A stretch of 64,000 nt of DNA, from positions 47,430,001 to 47,494,000 of the forward strand of contig CM114271.1 of assembly GCA_050084515.1 (NCBI GenBank), given 5' to 3'. The translations under genes were made by a program, and so were the position numbers. The notes under the pieces were generated by a model. That model made no database searches and was not told the origin of the DNA. It saw nothing but the letters and a program-made list of their open reading frames with translations. Below are positions 1 to 64,000 of this stretch, piece after piece. Within the stretch, counting starts at the first letter, position 1. Every line of letters starts with the position of its first letter. Source of the DNA: Blasia pusilla (Eukaryota).

Positions 1-131
1 TTTCAGATTGACTACTTTGGAAGCTAGATCCACCACCAGCATTAAGTTACTGAAAGTTTTGGATGAACTAGTCAGGAAGAGCTATGCACAAGAAGAGGCA
101 TGAGATGTCATTCCTATCTTACCCCAAAGAA

Positions 132-3100
132 TCAACCCATGGCATTATCTCCTACTGCAGGTCGCTGAACTACTCTAATTCCTGCCTTCTTATCCCATTC
201 CTCTGCCTTCAAGGTCTCTGCCATAGCTTCCTGTCCTCGCCACAAAATCTGCACAAGGCTGCATGTTATTAAAAAGGCATCTATACAGGAAGATTCAATG
301 AGATGCACTCTATAATATCCAAAATACCAAGTCTAATTTGTTTCAGATACAACAAGCTCATTGCAGTAAAGGACTCATCACTGGGAGTATAGACACAATT
401 ATCATTGAACTAAGAATCCCACAAGCAAATATAAACAGTGCTTTTGGATAGTCATTAGTACCTTATCTGCAACACCAAACTCCACTGCTTTGACAGGATT
501 CATGTAGAAAGGTCTCTCCATTACTTTCGCCACCTTCTCGAAAGACTGCAGACAACATCCAGTGAGGATAGTGAAAGTGGCCTCAGCATATAAGCTCCAG
601 GAATTCAAAGCATCACATTCACCTTATCTTAAACCACTTTCACAAGTCCCACCATCAGAAGACACTCACATTTCCAGTGTGCTTGGCCAAAAGTTTTACA
701 AGCATGTCCCTGTTGTTGACAACCTGCACCACACCAGAGAATATTGGTGAATGTTCAACCTTTCGGCTTTTGATGACTGGCTTCCTGACCATCTCTTTCA
801 TAGACTGCGACCGAATGCCCTGAAGGTGGCAGCTTTGGATAGATCTGATGAAACTGCATGAAATACGGATAGGAACTTGTAGAAAAAATGGCAGCAGCTT
901 TGAGGAACCCACACATACCCAACAGATGAGAACCGACACCCAATAGAGTACAGTGTAACCATATCCTGGGTATGCATAATGAATAAAATAAAATAACATT
1001 GGGCAAAAGCTTGCAAAATAAAGTCAGAATTTTTTTCACCTCTTTAGCTCTAATGTGCACATCAATTGCAGACATTTGCCCAGTTGATGGTAGTCGGGGT
1101 TGTTGAATCATAGCTGCAGTAAGTTCACAATAATCAGTCCTACTCAAGCCAAAACTCTAGGGGACCATATGGTAGGGCAGAAGAACAGAAGACAATCCAA
1201 ACCCAATGGAGTAGGTGGACAGGAGGCAGGAAAGTTTTGGATACACACAACAAACCATATAAATCAGGGATGTGTATCAAACCTGTGGCATGTGGAAGCA
1301 TATACCGTCTTCCACGCTCACCCGCGGCAAGAAGCAAGCATGCTTGTCCTATTGCTGCACCTACACCGACTGTTTGGATCTGCGTACAAGTTGAGAAAAA
1401 ATATTTTTTACGACACGGCATAAGTCAGACAACAAATCTAGTCTAGTTTAGTAGTCAGTTTTATTAGAAATCCGTGTGATCTTCCCACCTAAAAGCGTGA
1501 GATCATTCATAGCAAATCTGGTCCAAGGGCATATTGCAATTTTAGTGAAGAGAAAGGAATATAGCAACATGTCTGTTGGTGAAATACAGAGTTGACCAAG
1601 AAAGAAGACCTCATTCTTCACTTGCATCATGGTATCGTAGATTGCGAAACCTTCTGTCTCCATACCAACCTGTTACCAAGGGTCAAAACGTGCCATTGTT
1701 AAAACACAGGCCGATTCTCCAGATAACAGACAGAAATATTTAGTTTGCAAGGGTATGCTAGCAATAAGTAAACAGCTAACATCCAGAAGTGGCTCTCTGG
1801 AACAAGAAGGAATATCTAGGGTAAGGGTAATTCACTTCATCCAGCAGCCATTTAAAATCCAGCAAAGAGGTAACTTTACCGTTTCACCATCGGCACGGGA
1901 AGTTCCTGTTGAGTTAAGATAGACATATGAAGGCTGTCTTGGGTCCAGCCACTGTAGGTACAAGAGCTCTGCAATCACTAGCTCGGTCACGGCTGGGACA
2001 AGCTGCTCAATACACCGCATCAATAGACCACAAAATAATGATTAATCAACATTAGCAGAAAGTTTTGAGATTGCATTTCTTCTCAACACTGCCTCACACA
2101 TACAATTAAACCTTAAATTACTCCTGGATCCCATTCTATTGCTCGTGAAGTTCATCCAGGTCTTGTTATGAAAGACAGATGGTTACAGAATGGCTTTATG
2201 ATTACATGCCCCCTTGAGCACAGACAAATTCCCAGAGGCTTTGCACCAGTTCTCACCCATGACACAAAGAAATGAGTAACTTTCAGATTAAATTTGAGAC
2301 ACTTGTTCAAATTAAACCAAACAAGCTGAAAACACCATGACTTCCTGGATGTAGACAACAAAGAAAACTGACTCTTGCCCTGTCGTCCCAAGATGTCTCT
2401 AGCCAAAACCATGCCACAGGGATTCCTCTGAAACTGAATAATTTGGAAAAAATTAGAAGGATAAAAGTAACGTGCACAGCAGTGCGAGAGACCCTCTATA
2501 CATTTGAGCAATAATTCTTTTCAAGGAACATAATTTGAAGGTATTCTAATTTCAGATAGTGACCAAAGTCACTTCATGAGACTTTGTTCTTCTGCACTAG
2601 TTTCCTAGTATGCCTCCTACCTGCGACCTTTTCCAATGGACAGATGTCAAGAATAACATCAAACAGATTCATGCAACATGTCCCTCATAATTCACCTCAG
2701 CACGGTTCTCCCGTAAACTCGATCATTCTTCAATTCAATTTAAAACACAACACGTAAACTCCAAGTTACTATGTTGTAAAACATAGTAACTTGGAGTTTA
2801 CTATAGTGAAAAGTAACTGATAGAATTACTATAGTAACTTAGTGTTTTACCACAGTAAATAGTAATTTCTTGTTACCATAGAGTTACCTCAGTAATTCTG
2901 AGAATTACTATGGGCGGCAGGCCCTAACCCTAAAAACCCTAAAACTTAGAAACTCATTCTCTTGGCTGTATATAACCCTCTGAGGGTGCCCTGCGAATTT
3001 ACATTCTCTTACACCTTTCTAGACACAACTCTCTGAGCTGAGGAGCTGAATGAGAAGCACTGAGTGTGCTTTGCTTACCTGAGTGGATTGTGCTTCTGAC

Positions 3101-4521
3101 CTTAGTAGTTCAGTGTGCTAAGCACTGAGTGTGCTGCTGCTTACAGACTGAGAGGTCTGCTGACTTGAGGAGTTCAGTGAGTCTTGCGATACAAGGTGTA
3201 TAGTAGTACTAACCTGAGTGGTTGCTATTGAGATGTCTACTGCTGCTAACCTGAGTGGTTGCTATTGCACTAAGTGTGCTTGAGAATGCAAGGTGATCTG
3301 GTGATGCAGGTTGTCTAGCTCTTTCCTCTACAATCTAACCTGAGTGGTTGCTATTGCACTAAGTGTGCTTGTAATAGCTAGGTTGTAGAGAAACTCTGAT
3401 TCTAAAACACTTCATGAGACTTTGTTCTTCTGCACTAGTTTCCTAGTATGCCTCCTACCTGCGACCTTTTCCAATGGACAGATGTCAAGAATAACATCAA
3501 ACAGATTCATGCAACATGTCCCTCATAATTCACCTCAGCACGGTTCTCCCGTAAACTCGATCATTCTTCAATTCAATTTACAGCACAACACGTAAAATCA
3601 CGGCCAACATAACCCAACCAAGGAGGAAACATTGTGGTGGAAACAAGACGCTATCTGTGTCCACTCCGACCAACTTTGCTGCATCCTTGAACACCCATTC
3701 TAATTGCCTCCTTCCGGCTGCAACAATTATCATTGAACGACGATCGAAAAATAGGACTAGAGTAATGAAGTGGTACACACAGGCATGCCGATGTAGACGA
3801 TACGACTGTTGAGAAGAAGAGATGGAAGGTCGGGGGGTGGCCTTCGTGGTCTGTGTTCGTTATAGGACGTTGAGCGCTCGACCTACACCAGACAGTCAAA
3901 TCCTTAGATCCAACAAAAGAGAGGGACCGACCGAAGCATGAGCGTAAGAATAACCCCACAGGTCAGTAATTCGCAGAGAGAAGCAACCACAAATGGAAGC
4001 AGCGAGTCTTGTTTCAAAGTAAAAAGTCTTTCGTTGAGTTTGGAGCTAAGAAATTGGAAGGAGATGCGGTGAGAGAATAAGTTCGCGACTGGAATTCAAC
4101 AGATTGCGTGAATTGCTGACCAACTCAATCTCTCCCCACAAATCACACTCTCACACTTGACAAAATCAGGAAATTATCTCCTCAGCTGCGAGCGTTGCAA
4201 TCAGTGAGAAGAGGCAACCTGGGCGGGAGCGGCCATCATGATGGAATCCGCGACAATGTCCAGCAGAGGAAGAGTTCCATCATCGGCCTTTCTCGCGTCT
4301 GCCAACTGCTCCCGACCCAAAGGGGATCTGGCGGCAGCCGCAAGGTGATGCAGAAATGGGTCATTGGGAGAAGATAAGGGAGGCAACCCCATACACACAC
4401 GGGCAGGTGCCGTAGCATAGCCAGTTTTACTCATCCTCAAACCATTTCTCCCGTGTCTCATCAGCGTCCCATGTGGAGACGAACCCGCCAACCCTCCCAA
4501 CAAGGCTCGGCACTCCGCCAT
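132..4521 (-). CDS. CLPR1: Chloroplast ATP-dependent Clp protease proteolytic subunit-related protein 1 (non-catalytic ClpR1), 9 exons, ~337 aa. Exons: 4521-4219, 3882-3781, 2002-1880, 1669-1610, 1379-1283, 1113-1040, 723-670, 545-462, 248-132
   Basis: All introns are GT-AG and phases are consistent. The spliced product reads PNDPFL...AQVERSTSYNEHRPRRPPPDLPSLLLNSRIVYIGMPLVPAVTELVIAELLYLQWLDP...VGMETEGFAIYD...AMIQQPR...ILWRGQE...EWDKKAGI, matching recalled plant ClpR1. The N-terminus looks like a transit peptide. Confidence 0.93.
2570..3596. repeat. ~190-bp direct repeat pair (2570-2758 and 3408-3596) flanking a ~650-bp insert in ClpR1 intron 2
   Basis: cacttcatgagactttgttcttctgcactag...caattcaattta is identical over 173 bp at an offset of 838, followed by 16 bp with 2 mismatches. 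Confidence 0.95.
2754..3407. mobile_element. Putative small non-autonomous insertion with a terminal 22-bp perfect hairpin and internal short repeats
   Basis: Hairpin gtaaactccaagttactatgtt-GTAA-aacatagtaacttggagtttac at 2754-2801. ctaacctgagtggttgctattg occurs three times (~3208, ~3246, ~3335). Telomere-like ccctaaccctaaaaaccctaaaa at ~2922. Confidence 0.45.
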
Positions 4522-4962
4522 AGCTCTGTCTCTCTCCCTCCGTCCCTCGCTCCCTGTCTGTCTGTCTGTGTGTGTGTGTAACCTCTGTCTTCTGTATCTC
4601 AGTCAAGAGCACACTCAGGGCTGAGGTGGGTCGTGGTTCCCGGGTGCTCTGGTCAGTTTCTCTTGCTTTGCTTGCACTGCAGTCCCCACGAACAGTCTTT
4701 GCTGCAAGAGATTAGCTACCTGAATCTGGAAGGCAAGCGGAGGTCCCTTCTTACACACGTGACTCGCACTCCCCGACGATCTCCATCTGGTGGCCCCCCG
4801 TCACCCTCGCCCACTCCCACCGGGTAACCCGTGCTCCTCCGAATGGTGTGGCTCCTGTCTCCTACTTTCACCCCTTAAACCCCTCTCCAAACCCCGACCC
4901 TTCCACGCCCCTCCCATCCTCTTTATTCAGCTGTCTCAGCTCCGCATTCATATCTGGCGCGT

Positions 4963-4994
<32 letters not shown>

Positions 4995-5098
4995 GGGGAG
5001 GGTTAAAGTGGAGTGAGGGGAAGAGCAGGAGAGAATCGAGAGAGGCAGGTGAAGTGGAGTGAGGAGAAGACAGAGAGAGGTACTGCAAATCAGCAGCT

Positions 5099-6290
5099 AT
5101 GGAGAAGATGTTTGGCCCAGCGTATCAGGGTGACCCTGGAGTACCGCACTCGGACAAGGAGGGGTTCGCCAGCATTTTCTGGGGAGCAGTGACGTTCTCC
5201 GTGTATTCCATGGCTTGCCCGTACTACTGGGAGCAGGGTGGCAACCAAGTCAAGTAAGAATGCTCCGCAGGCCAAAGCCTCTATGGTTTCTGCATCCCAT
5301 TGATGAAGGGAAATTCTTTCTTACAATCTCAGGAGTCGCTGTGGCAGAAATTGGGTGAGCGTTGCGAATGTAGTCGGTATTCTCCTTCGATCTCCGGAGT
5401 CTCATTGCGCGTGTGCAGAGGAGGGGAGGGGACTGATGTGCGTTAAGAAGTGCCAGCTTTGTGGTCGTTTCTTACCACGTGAATTGTGCGTCTGTGGCAG
5501 CTGGCATGATTGGGCCATGGTGTGCGAGAACCATAGCATGAAGCGTGCCTTGAGGAAGAAACAGCCCTACAAACCGAAGGTTTGCTCCCGACCATGGCTC
5601 TCCGTTCATATCTTCTCTTCATAGTTTGATTAGCTGGCTCAAAGGATTGAATGTCTGCGATGGGCCTGGAAGAAGTCTTCCGAGCCAGAGGGTCACGGTA
5701 CTACGGGAGCTAGTCATCTCGCTAATGAGTGTCACTGGATTGCCTTCGTGCCTATCAGCACGATTCTATTGGAATTCTGCATTTTCTGGGCGCCTCTAAT
5801 TCCACGGACAGACACTTCACCAAGAATTTCATCATTCTGCTTCCCCAGACTCTTCTCACTGGATGGACCGATTTCTTCCCATACACACTGTTCGCTGACC
5901 CACTCACTTGCTGCTAAGATGTGCCTGCCTTGTTCTTCCTAATCGTTAAAGATCACTCTTGTATCGTTAGCCCAGAAGTCTTGTTTCAATTGTCTCTCTT
6001 TTTGGAAACCTTTCGTCTGGACTTTATGGTATCTCACCTTTTTAGAACATAGGCACTTTTCTAGGGTTATGCTGATGGACCGTGTGTATCTGTAAAGCAA
6101 ACACGAAGTTTCGGTTTAGGGAAAGCCGTGCGAATCCATGCGAGCCAATTGAGCCGATCACTATGTGAATTCCAGATTCACTTGGAATCGCTGAATAACT
6201 CGTGATGTGTGAGCTGTGCAGTGGAATGAGTTCATGCACAAGGAGGAGCGGGAGGCCTACTACCACAACTGGGCTGATTATTTCCCCTGA
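5099..6290 (+). CDS. Small conserved plant protein of unknown function, 100 aa, one predicted hydrophobic segment. Exons: 5099-5253, 5501-5579, 6222-6290
   Basis: GT-AG introns with consistent phase give MEKMFGPAYQGDPGVPHSDKEGFASIFWGAVTFSVYSMACPYYWEQGGNQVNWHDWAMVCENHSMKRALRKKQPYKPKWNEFMHKEEREAYYHNWADYFP*. This resembles a recalled angiosperm family (MEKYFGNAYRGDPGVPH...KKQPY.FKWN...YYYNWPVYFP). Confidence 0.85.
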
Positions 6291-9101
6291 GCTCGCATAG
6301 CGGTCTTCATTCATCAGCCCATCGACCAGTCTGGATACAGGCAATCTGCCATTCCTGTGTTTGCATGAAGACTGCCATAGTTTGTTTCTATTGTGAGTTG
6401 TCCAGGTCTGCTTTTCATAAAGTGTCGTTTCACCATTGCCTTCGCTGGTATAGTTGAGGTACGTGGTAAGCAGATTACTTACAGAGCTCAGATATTGAAA
6501 TCATTCTTGAATTCTGGACGCTTCTTTCTCAGAGGTAGAAGCAGGCATTTTCGGTGAGGATATGGCTCGCACTACATGGCTTTAATGAGTAATGAACGCA
6601 ACTAATGACAACAAGATGCCAGAATTTGAGTCCTTTGTAAGCAGTGTCGCAGGTCCTGAAGCCTCTGCTTCTTTCAATTAGAATCTAAATTTTGGTGAAG
6701 GACTGATATCTGCATGATGAGTAGTTTCATTCTTGAACTCGGGATCTTATTGCTTCTGCCTCACTGATTTCCTTGCTCTTCATATTTCGGCGTTGAGACT
6801 CTCGCTCTTCAGAACACTTCAGTACCAGTAGCCTCTCTGCGCGAGCTCTAGAAGCTTGGATTTTAGACACCAATCTTCAAAGATTGTATGTGATGTAGTC
6901 CACTGCCTCAATCTCTATTATCTTTGATAGAAAATATGGATCACACAATCACAAAGACAAACTCCAGATATTAATTGAGTGAAAGCGTAGGCATTGCAAC
7001 TTGTGTGCAGATATACAAACTATATAGCCCTGAACATTACAAACTTGCAATGATACTACAAAAGTCATCCTCTCCCATGTGCACTTGATATTAGGTCTTC
7101 GCAAAACACAACAAACTAAATTGCTACTAGGTCTTCACAAAACACAACAAACAGGATTGAACTATAGAAGTCACTAATTGTAACTTTGTAACATCTATGT
7201 AATGGCAGGAGGATTGCTTTAGGTCATAACAATGTTATTGTTGCTGTCTAGGAGTGTACCTTTAAGCGAAATTAAGGGAAGTTTCTGAAAGGCATGATGA
7301 TGGAGAAGTATCATAGATTTTTAACCTGGTTGGTCATTGTGATTTGGGATCCCATGGTAAGTTGTCAAGTTTGTAATGCGCAAATATAGTGCTACATGAT
7401 TCATACTGTCGGCCATGTTTACATAGTATTAATCAACCCAGCACATGGATATACACACCCAAAAGAAATATATTCACGCAAAGGTATCAAGATCATGTAG
7501 TAAGATTGCAAGTAAAATGGTCCATTCGATCAAATCTACAATTTCAAATGTACATGTGATACCATGTTTTGTTCACCTTCTATTATGAGGGAATCCTAAT
7601 TCTAATCCCTATCAAACATTGAAGACATTTTAAAAGTTACAACATATGAGAAATCTGGAACTTTTAGAAAATGAAAGTAGCGACATTCATTGAAAATGAG
7701 TTCCATGAATGTTGCTATATTCAACTGGTTAATTGTCGGTTATGTATTCATTCTTGAATATAGGGTTTCATGAATATAGCAACACATTGAAAATGAGTAG
7801 ATGGCAAGGTCCTCACAGCGCTAGATAACACATATCACATCTATTTAACATGATGTAATATCTTATTTACCTCTAGCGCTGTAGGTGCCGTCATACCGGC
7901 AATATCTTCCAACACGTACTTGCCCTTGGATCCATCTCCTTTATCTCCACCTAGAGAAATCAATGTATCCGCATGTCATTTTTTAACATTACAACTACCC
8001 TCCGTGTAGATCCCTCCAAAGAGATCTGATACTCTCGCACCCTTATCCTAACGTTGCCACACAACATGGGGAGTAGTAACAATGGTATCCAAGGATATCA
8101 AGTCACCTTCCGAAGAGCGCAACCGTCACCTGATTGTGTCTGCTTCAGTAGATAGGCAAGGGTCCATGCTTGCTTCACGAGCTTGTCTGCACTCCTGTGC
8201 AAATCAACGCTCGTACCCAACAATGGTGAAGAGGTCTCTACTCCATGGGAAGGGACACCCATCATGATATGTCTCTCTATGGGACTATCTGCTATTGGGA
8301 CATCCTCTCCATGTGTGCTCAACAACTCCCTTGCCAACTATTCATTTTCCATGAATGTTGCTAACACGATCATTGCATTACCTCATGGACCATCACTTCA
8401 TCTTGCAAACCACACAAATAAATGACTTACCCTTCTATCACTTGATCGCCATGCTAGGCAATATGCAACCGTCTCTTCCCAAAAATTGAGGGTGAAACCA
8501 AGGGTATATAACACCACACTCCCTACCAATACATTATATGACTTTATTGGTGTCGTAATCCTATGATTGTGCATAATCAAATGCATGTTATGTCATTCCA
8601 GTTACGCAATTTATACCAATTTGTCATTCCAGTTGCGCAATTTATATGCTATTATCGTCCTGTAAGCTTCGTTAACCAACTCCAAGCTGCCTTACCACTT
8701 CATGGGTCTCACCCAGCCCATTTCCGCTCGCACAAATGCACACTCAAAAATTCATGTCATTCACTACAGTACACTACATCCCATTTTGTTAATCACGAGA
8801 AACCTGATCCCCTCCGCAACCGAGCTCATCGGCTCCTCAACTCATTCACCTCATTACAGCTTACTCGCACACACACACACACCCTAGTTAGGTTCACTAC
8901 ATTTTCTCACAGTTACACGGCCATTGCTTTTCAACGGCTTACTTCATTCATATTCGCTAGTTCACAATAATAATCCTCGTGGACAGTTGAGGGCCGCATT
9001 CTTGTTCCCTTGTGGAAAAATCTTAAGTAAATCCCTTATGTCAAAAAACTCTACATATTCAATGATAATATAAGCAAAACATGGAAGTAGTCAAATGATA
9101 A

Positions 9102-9230
9102 GACACGTGGCAACATATCTTTTTCTCTAAAATATGGTGAATAAAATATTTTTGATTCGGTCAAAAATCAAGTAATACCGTATACGTCACTCCTGCCCAC
9201 ATACGACAGGGTGCTACAGGACCACGCGTC
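9102..9230 (+). promoter_or_regulatory. ABRE/G-box (GACACGTGGC) plus CE3-like ACGCGTC upstream of the SDR gene
   Basis: gacacgtggc at 9102-9111 and ccacgcgtcg at ~9222, 350-470 bp upstream of the SDR ATG. Motif match only. Confidence 0.35.
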
Positions 9231-9570
9231 GCCCTCATTTTCCTCCACTTGTCACGATAAGAAAGAATCCGCTTGTGGTAAACGCTCAGTTAATTGATAA
9301 CCATTAACCCTAAGTGGCTGGGCCAGACCAATGGGGGCTTAGCAGGCCCTCGGCCTCGCCCCTCGCAGCGTTAGCTTATTATAGAGCGCCAGTCCTCCAA
9401 CATGCGTCGTCCTGCTAAAAGAGAGGTCCTTAACAAAGGGGAAGAGTTTGGGCAGCGAAGAGAGAGAGGACGAGCCGGAGCTTAGAGGGGAGGGAATACG
9501 TGACGAGTTAATCGCAAATTTTGTTGGGTTTGGGCCTGGACTGTGACGGAATTGGAGGGTGGGCTTCAGT

Positions 9571-9674
9571 ATGAGTAGATTGAACATGGGAAGGGACTCG
9601 TTTCGGCACCGATCCACAGCCGAAGATGTCACTGAAGGAATCGACGCCACGGGACTCATCGCGATTGTCACAGG

Positions 9675-9729
<55 letters not shown>

Positions 9730-12425
9730 TTACCTTTCGAAATGCAATTATAATAAAGTCAGGCTAGAGAAATGGAAGATGATCAGTTAGATGGTAGCAT
9801 GGGGATCCGATCACCTGGCAAATCGGGAAAGTGTCGCAGTCTGACGTTCCTGTCCCTCGTGTGTGTGGAGTCGGTAATTGATGGAATGGATTCTTCAGTT
9901 CTGAGGCTTTCTGATGGGAAATTGAGACGCTGAGCTGGTACTGAGGAGTCGGTAATCGACGGAAAAGATTCTTCAGTTTTGAGGATTTCTGATGGAAAAG
10001 TGGTTGCCTCGAAGCCAAAGCAACACAAGGGCCTGTGGGACTAGATATCTGAATTCTACGGTCCTATGCCCATCTCAATCTGCTGAAGATCCTGCAGGGT
10101 CGAACAGCCGATTGTGGAGAATGTGCCCATTGATTGGAAATGCTCGTTGTGCAGGTGGAACGACGGGACTTGGGATGGAAACAGTACGAGTTCTTGCCTT
10201 GCGTGGTGCGTATGTCTTCATAGCGGACCGTGAATTCTCGGCAGCTGAAATGGTGAAAGAGGAGATTTTGAAAGGGAACCCAGATGCCCAAATTGATTAT
10301 CTGGAGCTGGACCTTAGCTCTTTTGCCTCTATCAGGAAGGCAGCATCGGACTTTCTGGCAATGAAACTCCCACTCAATATACTAGTGTAAGTATCCTGTC
10401 TACCTGTGCAGACTGTCAAGGCTTGATCTACCCAGAAGGGGTTATAATCGAGAATATAGTTAGCTGCTGTGTTCTTAGAATTGGCAGAGACCGTCTGATT
10501 CCTTGGTGATGCATAGCAACTAACTCATAAAGATTTGGAATTGAGATGTACCTTGGTAATGGTAGTCGCTGCAAAGTTGGACTCAGACTGGAGCTCCAAG
10601 AGCTGGCTGAATATGTCTTTTGACTTGGAGAATGTCGCCCGGGGCACTCACCTGGGCTACCTGTCTTGCCAATTGTGTGGTCAGAAATAATGGAAGTGCT
10701 CTAATGGGCCCTTTCCAACTGTCTGAGGATGGGATTGAAATGCAATTCGCTGTGAACTACTTGGGTGAGTCTCTCCTGCTTAGTCCGCAATGGTTGCTTG
10801 CAGAAGAGATTTGTGATAATATGTAGCTCCACTGGGGCAGTCACTACAAAATATGTTTCCTTGACGATGATTTTCCCAGGTTTTAGCCACATGGGTATCT
10901 TCTTGGATCCTCTTCTCTTCCTAGAGGAAGAAGAACTAGAAAGTATCCCTGAAGCCAACAACACCTCTGTTGCCTCACTTGTCATCTGTGTTTCTTTGTA
11001 GGTCATTGGATTTTCACCAATCTATTGCTAGATAACATGAAGAAAACAGCCAAGGAATCTTCAATTGAAGGGAGGATTGTGAATGTTTCATCTTCGTTTC
11101 AAGCTACCTACAAAGGTGGCATCCGTCTCGACTCAATCAATGAAAAGAGTGGGTGAGCACATAATATCCTACTTTCTTTCAGATGCAGCCTGTCAGGTGT
11201 TAGTTTGGATTTCCTGTTACTCTGCTCTACAGGTACGCATTCCCACCACGCCATAAGGCAGGCTCAGTGTCATAGATTTATCAAATTATCATACCTTTCA
11301 GTCCAACTGCTCTAATCAGGTAAAAACACTATGTCCAGGTATAACCAATACTACGCATATGGACAGGCGAAAATTGCAAGCATATTGCATGCAAGGGAGT
11401 TGGCTGATCGTCTTGAGGTACAACTCAGTGTTTCAGCTAGCTAAATTTTCTAGAAACCCGCCCATTGGAAGTAGCCGTCAAGTTTGGTCGTGATGATCAA
11501 AATACTGTCTTGCAGGTTGTAGGTATAGTATTGTTTGTGTCTGGAATTTTCTTTTCAGATTTTTCTGTCTGAGCAAACACAATCATGAATATGAAAGTGT
11601 TTGTGGAGAGCAGGCAGAGGGTGCACCCGTGATGATCAATGCCTGCCACCCAGGTGCAGTCTTCACAGGTCTCCAGCGCCATGTTCCTAAATACTTACGC
11701 GGTAAAGCACCACTTTAGAGCCTTTTGAACATTTGATCAGATGCTTTTTTTTTAAGGGACAGTTCAAGCCTGACGACAGACCAGCAGTATCACTAGCTTG
11801 ATGTCGGGATTTCCTGATTTGTTTTGCGGAAATTTGACTCACTGCTCGATAGTGCTGTGTGCCTAAGCGGTCTGTAACAGGAAAATGATAAGAAGTAGTT
11901 CGAACTGAATCATAACACTTTTGATGAATTCCTACCTGGAACTGCAGCTGCTGTCAAGGCCTTCACAGGATTTTGCTGGAAGTCTGTTGGCCAGGTAAGT
12001 GCCATGTGCATCATCTACCTGCCATTTCTGCCATGTTCTACCACCATGTATAGTCGCTTCTCAGAGTTTGTGATATGTTTGCCTTGCAACTCGTTACCGA
12101 TGACTGAAGCTGAGCACATTATTGAATCAAGGAAGTGCTAGGGAGTAGTAGGCAGAAAGTGATTCAACATTGAAAGCGCTCTACTAACTACTGCACATCT
12201 GAAGCATTAAACACTTGGATTATTCACGGCCTGCAGGGAGCAGGTACCCAATGCTTTTTGGCATTGAGCCCAGACGTGTATGGAGTCAGTGGAGAGTACT
12301 TTTGCAATCTAAAATTGACCGAGGCTGGGGAATACGCATCAGATATGGATCTGGCAAGAAAGTTGTGGGATGTCAGTGTCAATCTTACATGTACAGGGCC
12401 ACTTACACAACACCGATCAGATTGA
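9571..12425 (+). CDS. Short-chain dehydrogenase/reductase, TIC32/retinol-dehydrogenase-like, 8 exons, ~322 aa. Exons: 9571-9673, 10155-10386, 10685-10764, 11002-11152, 11339-11417, 11614-11701, 11948-11994, 12237-12425
   Basis: Motifs STAEDVTEGID, Rossmann TGGTTGLG, LELDLSSFASIR, LSEDGIEMQFAVNYLGH, GRIVNVSS, catalytic YGQAK, HPG, GAGTQC...SGEYF...LARKLWD. Phases are consistent. Intron 1 requires a GC donor. Confidence 0.9.
9676..9729. repeat. Compound (CT)n(CA)n microsatellite at the start of SDR intron 1
   Basis: Directly visible. Confidence 0.95.
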
Positions 12426-14450
12426 GGAGTGTCATAGGACAAACACTACGGCTAATATGTGGGGGAATGTGCAAGAGTCGGGCACTGCACGGAGAACTAG
12501 AAGACACTACCGCCAGCCACACTCGGGATATATCTACATCTACAAGCATTTTTAAAGCTCTAACTGAAACAGAACCCCCAGATACAAAGCCCAGCTTCCA
12601 ATGTAAAAATATTTAAAAACTGGTCTATCTAAAGATGTACAGTTACTTAGTCAATTACTTGTAAAGTGTTACATGAGCAATCTATATGACTGACTGTAGT
12701 AGGTAAATAATACTTGCTTCCGAATGCTGAACTTAGATCATTGGGTTAATTGTGAATACGTCAGACCCACAGTTCAGCATACGGACATGCCTAGAACTGT
12801 GTACACGATTTCAGAGCAGAGGCGGAGCTATCAGAGATTGTTTAATGCAAAGCTGCAGATTTCAAGTGGGTTTTCTTTAGTCCGTCAGAAAAATACACCT
12901 AAAAAAGAGCGTAGTGGCAGTTTCTGTGTTATCTCATTCAAGAATCAAGACCATCTTCCACATGGAGGATCATTTTTCTCTGACAGAATCAATAATAATC
13001 ACTGTCAGGTACTTTCCGACGAAAGATATATTGCTCAGCTTGTCAAATTTCAGATCGTCAAATTGGTTTGTTAGATGTGCAGATGTACACATATCATTCA
13101 TTTCCCAAAATTAATATCCGGATGTCACTGGGTGCCCCGCCGAAGCTGGGGGCTTTGAGTATTTCTTCGCACGAACCCTCTAACGGTATTGCAACTCAGC
13201 TTCTTACAATCCAGAGATGGGAATAGAAGTGAAAAGCTCAATGTTCAGATACGTCAATGAGAATTTCATGAATCGGATATCACTTGAACCATTCCAGTTC
13301 GGATCCTCAGGCTGAGGAATGTCGTTTTCTGAAGAATGTAGAGTCGACATCGAAGACGTATTTCATCTCATCCCCAATCCCTGCCAATTCGGCTTAGTGT
13401 CTAGGAACTCTCCAAAGATTGGATGAACCACATGAGCAATACTGCAGTGAGATCGGGTTGAGCCACTTTGTCAGTCTGGAAAGACGTGACTGGTGGGTGC
13501 GTGGGTCCTGAAACGGTGGGGCGGGCGAGGGGTACAAGGAACGTCTTGAGCTGATCATACAAAGAAGACCACCGCAGCTAGAGTCGATTCAATGCAGGAA
13601 ACAAAAACCATGCTGGGTAAGGGAGCGCTCAAGCTGGAATTCGTTGTGCCAGTCTTGCTCGCACGAACACAGCAATACGGCGAGATCCTCGGCTCCAACC
13701 TGTCAGCAGTGTGCCACCTCCCACGTGACTTTTCCATTTGCTCAGAGGGGCGCGCTTCCCTGCGTTCCCCTTGCTCGTAATCAGTCATGCGTCTTACGCG
13801 CCAACCTTCCAGACGAGCACTGTCCAGGTTGTGGGTGAGAGATATTTTGGAGACATCGCACTGCACATCTGGGTCATTTCTTCTCTTCGATAGGGGTCAA
13901 ACGTTACTCGCTGAGCCGTTTGCCAAAGACGGCTTTCAGTGAAGGCGCACCAAGGAACGCTTCACTTCTTCACTGAAAGCCCAAATTGACACTGCTCATG
14001 GTGTATTGCGATCGGAAATTGAATCGGCCCACTCATTGGGCTCTGATCCATCCTACACGCCATTGGAGCATGGTAGAAACACATTCGTGCACGCACCCGT
14101 CAGCTTCAAGAGCACGACCAAGGACAATCACAACCTCGCCAGAATGAAAAGAGCTGATTTCTTTACTGAACCTTTGGCAGCTGAATGCTCTGATCCTAAA
14201 GAAAAGATTTCACGATGTGGGGCTTCACGAGACATTTGCCTCGGTCATGGCTTCGCGATTGAAGCTGAACCGCTTTGTGATCATGCCCTCGTCTATTCTC
14301 GGAGGGCAATGAAGCTATACCGGTAAAAGTTGAAGTTGAGAGCACACCTACGGTATTCCTGGGGCCATTAGAAGGGCCCGCAACTTCTGATATCCCCGCT
14401 GTAATCTCTGGCGGAGAATAACTGACGTATCCACGCAATCCCGACTCTCA

Positions 14451-17400
14451 CTATGAAAGTTCAGTGAATATCCTTTGACATTTGTCCATAAGACTTTTGA
14501 TAGCTTCAGTAAATAATACGTTTGGTGCTAGTGCTCCCGTTGACTCGATGGTGACTGGACAACACAATACCAAAGACAAGACAGCTAATAGTCAAACAGT
14601 GCTCAACCAGATGCGCTCAAAGAGATAACACTGCTATTGAAAAGGACTTCATCAATTCGAAATGAGAAGTCTCAAACGAAGTCAAAAACTCACAGATGAA
14701 GTGTTCCTTGATGCGCCTCAAAGACACTCGCTTTTCCCAGTCATCTCCTCTCACACATTCACGACAAAGAGTACAATCTCTCGGCCTTGCGACCGTAGCT
14801 TTCCTCATCCCTATACAAAAGAAGGCACAATCAATCAGCTGTTAGGTTAGATTTTACAAACTGAAGTTCTTAAAGCATTGAATCGGCATCAGTTATGTGA
14901 ACAAAATGGCATTGTTTGCGGCAGGAGCTTTGGGTCTACACTTCTTGCCAAGTGCGAGAACAAGATATGACGAGGACTCAACTCAAGATCTGCCCAAGTT
15001 CTAATTTAGGTCCTGCATGAACCACACTCATCGAGAAGTCAGACTATACATGTATGGATAATCAGGGTAGTCAATGGTTGCACCTTTCCCCAGATCTTCG
15101 ATATCGAAGACATTCACAGGGCACTTTGCAACAAGTTCGTCTGCTAGATCATCTTCAATGACTTCAGTCAAAACGACCTGCACAGAGCTCCACATGATAG
15201 ATTGTCAGCCCATGAAGGGTTAAAAGTCATCCAGTTTTCGAACTCCCCTAAAGTAATAGATAGTTCCCACAGTGGACTGACAAATCATGTATCAAAGCAC
15301 CAAAGTAACTGTGCTTTCTTATTTTTTCATTGAAATATGGGCCTAAAAGATTTTCCTTACCTCACCTAGAAGGCTGACGCATGCAGGGTTGCAAGCTGCA
15401 CTACATACTAACAGCTAGTACAATTTAGGGAAGCACAATGACCTGAATTTGCCAAGATTCTCTTACCTCGGGATGCATCCGATACCTTGCAGTTGCAACT
15501 GGAGACCACTTGGCATGAATCTTCCCAATACCTTTGACTGCATGACACTCTAGTTCAATTGCCTGCAAAAGAACAAAACACAACCCAACTTCCGGATGAA
15601 ATGTCCATACATATTACATTGAGCTCGTCAGGATTCTCCACATAAGGTAGTCTAATATGAGGCTTGCATAGTGCTCAATCATTACCTTCATCCAGCTTTA
15701 GAGATTCAACTACTTCACATCCAGATTCCTTTCTGTCCCTAGAAAAAATCCTTGAAGATCGAACACAGATTGCTCAACTCTCCGCTATTACTCAAGATTA
15801 ATGAAGCAAAGATAGCTGTCTACAAGAAATATCCTGGAACTTTGATCGAATGGATGAAAGATGCAGAAAAACAAACATGAAGTACATGTCTAAGTAGAAG
15901 CATTAGACGCCTTACTTGACCAGGGCGCAGCTTAGCAAGCGTGATGTCTGGATAGCAAACACTGATTGGCTCACTAATAAAAGCAGGCAGTGAGTCCTGA
16001 CTGCAACCAAAAGCAGTGAACTTAGTCTTGGTGTCAAATGGCATCTCACTCCCTTCAGGTAGCCACTTTAACTGCTCCGACTTCACTGCCATAAACCACA
16101 AGTATGTCGGACCAGCAGGTACTTGAAATTTTGGAACAAAATCATCTAAAATAGCAACTTGTCTAGAATCTACTCACCTCATTAGTAAACCATATAAATC
16201 CTATTGACAGAAAATCCATCTGCTTTTCACCATAACTGAACCTTCATAGCCAACACTTTCAAAAAGATGAACATTGCTAAAGCATATCTATTGAATGTCA
16301 ACCGGAGCAGGAGACAAATCACGTCATAACCAAAAGCAATGATGTAAAATTTCTACTAAACATCACCATATACCTGAAGCATTGGTCACCCGGTCACCCT
16401 TCCGAGTGCATACCACGTTGAGTTTGAAGACTATAGTGTTCTTTTCACTAGCATTTTCATCATCTGCATGGTAACCCTGCGTTAGAATTTCTCAACGACC
16501 ATTGCTCCTGTTCCAATTGCAGAGCAACCACCAAAATAGGAAAAAATAATATACAAGTGTTGCATACTTGAGAACATGTAATCCAGATAATAGTGAAGCA
16601 TCCTCTATGCTTGGTCAAAATTCAGCAACGATGGACTATCTTCTCAGTAACGTGAGGGACATTGCTCACTGTCAAGTACCTGTTTTAAACTCGAATAATC
16701 GTGGATCCGCTTTTATAGGTACCATACCCATCCGATGAGCCAGGACTTCATCTTGTATCACAGACGTATTGTTCGCTATAAAAACTTTCTCGATGGCCAT
16801 CGTAGGGACCTGCAAAGGAAACCCTAATCTCAGGACAACTCCTCTAACTGCAGAACAATCTACATCAATCTCGGAGAGAAACAGCTTACACAAAACCGAA
16901 TCCCATCTTTTCCAGATTAACAATTTAAGACTGTTTGAGAACAGATGTCTGATTTCAGCAGAGTCAGAATACCTTCACAAAAAGTTCTACAGGGCTCGAT
17001 TCACCGAAGTTCCTACTCGCATGGACACCCCACTTATTCTCCAAAATCTAGCACTGTATAACGAAGCTTCAAGTTCGAAGAAAACGGGCCCCACTAGAGA
17101 AAGCAAGGTCCACAGAGATATATGGCACAATCATGTCATACGAATAACGAGACAGCAATTTAATAATTTCAAGGCAAAATTTGCTTTCTCATTCTTCGTA
17201 TGACATGATTTTGCCATTTCTGCTCTCCCCGAAACTTGCACCTTTTCATTTAGGGCTCCAAAAGGATAAGCCTACTCTCGTGATTTGACAATAAAATCAC
17301 AACCTCGCTTCAAACGAAGCCCATGGAAACACTGCCACCGACGAACTCATCTTACAAAACACCTAATTGAGTTCCTGGCTACCTTCAATTGTTTACGTCA

Positions 17401-17935
17401 CAATACATACCCGCTGTGAGATCTTCACGAATGAGAAGATGCACACCAGATGGAAGGAGACGGGAAATATGAGGCAGCATACATTGCACTACAAACACCA
17501 AAGTTGAGAAATTTTGCACAAACCTCAGCGATGAGAATTCGACGAAAGGCGTTCGCCAGAGCAGCGTCAATTCCAATCATATCGAATTCAAGATCATCTT
17601 CACTCAGGGAGATTACATTCACTTTGAAGTTCTTCTTAAACTCTTCCAAACGCAGACTATTGTCAACTCCATACGCCATATACGCTCCTGAGTACTGAAT
17701 CGACTCGGTCTGCAATCGCCGTCAGCTCTGTCTCTCAGCAAAACATCGTGCCCGACGACTCGAATTACCAACATCAAACACACACATTCCAATTACAAAC
17801 TCCATTTGGCGCCTAACTTACGTAAGACGGAGCATCCGCCGCACAAACCACGCGAGTTCGCTGCAATTCCAGGTGCTCTGGGAGCTTCCCCTTCGCCAGA
17901 TCCGGCAACTCCAACACCGACGAAGCCCCCTTCAT
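14451..17935 (-). CDS. RPAC1: DNA-directed RNA polymerases I and III subunit AC1 (RPAC1/RPC40/POLR1C orthologue), 9 exons, ~366 aa. Exons: 17935-17822, 17709-17524, 16809-16680, 16463-16374, 16085-15916, 15562-15467, 15177-15084, 14810-14694, 14554-14451
   Basis: [14 protein letters not shown]...[49 protein letters not shown]...[31 protein letters not shown]...[10 protein letters not shown]...RDCTLCREC...FTIESTG. All introns are GT-AG and in phase. Confidence 0.95.
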
Positions 17936-18212
17936 TTCCGAAAATGCTCGCTCGGATCGTCGATTCCCCGTTCCGCAAACTTCAGCTCTCCCTTTCCCTT
18001 CCTCTCTTTCTCTCTTCTCTTCTCTTCTCTCCTCTTGTGCTGCGGAAAAACCTCCCGAACTCGAGCACCCTTAAACCCTCGACACGACTCCCAAGTGCCG
18101 AGCACTTAACCTTAACCATGGTGAAACCAGATAACCCTAAACCGGATGTGGAGGTCAAATTCATTCATGGTTCCGATTATCGGACCCCATGTGGGTTTGG
18201 AGTCGCTCTACA

Positions 18213-18422
18213 CTAGTAAGGTCTTCTATTTTCGCTCTACTGGGACATGCACCGTAAACGGCAAATAAATACGTGTTTGAAGAATTTTAGTTGATGTGGA
18301 ATTCATGCATGTAAATTTAATTTTTTGATGCCCGTAGTATGTGAAATATTTTTTTGCAATCATTTTGTCAAATAGAGAGATGTTTGCAAATCAACACAAG
18401 GCACTCTATAATAATAATATAT
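18213..18422 (-). mobile_element. Non-autonomous Helitron-like element copy (family A, ~200 bp), diverged
   Basis: Begins (a)ctagtaaggt, the reverse of the CTAG 3' end. Ends tgtttgcaaatcaa...cactctataataataatat, shared with copies at 38.5, 43.7-44.1, 49/60 and 61.2 kb. Confidence 0.55.
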
Positions 18423-21400
18423 TTTGATTTCTAAAATGGATCACCATTGAAAATAAGATTGCGACCATTAATTGGAAGTGAATGTGGGTTGGTAGTGAAA
18501 GATGATTTTCCGAAAGAAAGGCGAGGAATGGACGATTTTGGGAGAAGAAGAGATGGGAATTTATAATTTTTATAAGTGATACGATCATCATGTAAATCAT
18601 AGGTTGGGAAATGAACGATCCTTGTGTTATGATAGAGTATGAAAATGTAGTAGGTATAAGTAGGTAGTCGTAGTTCGATGGAAGTAAGCAATTGCAAGAA
18701 AATGCTTATTTGACTAGACAGAAATAAAGTTTGAGGAGCATGGCTTGGTTGGTTAATGTAAATAAGATGAATAAAAAAAATCATATGTGAAGACGCGTGC
18801 GTATCATAGGTTGGTTTGGTAAGGTAAACTGTTTTGATTATCGTAAATGAGGAAAATATGAAAATCTATGAATTGAGCAAGTGTGTGTTAACTTGTCATC
18901 GAGAATGGCCCAATATAGTTGGAAATTGTAGTCTTTCACACAATTTCTTAAGGAAAATTTGGATGCATAATAGTATAATTAGTAAACAAATAGTAATAAA
19001 GAATGTAGCCGTAGTAAGCAAATATGATGACTATGCTATGTAGTACTTTGTATTGAAAGAAATGAAAAAACAGCAAGGAAGGGAATAGAATGAAAACTCT
19101 AATATGATGAGCATTATATTCAAATTCCATAGTCTGAGTTATGCAAAATAGCTTGTAGAAATAGTCAGAACAAGGTTGCTCTATCTGAAGTTGTAGTAAC
19201 GAGAGAAAAAATCAACTTCAATAGTAACAATGAAGTAGATCTATTCTAGCAATTACGCAAGATTTATTGTATAAGTGCAACTTTCACTTCTAACTTTGGA
19301 TTCCCTGCAATAAAATGCTGAATGTCCTTACGAAAATCTTTAAAATTCGAAAGACCATCTTTCATCTTATCTTGGAGATAAAAAAAAAATTGAGATTATT
19401 TTGAATTTGAATATCCTCGTACAGCGAGGATGAGATGTTGACTTGGTAATCAAGTCTTCTATCAAGTTCTTCAATCAGGTCTTGTGCATCATGAAGTTGA
19501 GAAATAACTGCATCATAGACATGGATAGGAACTCGTTTTTGCGCAAGTGCTGGAATTGCATCGACATTAAGTGGTAGTGGGGCGCTTGTAGTGGATTGTC
19601 TAGACCTTGAATGTCCAGTGGATCCTGTACAATTCACTTGGGAATGATATAAGTCATAAAAGTGTTAAGTATATTACTAAAATAGTAAAATAGACAACTC
19701 CATAAGAAGTGCAAGAAGAGTAATTGTATATACAAAAGAAATAGAAATGAATGTAGATAAGGATATAAACAATTTATTAGTATAGATGATGTAGTGCGTT
19801 GAACTCAAATAGAGTATGGAGATGATGGTGAATCCATTAGTGACGGTAGATCTCGGAAGAAGGAGAGTAAGCATAACTTCAGAGAAAGTGAACTGAGCTT
19901 GGAACATGGTACGAAGATGTGAAAGAAATTTTCAATTAACCTGAAGCAAGTGAAAAGTTATATAATAGTAGAAGTTGAATGTTGTTGACTACAAGTAGAA
20001 TGGAAAGTTCAGCACAAAAAGAACATGAGGGAGAAATCATAGGGAATGTCAATGCAAAGTCAGGTAGAATATAACGGGAATGTAGAAGGCAGTCAAACAA
20101 TTATGAGCTTGAGTTGACGAACATCGATTACAAAGAAGAAGAGTATGACGATAGAGGTGGCAGTTCTACAAAGAAAGTTACTAAACATTAAGAATGGAAA
20201 TTTATGAATACTGGTTATCTTGGATAAAAGTATGGAAAAGTGGAATAAATTAGAAAAAATGCAATCACCAACGTAATCTACCACAGTTGAGTGGAATAAA
20301 TGCAAGTCAATGTCATAGGTATTGCAATGAAAAAAATAGAAACCAGATCAAGAAATACAAGATAAAGTAAATCCAAAAGTATAGAATTAAAAGAGAAGAA
20401 AATGAAGAATAATTGGCACAAAATATAAATTATATATTGCTAAGTGAAAAATTGAATCAGTATTGGCTTGTACAAGCTGTCTAAAAATTGTTACACAGTG
20501 ATCTGCATATGAAAATGAAGATACAAATTGAACATTTTGACTGTCATAATGCTTGCAAAGTTCAATAGATCGGATAGAATAAAATGGAGGTTGACTGAAT
20601 ATTGCAAGTAGATGTATATCTGCACAAAAGAGAAAAACAATGTTTCTTGCGGATTGCATATGATACCTTTGTTGAACCATCACGTATGTAAGATAATGTT
20701 GAGTTGGAAGCAAGAGTGGTTTGTACCTGAAAATGCAATATTATGTGCACTTGCCTTTCCCGGGGAGTTAGTAAGATTAGGATTAACATAAGGTATGGTC
20801 TCGGTCTCTATAGTAGAACTCCCCGCTATATTATCTTTTGTAGGGAAGGCAAGCAGGACGAGAATGCACAAAAGGTTATCCGCATCTGTATGTAGTGATA
20901 CAAATTCAAGAAGTTTCCCATTGTCTTTGGCAAGTTTCATACGACCGACCAAGTGGGATGTCTTGAAGAGGATAAGTCAATAAGCATGCCCAATGGTAAG
21001 CGGAACTCGTGGTGTAATGTGCGTAATTAGTCAAGCCTAATCCCACCCGAAGCAAGAGTGAACAACCTATTAGCTTGATCCTGTGTGAGGTGAGGGTAGT
21101 CTTGTTGAAGTCGATGTTTTTAAACCTCCAAGTCTCTTTTTGTGAACGTACGTACGTAGTAGAAAAATATGTGAATGAACAAAGGAATCATGGAAAGAAA
21201 CATAGGAAATATAGAAGAAAGAATGCTTGATGTAGAAATGAAGGAGAAAATAATGGGTAGTTGCATGCCTCATGCAAGAGCATGCTTGTTGAGAAGTATG
21301 AATTTATCATTCCACTCCTAGCCTTGCCCAATTGTGGTCTGTATCTGCTTAGAAGTCATCTTGCAAAGCAGAGTTAGTTAAGATAAGAGGTCATAAATAG

Positions 21401-24340
21401 ATCTGAATGTTCTGACGGTATGTAAGAAAGTCCGTTGAGGGAAACTTTCCTAATACTCTGAGTTGGGATCTAGAACGAACACATGAGAGCATAACATATG
21501 CCATACTTGGAGCAAATGTAGATGTGATAACTAGAATTGCATGATGGTACCAACAATCAAACATACATAGAATCCATTGAGATATCTACACCTATCCAAC
21601 TCAAAATACTTCATAAAGAAACTCATTCCATTGGTGCAAGGGATAGAATTCTGAAAATCTACCAAGACAATCAATTTGAGATACAATTGTATATGGGAAA
21701 TGCCTTCCACATGTTGGGGCACATGGTGGACCCACACCGTCTCCATGGATTTAGTATGATGTGTTGGATCATAACATGTATTTGAGTCCGGAAAACGCAT
21801 CTAAGCTCAATGGTATGATATGACAAAAATTGATCATGAGATGGTACTTTGACAACATGCTCTTTAACATGCATAACTACTTGCCAAGACTAAAAGTCTA
21901 GTAAACATTAACATGACAGCTGTACGGTCTGATTGTGTCAGAAATTTGGAAGTGCTCTCCTATACCTTTATTTCTCTCATAAATCATACTCATGGAAAAC
22001 ACTGACCCAATTAATCAAATCAATGATTAATCGCCAATTTTCGCTCTGACGCCCGGAATCCTCAGGATCATCCCTCCCTATAATCCTTTCTTTCGGGGAG
22101 GAGTTTGCACGTATGGTAAAGCTCTCAGACAGGTCTTCAGGACAACTCCCTGAATGTCATTCGATGACGCCGTCCAATGACACTCGGGAACACTCGCCTC
22201 TGGTGCGCACCTCTCGGCAAGTCCCATACTTATGCCCTCTTCGCGCATGGAGTGCATCTCACAGCAACTGGCAATTTCACGACACCCGTGTACACTAATT
22301 TTCACGTAATGAGATTCGAACTGGAAAAGTGGGCGTGCAGTCACAGACTTCGAGCTTAAATATTCGATCTACACTTGTATGTGGAGCGATCGTTGGGTAG
22401 GTCACGATACGAGCGAATACGTGGGCACATGTGCGACTGTATCGCGGATGACAAGTTGAAAACCACCCATTCGGTGGTACAACAATAGATTCAAGGTACT
22501 TCAGACGTCACCGATCCCGTACAACTTTGCAGTTAGCACAACGACTTAATGCAATTGACGTGAAGTTCGGGTTTCTCCGCTTTCACGGGTTACTTTGGAT
22601 CTATGTCAATTTAAAACCGAAACCAGTGATAGTGGCATTGACCAGGTAGGTCATTGACGTAGTGACCTGTTGGACAGAGATTTGGGACAGACCGGACCGC
22701 TGATGAAATAGAATGACGTCAACCGCGGCGCAGGTGAGAGTTTCCACTCCGAGTCGGTCGTGGCTTGTATGGTCCAAGTTCGATAAGAAAGTTCGCAGGT
22801 GGCAAAGACGACCGAGGACAAGTATTTCAGAAATTTATTGAGATATTTGATTTGGAATCTCTTGGAACCTGGCCCGTTGAAATGTGAAGGCCCAAGACGA
22901 CGGTGTTGCGTCCCCATACACGAGGGCTGGAGCCGCCGCTGTAAATTATTTGAAAAGTAATATGCTACCAACCAGAGCGGAGTCCAAGAAAAAGTAGAGA
23001 TTCTACTTCAATTTGCACCTAATCCAAGATCTCAACTGCCGAAAACATACTCCCAAGAGCACTCCCAGGATATGGGTCTCTACCTCGCTGAGATTAAACC
23101 TCGTGACAACAAGAATTCACTGCAAACGAACTGCAACAAGAAGCATGGAGTTGAGCAAACCACATCATACTTTACCTGAACTAAGCCCTTTCACTTTCCC
23201 CGAATGTAAACTAGTGAAGCCCATACGACACAAAAGGACTAACCTTCTAATTACGATCCAGTGACAAAAAAGGGCGAATAGCCGCCTGAATCGTCAGAAG
23301 TCAACCAGATCTTCCAACAGACGGATTTAACAGACCAGAGGTGTCAAGGACGGGCGGCTCAATCAAAGATGGCCCGGTTACAATCTGATTTGAAAAACTC
23401 CTGCACTCATTCAGTTCGAGGGATCACTCAAGGTAAGTTTTTTGACCATAAGAATCCTGGTTTCCAGAATAAAAGTCTACGTGGGATGCATTTCATATAA
23501 CGTACTAATCTTAACAGAACTTTTCTGCAAGAAAATAGAAGGTATTTCCGGCTCACCCGTTCCAGTGCACACATTGGCTAGGAACTTCTTTACTAGTACA
23601 CACTAATGAAAGTCAGACCATACAAAGGAAAATCACTCTTCCACCTCGTGATTACACAGGTTACAACACCAGACGTAGTACCTACAACCAAATTAATGAG
23701 TATGCCTTTATACGACAGAGAAATGAGGTTGAGCCACAAACATTTTCATCAGCAGACTTTCCTAAGTAGATACATTAAAAGATGAACATGAATGGTATGT
23801 ACACAAACACTAAACAGCAAGAGTGGAAGGTGGATTCTCCCTCTACCATGGGGTGTGCCGCCTTTCAAAACTCCAAATGTCAGTCAATCAGAACCATGCA
23901 AGAAGCTCATAATCATATCCTCGTAGCCAAAACACAATGATTTTTGAGCCATATGTAGATAACACTTATGGCCAGATAAGGACGCAACAGGTTCCACTGG
24001 ACAGGACAGCCAACATCCAAGAAACCCTCTGCAAATCAGAGAACAAGAACATCGCTTTATTCTTTGAAGTTTACAATTTCTAAAGCCCTAGAAATCCTAC
24101 CTTTTGTGCTTAATCTGTGAATCAAGAGCGTGGAATTCCACGAACATATCAGTTTCCCTGAACTTATCTACTACGCAATAACATCATGCAAGGCCCTGTC
24201 AAATGTTGGCTTGACCGAGCATAATAGAGTACAAGATTTGACCTATGTATAAAAGCATTACCTTACACAGGCTGTGAGGTTGTGTCACAGCACCAGACCA
24301 ATTCTGAAGTGGGAATAGAGGCCATGAGTTTCATATGAAA

Positions 24341-31903
<7,563 letters not shown>

Positions 31904-34900
31904 GGCCTTGCTTCAGTTCCCAAACAGCTCTCGCAATATGCAAAACCCTTATGTTCCGACTCCACCGTCCGTAACAGCCCGTCCCTGCACGCCCTCTATG
32001 AGTTGTTGACCTGACACTTTGAAACTCGCGGCCATTCTACAACCTACATCGCACAGCTCATTGCCTTGTAGCCATCAAATCCCCCACTCCGTCGGACGTA
32101 CATGCTGAACATCTGCGCCCGTTCAGACCATGGGGCAAAGTCCTCCAGCCCATGATCTGGATCCACCAGCGACGCTCGCATCGGATATCACACTCAAATC
32201 AGTCCCCCTGGTTGGCCTTCTGCATATATCGCATCGCATCCCTTCCCTGAAAAGCTGAGATACGGAAACCCACTGTGAGGCGACGAGTAGAACTCGCATG
32301 GCGACGCAACACTTCGATTATACTTGGCCAATGCTTGCAAAAGCGGAAAACCTACGACTTCGATGTTAAGACTGTACAAAACTCGTCGTCGTGATCGAAG
32401 GCCCTAACAGCTCCACGGATCGAGGAAGGAGAATTCCAAGACCAAAGCATCATGACCGACGGACGGCGAATATTGATCGGCAGCAGAGCTAGATATTCCA
32501 CCTGATTGGAAATTAGTCATACGAATCAGGAAGCAAATCGCACCGGTGCTCTTCAAACATGAACAGGGCATGGGTTGAACTCATCAACGGGCAGATGAGG
32601 TGCGAGAGACAGAAGGGAAACTAGTCCCACCCAATTACAGATTACAGCCTCGCCGACTCCGGATCAGAAAGACAGAAGGGCGGGGAAATTAGGTTTGTGA
32701 TTATGATACGTGAGAGCGAAGCGCAGCGGGGGCAATTGGCGCTCCATCAAGCCATCCGGCAGAATGGAAGCACACGGATGACGAGACCAGCGGGGTTGCA
32801 CAGCAGCGGAGAGCGAATCGGAAATGTGGAGGCAGCGCAGAAGTTGGAAGTACGAACCTGAACGCGGATGCCGTCGGCAAAGACGCTATGCAGACGAGTG
32901 CGTAGTAATGATGAGGAGGAACGAGAGGATGCAAGTGGCTGCAGATGATAGGATGCAACAGGAGGAAGGAGACTCACGGAAAGGGAACGAAGCAACGGAG
33001 GAAAAAAAGAAGAAGAATCAGCAGCCATAGCCTGTCTGTCTGTATTTCATAGACGCGAGACTTCTGTCTCCAATCCCCGCTTCCCTCCTGACCTGCCCAC
33101 TTCCCTATTCAACACCACCACCAAACATAAAAACGAGCCTTGATTTTAGGACCTCCCAAGGAAGACAAATGCCGCACGCACATGACACTGAATGAAGTCT
33201 ACGAGCCGATGCATGGTGGCGAAAGCTGATGAGAGATGCCGAGCAAAAGCGCCACGGTGAGAAATGGCTCTCCTTGCATTTCCGGTGAGGGCAGGGCAGG
33301 GCAGGGCAGGACGAAACAACGAGCCCCTCCTATCGTCGGCCCCCACAGTGCAGCACGGAGCCCCGAAACCGGGGGGGGGGGGAGAAACTGAGGGATGGAA
33401 AACGGCGAATCGGTCAGCTTGTCAAGTCAGCAGCACCCGTGGAACCCGCTAGACGACGGATTATTTTTACATCTCGTACAATGGATACATACATGGGGTG
33501 ATGGAGAGTTTTGAATTCCGTGGAAAAGGAAAGCAAAAAGTACCATCCTCTTCTTGCTGGGAAGCTTGCCTGCCCGGCCACCCGGCGCGAAAGTAAACCT
33601 TGCCCGACGTCCAAGTCTCAGGACACCACGCGGCGGCCTCGACGGAACAACACTTCGCGGAAGAGCGACCGCGTGGCATCGCGTTCTCCACCGACAGGTG
33701 CCGGTTCCTCGGTCGAATCGCCGACCGTCCCAGGTGAGTATACCGCACGGCTTCTACCGCCCAGCTCCCGTCTCCGGTACTGTCGTTGCGTCCTGCGGCG
33801 AGGCCGCGCCCGCCCAAATTCGAACCATTCTGCCCGTGCCCCCGTGCCGTGCCGGTACACCCGGCCGACACCCCCAATCCCAAGAAGATCCTTGCTAAAG
33901 AGACCCTCTCCAAATTAGCATCCTCGCCTTCGTTTGGCCGCCAGACACCGGGAGTCTGCTAGCCACTACGAATCGCGGACATCAGGTGCGGCTTTTCCGT
34001 AGTGTAGTAGCACATATGTCGCGGCGGAGTTTCTCGGCATGTGTGGTACATCCCCAGTCGGAACAGGAGCGCCCTCTGCGCGCAGTTCACGCTTACTTTC
34101 ACTCACGTTCCAAAAATAGGCCCCGAGTGATTGCGTGCAGGGCGGGACTGCGCTTTCCGTCGTCGCCTCACCCAGATACAGTACACAGCGACGTAGATGG
34201 CTTGGCACGGGACGGAACCCTCCTCGCTGCTTACCCTCCTCCGTCTACAGTGAGCATAACCCATCCGCCAGCCAGTCCAGTCCCGTCCACAACACGACCG
34301 ACAGAACGGAACGGAACTGGAGCACACCCCCAGACGCATGACGGCAGTGACGACTCCATCTGTTTGTCGGTCATCGGCAAGGTTCTCACGACGGACGGAC
34401 GGGACGGACGTGAATGCCGTTCTGGGCACCGCACGTGGCTGTCCGACGAGGCGGACAAGGCCGATGGGGTCCGCCAGACGGAGTCCGGGCAGCCGAAAGC
34501 GCCAACGTCCCTCAACTGCCACTCCACTCCTCTCCTCTCCCCAAGCAAAGAGAGCGAATGGTAGAGAGTTTCCTCGGGCCTGTCTTTCTCGCCTTCCCAC
34601 AGGCAGGGCTATTAATAGGCGTCCATAGCAACGAGCGGATAGATCACAGCATAGTCAACTGGAACGCATGCCCCCCCCCCCGTCGGCCTCCTCTGAATCC
34701 ATGACCTCACCCGCTTCGCCCACTGCTTGCTATCTATAGATCGCATGTCGACCTCCTCAAAACAAACGGTAATCCGTTCAGTGGGCGAGTCCGTCCGTCC
34801 GTCTCCACAGATTTCAATTTCTCGTCCCTCCTTCCCTCCCTCGCCCACTGACACAGACAAAAGCAGCAACAAGGAGCATGTGCCCCTGCCCTCGGACCCG

Positions 34901-35057
34901 TCAGACTGAAGCGCATGCCTGCCTGGCCGTGAAACTTGCTGCCATCGACCACAGTCTACTCTACTACTGTGCTGCGCTCGGACTCCATCCACTACACTGG
35001 ACTGCACTTCCAACTGCATTTCAAAATTGCCGCTGAGCGAGTGGCAGTGACTGGCGT

Positions 35058-35142
35058 ATTAGGGTTTCGTTCTTCTTCCTCGCGCAGAGGAAGAGGGAGG
35101 AGACCGACCGACGCGACCTCGCGAGGGAGTTAGTTAGGCCCA
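35058..35142 (-). promoter_or_regulatory. Telo-box (AAACCCTAAT) plus site II (TGGGCC) promoter module
   Basis: attagggttt at 35058-35067 and aggccca at 35136-35142, at the edge of a GC-rich island that abuts AT-rich repeat DNA. Confidence 0.45.
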
Positions 35143-38100
35143 TCCGGATTCCGGACCGAACTCATTCGCTTTACTCGGAATTCATCGTGAATGTGAACGA
35201 ACGACTGCCGTCGTTTCCATCCCACTTTTTCTTGCATTTTCTTTTTAACTTTTCTTGTATCCCCATATTCTATTCTACGTCGGTGCACATCCTATACAAC
35301 TTTTTGATAATTAATGTTGGAATCACTAGTCACATCCACGTTCCCCACCCTACCTTAGTAGTTGATCGATGGGTAATTTAAACTAAAGTTATTAGTGATT
35401 AGATTAATTTCCTCATTTCATATAGGATTTTTAAATCAAGCTAATGAAGAGGTCCTTGAAACTTAACAACACATTCTACAATAATAATATTGATTTTTAT
35501 GGTATAGAAATATTTTTCACTTGAACGGAGTAGAATGAAGAGGGGCTCTTGAAAGTCGGACAAAGTATCCTCTACATTCATTGTGCAATGGTTTTAATGG
35601 AAACCCGCATGAATTTTACGACAAACGGATCGAACCGTTTCTCCTCGGTAGAAGAAGAAGTACTCATGATAGGCATCCATTTTTCAAAACGCTCATTGTG
35701 TGTTTATGCTATAGGAGAAAGAGAAAGACTCAATCCGATAAGCTTCCAAGCCGAAAAGGTCTTGGTGGATTGGATTGAACTCATTTGGAAGAAATGATGG
35801 ATGCCATAAACTTCAACTCATGGAGAGGAAAAAAATTTGGAAATGATTCAATTCAAAATTACCCAAAAGGGACCAAGAATCTCAATAAAGTAAGAAATTC
35901 TCTCCATAAGAACTTCACCAATGATGGTACTCTAGACTATAATCAAAAAGTGAGTTTTGTGACAAGACAACATCCTCATTGAATAATATGTGGTAATCAT
36001 AAAATCATACGTGTTTGACATTTGAATGTAAGGTATGTGGACTTATAGGTGCATAATGTGTTGAGAAAGTATGTGGACACAAATAAATGAGGATCCATGC
36101 ATTGAAAAATGACCACACAAATATGATGAAAATCTCATCTTAAAACAATGAAAAATGAAACTTATTCTCCTTTTAGATTAATATTTGAACAAAATCAAGT
36201 AAAGAAAAAGTGGCAAAAAGACATGAATGGAAAGTAAAGAGATATCATAATACCATTTTTTTACTATATTGTATATAGATGTAGGTAGAGATTAAACAAA
36301 TTTTCATGAAGGGTGTGCAATATTTAATAAAACTAGGTTTTGAATCAAACATCCATATTATAAGAAATTAGCCTTCTGCCTTTCAAACCAACTAAAGGCT
36401 TCTATTTTACCATTTTACATTTACTAATGATATTTAATATTTTTTTAAAATATTAAAATGAAATTCTAGAGGAAAAAAATGATGTTCAAATATATGCATA
36501 TTGTGTGAAAAGTGTAAATTAGATAATCATAATATAAAATTTAACTATATTTGCTTTAAAACTTGAGTAAATTAAAATTAGGGTAATCTAGACTAGAATG
36601 AGTAGTAAATGGTGAATTTCATTTAAAATAAAATTCGAATCTTTTTCTCGATGGAAAAGCTATCGAATAAATGTACATTCATTCTAAAAAACACATGCTT
36701 CATGATTCATTCAAATAAAGTCATATACAAATGGATAAGGTATAATACCTTCCAAAAGCATCATAAGGGGACAATTTCCAAAGTTTATTAGCCATCCATA
36801 TCCTCGATGTCACATTTCTCAATACATATCTGTCCCAAGTTCTCTATAATAGAATTTAAACCTAGCTTTTGGTTCTGTATACATATTTTTATGTATTTAG
36901 CTTCTTTTTTTCATGGTTGCAAGAAACAAATTGGTTGGCAAAGATATATTGTTGTTTTAAGTTTGTAAGGTTAAGAAATAAAAGGAATTGCATGAACTCC
37001 ATATGCTTGTTTTATAAAATCCAAAATTTGTATGATTGTTTCTATGATGAAACTTATATCCTCCTAAAATTATTTTTCGTGATTCCTACTTGCTAATATA
37101 TCTTTTCTCTATTAAACTATTTTATTAAGTTTAATAGAGAATACTTATCCCCATAACATTGCCAAAGATTGAATTTAAGTTTCATATTCACTCTCAAGAT
37201 GTTAACCATCATCGTACTTAAACTATTTTATATAAGTGGGTTGCATATCCTTGATTTCAACACACAATCTTGAATTTAATCATCTCATATTTTTCATAAA
37301 TATTAATACAAACCTTCGGAAATAATTCCTATTTATTTAGATATAACATAGCATGCTCATAACACTATTTAGATGGATTCTCATATTTTGAAATCATCCT
37401 ATGCTATTTAAATTTATATAAAAAAATTTATGATTGAAGACCTAAACTAATTCAATTTCAAATCTAGCATATTCATTCAATATTTATGGATTATAATTTT
37501 TTCTACTAGAGAAAGATCTGCACTTCGCATGGGAGTGAAAACTCAAATTCATTTAATCACCACAATGTCCAAATTGTTCATTACGATGCACGTACAAACA
37601 TTTCCTAGCTTCTCAAATGGTATGTGTCAAATGAAGAAGTTCTTGATAAATCTAAAACTCATCTTATCTTGAAAATAAAGATACTCTTACATATGTAAGC
37701 ATACCTTTAAATGGATTATCACAGCTAAACATGTAAGCCAATTGTTTATTTTGAATCAACGTGGTTTTATTAGTTTGGATGTGATATAATGTTGAAATAT
37801 AAGAAGTAAGCGGAAAGACTTTCACTTACTTCCTAATTTTTAGGAATGACTTAACCTTTCCATATATTCCATCTACTTACATTAATGTTACACAAATAAC
37901 CTTGGAACATAACATATAAATTTTCTTAATAAGATTTTAATGAAGAAATTTATTGAGGAAAGAAAAGGTTCATTAAAAAATAACTCCTAGATTGAGGTTT
38001 TTACTAAAAAATAATGATGATAAAAATATTCTCAAACAAATCAAAAAGTAATTATTTATTTAAGATAAATAACCAATTTTCATCCCATAAAAGTATTATT

Positions 38101-38470
38101 CTATTATTTCATTCTCCGTTCATCAAAGATACTCTTTGGACAAGTATAAAAAGCCATAATATTCACTCTCTCATATAGTGAGTTGGGTTTTTTCTAAATT
38201 ATTTAATTTCATTAATTATAAATTAAAATATATTTTCAGATTATATTATAATTCAATCATTCAATCTTGGTTGCAAGAACTAGGGGTTTTTTAATAGAAA
38301 TTTTGGATTTCATCATAGCTCACTTTAATAGATATAAATATTCAAGAGAATGTAATCAAGGATTAGCTTTAAAATTTATTGCTTTCAAAAAATTTATCCA
38401 TTATTTTGATGTAAGGAATGTTTAATTATTATAAACAAGATCACTCGTAAATATTGCATACCAATGTGAA

Positions 38471-38665
38471 GCCCGTGCCATGCATGGGAGTGAATACTAA
38501 TCATGTTGCACACAAATGTGTTTTCTTGTTGCCCATAGAATAGAAAACATTTCTTATCGCCCCTAAACTAAAACTAAGAAACATTTTTTTGTTGCCCGGT
38601 TGCCACATGGCAAGTTGAGAGGTGTTTACAAATCAAGAAGACACTCTCCAATAATAATATGGATA
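38471..38665. mobile_element. Helitron-like 3' terminus on + (cccgtgc..gcatggg hairpin, then CTAA|T) abutting a partial family-A copy
   Basis: gcccgtgccatgcatgggagtgaatactaat at 38471-38501, followed by catgttgcac...ggtgtttacaaatcaagaagacactctccaataataatat. Confidence 0.5.
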
Positions 38666-40059
38666 TGATACAATATCCAATCAATCCACAAATATCAGTA
38701 ATATTAAAAGTTAGTGATCTTAAATATTCATCCTCTTTAATATACTAGAAATTTTCTTGCCCATTACTAGTATTGAATAATTATACTTAATAAAAAAATT
38801 TATCTGTCATTTATCTCATAATTATCTTTACTTTTTGATACAAACTTACTTTCCCTATATTATAAGGGCACTATAAGGTAAAAGAATATCAAAAAGGCAT
38901 GCCAAAATATCTTCTTCCTTCCTTCAACGAACGAGTGTGTCCCCTTTGGCATCTAAGACGTGGAAATGTCACAAATCCATTGATCATGGTCGGTCCATTT
39001 GCTCTCTCTATGAGTCTCCAATTGATGCAAACTTCCTCTATAAGATGGATAACAATCATGAAGCTCGATCTCATTCACATCTAAAAAATATCTCTTCCCC
39101 TCATCTCAATGTTTTAGGAGCCATAGGGAAAATGTAATAATCTTCATCCCATCATATACCAAATCGCTCGTGTTAGCCCTCAATACACTCCTCCATGATA
39201 TTCTCCTCAACGTAGTGATTGGATGATTGAATCTACCCACATATGTCACCAAAAAATAGGAGATTGACATCTATATATTGTCGATGGCGAGAGTTGTGCA
39301 CAGTAATAACATGAGGGGACAAGAGATACTACGAGAAAGTGAGGAATATATTAACCAACAATGGGAGTATATGGCACCAACTTACAGAAATAGTAAGTTG
39401 ATAGTCTTTTTCCCTGAAGACAAGGGATATTTTCGATATCACATCTCTTGTCAATCAATCTCTTGTCTACCATGAATAACCCGTTATTCGTTCCAACACC
39501 TATAGTGGATTTTCACTGTGTATCTCCTACTCCATTTCACTTCAAGAAAACTAGCAAGGATGGTAGATGGACATCCCCATGGGGTTGCATCGCACTTTAG
39601 GTAGACCTCTACTAAAACACCTATCAACTCAATCGGGTTATGTGTGCCAAGAGAAATGCAAATATCCTTACGGGTCCAAGCCTAAGGTCACATACCTTCA
39701 TTATGTAATCGCATGTCTTAAAGACTAACATGAGATGCTCGAGTGTCCAATGTTGGCAACTCGACCTTGATTTTTGGGGGAGGCAATGGTAGTGATAGCA
39801 TGGATTGTATAATCCAACATTAGAGTCTTGTCGACTAGCAAATAAATCATTGCCCACATAGTCTTCAAAGGTTGTATTGACTTATGTGTTGGAGGATGCA
39901 TTTCTAGAATCCGTATTAGAGTCACGGATCAAGGTCCACCTTGACTTGGGTTGGTGTCAAAACCCCAATGTCAATCAACCAATCTATCTCGTGCCCTAGG
40001 TTCACCCCCGTGGTTCCCAAGGAGGGGTTTAGGTTCCATACATCCTTGGAGATACTCCC

Positions 40060-40600
40060 AATCTATGTAATAATTGGCGACCACATATGCATAATACGAC
40101 AAGATGGTGGGATAATAGGACAAAATAGGAAACACTATTGAATTTTGTTACCTTAACCCCATTAGATGGGTAGAAATAGAAATAGAAATAGAAAACAAAT
40201 AGTATTTGAATGGAATATATATTAATCATTTAGTAATTATAATTGGTGATTATAAATATTAATTAAATATAATTAATATGATAAATAACCAACATTTTAG
40301 ATTTTTTACCTCAATTCATATTTGATGGAGGAAGGAGTACATATTTAATGGAGGAGTAGATTTTTTTAAAATTTTACGGAAAGATAAAATTACTTAGTGT
40401 ATTGCGATAACATTTAAATTTGAATGGAGGATTATAATTACTAAGAACAATGGAATGTTATTACTCTTCTAAGATTTTAGAAATAGAAATCATATTTAAA
40501 ATTTGAAATAAATAGCATTATCATTTTAAGAAATAATTTTATTAATTCACATGTTATATTTTAGGAAAGGAAAATGAATTTGAATGGAAACAGAAAAGTT
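40060..40600 (+). repeat. Dispersed AT-rich repeat; inverted partner at ~61885-62430
   Basis: ggaaaggaaaatgaatttgaatggaaa (~40563) pairs with tttccattcaaattcattttcctttcc (~61891). ggaatgttattactcttc pairs with gaagagtaataacattcc. cattagatgggtaga pairs with tctacccatctaatg. Boundaries are approximate. Confidence 0.75.
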
Positions 40601-42101
40601 TGAATTTGTTTGCAACATCATTAATCCTTTCACTAACAAAAGCTCTTCAAACACTTTTTTAATATATAGTTTCGGAGATCCCTACCCCTTCTCTATATCT
40701 AAGAAAGTACGTCCTCTCGGGCCGCTCCTTTTGGCCCTCGATCCAACTATTCTTTCGATAGTTTGGGGATGGTTTCTAAATCTCTACTTCAACATTTGTC
40801 TTAATTTTCACTGCATTTGAATAGGTTTCTTACAAGCTTTCTCCCACCTCCTTATTTATCCAAAATGCATCTTGGATCTAGGTATTATGACCTTAAACAT
40901 TGCATTGAGAACCCCCAAACGCCAATTTAATACCAAGCTATGCATGGATGGATGGAGATGGAGCTCTTGGAAAAATGGGAGATGGAATGCATTGGCGAAT
41001 GGGGTTGATGGTTGAAGTATAGATGGAGAAGGATTTGATAGATGTATGGAGTGTGGGGCACATGGACTGATGGGATGCATGGATGGAGTAAGAATGGACA
41101 CACAAAATTGATGGACGGAAGGATGGTGGAGGTATGGATGAAGAATCTGACACATGGTTGGATGATTTTTTTCTCATTTAATCCATATCATGAAATTACT
41201 TGCCAGATCATCAACATGACATGAAAATCATCATAGTATAACTCACTTTTTCATGCCACGTCGATAGACCATGCTAGTCATTCAAACTATATGGAATATA
41301 TGACTTGGATTTTATATCTCTACTAGTGACCAGTCATTGATGGTGATAAATGACTCATATGAATTATAGAAACTAATCAAAATTTGAGTGTACACCATTG
41401 CTCTTTATGACTCCATTGCATCTCACACTTGTAGTACAAAATTGGTTGCAAATCTCCACACTTACAATCTCAGAATTAGTCTCTTGACTCGCAAGCTAGC
41501 CGTAACTCATAAGGAGCTTTCTATAAAGTTGCAAACGAGTCGCACGTATTAGACATGCATTGGACTTGATAATCAAACACTCTTGGAAAAACAAAGGCTC
41601 ACAATGGAGCTTTCATAATCCATAGCAGTGATTGTTGGAATTTTTGGATGAGTGCATTGGATGAGAAACATACAATGACTCAAAAAAGCGCAGTATGTTG
41701 CACTCTTGAGCAAGAATCACAACCATGTTGACGCGACACAGAAATGGTCAAAGTAAATCTCGCATATTTTTTGTTAGAAGGGGTATTAGAGTTGGAATTC
41801 CACATCTTCCAAGTGATTGCCTTATGATGTCGATGATATTGGATACTCTAGAGCGAATAACATCTTTCATAATCTTGGATGAGGAGGAGATTTGGATAGA
41901 TGGAACAAAGATGTGGAATTTAGTACTCAAGGATTATAAATGAGTTATGAGAAGTCGAATTTCAAGTTATATCCTTCATTGAGCATTGTAAATCGGAATC
42001 CAATTACTAAGAGAAGAGAGGGGAATTTCATATTTTTTCCATTATACTTCATAAAAGATAACATTGTTCTCTTGGTATCTTTATAGTCCAAATTCCATGG
42101 T

Positions 42102-42104
<3 letters not shown>

Positions 42105-42154
<50 letters not shown>
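42105..42154. repeat. (AG)~25 microsatellite
   Basis: Directly visible. Confidence 0.97.
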
Positions 42155-42158
<4 letters not shown>

Positions 42159-42479
42159 TATTATCCCTAGGACCCTGACATGCTGACGGAGACTTCCACA
42201 AAAAAATGTAGAAATTACCAAATACAAAAAGTCACAAAATTTATCGAAAGTATTGCAAACTCTTCTAGATGTTGCCTGCGATAAGAGTTTCATCTCCACA
42301 CCCTCCTCCGCTAATAGCTGCCCAACTTTCACTTTCACTTCCACTCATTCCTCTGTTAGAATGGTAGTAGACTATCTTCCACCTCCACTTCCTTCTCCAA
42401 AGTAGGAAAAAATAAATCTATTTGCACTTTAATTATTCTGCAACAACACCAAGTTACCAAGAACGCATTGAGATCTCAT

Positions 42480-43265
<786 letters not shown>

Positions 43266-43734
43266 AATGAGACCATCGATCATCCAGAATGAGAGACTAT
43301 CCTCCCGGGCCTTCCCTGAGTCTTGAGACCCTGCAGCTCGTGCTGCCCACACTAGCGCGGCTGCCCCAACGGCAGTTACGGCACCTAAGTGACCTAACTT
43401 GACCTAAGGGCCATATTACCGCCCTAACGCCGTTACCCTGTAACCCTAACCCGGTTATCTCGAGTCCCCGACGCCCGGTAGCAAGGCTAAACACGCCCTG
43501 GATATACCTGGTCCTCATCAGCAATCCCCGTTGTTAAGAAAATGTATTTGGAAAGCTCCCCGAGAAATCTCAAGCCAATCTGGAAAAATTTCCGGCACAT
43601 TTATAGAAGAGGGCTGGTTTTCGACGCGTCACATTTTGCATCCGGTTCTTCTCCCGATGCCTTTGGGAGCTCCTCGGAAATTCCTAAATTTTGCCTGCAA
43701 CCTTTACAAAGGATGGCGGTACTGACCGAGCCTT

Positions 43735-44090
43735 GGTATAAGCCGTGAAGGGAAGAGATTAATGATGTTGCACATAAATTCAAATTTTTTCTTGCTGCCC
43801 GTAGCATGTGAAACAGTTTCTTGCCGCCCAATTGCCACATGTCAAGCATAGAGGTATTTGCAAATCAAGAAGACACTGTCCCATAATAATATAGATAAGG
43901 TGCTTGTGCGATGCACGCGAAATAAAAGAAAATTTTGAAAAGATAATGTATAGCACGTGAAGGGAAGAAATTAATAATATTACATGCAAATTTTCTTGAT
44001 GTAACATGTGAGACATTTTCTTGATACCAATTGCCACGTGTCAAACATGTAGGTGTTTGCAAGAAGGCAATACGATAGTATAAATATAGA
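43735..44090 (-). mobile_element. Two head-to-tail family-A Helitron-like units (junction ~43895)
   Basis: ...cccataataatataga|taaggtgcttgtgcgatgcacgcg... joins the end of one unit to the hairpin end of the next. Confidence 0.65.
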
Positions 44091-47000
44091 TTGGAAGCCG
44101 TAGAAATCATAACGTACAAAGAAGATTCATAAATTGAGTCCGTTTTGGGCCGATGATCGAGAAATTGGAAATGTAATAGTTAGAATTTGTAGTTTCAGGT
44201 TGAAATATGAAACTTTAGTCATATTCCCGGTTTTCTTTGTCAGATTTTAAGAATCCCGGACAGAAGGACGAAATTGCCGTTGGCCTTTAAAGTTCTGCTT
44301 TAAATCCTCATGAAGGGAGACTCAACTCATTTTCGTAGTTAAAATGGAAAGAACGCCCATAGAAGGTTCCAGAAAAAGTGGCGCAAGCTAGAGGGGGAGC
44401 GGAGGTCGCGAGCTTCAATCTGCGTGAAGCTGCGGAGGGACTTGAGGATTCGATGAAGGGTCTAGGGTGCGTGCGTGAAGAATCGAGCATATCTTCGTTC
44501 TTCCACATCCTCACCTAGATTTGAACCTTCGACCTCTGGCTGAACATTAATTTGCTTTCAAGCTACGATATTTGAGAGAAAGTCAATATTTTATAATTCG
44601 TCCGGAAAAGTTTGTGAGGGAGAGATTGAACTTGGGGAGGGGATTATGTAGACAGCGCGAGCATCTCTTTCTTTTGATTCGGCTTGACTTGGAACGTGCA
44701 GTGAACAATGGACAACACTCGATTATCTTTTTTAATGGCGTTGTTCCGACTGTCATAGCTGTCTGCTCTTCCTCGTACTCTCCTGGAACTTGATCCGCCG
44801 CTTTCTACCATGGGCGAAACCCAAACAACCTCTCCTTCCGAGTTTTGTAGGCGATGACAGCTTTGGAGGAAAGTAGTCCAGAAGATCTCGAAGGAATAGG
44901 CAATTTTAGGGTTTCTCGAGAGCGGAAGAAAATCTAGTGCTCACTATAAATTGGTAAGGCATCATCGATTCTGGTGCCGTGAACCTTCGATGAACGAGAC
45001 CTAGAAATGTAGGCTTCAAACAGAGCTCGTTTACTCCGCGCTGTCAGGTAAAATCAGGTTTTCGAGTCGCAACACGGTAAGAGCGTCTTCCGCGACAGCT
45101 CTACGTTGAACACTCCGAAGTTCGGCTTTGATATATCAGGAATGATTCTGGTATGTAGTGTGCATATTCTAGATGCCCGTCGAAGTCTTTTGAAATTTGA
45201 TCGACTTCCTATTCCATGGGATACTGTCAGGACTCTAACGGTCAGTGCAAGTTTAGAATCTAGTATGGAAGAAATGGAGATACGTTGCGCAGATCCTCGT
45301 TTGTTCTTCCGTCGAGGCACATAAACCGGAGATGGTGTTGAGGGAGTTACAGCTCGTCACCTACTGGAAACTGGATTTTACATGGATGCGATGCAAACTA
45401 GCAGAACTTCGAGGATGTCCGTCTATCCTTCTCGGGGGATACGTTGGCACGAAGCTTTGTGCTGCACGAGGACATCTATTTCAAAGGTTGCAAGAGACAC
45501 CTTGCGATGGTCAAGAATTATACCAGTTCACTTCATACCTTCAAGCGTTCTTTGATAGAGGAGCAACAACTTCCGGGGAATCCTTACATCTCTTCCGAAT
45601 CTAAATTGCCGCCGTCGGTACTCTATGATATTTGAGGGTGACGCGAGAGCGTATCGACGAGAGGCCTTTTGGTGGGTTCAGGTTTCATCCACAAAGATGG
45701 TGGATGCATGTCCAACTCTTGCCACACAAAGCCCACGGTCACAACTACAAGTATATGATGTAGAAATCAAGGCTTAAAGATGCCATACACGTTTGTTTAG
45801 CATAGTACTGTCAAGAACTTAGGTTCCATCTACAAGCTCGGCCCGCTGTCACCAAGTACTACGATGGTATACTCTTCACCTGCATGTCAGGACCGTGCGT
45901 ATCGCTGCTTAGGCCTGAGCTGGTTAAGAGTGGTGCACCACGAAATGACGACTTCTTGAACTCACAATGTACAGATTTGCAATCTTCACCGTCCAGCATT
46001 TCACTGGCCAACCTGCAAAGCTACAGGGCCCGCACTGGAGAAAAGTGAATTTCAGACATAGCTTGTCCTTGAAGAAAAGGAACTCTAACATTCGGCTGAA
46101 TGAGTTAGAAGACCACGGTGCAGTGGGAGTTTGCACGATAAGACGCATGTCAAGTTCAACGAGCTAGACGAATGGAGTTTTTGGGCTTCTTGACGAGAAC
46201 CTTAAGAGTAACCAGAACAACGCATGTTTGACTCGAACCGATTGATTCATAAGGTTTGGTTCCGCAAGTTGAGCTACGAACCCAAACTGGACCATCTCAT
46301 GACCACGAGTCACACGTAGAGAAACACACCGACTGACTTCAGTTATGAACACATTTATTTACATGTGGGAATGCTGTCAAATACCGACCTGTCCCGTCAC
46401 ATGCTCGGGAAACTAGTGAATGAGCTATGAACAAGTACGATTCGCCTCATAGGAAGTGCACGACAGTTCTTCAATGAATCTACAGGGACCAGACCCCAGG
46501 AATCGAGAGGATATATGCTGAGCGATGCTTTTGACGACAGCTGAAGTCCACTCCGTCAAAAGTTCTGCTTACCTCGAAAGTTGCTGTACATGTTGCCCAA
46601 AGATCATCCTTTAAGAGGTTTTTGCAGGCTGTTTCGAGGTCTCCAATTGCAGGATCTCTCGGATTGAATTGGCGATCTGCCAACTTACGGTAATACGAGA
46701 GCATTGGACGCGAGGCAAAATAAAAGCACGCTCGGACAATGAGCATATGAGGCGTGCGCGCTCCACTTATTTCCCCTTCAATTGATGCCCAGACCTCTCG
46801 GATGGATTCGATGATCGGTCATATTCTTTAGTCGTGCATCCAGGGATAGATCCATGGACCTTGCCTGTCTACACGTACCTTCCGTCGAATGCACTCTTCA
46901 AATGATCGGAATACTGGTGTTCCAATAGTGTGAAGCCGAGTTCGATTTCTGGAGGGATCCCGCACTGTGTATGGCTGACGCTGAGAGATTTGCCTTTGTG

Positions 47001-49038
47001 AACAGGTACTACGCTCTTAGGTCTCGCAGAGTTTTCCAATTTTGCATCAGCCAGTACAGTGGCGTACACCTCTCTCAAATCTCCCCTAAGCGTAGGCCCG
47101 AGATCCAAATCCAGGCCCCCGCTGAGGCTCCCCCGTCCTAAGTCCAAATTGGCGACCTTAAGCTTGCGAGGCATCCGGACTGCAAAGCGGGAGCGGCTGC
47201 TATCCAAAGGCAAACGATCGTAGCGCTTGCGTTGCACCATTCTTGTCAACCTCCTGCTCAACTGCTCGGATTTCGCGTCCTCCATCCCTATCGCTGCCGA
47301 CTCCCACCCGCTGCTGCAGTACCCGAGTCGAAGTCGATTTCCTCGCACCAAATCACACCAAATCTGAAGGTCGTGGCCCTAACTAGCTCACTACAATCTA
47401 CTCTGCGCCAAATATGTGCCCAATCAGGCGAAAGAACATGAGCTCGTCAGGGGAAGAGCGCAATATCGTCAAGATCTGAAAAGCCTGTATCGACAGAAGC
47501 GGGACACCTTGTTCCCAGCAGCAATTCTGAAGGAATAATTGGATTCAATTGAATTCAAGCTCCACAAGCAGGAACCACGCCACGCGCCAAGGAAACCCCT
47601 CGCAATCGCAAAGCCTGGACATGATTCCTCATCCCGTCAGAGATCCGAGAAATTACCAAAAATCGCTCCCTCTAGTCGCTCCCATGAAAAAAACTCCCTC
47701 TCACTCTCTAAATCTCTTCTGCTTGTATACACGAGCGGCTCCCAGCGCCAGAGTCCATATGGCCGTGAGAGAGTTGTCAAAACGTGACGCAAGATCTGTG
47801 GAACCTGCATCCTCGAAGTAACGTAAAGAGCTCAGGGAGTGAGTACCTGTAGAAACCACGGAAGTGTCTATATATGAATTTGGGTTGGTCGGTCGATCGC
47901 TCGGACTGCGTGCGCTGTCCTCAGTTGCTACCCACAGAACGTTGTCTGGACAGGCGTTCGTTGCAGCAACGGATTGACTGTCAACGTTTGGACCATCCAA
48001 ACTTTCAAAGTCGCCAATTTGCCAAACTCAGCAAACTCAGTTGCGGATAAGAGACGAAGACGGGTTTGGCGGTTCTGGCCCCTGGGGACTTCTGTCGCCT
48101 GAGCGAAGTCGGAGCCTATCAAGCACCAACAACAAAAGTTGTTACCTTCGTAAAACGAGTGATGGAAAACTCATCGGAAATACAAAATAGGGGGACTCAA
48201 AGAGTCAAAACCTGAAGGCCACAATAACACCATAAAAGGAAGAAGGGGGCATTCCCCTCCAACGAAATTCACCAACAGCATAGATAATATCAACAACAAC
48301 AAAAGAATTATGACTACTACTAAGTGGGCCTCTAGCGCCGGCATCTCCAACAACCAGCGCTGGGCTACGTGGTAAGATGATGACGGTCGTCGAATGAAAG
48401 ATTGGATGGGCAGAGGCCAAGTTTGAGAAATTCTTTGGTCAGGCTCTCCTCATCATTGGGTCCAATTCGAGAAATACGAGGCTCCTGACATTCGTCACAG
48501 TTAATAGGGAACCACGGATCCTAGATCGGACGGGCAGAGGCCTCTATAGAATAGAATCTTGCTAGTCCAAACCTGACCAGGCAGCGGCCATTCGGATGTC
48601 AATTGTTCCCATTATCATCATATTTAAATAAAGAAATAGCTCGGGGAAATAGAAACAAATTAGGGTTTTTAATAGAAAATTCATATTTTCTTCATTAATT
48701 TTCTTGAACAAATTCAGTTCTCATTGGTAAAACTCGTTTAAAATTTTTTCCATTAAAAATAATAATTCCAAAAACCATTTTAGAAAAATATTTATTTGAA
48801 GCAATGAATAACAAATGTACTCATTGAATTGAAATTATCATTATGGGAGGGGTCCTTGAAACTAACTTTACTTATGAGTCCTTTTTACCATGCTACCCTA
48901 TATTGAACAGAGTATGAGACATTGTAGTCACTCACCCATATAATAGTGAATCTATTATGGATTCCAAATTATGTTAAAGATTGAATTATTTCCTCTTTAT
49001 TTTAGATGACTCAAGATATTTCTTCAGATCTTAGATAA

Positions 49039-49102
49039 CTAGTAAGGTGCCCGTGCGATGCATAGGAAATAAAAAAAATGTTTGAAGAACTACTGTATAG
49101 CA
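49039..49102 (-). mobile_element. Hairpin/CTAG end of a family-A Helitron-like copy, split by the LTR retrotransposon; remainder at 59966-60119
   Basis: actagtaaggtgcccgtgcgatgcatagg...gaagaactactgtatagca. The consensus continuation (agc.cgtgaa...ttaatgatgttgcac) resumes at 59966. Confidence 0.7.
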
Positions 49103-49350
49103 TGTCATGACTGTTAGGATAGATCGGTGGGATCTAGTAGAGCGTCTGCACGAGTAGTGGAGGACATGTCCAGGAGGTCGAGGATGACCTGTTGAGGCCC
49201 TGGGAAACGTGAGAGAGCAGGTTTTCCCTTCGTTTCGGCTCATTTGGAGCCATATAGAGAAACTTACTATTTTGGGTAAGTTTCCATGTTGGGGATGATT
49301 GACTTTCCACTTTGGGAAGTGGCCCTTGACCCGCTACAACAGGTCAAGAG

Positions 49351-51011
49351 TTTCAGGGATTCCCCTTGAAGCTGAGTTCTGATCTGTGCGTCTTGCGCTT
49401 GCATCATCCTCTACTTGTCTCATCAAGCAAAGGAATCCTTCCTCTAACTCGGCCAAACTCGTCCTCGTGATGGCGTTCACCAACTCCATCTTCCTAGGAA
49501 CCTCACGAACCAATCTGACGTTCGTCCGTTTTCCGTTAACCAAGACGCTCAACCTCAAAGGTCTTCGCCTCAGTTCCACCTCATATGCATCCAAGAATGT
49601 GTTCCCCAAGACTCCGTCGATTCCGTCCATATCGCAAACTGTGAAATTCTCTTTCAACTCAAATACTCCGTATCCCACAACCAGCCCTAAAACCAGATCT
49701 GAAGTCCGGTGGGACTTGGCTCTCGCGAATCCTACCCTAATGGGTTCATCCGCCTTGGTGGTTGGCAATCCCAACGTTTTCACGATTCTCGGACTCAAGA
49801 ATGAGTACGAAGCATACGTATCAACGAGCAACATCACATCGTGATTAGCGATCCTGGATCCTAGGTAAACCAAATCGGGCGTTCTCTTGGTGACTTGGAG
49901 AGATGTATCTAGATCTCCCGCCGATGAGTGCTTAGCAGCAAACGCAATCATACTCGGTTTACTAACCTAGGGCCTAACACATTCCTTAGCCATATGCCCG
50001 GGTTCGCCATAGTTGTAGCAAATCACTTTGGCATTCGTTGACTTCCTGAACGACGGCCCTCTTGGCTTCGCGTTGAGTTCCACTTGTTTCGCTGCTGGGG
50101 CAAGAGACCCCTCCGTGGTCGCGCTCACCCCCATTCCAAACCCTCTTGGATGTCCCTTTGTTTTTCGGTAACTTAGAAAATATTTTTGGCTCAAAGGGTT
50201 TTGGTGTTGGACTTCATCGTCCCCAATACGCTCTGCTAGCCTCAGAAGATCCGCGCATGTCTTTGGGATGTGAGGCATACAAAAGAGGGCCTTTTCGGCG
50301 CTCGATTTGAGTCCACTTAAGAAGATCACCTTTTTCTTATCTTCATCCGAGGAGAGTGCACTCATGAGTGCACTAAACTCTCGCACATAAGCGCCAAGGG
50401 ATCCGCTCTGGCGCAACCTTACAACCTCCATGCCATCGCGATACTCCTGATATTCCAGAGTGAATTGGTTCCCAATCAACTCCTTGAAATCTTCCCAACT
50501 CAACGTTTTCCCACAGCCTAGATGTTCTTTACGCTGATCCGTCCACCAATGGAGAGCGTGATCCTTCAGAAACGTGACCGCTACAGTCACCTTGTCTTGT
50601 TCATCTGCCTTTTGCGCTTTGAAATAAAGTTTTGAGTTCCGTTAGAAACTCGCTCACTTTCCGAGAATGCCCCATTCTTGTGAATGGCGTTGGCAAATTT
50701 GTCTTACAAAGCTTCTTGCCGGAACTAGAGGCTCCATCTGACTTGAATTCCATTATCACCTTGCTTTGTTCGGCCATCTGGTCCGCCATCACCTTCATCA
50801 ATCCCATCATTTGGACATAAAAGGCTGGATCGTTTGAGTTCGGAACCGAAGGTCCCGCGGAAAGATGTTCGGTTGGAACATCCTCATGTCTGGGACTCGG
50901 CACTTCGGGAGTCGCAATTTCCACCTCAAGCTTTTGGTCCGTCATTGATTCGTCTCTCGAATTTTTTGCTTTAACTCCCGATTTCCTCCGTTCTTCGCCC
51001 TTGGTCGCCAT
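49351..51011 (-). pseudogene. gag-protease of the nested gypsy element (frameshift ~50600, stop at 49967-49969)
   Basis: AVTFLKDHALHWW...SWEDFKELI...LRQSGSLGAYVREF (gag). Degenerate zinc knuckle CYNYGEPGHMAKEC. Protease LLVDTYASYSFLS...IDGVLGNTFL. Confidence 0.85.
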
Positions 51012-52143
51012 TTGCGAGTCTTCACTTTCTCAAATCTCCTCCTCGCCTCTTGCGTTCCTCCTCGGGCGTCGCGGTCTTCCGGCTACCTTGAGTTCTCCCC
51101 AAACGTCCACATCTTCTACGACCCCAAGTTCACGCTCATCAAGGTTTAGTTATGATACCACGGGTCCTGCGCCTACTCTCCTTGAACGTTAATCTTGTTG
51201 TTGCGGAAGCGTGCGTTCAGTAGGTCACGCTCTCAACGGTGATCTGCATCCAAATACGCACTGTGGCTAGTCGGGTCTTGGATCAATCAGCGGGCTAACT
51301 TTCCGAGTTCTCGTCTCGGACTCTCATCAAGCTCAACCTTCCTAGTTTCGCGATTTACAACACGGGCAAGTCTCGGAAGACTTGGGACAGACTTTCTGGT
51401 CGGTTCAAGAACCTGAAACAACATTTCGCGCTTGGCGATTCCAACTGTCTGATGGAAATCCAATGAGTTCCTCACCAAGACTCGCACGAAGTGAATCTGG
51501 GGTTGGAATCCAAGTGTGGCGTACAAAGTCCACTCCCTTGGATGAGGTTTGGGTTTCGAGTTCCAACGCCAAACTCCCGTTCCATCGCGTGCCTCTGAAA
51601 CGCCGTTTGGCACTCAAAGTGAGGATTCATGTTCTGAGACATCTCCTACATTAAGGGAAAGACACCTGGGCCTCTCCAATTGGCTCTCAACCGGATTGCT
51701 CTCACAGTCGTGTTTGGCCAATATCTCAGCCTGTACTTATGCTTTTTCTAAGATCTTTGATGAGTTGGAAGCGTCTCAAGATAAGTTTTCCAACGCGCCC
51801 TTACTTGTTCCAAACGCATTTTGGAGCTCAACGTTATGGTCCTAGACACAGTCAGATTCTTGAAACGCTAGTCGTGTTCCAAACTGGTTCTCACCTCTTT
51901 GGCAACCAAACTCCCAAGACTCAACTCATCTCAAGTCTTGGCTCACGTTTGGTCTAGGTTTCTTGGTCGCGACCACTAACCCATGAAACACACAACTTTG
52001 TTCCACGTTACGTCTCTTAGACTTTTCCAAGAGACCTTTCCAAACGCCTCTCCTAAGCGCAAACCTCGCAGCGTGAGTTCACTTGAGTTCTGATATTTCG
52101 CTTGGCGCTTATTTGGTGTTGTTTGGTTATGAGGGTCGCGACA
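49351..52143 (-). mobile_element. Nested, inverted, 3'-truncated Ty3/gypsy element (LTR start, gag, aspartic protease)
   Basis: The minus strand starts TGTCGCGAC at 52143, with a PBS-like TGGTATCA at ~51160-51153. gag and protease follow, and the element is cut off before RT. Confidence 0.8.
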
Positions 52144-53390
52144 GCTTGGGAGAGGGAAGGGGGTATACCTCCAAGAGAGAGAGCTTGAGAGCTCATTCTC
52201 TCTTTGTTGAACCTCTTGGCATGAGGCGGCGGAGCTATGGTCTTGCTTGCCTTGCGTGTGTAACCCAAGCCTCTCATTAGGAGAATGGGTTTGGTTTGAT
52301 ATTGAGAGACATATGTGAGAGTGCACACATGTGAGAACTATAGTGTTGTGAGAGAGATTTGATCTTACTTTACAAAGAGAGAATGAGAGAATGAGAATGA
52401 GAGAGCTTTATGGGGGAGCTTGCTGGTCGCTCGCTGTTTTTTCAGGTTGGGGACCGTGTTTCCCGTTTAGCGGCTCATGGAATTGCTCACCAGAGCAAGG
52501 GCTGCTTTGATTGTTTTTTGCATTTGCCGATTTTTCGTGTGGAAGAGTGGCACGGGGAAGCGCTGTCCAATTTTTGATAGGGATTGATTATGGGGACAGG
52601 TTGCCCTATGTCGGTGCTCTCGGGAGCACCATGTAGCTTGCTGATTTGTATTTTTATAGGTTTTACATTTCCGTTGGGAGAAATCAGCATGGAAGCGATG
52701 CCAAATTTTGTGTAGCAGAAAGAGACATTGGGGTTTACCACAGTCCCTGTCAGTTTTTACTGAAATGTCTCATTCTAAATATTTTTTGACATTGTCGTAG
52801 ATCGTGAAGTTATGCAAGCTATGCAATTTGGAGTTGCGAGAACAAATTTATGGTCATCGATCTACTCGAGTTCTTTGAGTGAAATCCGTGAAAGACATAG
52901 TGTCATAAAACACGCATTAAATCACATACAATCAAGCCAAACCCACACCACGATGGGAGAATCCAGGTTGAAGCTTGCGCGAACCATCATAGCCAAGAGC
53001 TCTACTCACTACCAAGGTTAACTCCCAAGGCAAAAGGCTCAACTCAAAGAACTAACTGTTCTTTGAGTGCACTCCACACTATATCCTCCAACCCATGAGC
53101 GGGCCCTACTGGAAAAGTCACCCTCAACTGAGTAACCCCCAACCCTATGTATGAAACCGCATCTCTACCTAGACACTATGGCCCCACATAAGGTATGGCC
53201 TCTACTAGCACACTTTACTCTACGACATAATTTGTATGGTCATGACAACCGGGGTAGAGGATCGCGTAGGTTTTCAGGTGCAGTAGGCACGATTGAGTTG
53301 CACAATTTCATAGCATAGTTAAGGAGTTCGTGCGACTCCCAACCGACCTGGAACTCTTGAGAGTTCAATCTGCTTAGAGCATGGAACGGT

Positions 53391-54300
53391 ATGTTCCAAC
53401 ATTTAAAGGGGCGCCCATGGATGAATACCATGAGTTCTCTCAAAGATATGCATGTGAGATCGAGGCGTGGAGGCTCTATTATGACCCACATTATGTGTCA
53501 TGAACGGAGCCGTTCTCAGATGAGGAGGAGGAGTCAGGAGAGGCTACTTCCTCTTCCACTAGTGACATTTTAAGAGGGGTGACTTGCACTAGAGCAGTTG
53601 CATCGTCTAGTCGGGTTCATCCTAGGTTCAACCATGTGGTTGAGTTCTTTGCTGAGTTGAGGGCGAGCTACCAAGGGGTACGGACGGAGAAGTTGCGGAG
53701 CATCCACGACTTCCAGAGGCGCCAATGTGAGAGTTTGCGTGAGGCTTACACTCGCTTGCGTCGGTTGATCAACGTCACTCAGGGGTGACAGAGGCTGAGG
53801 CTATCCAATCATGGTATGCGATGTTGGACCGGACCCTACGGACACAAGTGCCGGATGGGATGCTTCTTATGAACACCTCCCCTACGTTGAGAGATTTTTT
53901 TAGGACCGTCGAGAACATTGAGCGCAAGATGGCGGAGGACAGCGTAGCCACCATGGGTTTTGGGCGAGAGTAGTCATGATTGGCTGCACCACGTGTGCAG
54001 CAACGTGGACTTCGAGATAGGTCGACTGTGGCACCACGAGCTCAGGAAGGATATTAGGAGGCCGTGCCACAGAGACCTGTGCCTTCATATGCGGCTCAGC
54101 AGCAACGGCCTACTATTACTTGTTGGTCATGTGGTGTAGCCCATCATCAACGCGGTTGAACTTGTCAGGGTCGTGGATGTGTGCCTCAGCATGGAGGAGG
54201 AGATGATGGTGGACCATGAGGTTATCCGTGTGACTATTATTAGAGGTATGGTCATACACGCGCCAAGTGTTTCAGTTTACATCATGAGTTACATCCAGAC
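53391..54300 (+). pseudogene. gag of the DNMT-bearing retrotransposon (disrupted)
   Basis: FFAELRASYQG...FQRRQCESLREAYTRLRRLI is a retrotransposon gag-like signature. Two degenerate zinc knuckles: CWSCGVAHH (~54121) and CDYY*RYGHTRAKC (~54229). Confidence 0.65.
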
Positions 54301-55061
54301 CAAGGGCCAGAGAGGGCACTAGAGCGAGTAGCCGGTCCGGGTAGGTCTAGAGATCGTGCACCAGGTGGTCCCGTTGGGGGACGAGGAGCTGGAGTTGCCC
54401 GACAGGGTGATAGAGCTACCCGTGGAGGAGGTAGAGTACCACCACCTAGACGCGTCGAGGAAGACGCCGGACATGAGGCTGTGATGGCTCCTTAGATACA
54501 ACAGCTAGAAGAGCAGATTGCCGCTATGGCATTGAGGTTACCCGATGTCGGATCCATGGCATTGACATCATATGGAGGAGTTAGAGATATGGAGGATCCT
54601 GGTTGGATGTGCGGGGTTGCCGAGATGAAGGCCGCCGTAGTTGTGATGCGTGGAGCAGCCGTAGAGTTGGATCCACAACGAGGGGAAGCCAGAAAATAGA
54701 CTAGGCTTCCTCAGTCCTTCACGTTATCCGAAGCGATGAGGATCCCATCGATGGATCCTCATAAAAATCCTGGAGAATTGGTGTTGTTGTTGGTGTGCAA
54801 GCACGGAGGGCGATTGGAGAAGTGAGTGCGATGACGCTTCTTGTTGATATTCAGGAAGGGCATGTGTTGAGCACGTTGTTGGGGGCGGTCATTGTTGTGT
54901 ACCGCACTCCTTTATTTTATGCTTTCGATGTTATGATGTTGGGGGGTACGCCTGCCGAGGATTTTCGGCTGGCCGCTTCACAATGTGAGCGCCGAGTTGG
55001 AGTTCTTGCATCATGTTCAGAGATGATTGCAGAGGAGGTGCTAGACCTGCCCTTGGAATAG

Positions 55062-55514
55062 ATGCTCCGGCCGTCCACGTCAGATTCATGGCAGGCTGCG
55101 GCTGCTAGGATGGCGGAGATGCCCGCTAGACCCGTGATAGAGCCTACCATGGCTTCTCCTGATGTTGTGTTGCTGGATAACCGAGGAAAGGTCTTCCAGT
55201 TGGTGAGTCCCAGAGGTAGAGCTTTTAGTTCGCAACGCGTCTTGTTGGATTCAAGAGCACAACCCCTGATGTTGGGGAAAGCGTCATTCAAAGGATTGGG
55301 CTTGACGAGAGCTGATGTGGAGCGTTGTTCATTTCGGATACATACATCCTTGGGTGGAGCGAGTACCACACAGTATATCACCCGACAAGAGGTCATGGTG
55401 AGGATTCGCCCGGGACATTCTACAAATGAGTCTGTGGTGCGAGCCAAGGCGATAGTGATTGATCCAAAGTCCTATGACGTCCTGTACCCGATGGGGTTTT
55501 CCTTGGATTACTAG
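55062..55514 (+). pseudogene. Retroviral-type aspartic protease (catalytic DSG appears as DSR)
   Basis: RVLLDSRAQPLMLG at ~55236-55277 and downstream SYDVL. Same frame as the methyltransferase. Confidence 0.75.
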
Positions 55515-55934
55515 GAGGAGTGAGCGTCCTATAGACCAAGATGGCAGTCAGGTGATGGGCGCCTTAGCTCATTACCCGTTCGATTCACAGGTGCATTGAT
55601 CGAGCGACGGCCAGGAGAGGTGGTGACCTTAGCAGCATTTAGCAGTGCCATCACTTGGCCTAGTGATGTGATTGAGGGACATGTCCATGCAGAGGATACT
55701 CCCGTTTCTGATATGTTTATGGAGAGGAATGTTATGGTAGCCCCATCATTGCGTGGAGGAGAGGTGTCGTTGTGGGGCTCGACTGAGGAGCTTCAATGAT
55801 TGGTAGATGAGCACGTGCAGACCGCGTGGAGCGAGGCGTTTGCACCGGAGCGTGATGGGTCTGAGGAACCCGAGGTAGCAAGGAGTGCTACGATGACACC
55901 CTTGGATACCACACCCATTGCGTTGTGTATCCTA

Positions 55935-56885
55935 GAGGAGGGTATTCGAGTGTCAGATCTCTTTGGAGGGATTAGCACCGGGTTAGTTGTTGTTTTGCAG
56001 GCAGGACTGCGAGTGCAGCAGTACATGTATGTGGAGAGTGATGATGTAGCAAGGCGCGTCTCACTATGACATGTGGGGCAGATACGCCTACGTTTTCCCG
56101 ACTTATTGTCTGCATCCGCGGTAAAGGGATACCAGAGTTCCCTACCCAGGGATATTTCATTGCCGGGGGCGCAGGACTTAGAACGGGTAGGGACCATTGA
56201 TTTGGTCATTTCCGGTTGGCCATGTCAGGGCCAATCGAGTGTTGGACAAGGCAGCGGGTTGGCTGACACTCAATCCACGTTGTGTTGGGAGATGTTGAGG
56301 GTCTTATGGTAGTTGCAAAAGCACTAGTCTCCTTCTCCAGCCTACATTCTAGAGAATGTTCCGATCTTAGGAGACTCCATGTCACGGGTGGTGACGAGTG
56401 CTCATCAGGTGCGTGCCTAGATTGGCCCAACCTTGTTCTTGGATGCGGCAAGTGTAGGTTCTAGAGCCCATCGCCAGCGTCTATGGTGGACCAACTTGGT
56501 ACCCCATACGATGTTACGGAGGGCGTAGGCGAGAGTGGAGCGCCCCTCCCATTTGTTAGTGGATTCCATTGTGGATCCAGGTTGTCGATCACAAGCAGTG
56601 AGGCACGATGATCGACCACCGTTGACTATGGTCAACAGGGTAGGCAGGCCGCAGGTAGCCTTGCCCACGTTTGTGAGTTTTTTCGCTTCCTATGCATACA
56701 AGGAGGCAAGTCCTGGCTTGGTTTGGGATGACCAGGTTCAGCGGTTGGTGGAGCCCAACGTCGACGAGAGAGAGCGAGCGATGGGATTTCCCATAGGAGT
56801 GACGGCAGTACTGTTAGTGTCAGAGGCATCACGACACCATGTCTTGGGTTAGGAAAGGACCTGAACTGCTTGACATGGATCCTCA
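55935..56885 (+). pseudogene. C5-cytosine DNA methyltransferase domain within the retrotransposon polyprotein (six in-frame stops, no frameshift to 56852)
   Basis: One frame gives motif I DLFGGI (55956), motif II YVESD, motif IV DLVISGWPCQG (PC at 56220-56225), motif VI YILENV (56352), motif VIII AHRQRLWW (56472), motif IX ERERAMGFP (~56781) and motif X VLG* (~56850). Confidence 0.92.
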
Positions 56886-57299
56886 CCTTGGGAGTGGTTG
56901 AGCAGCGCCGTATGAGATCGTGACAGATCACAACGGTTGTGTTGGTGAGCCCCATGCCTACTGAGACGCTGGAGGCAGTGGCTGGTGGCGAGACCCGAGG
57001 AGATCTACACACCAGTGGAGATTGGGAGAGACACCCTTGGACTTCTTCGGATGTTTTGCAGATACGCTAGGAGATGATAGCCACAACATCGAGCGTGGTT
57101 CTGGGCAATGCACATGGAGGAGATCAAAGTTTGCATTTGGCTACAGGAGAGCGTCCGAGTGTTATTGTTGGAGACAAGGTTGCACCACTGATACCCGCGT
57201 CGGAGAGTCCTACCGTAGTCACGATGGAGACTTTGGAGCCAAATACGGGCCCTAAGAGGAGAGCGGCGCCGGATACATCAGTTCCTCAGGAGTTATAGG

Positions 57300-57590
57300 A
57301 GCTGCTTTGCGTTTAGCATGGAGGATTTGGGTACGCTGAAGGGACCGGGGATCCGCATTGAGTTGTCGAGTGATATGTTGATCTTCCGATGACCCTAAAG
57401 GTATAGTGATATGGAGAGGGCTCTGATTTAGAGTATGAGCCAAGAGTTGGTTGGAGCAAGACTAGTGGAGATGTCGCATGGGAAGTATGCATCTGCCAAT
57501 GTCATGCCCGCCAAGAAGGATGTGCATGGCAACTGGACAGATAGACGGATATGTGGGGATTACCGACCTATCAATCGGCAGACGAAGTCT
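57300..57590 (+). pseudogene. N-terminal reverse transcriptase remnant; the YxDD core and RNase H are missing (internal deletion)
   Basis: FAFSMEDLGTLKG...GKYASANVMPAKKDVHGNWTDRRICGDYRPINRQT is a gypsy RT N-terminal signature. The sequence then jumps to integrase within ~160 bp. Confidence 0.85.
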
Positions 57591-57749
57591 TGGAGTGCCT
57601 TGGTACTGGCAGCGTTGCGAGCACCGTGCTAGAGAGCGGGATCGGATCCTACATTAGGACAGACGGTTCCGTTGGGAGGGGACATATGTTTTGAGGGTTT
57701 GGGAGGATGGTAGAGTATGCTTAGTGCCGCATCCTTCGCAGAGACCATG

Positions 57750-58790
57750 ACTAGTGCAGCATGCCTACGAAGAGTTTGGTCACTTTGGGGTGAAACGGAC
57801 GTACAACTTGCTCCAGATTGAGTATTGGTGGCGAGGCATGCATACTAACGTTCAACAATTTGTTGCCATGTGCATGGTGTGTGATCGGGTCCGAGCATCG
57901 TTCAATGCTCCAACTCCATAGTTGCATCCATTACCGATCACGGGCTTAGGATATAGATGAAGTTTGGATTTTGCCAAAGACCTTTTCCTTTAACGGAGCG
58001 TCACAGTCGTTATGTGTTGGTGATGGTCGAGCACTTCTCAAAGTGGATCGAGTTGGTTGCATTTTCTGACAAAGCAAGTGAGGGAGTAGCTTATGCCTTC
58101 CTTGACGGAGTGTTGAGTCATTATGGCGCATCGGCTGAGGTGTTGATAAACCAGGGTACCGAGTTTCGCGGTGAGTTCCAAGCCTTGTGTGATCAGGCGC
58201 AGATCGACCACAACACGACTTCGCGAGATCAACGCGAGTCGGATGGATTAGCGGAGAGAGTTGTGCAGACGGTGAAGAGGGGTTTACGCAAGTATGGCTT
58301 GCAACGAGGTCACCTAGGAGATTGGGACCTCTAGTTTCCATTGTTGGCGATGGGATACAAATTCAGCATGCAAGCATCCTTAGTGTCTTTTTCACCGTAC
58401 TTGCTACTTTATGGCCGAGAGCAAGATTTACCTACGGCCATTCGTCGAGATGCTGGTGAGGTGCTGGACCTTGATGATCTAGATGTATGGATGCAAGCAT
58501 TTCTGAGAGGGCTGAGTTGTTTCGGAGAGTGATGCCAATGGCGTTCGAGAACTTGGCAATTGCGCAACATCGGGATACGTTGAGGTATGCGACTGTTCGC
58601 GGTGGTGATTATCGACCAACTATCCGGAGGTTTCATCAGGGAGATTATGTCTACTTGCAGGAGACAACATCGACGACGTTGGATGTGACCGCATGGTGCA
58701 CTATCCTGAGAGTGCGTGACGTTTTGCCATCCGGTGTCCTCTTGCTGGAGGGACGCGGTGGTATGGTATGGAAGGACCATATGCGTAATT
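57750..58790 (+). pseudogene. Integrase (zinc-binding region plus DDE core), disrupted
   Basis: GHFGVKRTY...YWWRGM...CMVCD...LHPLPI...SLDF...YVLVMVEHFSKW...NQGTEF...DGLAERVVQTVK...FSPYLLLYGRE. Confidence 0.92.
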
Positions 58791-58863
58791 GTGTGCGCCA
58801 TGTCACCTCCCTAACATTGATGGTACAATAGATCCGATCTCTGCAATAGTTCGTGCAGGCTTG

Positions 58864-59007
58864 TGTTGTATGTTGTGTGGTTTTGCTCGAGGTGCGGCCA
58901 TGATGCTATTCTGTGATGGATGTTCGAGAGGTTGGCATATGGCATGTCTGACGCCACCTCTCACTAGGGTTCCTCGGGGACGATGGATGTGTCCCAGATA
59001 TACATAG
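58864..59007 (+). pseudogene. PHD finger at the polyprotein C-terminus (last Cys appears as Tyr)
   Basis: [45 protein letters not shown] has the C4HC3 pattern with the typical CLxPPLxxVPxGxWxCP. Confidence 0.9.
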
Positions 59008-59322
59008 AGGAAATACTAGGTAGGTTTCAATTCCGACTTTTTCGGTGACATGGATGATAGGAAGGCAACTAATGATGGGGCCACATGAGCATCCGACCTT
59101 TCTCCTCTTAGCGTCCTTGAGATGTATGTGGTGGTAGGTAGGGATAGATGGCTATCTGGAGTTAGAGGAACCTAACCACCAACTAGGCGGCAATTGGAGA
59201 TATTTTGGTACTTCTCGCCTCTGTGTATGGATACCATGAGTTAGCATGGGATCGTGTGTGTTTGTATGTGTGTTCGATGAGAACGATGTATGTTGTGTAG
59301 CGATGTGTATATGCACGACTGC

Positions 59323-59839
59323 TGTCACGACTATTAGGATAGATCGGCGGGATCTAGCAGAGTATCTGCACGAGTAGTGTAGGACATGTCCAGTAGGTCG
59401 AGGATGACCTGATGAGGTCCCCGGAAACCTGAGAGAGCAGGTTTTCCCTTTGTTTCGGCTCATTTGGAGCCATATAGAGAAATTTACTATTTTGGGTAAG
59501 TTTCCATGTTGGGGATTATTGACTTTCCATTTTGGGAAGTGGCCCTTGACCCGCTACAACAGATCAAGAGCCAAGGAGGTGACCTGCGAACATAGGTTAC
59601 CGTTGAGAGGGTTTGGGAGGGGGAAGGGGGTATACCTCCAAGAGAGAAAACTTGAGAGCTCATTCTCTCTTTATTGAACCTATTGGCATGAGGTGGCAGA
59701 GCTATGGTCTTGCTTGCCTTGTGTGTGTAACCCAAGCCTCTCATTAGGAGAGTGGGTTTGGTTTGACATTGAGAGACACACGTGAGAGTGCACACATATG
59801 AGAACTATAGTGTTGTGATAGAGATTTGATCTTACTTTA
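59323..59839 (+). repeat. 3' LTR, truncated after ~517 bp
   Basis: Starts TGTCACGAC and is colinear with the 5' LTR halves. It retains 40 bp (59571-59610) that the 5' LTR lost. Confidence 0.85.
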
Positions 59840-59965
59840 TTGGAGATATTTTGGTACTTCTTGCCTCTGTGTATGGATATTATGAGTTAGCATGGGATCG
59901 TGTGTGTTTATGTGTGTGTTCGATGACAACGATGTATGTTGTGTAGCGATGTGTATGCGTATGAG

Positions 59966-60331
59966 AAGCCCGCGAATGATAGAAATTAATGATGTTGCAC
60001 ATACATTTATTTTTTTCTTGCACCCCCTAGCAGGGGAAATTTTTTTTGCTGCCCAGTTGCCACGTGTCAAACAAAGAGGTGTTTGCAAACAAGAAGACAT
60101 TCTCCCATAATAATATAGATAAGGTACCCGTGCGATGCACGAGAAATAAAAAAGTGTTTGAAGATCTAGTGTACAGCCCGTGAAGGGAAGAGATAACGAT
60201 GCTACATATAAATTCAATTTTTATTTTTTTTTGTCGGTTGTAATGAAACATTTTCCTGCCGCCCAATTACAACATGTCGAGTAGAGAGGTGTTTGCAAAT
60301 GAAGAAAGCACTCTCCTATAATAATATAAAT
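59966..60331 (-). mobile_element. Remainder of the split family-A Helitron-like copy (59966-60119) plus a head-to-tail second unit (60120-60331)
   Basis: Junction ...cccataataatataga|taaggtacccgtgcgatgcacgag... has the same form as the one at ~43895. Confidence 0.7.
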
Positions 60332-61195
60332 GATAATCATTTTGTAAAGATAAAAAAAAGGTGTGAATAACACTAACCATATGGCACACAAATTTTTTTA
60401 AAAATTCATAACACATGAAATATTTTTTTCCCAAACTAAAAAATAATATTCCAAGAATAATATAGATCGATGTAAATATATTTCATTTATATGAATTATC
60501 TCTAATCAAAATAGAAACGACAATCACATCCGTGGCAGTCTCCAAAACAACGGACGGTTTTTCGGATTCTGACAAATAGAATGGGGTTTGTCGCTCTTGT
60601 TACTTCCAGGTGTCGGGATTACGGGACTCTCAGGTGAGATTACAGCCGTCCTCCTTCAAACGCCACCTGTCCATTGGCCAAGGGTGGAGCTACACTAGCT
60701 CCTAGGCTAATCTGTGCCCTTCATTATTAAATCCGACGGTAAAGTATCGTCATTTGGTTTCAACCGTCCTCCCGTGGTCTCTCGCGCTGTCGTCGGGATC
60801 GTAGTTTACTGTAAAGAGTTGTCCTGGCAACGCATCGCGGAGAGTCGGAGACTAAACTGCAACGTCGCCTGGACACGTAGCGCTGGCTCCCTGGCCAACT
60901 CGACGTGATCGGCTAAAATCTTCTTTACGAGAGCCACGTGCGCGGGAGCGTCGCATGCCGGTGAAGAAAGGACGGAACGTGAAGACGTCGCTTTCTAATA
61001 GATTCTAGATTGGTATGAACTTACATCGATACGGCCCTACTAATGCTTCTAAATTTCGATATTTTCTTACGTTGACACGTAGTTTTGTTTGGATGAGAAA
61101 AATCAAACCATGTAAAAAAAGATGGGGGGTTTACCGTGCTTAGAACGTCCGTAATCTTTCGGGTGTTCCCATGTTTATTCCGCATTCTTATTTAT

Positions 61196-61515
61196 ATAGT
61201 AAGGTGTCCTGAAATAGTAAAGTTTGTAAGAACTAGTGTTCATAAAGAGATTAACGATGTTGTAAGTAATTTTTTTTTCACTGTCGGTAAGATGTGAAAT
61301 ATTTTCTTGATATCCAATTGTCACGTGCTAAACATAGAGGTGTTTGCAAATCAAAAAGGCACTCCCCATAATAATATAAATATGTTTACTTGACATGTGG
61401 CAATCGGGGAAAAAAATGTTCCTTGGTATATGGGAAAATAGACTATGGGAAAATATTTCCCATTTTGTAAGTATAAAGATTTTATTTTTTTGTGCAACAT
61501 GATTAATCCTTTCAA
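61196..61515. mobile_element. Family-A Helitron-like copy (61196-61381) followed by an inverted partial copy (~61390-61515)
   Basis: tagtaaggtgtcc...ggtgtttgcaaatcaaaaaggcactccccataataatataaat. Then ttgacatgtggcaat...gtgcaacatgattaatc, the reverse complement of the internal part. Confidence 0.6.
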
Positions 61516-61884
61516 TTGACAAAAAAATAATTCTTACATGGGAAAATGTAAGACTATACAATCCTTCCACCATCAGGTATGTTTGTGGAACTCAATTCCA
61601 TCCGCACTGTGAGAGTTTGGATTGTTATATTAACTTTTTAGAAAGAAAAACATTATCTCCATCCAAATAGTTGTGCGTGTTTGGATGGTTTACTAAACTA
61701 CTGGTGAACAATACAATAATTTTAAATTGTGGAAGTATGGAAGGAAACAACGTAGAAAGTAACATTGAGGAGGAAAGTTGGCTGTGGGTAGGCAAAACCA
61801 AAGCTCCGATCAACGACACCAAAACATCAATAAGATTCCACTTGCGCTTCTGAATACTCTTTTAGATAGTTTTTCCTTTCTTTT

Positions 61885-62430
61885 GGATCTTTTCCATTCA
61901 AATTCATTTTCCTTTCCCAAAATATGAAATTTGAATTCACTTGATGATTTTAGAAAATAATCATAATTTTCATTTCAAAATTCAAATAGAATTTCTATCT
62001 TCTTAACTCTTTGAAGAGTAATAACATTCCACTCTTCGAAGTAATTCCACTCCTCAATGAAAATTCAAATGATATCTCAATCCCCTAAATAATTTCACCT
62101 TTCAATAAAATTTAAACATAATCTACTCCTTCTCAATATTCGTTTTCCCTCTCATTACATATGAAGTAAGGGACAAAATTTTAATTTTCTGGCTATTTTT
62201 TCTAGAATTTAACATATTTTGTCTTATTATACACCTAGATCACATATTATATTATGAATAAAATAAATCATAAGTCAATTAAAATATTTATTTCCCTCTT
62301 ACACTTCAATTCTTTGTCTCTACCCATCTAATGTGACTCAAGGAACAAAATTCAAACATATTTCACTCTTGTCTTATTATTCTACTACTTTGTCTTATTG
62401 TACATAAGGATCGCCCATTACAAGATAGAT
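61885..62430 (-). repeat. Inverted partner of the 40060-40600 dispersed repeat
   Basis: Colinear reverse-complement matches, as listed for the 40060-40600 feature. Confidence 0.75.
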
Positions 62431-62860
62431 AGAAGATAGATAGATAAGAAAGATACTTCTCAAATCCTAACCCATTTTGAAACTAACATTGCTCATCGAC
62501 TACTAACACGTTTGAGTAGTCGCGTTCCATGTCAAGTGATGACAAGAGACTTTGGGTAGCAAAGCGCTATGAAGAATTCTATAACTATGTGCATAATTTT
62601 TAGACTCACTAGAGTAGATCCATGGTTTGGATTACTAGTCTAAACTTGTGTAATGTACAAATTTAAACTATTTTTCATAATTAACTTTTATGGTCCCAAT
62701 TATAGTGTGTTTTTTAATAAAATTTGTAATTGTAAACATCCCTTTAGTTGGAGCGTCATCCGACATTAAAATTTACTCAAAAAAATATATTTATATATAT
62801 TTTTAAAAATATAATACTCATGATAAACTTTGAGATGGGGTGGGCGATCCCTACCCACTC

Positions 62861-62936
62861 TCAAAAAGCCCCAAAGTTTTTAATTGTGATTTAAAATTTC
62901 AAAAAGCCCCAAAGTTTTTAATTGTGATTTAAAATT
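62861..62936 (+). repeat. Perfect 38-bp tandem duplication
   Basis: tcaaaaagccccaaagtttttaattgtgatttaaaatt occurs twice in tandem. Confidence 0.9.
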
Positions 62937-63196
62937 GCGGCACTTTGTGAGGGGTGGTAGGGAAAGTAATTAATGAACGGGTGAAAAGTCAAAATGGAAA
63001 GGAAGAAAAGGAGAGTGTACGCACTGCGTAATTATTTTTGATGAATGAATAACCTATATTACTATAGGAGGGCGCTTTTTTGATTTACAAACAAATGGCG
63101 CCTGGGAAATAAAAAAAATTTCACATACTAAAGAAAAAAATGAGTTTAAATGCACCATCATTAGTCCCTTCCTCTCATGGATTATGCATTAGTAAA

Positions 63197-63410
63197 AATT
63201 CTTTAAATTCTGGATACAATACACTTAAAAAACTAGCTAAACATTTTTTTATTTCAATTAATAGTAGGGAAGAAAAGAACTCTCCGAAAGCAATAATCAC
63301 GCAGCAAGAATTCTTTAAATTCTGGATACAATACACTAAAAAAACTAGTTAAACCTTTTTTTATTTCCATTAATAGTAGGAAAGAAAAGAACTCTCCGAA
63401 ATAATCACGC
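63197..63410 (+). repeat. ~110-bp tandem duplication
   Basis: aattctttaaattctggatacaatacac...aaagaactctccgaaa..aataatcacgc occurs twice with a few mismatches. Confidence 0.9.
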
Positions 63411-64000
63411 TGTCCCAAGAATATATACATTTTTAAATACGTTATAAGAATATTTTCTAGCTCGTGAAACGCCGCACCCGGCCCGGGAAACGAAGTGGGA
63501 AGAGGTTCGCTCGCTCCCGCGCACACGGAGCTCTTGGAAGCCGGAGGGCAAGCATTCTCGTGCAGAGGGCTTCATTGGCGCCAAATGGTCGAGTAACACG
63601 AATCCTGTGGAGTGGTTCGTCCAGATGCGCGGCTGCTAGCTTAGGGTGTGCTAGGGGTGTCGGAGCCGAACGACGTACTCTACGGCTGCGCTACTCTATG
63701 CTGTGCCCATGTGCATAGCGGCCATCTTTCAATTCAAATTGTCGGAAGAAAAATTTAACCGGAAGGATCGGAGGAGCGGGTATGGAGAAATCGCCTCAAA
63801 TCGGAACACCGGCACGACCTCGATGGCAACACCGCACGCTTGATGTCTGGTTCAAGAAGTGGATCCGGGCTCACTTCATATCGTAGTTCGTCCGTCCGCT
63901 TGCTCTTTTGGTGAAACGCTCAGTAGCCAGATGATGCTCTGAATCGACGAGCGAACGGGGGGAGTTCAGTCTACTTCCAGGGAGACCGTCCTTCACGCGA

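Follow-up and report, generated by a model that had tools for sequence, protein, structure and literature searches.

The 64,000-nucleotide stretch of DNA analyzed here (the window) very probably harbors, at 49103-59966, an old and defective insertion of a liverwort Ty3/gypsy-type retrotransposon of the streptophyte "Gypsy-DNMT3" lineage. The element is 10.9 kb long and has the gene order gag, protease (PR), cytosine methyltransferase (DNMT), reverse transcriptase (RT), RNase H (RH), integrase (IN) and PHD finger. The plan of the family is A - gag - PR - DNMT3-like methyltransferase - RT - RNase H - DDE integrase - PHD - B - A - B, with A and B denoting repeats, and the methyltransferase belongs to the Gypsy-DNMT3 polyprotein itself.

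Methylation is normally the means by which a host silences retrotransposons, and retrotransposons with a cytosine methyltransferase of their own reverse this picture. In the literature accessible to us, the Gypsy version has so far been described from one charophyte alga only, with few copies and a predicted activity. The same lineage now appears in land plants, in liverworts and Sphagnum, and is abundant and transcribed in one liverwort. The window itself is ordinary, being one dead copy among very many; its features are listed in Table 1.

For the PI4K-beta exon of the window, identity reaches 75-76% with Marchantia, 69% with Riccia and 64% with Calypogeia, compared with 46-56% in mosses, lycophytes, ferns and seed plants. 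The gene thus places the host among the liverworts, in agreement with the land-plant source supposed in the first-pass annotation. The same annotation held Dnmt-carrying elements to be unusual among described land-plant LTR lineages. The bryophyte occurrence holds, but the degree of novelty was set too high, since public Marchantia models contain the domain and recent papers write "streptophytes (Gypsy-DNMT3)". Judged by its sequence, the liverwort element is a land-plant addition to this known streptophyte kind, with a predicted activity. The CpG observed/expected ratio is 0.75 in the element and 0.68 in the rest of the window, values at which depletion is uninformative.

Table 1 Features of the element, in window positions
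Feature	Position	Strand	Evidence and remarks
Probable 4-bp target-site duplication	49099-49102 AGCA; 59967-59970 AGCC	+	3/4 alike
A1, 5' part	49103-49350	+	Starts TGTCATG; 92.7% identical to 59323-59570
Nested insertion, fragment of another retroelement	49351-52145	-	2.8 kb; gag at 49967-50641 on minus strand
A1, 3' part	52146-52374	+	93.8% identical to 59613-59839
Leader between A1 and gag	52375-53255	+	GA-rich simple repeat at 52376-52405
gag, decayed, three frames	53256-54759	+	tblastn with Mp_4g09160 residues 9-490, 36-52% identity, frames 0/2/1
Aspartic protease region and linker	54870-55913	+	HSP and frame common with DNMT
DNMT3-like C5 cytosine methyltransferase, motifs I-IX	55914-56852	+	Pfam, phmmer, motifs; 6 in-frame stops
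Motif X and tail of upstream reading unit, shifted frame	56765-57055	+	tblastn with Mp_4g09160 residues 1156-1243, frame 2
In-frame TGA 57189 and TAG 57216, just upstream of RT	57189-57218	+	Near the place of the conserved stop; homology of either uncertain
RT, N-terminal part only, first ~120 residues	57219-57590	+	67% identity to Marchantia MARPO_0091s0058 residues 696-817
Integrase: zinc-binding part, DDE core, C-terminal part, three frames	57628-58795	+	tblastn with P0023, P0025 and K. nitens P0212, 46-59%
PHD finger, C-terminus of pol	58792-59007	+	PF00628, E 5.6e-11, 42.7 bits; 71% to Marchantia Mp_7g09570
Purine/G-run remnant, polypurine-tract-like, directly upstream of B1	59170-59192	+	G-runs intact in relatives
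B1	59193-59322	+	94.9% identical to 59839-59956
A2, uninterrupted	59323-59839	+	Repeat comparison
B2, 3' terminus of element	59839-59966	+	End degenerate, ATGAGA vs family ACGACA

A DNMT3-like domain within the polyprotein

Read through, with stops entered as X, the DNMT frame matches PF00145 (34 bits, cut-off 22 bits, E 2.7e-8), as the first-pass annotation had predicted; relatives score 27-46 bits. The seven motifs it had listed (DLFGGI, YVESD, GWPCQG, ENV, RQR, ERERAMGFP and VLG) are all present in frame 0 and in canonical order. In the nomenclature of the DNMT literature, the domain contains motifs I (FxGxG), IV (PCQ, with the catalytic Cys), VI (ENV), VIII, IX and X. The motif order is not rearranged, and motifs I-IX lie in one frame. 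Motif X (DLNCLTW) is present but has been moved into another frame, at 56765-57055, by a frameshift at ~56845-56853 and a stop, so the frame is not broken "only by point stops" as originally described. The in-frame stops are at 56067, 56310, 56325, 56418, 56526 and 56850.

A tblastn search with Marchantia Mp_4g09160 produced one HSP, which spans 54897-56849 without a change of frame and has 51% identity over 663 columns, indicating that the protease and DNMT are contiguous, with neither an intron nor a frameshift between them. This bears out the proposed intronless frame running from the protease into the methyltransferase. The PR-DNMT-RT order recurs across Marchantia, Calypogeia, Sphagnum and K. 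nitens, and DNA reads lie as deep over DNMT as elsewhere on the element, which supports the original reading of an integral polyprotein domain rather than an adjoining host gene.

In phmmer searches of PDB chains with the window DNMT, DNMT3A is the best match (E 8.5e-11), followed by DNMT3B, DRM2 (0.015) and M.HhaI (0.8). A 9-sequence profile of the domain returns DNMT3A at 2e-22, DNMT3B/C at ~1e-19, NtDRM at 9e-13, AtDRM2 at 7e-9, M.HhaI at 1e-8 and DNMT2 at 2e-6; DNMT1 gives no PDB match with this profile at E <=0.001. A Streptophyta DNMT cluster was matched in the ESM Atlas. By these comparisons the element DNMT appears closest to DNMT3 among the DNMT classes. Animal DNMT3A/3B and plant DRM, its best PDB sequence matches, share its fold family and motif set. 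The motif order is that of DNMT3, whereas in DRM it is circularly permuted. Identity to these matches is only ~25%, and the element domain has extra segments between motifs I/IV and VIII/IX. Pfam detected no PWWP, ADD or other accessory domains of host DNMT3 in the window read-through or in relatives.

Decay of the window copy

The window copy is dead. Stops, the frameshift, a mutated protease and an RT/RNase H deletion leave no workable step, and the coding region contains at least 7 frame changes. Motif comparison shows that the catalytic D-S-G of the protease has become D-S-R. The gag and protease ORFs of the window gave no Pfam match of their own and are therefore named by homology to relatives, in which PF13650 matches the homologous protease region. 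From 57590 onward the rest of RT and RNase H (~430 aa, ~1.3 kb) has been deleted; 830 DNA reads from other copies run on with RT sequence past 57589. The integrase read-through matches PF00665 with E 1.3e-6 and 29 bits, under the family cut-off of 32.6 bits. In relatives, the Ty3/gypsy pol order PR-RT-RH-IN with a DDE integrase is present (PF00078, PF17917/PF17919, PF17921, PF00665). The PHD finger reported at the first pass was recovered by Pfam.

The foreign insertion that splits the 5' repeat encodes a gag matching PF03732 (Retrotrans_gag, E 1.5e-10). Reads of other copies cross the insertion point uninterrupted (loose ends at 52143, joints from 59625 to 52160). No tRNA-type primer site was recognized in the leader, with no TGG-type site after A1, and the 64-kb window contains no tRNA genes.

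Split direct repeats and target-site duplications

The coding region had been described as lying between matched LTRs. We find instead the layout A1 - coding - B1 - A2 - B2, with A1 interrupted by the 2.8-kb insertion. The flanks of 49103-59966 join without a gap into one 208-bp local repeat unit, and the uninterrupted unit junction at 60177/60178 carries a single AGCC. The complete A-coding-B-A-B layout is present in five metagenome relatives (L026, L031, L037, L042 and L073); neither these nor the window have two identical LTRs, one per end. Among the 38 loci of at least 8 kb, four further ones contain B-x-B alone and two the A pair alone, and 27 are without A or B pairs, including four of the eight that are fully flanked on both sides.

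The five complete loci have the ends TGTCATG...CACGACA, of which L026 and L031 show one or both in degenerate form. In the window TGTCATG is preserved at the 5' end, and the 3' end has degenerated. In four of the five complete loci, 4-bp duplications adjoin the A start and the B end, showing that target duplications of this length were made. The internal B/A junction consists of these two ends joined with a 2-nt spacer.

Joints from 59959 to 49103/49114 and from 59625 to 52160, considered as circle or tandem junctions, were rejected: they represent the B-A junctions and whole A units of other copies, in reads split between the two repeat copies of the window. Other copies also carry inverted B-end sequence after 53247. 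It is not an internal feature, since inverted repeats inside the element are absent from the window stretch and from 7 loci.

A conserved stop codon between DNMT and RT

In relatives, gag-PR-DNMT lies upstream of a conserved in-frame stop and RT-RH-IN-PHD downstream of it, in one frame. One locus (L023) has two ORFs in the same frame, split by TAG CAG TTA. DNMT and RT share a frame in 14/21 bryophyte-like loci, and 7 of those 14 have exactly one stop between the two domains, always in the same place. The stop context is TAG/TAA CAA CC(C/T) in 16/47 loci. Position and context suggest that the stop is read through.

Abundance, transcription and constraint

In the host, the Gypsy-DNMT3 family is present in abundance and is transcribed. 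Genomic reads on the internal part make up ~0.4% of one run (~7.7 of 1966 Mb), with a DNA depth of 640-1600 on the internal part vs 0.07 on the flank, of which only one bin is unique. DNMT bins have a depth of 927-1050. RNA covers the DNMT bins in 3/3 runs, with a depth of 21-60 on one strand and 0.3-3.6 on the other, the former being sense under the usual stranded-library convention. The RNA reads are mostly 90-95% like the window copy, indicating that they derive from other copies. The RNA over DNMT could also represent read-through or transcripts of silenced loci.

Constraint on DNMT equals that on RT, RNase H and integrase. In Group A relatives dN/dS is 0.49 for DNMT, 0.48 for RT and 0.38 for RH; the values in Group B are 0.38, 0.38 and 0.36, and 0.33 for IN. 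In 9/9 divergent sequences, motifs I, VIII and IX, the Glu of ENV and the catalytic Cys show no variation. Most relatives are decayed, with a stop-free DNMT in only 5/80 loci.

Relatives and phylogeny

The closest relatives are unannotated gene models of Marchantia, Calypogeia and Sphagnum. The PR-DNMT-RT-RH order is found in Marchantia MARPO_0091s0058, and PR-DNMT-RT also in S. fallax and in the one-frame, 2374-aa protein P0025. The full order gag-PR-DNMT-RT-RH-IN-PHD is present in 7/7 metagenome loci checked. Family members elsewhere, in these loci and in at least four named species, thus do carry the domain, which answers the question of recurrence raised at the first pass. A second arrangement, RT-RH-DNMT-IN-PHD, occurs in public data and accounts for 88/143 new top representatives, so that the DNMT domain must have moved at least once.

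DNMT trees were computed with one fish DNMT3b and one unnamed protein as outgroup, and without plant host DNMT3, DRM, CMT or MET1. In the 70-row tree, all Marchantia rows, Calypogeia and two Sphagnum rows join the window in a clade of 22 rows (SH-aLRT 100), which a careful tree of 27 rows recovers with 100/100. The K. nitens group takes a basal position. All element DNMTs group against the two outgroup rows with an SH-aLRT of 84 in this tree lacking host plant DNMT3s. Branching within the bryophyte clade departs from the species tree, with Sphagnum as the neighbor of Marchantia (88/79), and a clade of liverworts alone is compatible with the AU test (p-AU 0.109). No K. nitens-like loci were found among the 80 loci retrieved.

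De Mendoza et al. (2018, PMC5890265) gave the first description of this kind of element, KnitGypsy-Dnmt3, from Klebsormidium nitens. KnitGypsy-Dnmt3, too, is of Gypsy type and has a DDE integrase, and its pol contains an intronless DNMT3-like domain whose motifs are not rearranged. The model KFL_009030040 (DNMT 312-369, RT 770-930, RH 974-1103, IN 1235-1401) aligns with the window in the same order across PR (33%), DNMT (40%), RT (35%) and IN (46-57%). The DIRS arrangement is defined as "A-coding region-B-A-B" in the same paper, which attributes it to KnitGypsy-Dnmt3 (PMC5890265); the window and five relatives share this layout. The element studied here differs in its liverwort host, in a DNMT identity to K. 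nitens of only ~40% and in the PHD finger after the integrase, none having been detected in the partial K. nitens model. K. nitens is reported to have few copies (PMC5890265), compared with ~0.4% of genomic reads here. The Ka/Ks of the K. nitens DNMT is <0.2, indicating purifying selection (PMC5890265), vs 0.38-0.49 among the decayed relatives in our set. A leaky stop, TG...CA ends and 4-bp duplications are not mentioned for KnitGypsy-Dnmt3 in the passages of that paper available to us.

Collinearity with Klebsormidium, the common A-coding-B-A-B layout and a DNMT far closer to Klebsormidium than to animal DNMT3 favor an extension of this lineage into embryophytes over an independent capture. 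"Marchantia" has 0 occurrences in the main text of de Mendoza 2018 (PMC5890265), whose supplements may list such sequences. A full-text literature search found no embryophyte DNMT-carrying LTR elements and no split-direct-repeat Gypsy-type elements in the titles and passages retrieved.

Alternative explanations

We give virtually no credence to the DNMT segment being a host DNMT3 gene, pseudogene or one-off retrocopy in or beside a retrotransposon. Although the domain is DNMT3-like and intronless and stops abound in the window copy, protease and DNMT lie in one frame and one HSP, the DNA depth of the segment is that of the rest of the element and accessory domains such as PWWP and ADD were not found; the recurrence of the same junctions in at least four named species and 7/7 loci already refutes this explanation. 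The repeats might alternatively be ordinary B+A LTRs of ~650 bp, with a 5' LTR that lost B and a truncated third LTR after the 3' one. This would fit the purine/G-run directly upstream of B1, where a polypurine tract would mark the LTR start, and the missing A/B pattern in 27/38 long loci. It is nevertheless very improbable: A...B-A-B occurs with the same breakpoints in five independent loci, the 4-bp duplications adjoin the A start and B end in 4/5 of them, the window flanks are contiguous around 49103-59966, and 802 genomic reads stop at the B end and continue into unlike, heterogeneous sequence (agreement 0.35).

Convergence would be an improbable source of the likeness to Klebsormidium, with bryophyte elements having taken a host DNMT3 separately. 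The collinearity of KFL_009030040, the rare repeat layout common to both, the inserts that all element DNMTs share and fish DNMT3b is missing, and the element profile (E 1e-74 for the K. nitens protein vs 4.8e-14 for fish DNMT3b) all argue for one lineage, against the prevalence of the second domain arrangement, a DNMT tree built without plant host DNMT3s and the recurrent capture of DNMTs by DIRS, LINE and Gypsy elements (de Mendoza 2018, PMC5890265). It is unlikely, though to be taken seriously, that the domain is kept but is no DNA methyltransferase in vivo, for instance binding DNA or SAM, acting as a decoy for host silencing factors or methylating RNA. The motif IV proline is replaced in some relatives (GWECQG in P0025, GWECTD in P0024), and the K. 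nitens domain produced no methylation in yeast, a result that its authors call inconclusive because human DNMT3B failed too (PMC5890265). The invariant catalytic and motif residues in 9/9 divergent members, a dN/dS of DNMT equal to that of RT and the de novo CG methylation in yeast by the DNMT3-like SymbioDIRS-Dnmt3 domains (PMC5890265) argue against such another role.

A possible replication cycle

A DNMT upstream of a conserved stop, TG...CA ends and 4-bp duplications combined with an A...B-A-B layout, and an internal image of the joined ends raise the question of how these elements replicate. We propose a scenario that is possible but doubtful as a whole: a single lineage that captured DNMT3 before land plants and is still active in liverworts would package DNMT at Gag level, methylate its own new DNA and integrate from a circular or concatemeric form. 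Some parts of it also belong to our main reading of the family. Termination at the leaky stop would lead to DNMT being made in Gag-like amounts. The element DNMT may be an active de novo cytosine methyltransferase acting on new element DNA or on the landing site, and the PHD finger could read histone tails, steering integration or methylation. The DDE integrase and the DIRS-like split repeats would be reconciled by integration from a circular or concatemeric intermediate via the palindromic end-junction CACGACA-NN-TGTCATG.

If true, integration via an internal end-junction would be a replication mode undescribed for LTR retrotransposons, and at ~0.4% of the genome the elements could make a measurable contribution to the methylome of the host. 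Relatives of the element occur in Marchantia, where the idea would then be open to genetic tests. With the lineage present in land plants, abundant and transcribed in one liverwort and as constrained in its DNMT as in its RT, the question of what an element gains from methylating DNA becomes approachable in a tractable bryophyte such as Marchantia.

Comparison with other elements

PAT/Ngaro-type DIRS elements have a tyrosine recombinase and are not known to make target duplications. The elements described here resemble them in the A1-internal-B1-A2-B2 structure and in an internal B/A junction that mirrors the joined termini, and differ in their DDE integrase, TG...CA ends and 4-bp duplications. 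In Pfam scans of proteins from 18 relatives, no phage-integrase family (tyrosine recombinase) match was found; the DDE integrase (PF00665, PF17921) is present instead.

SymbioDIRS-Dnmt3 of dinoflagellates similarly combines a DNMT3-like domain in pol with A-coding-B-A-B repeats, but has a tyrosine recombinase rather than a DDE integrase and belongs to another RT lineage. Its authors regard it as an independent capture (PMC5890265).

Chromoviruses and EpiLTRs are, like the present family, Ty3/gypsy-type elements with chromatin or epigenetic modules added to pol, and EpiLTRs carry a DNMT. No chromodomain match was obtained in the window or in relatives, where a PHD finger (PF00628) stands in this place. 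The EpiLTR DNMT is reported to be sister to DNMT4 and to lie at the 3' end of pol, and its capture is described as distinct from that of the streptophyte Gypsy-DNMT3 elements (bioRxiv 10.64898/2026.05.21.726589).

A methyltransferase in frame with the protease

Frame 0 of the plus strand (54765-59100), translated with stops written as X, encodes a C5 cytosine methyltransferase (DNMT) that comes after a region resembling a protease. All motifs listed in the first-pass annotation can be located in the domain, non-rearranged and in canonical order: DLFGGI, YVESD, GWPCQG, ENV, RQR, ERERAMGFP and VLG. Read through its stops, the frame matches PF00145 at 34 bits (curated cut-off 22, E 2.7e-8). A single-sequence search of all PDB chains ranks DNMT3A catalytic domains best (E 8.5e-11) and DNMT3B second, with DRM2 far weaker (0.015) and M.HhaI at 0.8. 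A profile of nine divergent relatives again places DNMT3A first (2e-22), followed by DNMT3B/C (~1e-19), tobacco DRM (9e-13), Arabidopsis DRM2 (7e-9), M.HhaI (1e-8) and DNMT2 (2e-6). Given the PF00145 match and the DNMT3A-first PDB rankings, the domain is real and DNMT3-like. The catalytic Cys, the ENV Glu and motifs VIII/IX show no variation in 9/9 divergent sequences.

Against Marchantia Mp_4g09160, a single tblastn HSP in one frame spans both protease and DNMT (54897-56849; 51% identity, 663 columns). There is no intron or frameshift between them, as had been read from the sequence alone. The proposal that the DNMT is an integral part of pol is borne out by this shared frame and by the metagenome loci of relatives, where gag-PR-DNMT-RT-RH-IN-PHD, followed by repeat units B-A-B, was found in 7/7 loci checked.

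Features of the element and of host genes in the window
Feature	Position	Strand	Details
Short-chain dehydrogenase exon	9983-10390	+	PF00106
Phosphatidylinositol 4-kinase beta (PI4K-beta) exon	30233-31912	-	560 codons; named plant matches
Repeat unit A1, two pieces	49103-49350 and 52146-52374	+	93-94% identity to A2
Insertion splitting A1: fragment of another retroelement	49351-52145	- (gag)	2.8 kb; PF03732, CCHC knuckle
DNMT3-like C5 cytosine methyltransferase domain	55914-56852	+	PF00145, PDB matches
PHD finger	58792-59007	+	PF00628, E 5.6e-11; downstream of integrase
Repeat unit B1	59193-59322	+	immediately 5' of A2; B ~125 bp
Repeat unit A2	59323-59839	+	517 bp, self-comparison
Repeat unit B2	59839-59966	+	immediately 3' of A2; 95% identity to B1

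Relatives and domain arrangements

The suspected land-plant host is supported by the PI4K-beta exon, which is nearest to liverworts: Marchantia polymorpha (76% identity) and M. paleacea (75%) lead, followed by Riccia fluitans (69%) and Calypogeia fissa (64%), while lycophyte, moss, fern and seed plant sequences reach 40-56%. The source is a liverwort, closest to the Marchantia species on record yet outside them. The exon carries a repeated [13 protein letters not shown] charged region.

Among polyprotein-sized proteins, the DNMT part has 28 matches, the best at ~60% identity. Marchantia polymorpha 'hypothetical proteins' account for thirteen of them and Sphagnum fallax for one; the remainder are metagenome proteins. 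A profile search extends this set to Calypogeia fissa, Sphagnum troendelagicum and Klebsormidium nitens, whose protein KFL_009030040 scores E 1e-74 and shares 43% identity with the Marchantia domain; the sole canonical DNMT3 in that search is a fish DNMT3b (4.8e-14, 25% identity). When the profile was scored against every one of 1.84 billion representatives, 518 clusters reached E 1e-30 or better, pointing to a large retroelement-borne DNMT family. Runs labelled air metagenome contain small shares of the element's words (word matches only).

Pfam positions and local BLAST distinguish two arrangements. Type 1, gag-PR-DNMT-RT-RH-IN(-PHD), is present in the window, Marchantia, Sphagnum, K. nitens and the one-frame 2374-aa protein P0025. 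Type 2, RT-RH-DNMT-IN-PHD, is exemplified by the relatives' proteins P0024, P0026, P0027, P0196 and P0198. The 143 new top matches comprise 88 of type 2, 8 of type 1 and 47 in which the DNMT alone is visible; a PHD is found in 51. A second, unrelated Gypsy-like protease with linker lies at 8062-8559 (-), with 31-34% identity to the PR region of the Marchantia element, and no DNMT adjoins it in the window.

All DNMT trees were built without plant host DNMT3, DRM, CMT and MET1 rows. In the 70-row tree the window belongs to a clade of 22 rows (SH-aLRT 100), whose other members are all Marchantia rows, both Sphagnum, Calypogeia and three further rows. A 21-row type 1 clade is its sister (98), the type 2 clade comes next (99) and the K. 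nitens group is basal. The nesting of type 2 among PR-DNMT-RT forms suggests that the domain was relocated inside one lineage. A careful 27-row tree recovers the bryophyte clade again (100/100); branching within it has low support and is at odds with the species tree. Forcing the 17 named liverwort rows together, a grouping chosen after the tree had been inspected, is not rejected (p-AU 0.109).

Repeat layout and integration termini

The first-pass annotation placed the frame between matched LTRs. Repeats are indeed present at both ends, but self-comparison reveals the layout A1 - coding - B1 - A2 - B2. The element spans 10,864 bp, or ~9.35 kb once the insertion is subtracted and the length of the deleted RT/RH is added back, which agrees with its relatives (8.6-9.65 kb). 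The nested LTR retroelement fragment is itself repetitive in the host (DNA depth 250-900).

The flanking sequence confirms these limits: upstream, 49043-49102 closes one unit of a 208-bp local repeat, and the next unit starts at 59967; the empty site is visible at the uninterrupted unit junction 60177|60178. AGCA/AGCC, alike in 3/4 bases, is the probable 4-bp duplication of the window element. The local ~208 bp repeat family, within one unit of which the element sits, is AT-rich and partly tandem (43743-43992, 49043-49102, 59967-60331, 61296-61382).

We fetched 80 metagenome loci of relatives (264/600 candidate stretches were confirmed) and ran self-comparison on each of the 38 loci of at least 8 kb. 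The complete A-coding-B-A-B layout was found in five (L026, L031, L037, L042, L073), with A of 280-344 bp and B of 115-185 bp. Four further loci show B-x-B, their 5' side falling outside the locus, and two show the A pair alone; 27/38 yielded no A or B pairs, including 4/8 having full flanks on both sides. On the evidence of these loci, the layout is a trait of the family.

The A start (TGTCATG) and the B end (CACGACA) form an inverted match of the TG...CA type at 6 of their 7 bases, and in relatives a G-run lies immediately 5' of B1. Duplications of 4 bp (CATA, GGTC, CCAA, ATCC) directly adjoin both of these ends in 4/5 complete loci. In the host, the match of 802 DNA reads stops at the B end, beyond which they carry unlike, AT-rich sequence (agreement 0.35). 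Since the duplications abut both ends and the reads break at the B end, the A start and B end are the true integration termini. The integration chemistry looks DDE-integrase-like, yet the split of the repeats resembles that of tyrosine-recombinase elements. Between B1 and A2, the internal junction reads CACGACA-NN-TGTCATG; it may be an image of the joined ends, which it would regenerate or cut.

A conserved stop downstream of the DNMT

In L023, a 1369-codon gag-PR-DNMT frame is in phase with a 1047-codon RT-RH-IN-PHD frame, and a single TAG separates them (TAG CAG TTA). This fits the CAR-YYA context known for leaky stops in plant viruses. Of 21 bryophyte-like loci, 14 keep the DNMT in the RT frame, and 7 of these 14 have exactly one DNMT-RT stop, at a constant position. 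The context TAG/TAA CAA CC(C/T) occurs in 16/47 loci. Many predicted proteins, including Mp_4g09160, end ~90-110 residues past the DNMT because of the conserved stop. The DNMT would then be part of an abundant Gag-PR product, with RT-IN in a rarer readthrough product. The window has an in-frame TGA (57189) and TAG (57216) near this place, one of which may be the old stop.

Relation to known elements

This kind of element is already known. According to de Mendoza et al. 2018 (PMC5890265), KnitGypsy-Dnmt3 of K. nitens combines Gypsy domains with a DIRS-type repeat structure, defined there as 'A-coding region-B-A-B' (legends of Figs 1e and 4c), the layout that the window element has as well. The K. 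nitens protein KFL_009030040 is also collinear with the window (PR 33%, DNMT 40%, RT 35%, IN 46-57%). The suggestion that a charophyte lineage extends into land plants is upheld by this collinearity and the common layout. According to the same paper, the K. nitens domain yielded no methylation in yeast, an inconclusive result as human DNMT3B failed likewise, while CG methylation was obtained with the DNMT3 domains of dinoflagellate DIRS elements.

Later papers place DNMT3 in retrotransposons of 'streptophytes'. No description of DNMT-carrying elements of embryophytes was found in the accessible full-text literature, whose supplements may list such sequences. Marchantia is nowhere mentioned in the main text of PMC5890265, and 'methyltransferase' is absent from a liverwort TE-landscape paper. 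The interest lies in the family, which occurs in land plants and is accessible in Marchantia, places its DNMT upstream of a conserved stop, and pairs split direct repeats with a DDE integrase, TG...CA termini and target-site duplications.

Abundance, transcription and constraint

Reads were taken from one genomic run (~1%) and three stranded RNA runs (6-12%) and mapped to 48500-60500 at a likeness of at least 88%. DNA depth is 0.07 on one unique flank bin versus 640-1600 over the internal part (1050, 927 and 1049 on the DNMT bins), and the element takes up ~7.7 of 1966 Mb of genomic reads (0.4%). Copy number accordingly lies in the hundreds to thousands, an uncalibrated figure that depends on genome size. 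Most reads are 90-95% like the window copy or less; just 263/86,099 are at least 99% alike.

On gag-pol, including the DNMT bins, first-mate depth in 3/3 RNA runs is 21-60 on the minus strand versus 0.3-3.6 on the plus strand, so that under the usual stranded-library convention the RNA is sense. Nearly all of this sense RNA comes from other copies. At 59845, the A2/B2 boundary, 13 first-mate-minus molecules start in RNA run X19, a position not among the listed peaks of the other two runs; an RNA 3' end may lie here, where unit A ends.

An RNA peak of opposite orientation covers 52911-53311 in all three runs (first mate plus, depth 81-120, starting at 53086). In other copies, 765 DNA reads depart after 53247 into the reverse complement of the B-unit end, and 22 reads bridge 53247 and 59953, which they match on opposite strands; inverted repeats are absent within the window copy and 7 related loci.

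NG86 dN/dS among locus copies, most of them decayed so that all values are raised, is 0.49 for DNMT (118 pairs), 0.48 for RT and 0.38 for RH in the bryophyte-like group A, and 0.38 for DNMT (627 pairs), 0.38 for RT, 0.36 for RH and 0.33 for IN in the second group, B. Constraint on the DNMT equals that on the replication enzymes.

State of the window copy

The window copy is dead and belongs to a liverwort family of known kind that is very abundant and transcribed. Six in-frame stops interrupt its DNMT domain (56067, 56310, 56325, 56418, 56526, 56850), and a frameshift at ~56845-56853 puts motif X in a different frame (56765-57055). Its gag-pol has at least seven frame changes, and the protease active-site motif is D-S-R in place of D-S-G. 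RT breaks off at 57590 after ~120 residues and integrase restarts at 57628, with ~430 codons of RT and RNase H deleted. In other family copies, 830 DNA reads run on with RT sequence past 57589, and reads differ in length at four of the frame-change sites. The RT deletion and frame defects are therefore confined to the window copy or a subgroup.

Across 48500-60500 there are 518 places where the window copy has A or T and the family reads have G or C, compared with 218 of the opposite kind. This A/T excess is the pattern expected from deamination of methylated cytosines (C-to-T, G-to-A). CpG observed/expected is 0.75 in the element, not below the 0.68 of the rest of the window.

Follow-up and report, generated by a model that had tools for sequence, protein, structure and literature searches.

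A PHD finger directly behind a retroelement integrase, on an element that also holds a DNA methyltransferase, raises the question of what such a finger is for. It may guide the element to a certain chromatin state, it may act on the methyltransferase, it may bind a partner other than a histone, or it may not belong to the element at all. This case is found in the liverwort Blasia pusilla, for which the whole stretch of 64,000 nucleotides around the finger was analysed (the window; positions are counted from its first letter). We are close to certain that the segment 58864-59007 is the PHD finger with which the integrase of an old and dead Ty3/gypsy-type element, of the kind called "Gypsy-DNMT3", ends at its C-terminus, and that this element has the anatomy listed below. 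The window copy is a fossil and of little weight alone, and it is the family that matters more: in green algae and early land plants, one Gypsy lineage of wide distribution has the PHD finger in place of the chromovirus chromodomain, and a DNMT3-like enzyme is found in it repeatedly, at two positions of pol. Taken as a whole, the explanation that we prefer, namely the PHD finger of a dead Gypsy-DNMT3-type integrase which in active members would serve for tethering to the H3 tail, is moderately probable.

The finger and the dead element around it

The PHD finger itself is confirmed. A Pfam scan of the 72-residue translation of frame 1 on the plus strand, which stays open between 58789 and the stop codon at 59005-59007, gave PF00628 with 42.7 bits and E 5.6e-11 against a gathering cut-off of 24 bits, and the C4HC3 pattern starts at 58864, just where the original prediction had placed it; thus 58864-59004 encodes a genuine PHD finger, with a signal far beyond chance. 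Seven of the eight zinc ligands are present in the window, and the eighth is a Tyr where the relatives have Cys, which agrees with the earlier premise that the domain is to be repaired by changing the final Tyr to Cys. The same piece matched 91 chain sequences of the PDB at E<=0.01, and its AlphaFold model (28-row alignment) has a mean pLDDT of 80.2, rising to block means of 90-95 for residues 31-70 (most of the finger), and a PHD fold with 49 PDB matches at E<=0.001.

The dead element around this finger spans about 49103-59956 on the plus strand. From a three-frame reading, Pfam and tblastn with relatives, the domain order in the window is gag, protease-like region, DNMT3-like methyltransferase, reverse transcriptase (RT) stub, integrase and PHD finger:

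53504-54280, plus strand: putative gag, decayed (weak Retrotrans_gag match, E 0.051, below the cut-off; placed by position and three-frame reading)
55062-55514, plus strand: putative aspartic protease with an active-site-like D-S-R at 55248-55256 (frame 0 translation)
55935-56852, plus strand: DNMT3-like cytosine-5 DNA methyltransferase domain, pseudogene (PF00145, E 3.3e-7, above the cut-off)
57261-57590, plus strand: reverse transcriptase region, N-terminal remnant (tblastn with P0155 residues 459-572, P0002 residues 9-121 and P0158 residues 32-142)
57587-57631, plus strand: deletion junction, at which about 480 codons are missing, those of the RT core and RNase H of relatives (tblastn with P0155)
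57628-57984, plus strand: integrase N-terminal zinc-binding (H2C2) region in frame 1, interrupted by a stop at 57748-57750 (70% identity to P0161 residues 269-387 by tblastn)
57957-58334, plus strand: integrase catalytic core (rve), frame 0, with a terminal stop at 58332-58334 (PF00665, E 3.4e-8, 34.1 bits, cut-off 32.6)
58335-58831, plus strand: integrase C-terminal region, in frame 0 to about 58496 and from 58502 on in frame 2 (P0161 residues 386-657 by tblastn)
58790-58795, plus strand: frame change from the integrase C-terminus (frame 2) to the PHD finger (frame 1), inside a run of TG dinucleotides (three-frame reading and tblastn alignment of P0161)
58864-59007, plus strand, including the stop at 59005-59007: PHD finger of C4HC3 type with Tyr instead of Cys as the last ligand (Pfam, PDB sequence matches, model and fold matches)

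The protease-like open reading frame and eight other pieces of the window gave no Pfam family at E<=1, and a Marchantia relative, P0167, aligns to the window by tblastn from 55452 onward. In the methyltransferase stretch, motif I (55956-55982), the P-C-Q of motif IV (56214-56231) and the E-N-V of motif VI (56352-56360) can be read from the translation, in which no fewer than five in-frame stops fall within 56067-56528, and by tblastn residues 3-287 of the relative P0155 cover 55950-56816. The domain order of P0155, given by tblastn and Pfam, is DNMT, RT, RNase H, integrase and PHD, and the protein runs colinear with the window except for residues 573-1051, the part with RVT_1 and RT_RNaseH, to which nothing in the window corresponds by tblastn. 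In the PDB, P0155 matches the Ty3 Gag-Pol polyprotein best (E 2.2e-94), and the pol order of the relatives in Pfam is RVT_1, RT_RNaseH, Integrase_H2C2 and rve. The H..H...C..C pattern is still readable in the integrase zinc region of the window, and from there to the PHD finger the copy changes frame three times, which leaves the finger outside the frame of the integrase and the element a pseudogene. Judged from its sequence, the copy appears to be inactive and would do nothing, with the RT core and RNase H deleted, the integrase frame-shifted and holding stops, the DNMT interrupted by stops and one zinc ligand of the PHD finger lost.

The borders of the element are marked by repeats, which are arranged as follows:

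49103-49350, plus strand: terminal repeat A1, first part (93% identity to 59323-59570)
49351-52145, minus strand: foreign DNA of about 2.8 kb which interrupts A1 and holds the gag and zinc knuckle of another retroelement (repeat comparison and Pfam)
52146-52372, plus strand: terminal repeat A1, second part (94% identity to 59613-59839)
59193-59313, plus strand: short repeat B1, directly upstream of A2 (95% identity to 59839-59956)
59323-59839, plus strand: terminal repeat A2, uninterrupted, matching both parts of A1
59839-59956, plus strand: short repeat B2, directly after A2 (95% identity to B1)

In A2 the blocks that match the two parts of A1 are only 42 bp apart, as against about 2.8 kb in A1, and the foreign insert holds an open reading frame at 49967-50641 on the minus strand with Retrotrans_gag (E 1.5e-10) and zf-CCHC (E 9.6e-4, 19.6 bits, just under the cut-off of 20.8). 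The resulting layout, A1-internal-B1-A2-B2, is that of split direct repeats, and the copy does not have the form of two plain long terminal repeats. To read it with plain LTRs one has to suppose that the 5' LTR has been truncated and that a further, partial LTR follows the one at the 3' end, which is less parsimonious since no copy of repeat B was found upstream of A1. The stop of the PHD reading frame lies 186 bases before B1. Elsewhere in the window, an exon of PI4K-beta was observed at 30230-31912 on the minus strand, with 75-76% identity to Marchantia proteins, 69% to Riccia and 64% to Calypogeia, by which the host is placed among the liverworts.

Integrase and PHD finger as one protein

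A word-based homologue search with the 72-residue PHD piece alone returned 34 candidates, none of them significant. Relatives were retrieved through the integrase C-terminus, and the family sample consists of the 255 proteins fetched. With the integrase C-terminus of the window (58478-58831) phmmer found 748 proteins at E<=1e-3, and in 113 of the best 150 of these the PHD piece comes directly after the integrase C-terminus. A second search, with residues 700-1073 of P0002, gave 164 matches; for the 120 of them that were listed, PF00628 is precomputed in 119 and the chromodomain PF00385 in none, and Pfam found no chromo match on the pieces of the window either. The closest relatives share 67-75% identity with the window over integrase and PHD finger by tblastn, and the named hosts are Marchantia polymorpha, Volvox, Tetrabaena, Pleodorina, Astrephomene and Chromochloris, with no named protein of Klebsormidium among the matches.

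The PHD piece of the window is matched in 216 of the 255 family proteins, where finger and integrase lie in one open reading frame, and the full C4HC3 pattern with all eight ligands is kept in 188 of these 216, the other 28 being truncated or decayed. Among the 22 relatives which were chosen for length, Pfam places a PHD finger after rve in all 22 (21 above the cut-off and the 22nd just below it), and a PHD finger was also found in 18 of 18 further relatives. Since the PHD finger follows the integrase in one reading frame across the relatives, the in-frame fusion which the original prediction expected of intact copies is genuine, and its placing of the finger at the integrase C-terminus, the position of the chromodomain in chromoviruses, holds as well.

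It could be supposed that the finger is a host exon, or a chance open reading frame beside a decayed integrase, and lies outside the mobile element. The two facts that may be quoted for this are that in the window copy the frame of the finger (frame 1) is not the frame of the integrase C-terminus (frame 2, ending at 58831), and that in Marchantia the annotation of the gene model Mp_7g09570 names no more than a PHD-type domain protein. However, the tblastn alignment of P0161 puts the frame switch at 58792-58795, in the middle of a motif which is continuous in the relatives; the finger lies within the terminal repeats of the element; and Mp_7g09570 itself aligns to the DNMT and integrase pieces of the window element, so the gene model is a mis-annotation and, by this alignment, a decayed piece of such an element. 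With the fusion in a single reading frame in the 216 relatives, both the host-exon and the chance explanation were rejected, and the probability left to them is negligible.

The class of the finger and what it may read

With the finger belonging to the integrase, its class has to be judged by its neighbours. Among the best 60 of the 91 PDB sequence matches, the first is the second PHD finger of CHD4 (E 6.6e-15), and the other top ones are DPF2/DPF3 PHD2, PHF12, KAT6A/B, KDM5A/B PHD1, Lid, PHF21A, KMT2C/D, ATXR5, AIRE, BAZ2A/B and UHRF1. In the fold search the model superposes on DPF2 PHD2 with an rmsd of 0.5 A over 44 columns at 48% identity and reaches a target TM-score of 0.80 with the ATXR5 PHD-H3 complex, and the other best matches are DPF3b with H3, BAZ2A with an unmodified H3K4 peptide, MOZ, UHRF1, KDM5B PHD1 and BHC80. 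The entry titles of many of these fold neighbours name readers of the H3 N-terminal tail, and most such PHD readers prefer unmethylated K4. Chains of ING, BPTF or TAF3 type are not among the matches listed, neither in the best 60 of the 91 by sequence nor in the fold search. An ADD-domain origin of the finger was also considered and rejected: no ADD chain of DNMT3 or ATRX is among the best 60 of the 91 PDB sequence matches or among the fold matches listed, and the finger follows the integrase and not the DNMT.

The fingers of the relatives largely point in the same direction. In readers of H3K4me3 the Trp of the aromatic cage sits two residues before the His ligand, a position at which the 188 relatives with full C4HC3 have Gly in 167 cases and Trp in none; the residue directly before the His is aromatic in 184 of the 188. 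Two features that hold the H3 N-terminus in readers of this kind, the P-x-G-x-W loop and, ahead of the third Cys, a hydrophobic strand, are conserved in the relatives. With the H3K4me0-type readers, which are its best matches by sequence (E 6.6e-15 to 1e-8) and by fold (rmsd 0.5-1.3 A, 38-51% identity), the finger shares the hydrophobic strand before C-D-x-C, the aromatic residue before His and the pattern C-L-x-P-P-L-x-x-V-P-x-G-x-W-x-C; unlike them, it is fused to a retroelement integrase, has lost the last ligand in the window copy, and belongs to a subgroup with a non-acidic loop. This loop, between the second and third Cys, is where acidic residues contact R2 and K4 of H3 in the H3K4me0 readers DPF3, KDM5 and BHC80. 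The loop of the window copy is free of acidic residues, and in its subgroup, the 41 members whose PHD finger is terminal, the loop is neutral to basic, with a mean of 1.10 acidic and 1.59 basic residues; at least two acidic residues are found in 11 of these 41 members, compared with 63 of the 81 relatives which have a C-terminal tail of at least 250 residues. Because of this neutral or basic loop, the ligand of the terminal-PHD subgroup may differ. By sequence and predicted fold, then, the finger resembles the PHD class that reads the unmodified H3 tail, which is the class that had been proposed for it, with DPF2/3, ATXR5, BAZ2, KDM5 PHD1 and BHC80 as neighbours in sequence and fold.

For active members of the family, a mechanism can be proposed on this basis, for which we see about equal chances of being right and wrong. 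The finger would tether the complex of integrase and cDNA to nucleosomes through the H3 tail, so that new copies would land in chromatin without H3K4 methylation and away from active promoters; the logic would be that of the chromovirus chromodomain with a different mark being read, and the DNMT3-like domain, from another part of the polyprotein, would have its own, separate action on the DNA of the element. Like chromoviruses, whose chromodomain-directed integration is the published precedent as far as the sources covered describe it, these elements have an extra histone-reader domain on the integrase C-terminus and a presumed chromatin-directed integration; unlike them, they use a PHD finger rather than a chromodomain and would probably read, instead of H3K9me, the unmodified H3 N-terminus. 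Should the finger indeed direct integration through the H3 tail, the family would offer a second natural example of retrotransposon targeting guided by histones, and chromatin maps exist for Marchantia and volvocine algae.

Two other ways of using the finger have to be weighed against tethering. Instead of reading H3, it may serve as a protein-interaction module whose partner is not a histone but, for example, a chromatin or replication factor of the host or another part of the polyprotein. The acidic loop that is not conserved in the subgroup of the window would suit such a role, as would the UHRF1 PHD finger bound to PAF15 and to Stella among the nearest folds and the PHF12 PHD finger lying within the SIN3B complex. 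Against it, the top neighbours in sequence and fold are all chromatin proteins, most of them solved with H3 peptides, and the loop and strand that hold the H3 N-terminus are kept; we regard this role as unlikely, though deserving to be kept in mind.

The other use is the coupled module of reader and writer, in which the PHD finger senses the H3 tail and licenses or directs the DNMT on the new copy in the manner of the ADD domain in DNMT3. The finger is of a class that reads the unmodified H3 tail, as the ADD domain also does. All 71 DNMT-bearing proteins of the family have a PHD finger as well, although this count is biased, every protein having been retrieved through the integrase C-terminus or the PHD region, and the place of the finger is constant while the DNMT sits at two different positions of pol. 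According to the passages covered of a study of retrotransposon DNMTs (PMC5890265), these enzymes methylate CG de novo. Yet the finger is fused to the integrase and not to the DNMT, and in the architecture of the window RT, RNase H and integrase lie between the two, and for this reason an ADD-like coupling is possible but less likely; in addition, ADD-type chains are missing from the best 60 of the 91 PDB matches, and three relatives (P0207, P0027 and P0131) have the PHD finger with no DNMT detected in the regions covered. Such coupling of finger and methyltransferase is thus quite improbable in our judgement, and tethering through the H3 tail is kept as the preferred use of the finger.

The methyltransferase and the place of the element among known ones

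That the element carries a DNMT, as originally predicted, is supported by the PF00145 match in the window and by the DNMT of P0155, whose closest solved chains are DNMT3B/3C/3A (E 1e-6), followed by M.HaeIII (4.4e-5) and plant DRM (1.4e-4). With a family-specific jackhmmer search, the domain was detected in 71 of the 255 family proteins. Its place was compared in the 54 proteins having RT, integrase and PHD finger: in 3 it precedes RT, which is the arrangement of the window, in 25 it lies between RNase H and integrase, and in 26 no DNMT was detected. In 25 of these 26 an upstream DNMT is undetectable because fewer than 220 residues of the protein precede RT. P0207, in which RT is preceded by 612 residues and no DNMT was detected among them, is a reasonably clear DNMT-less case in which the PHD finger is present, and in P0027 and P0131 no DNMT lies between RNase H and integrase, yet the PHD finger is present. 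The pairing of PHD finger and DNMT is frequent in the family, with counts that are biased by the way of retrieval. The C-terminal piece of the window DNMT matches the DNMTs of the other architecture with E down to 2e-21, and this match across architectures suggests one capture of the enzyme followed by rearrangement.

With regard to known systems, the idea is less novel than the original prediction implied, as PHD-bearing retrotransposons and Gypsy-DNMT3 elements have both been published already. KnitGypsy-Dnmt3 of Klebsormidium, in the parts of its description that were covered, combines the DIRS repeat structure with the Gypsy domain composition (de Mendoza et al. 2018, PMC5890265), and the streptophyte "Gypsy-DNMT3" is named again in bioRxiv 10.64898/2026.05.21.726589. 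Compared by description, the Blasia element is like KnitGypsy-Dnmt3 in its Gypsy domain set, its DNMT3-like domain inside pol, its DIRS-like split direct repeats and its streptophyte host, and unlike it in that the host is a liverwort and not Klebsormidium and that the window copy is dead. The element of the window is therefore a new, dead member of the Gypsy-DNMT3 retrotransposons, already in print as a kind, and it has numerous intact relatives in green plants and algae. The word PHD is absent from the main text and three supplements of PMC5890265, Fig. 4c aside.

For the finger, the passages covered of several publications give precedents: PHD is "a common accessory domain" in Chlamydomonas transposable elements (PMC8557442), the domains of Gypsy-7a_cRei include PHD and INT (PMC9940879, Fig. 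6 legend), and REM1 (Perez-Alegre 2005) is, by the papers citing it, a PHD-bearing retrotransposon of green algae. PHD and Chromo are given as the reader domains most often fused to transposable elements (bioRxiv 10.1101/2021.11.30.470311), such fusions with PHD are also credited to Kapitonov and Jurka 2003, and a 2026 preprint describes LTR elements which combine a chromodomain with adenine and cytosine methyltransferases. Like Gypsy-7a_cRei and REM1, as far as their descriptions reach, the family has an LTR retrotransposon polyprotein with PHD as an accessory chromatin-reader domain; those two have green algae as hosts, and the named relatives of the integrase-PHD region of the window include volvocine algae and Chromochloris. 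The passages covered on Gypsy-7a_cRei, REM1 and the PHD fusions of transposable elements do not mention PHD together with a DNMT, and no text naming both PHD and DNMT3 on one element was found in the literature searched, to which Fig. 4c of PMC5890265, the bioRxiv supplements, the REM1 paper and Craig's 2021 thesis did not belong. For one relative, P0239, the automatic annotation of its source already has an integrase, a PHD finger and a C-5 methylase together in a single protein.

A broader proposal would be that selection has paired the integrase-PHD finger with the DNMT3-like domain throughout a Gypsy clade of the green lineage. The finger would direct new copies to chromatin unmethylated at H3K4 and the methyltransferase would then mark them, whereby the element would choose and write its own chromatin state, and chlorophyte tails would add a Tudor-like barrel and a second, methyltransferase-like domain to make up to four epigenetic modules; we put this forward tentatively, as an unlikely possibility. 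The literature searched gave no case of PHD, DNMT, Tudor-like barrel and methyltransferase-like tail in combination.

The tails in question lie outside the window. A tail of at least 100 residues after the PHD finger was observed in 138 relatives, and 121 of the 138 match the tail of P0041, for which tblastn found no match in the window. Pfam on the post-PHD tail gave only a PTM/DIR17-like Tudor with E 0.049, below the cut-off. In the ESM Atlas the tail had only sub-threshold matches, 0.87 to bacterial and phage hypotheticals with one cluster at 26% MTS, and among named clusters only F-box ones at 0.80-0.82, which is chance level. The alignment of the tails has a consensus with a D-P-W-x-G motif and later a P-P motif. 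In the model of P0128 (pLDDT 76.7), a small beta-barrel follows the PHD finger and is followed by an alpha/beta domain; in the fold search the part of PHD finger and barrel pairs with the Tudor-PHD cassettes of PHF1 and UHRF1/2, and the C-terminal part pairs at E about 1e-3 with SAM-dependent methyltransferases, namely PsiM with SAH, a putative O-methyltransferase and Rv0187. From this model, a Tudor-like barrel and a Rossmann-fold methyltransferase-like domain in the chlorophyte tails may be taken as a lead rather than a result.

Terminal repeats and pol organisation

The ends of the Ty3/gypsy-type element are not plain LTRs but split direct repeats, in which two copies each of terminal repeat A and short repeat B are arranged as A1-internal-B1-A2-B2. 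Such split direct repeats are uncommon in elements having a DDE integrase. The layout agrees with that of KnitGypsy-Dnmt3, a Klebsormidium Gypsy element with a DNMT3-like domain, in its published description (PMC5890265).

Features of the element and of its interruption
49103-52372 and 59193-59956: split direct repeats, A1-internal-B1-A2-B2
49351-52145: insert of ~2.8 kb in repeat A1, with a minus-strand gag (Retrotrans_gag, E 1.5e-10)
57587-57631: site of an internal deletion of ~480 codons
58789-58812: short motif N-C-A-P-C-H-L-P, joining the integrase C-terminus to the PHD finger

The gag within A1, which carries a CCHC knuckle scoring just under the Pfam cut-off, derives from another retroelement, and no further domains of that retroelement were seen in the insert. 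In pol, the internal deletion removed the RT core and RNase H, while the DNMT and integrase-PHD ends remain. Among the relatives, the DNMT occupies two sites in pol, before RT in 3 proteins and between RNase H and integrase in 25, and the element shares the before-RT site with those 3. Since the DNMT sequences of both positions are clearly related, their comparison suggests that domain shuffling within the clade moved the DNMT between pol sites.

Sequences flanking the PHD finger

The linker motif preceding the finger is strongly conserved, its second Cys being invariant in 28/28 aligned sequences, and by analogy with the pre-PHD of UHRF1 it might form an additional zinc knuckle; this region is poorly modelled in the predicted structure (pLDDT 51-57). 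C-terminal to the PHD, many chlorophyte relatives (P0041, P0128, P0028 and others) carry a conserved tail of ~330 residues that is absent from the window's element, and 121 of 138 tails are homologous to one another. The tail matched no Pfam family and is predicted from structural modelling to consist of a Tudor-like barrel and a Rossmann-fold methyltransferase-like domain, and it may represent one more epigenetic module on the chlorophyte elements.

Related fragments and other features of the window

The Marchantia polymorpha gene model Mp_7g09570 (P0167), whose sole annotation is that of a PHD-type domain protein, aligns with those parts of the element that encode the DNMT, the integrase C-terminus and the PHD, and judging from these alignments it is therefore probably a decayed retrotransposon fragment and not a host gene.

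Other features of the window
30230-31912, minus strand: large exon encoding part of a phosphatidylinositol 4-kinase beta, with a PIK domain and charged repeats
59970-60331, 43743-43992, 38578-38670, 61271-61382, 18313-18421 and 49043-49101: copies of a short dispersed repeat
8062-8559, minus strand: weak match to the N-terminal part of P0167 (tblastn, 31% over 170 residues, E 1.6e-15)

The kinase exon shows 75-76% identity to Marchantia proteins, and this level of similarity assigns the window to a liverwort that is allied to Marchantia without being Marchantia itself. The short dispersed repeat, with 72-85% identity among its copies, borders both sides of the element and recurs throughout the window, and may be a MITE-like family. 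The minus-strand match to P0167 may be a piece of another related element.
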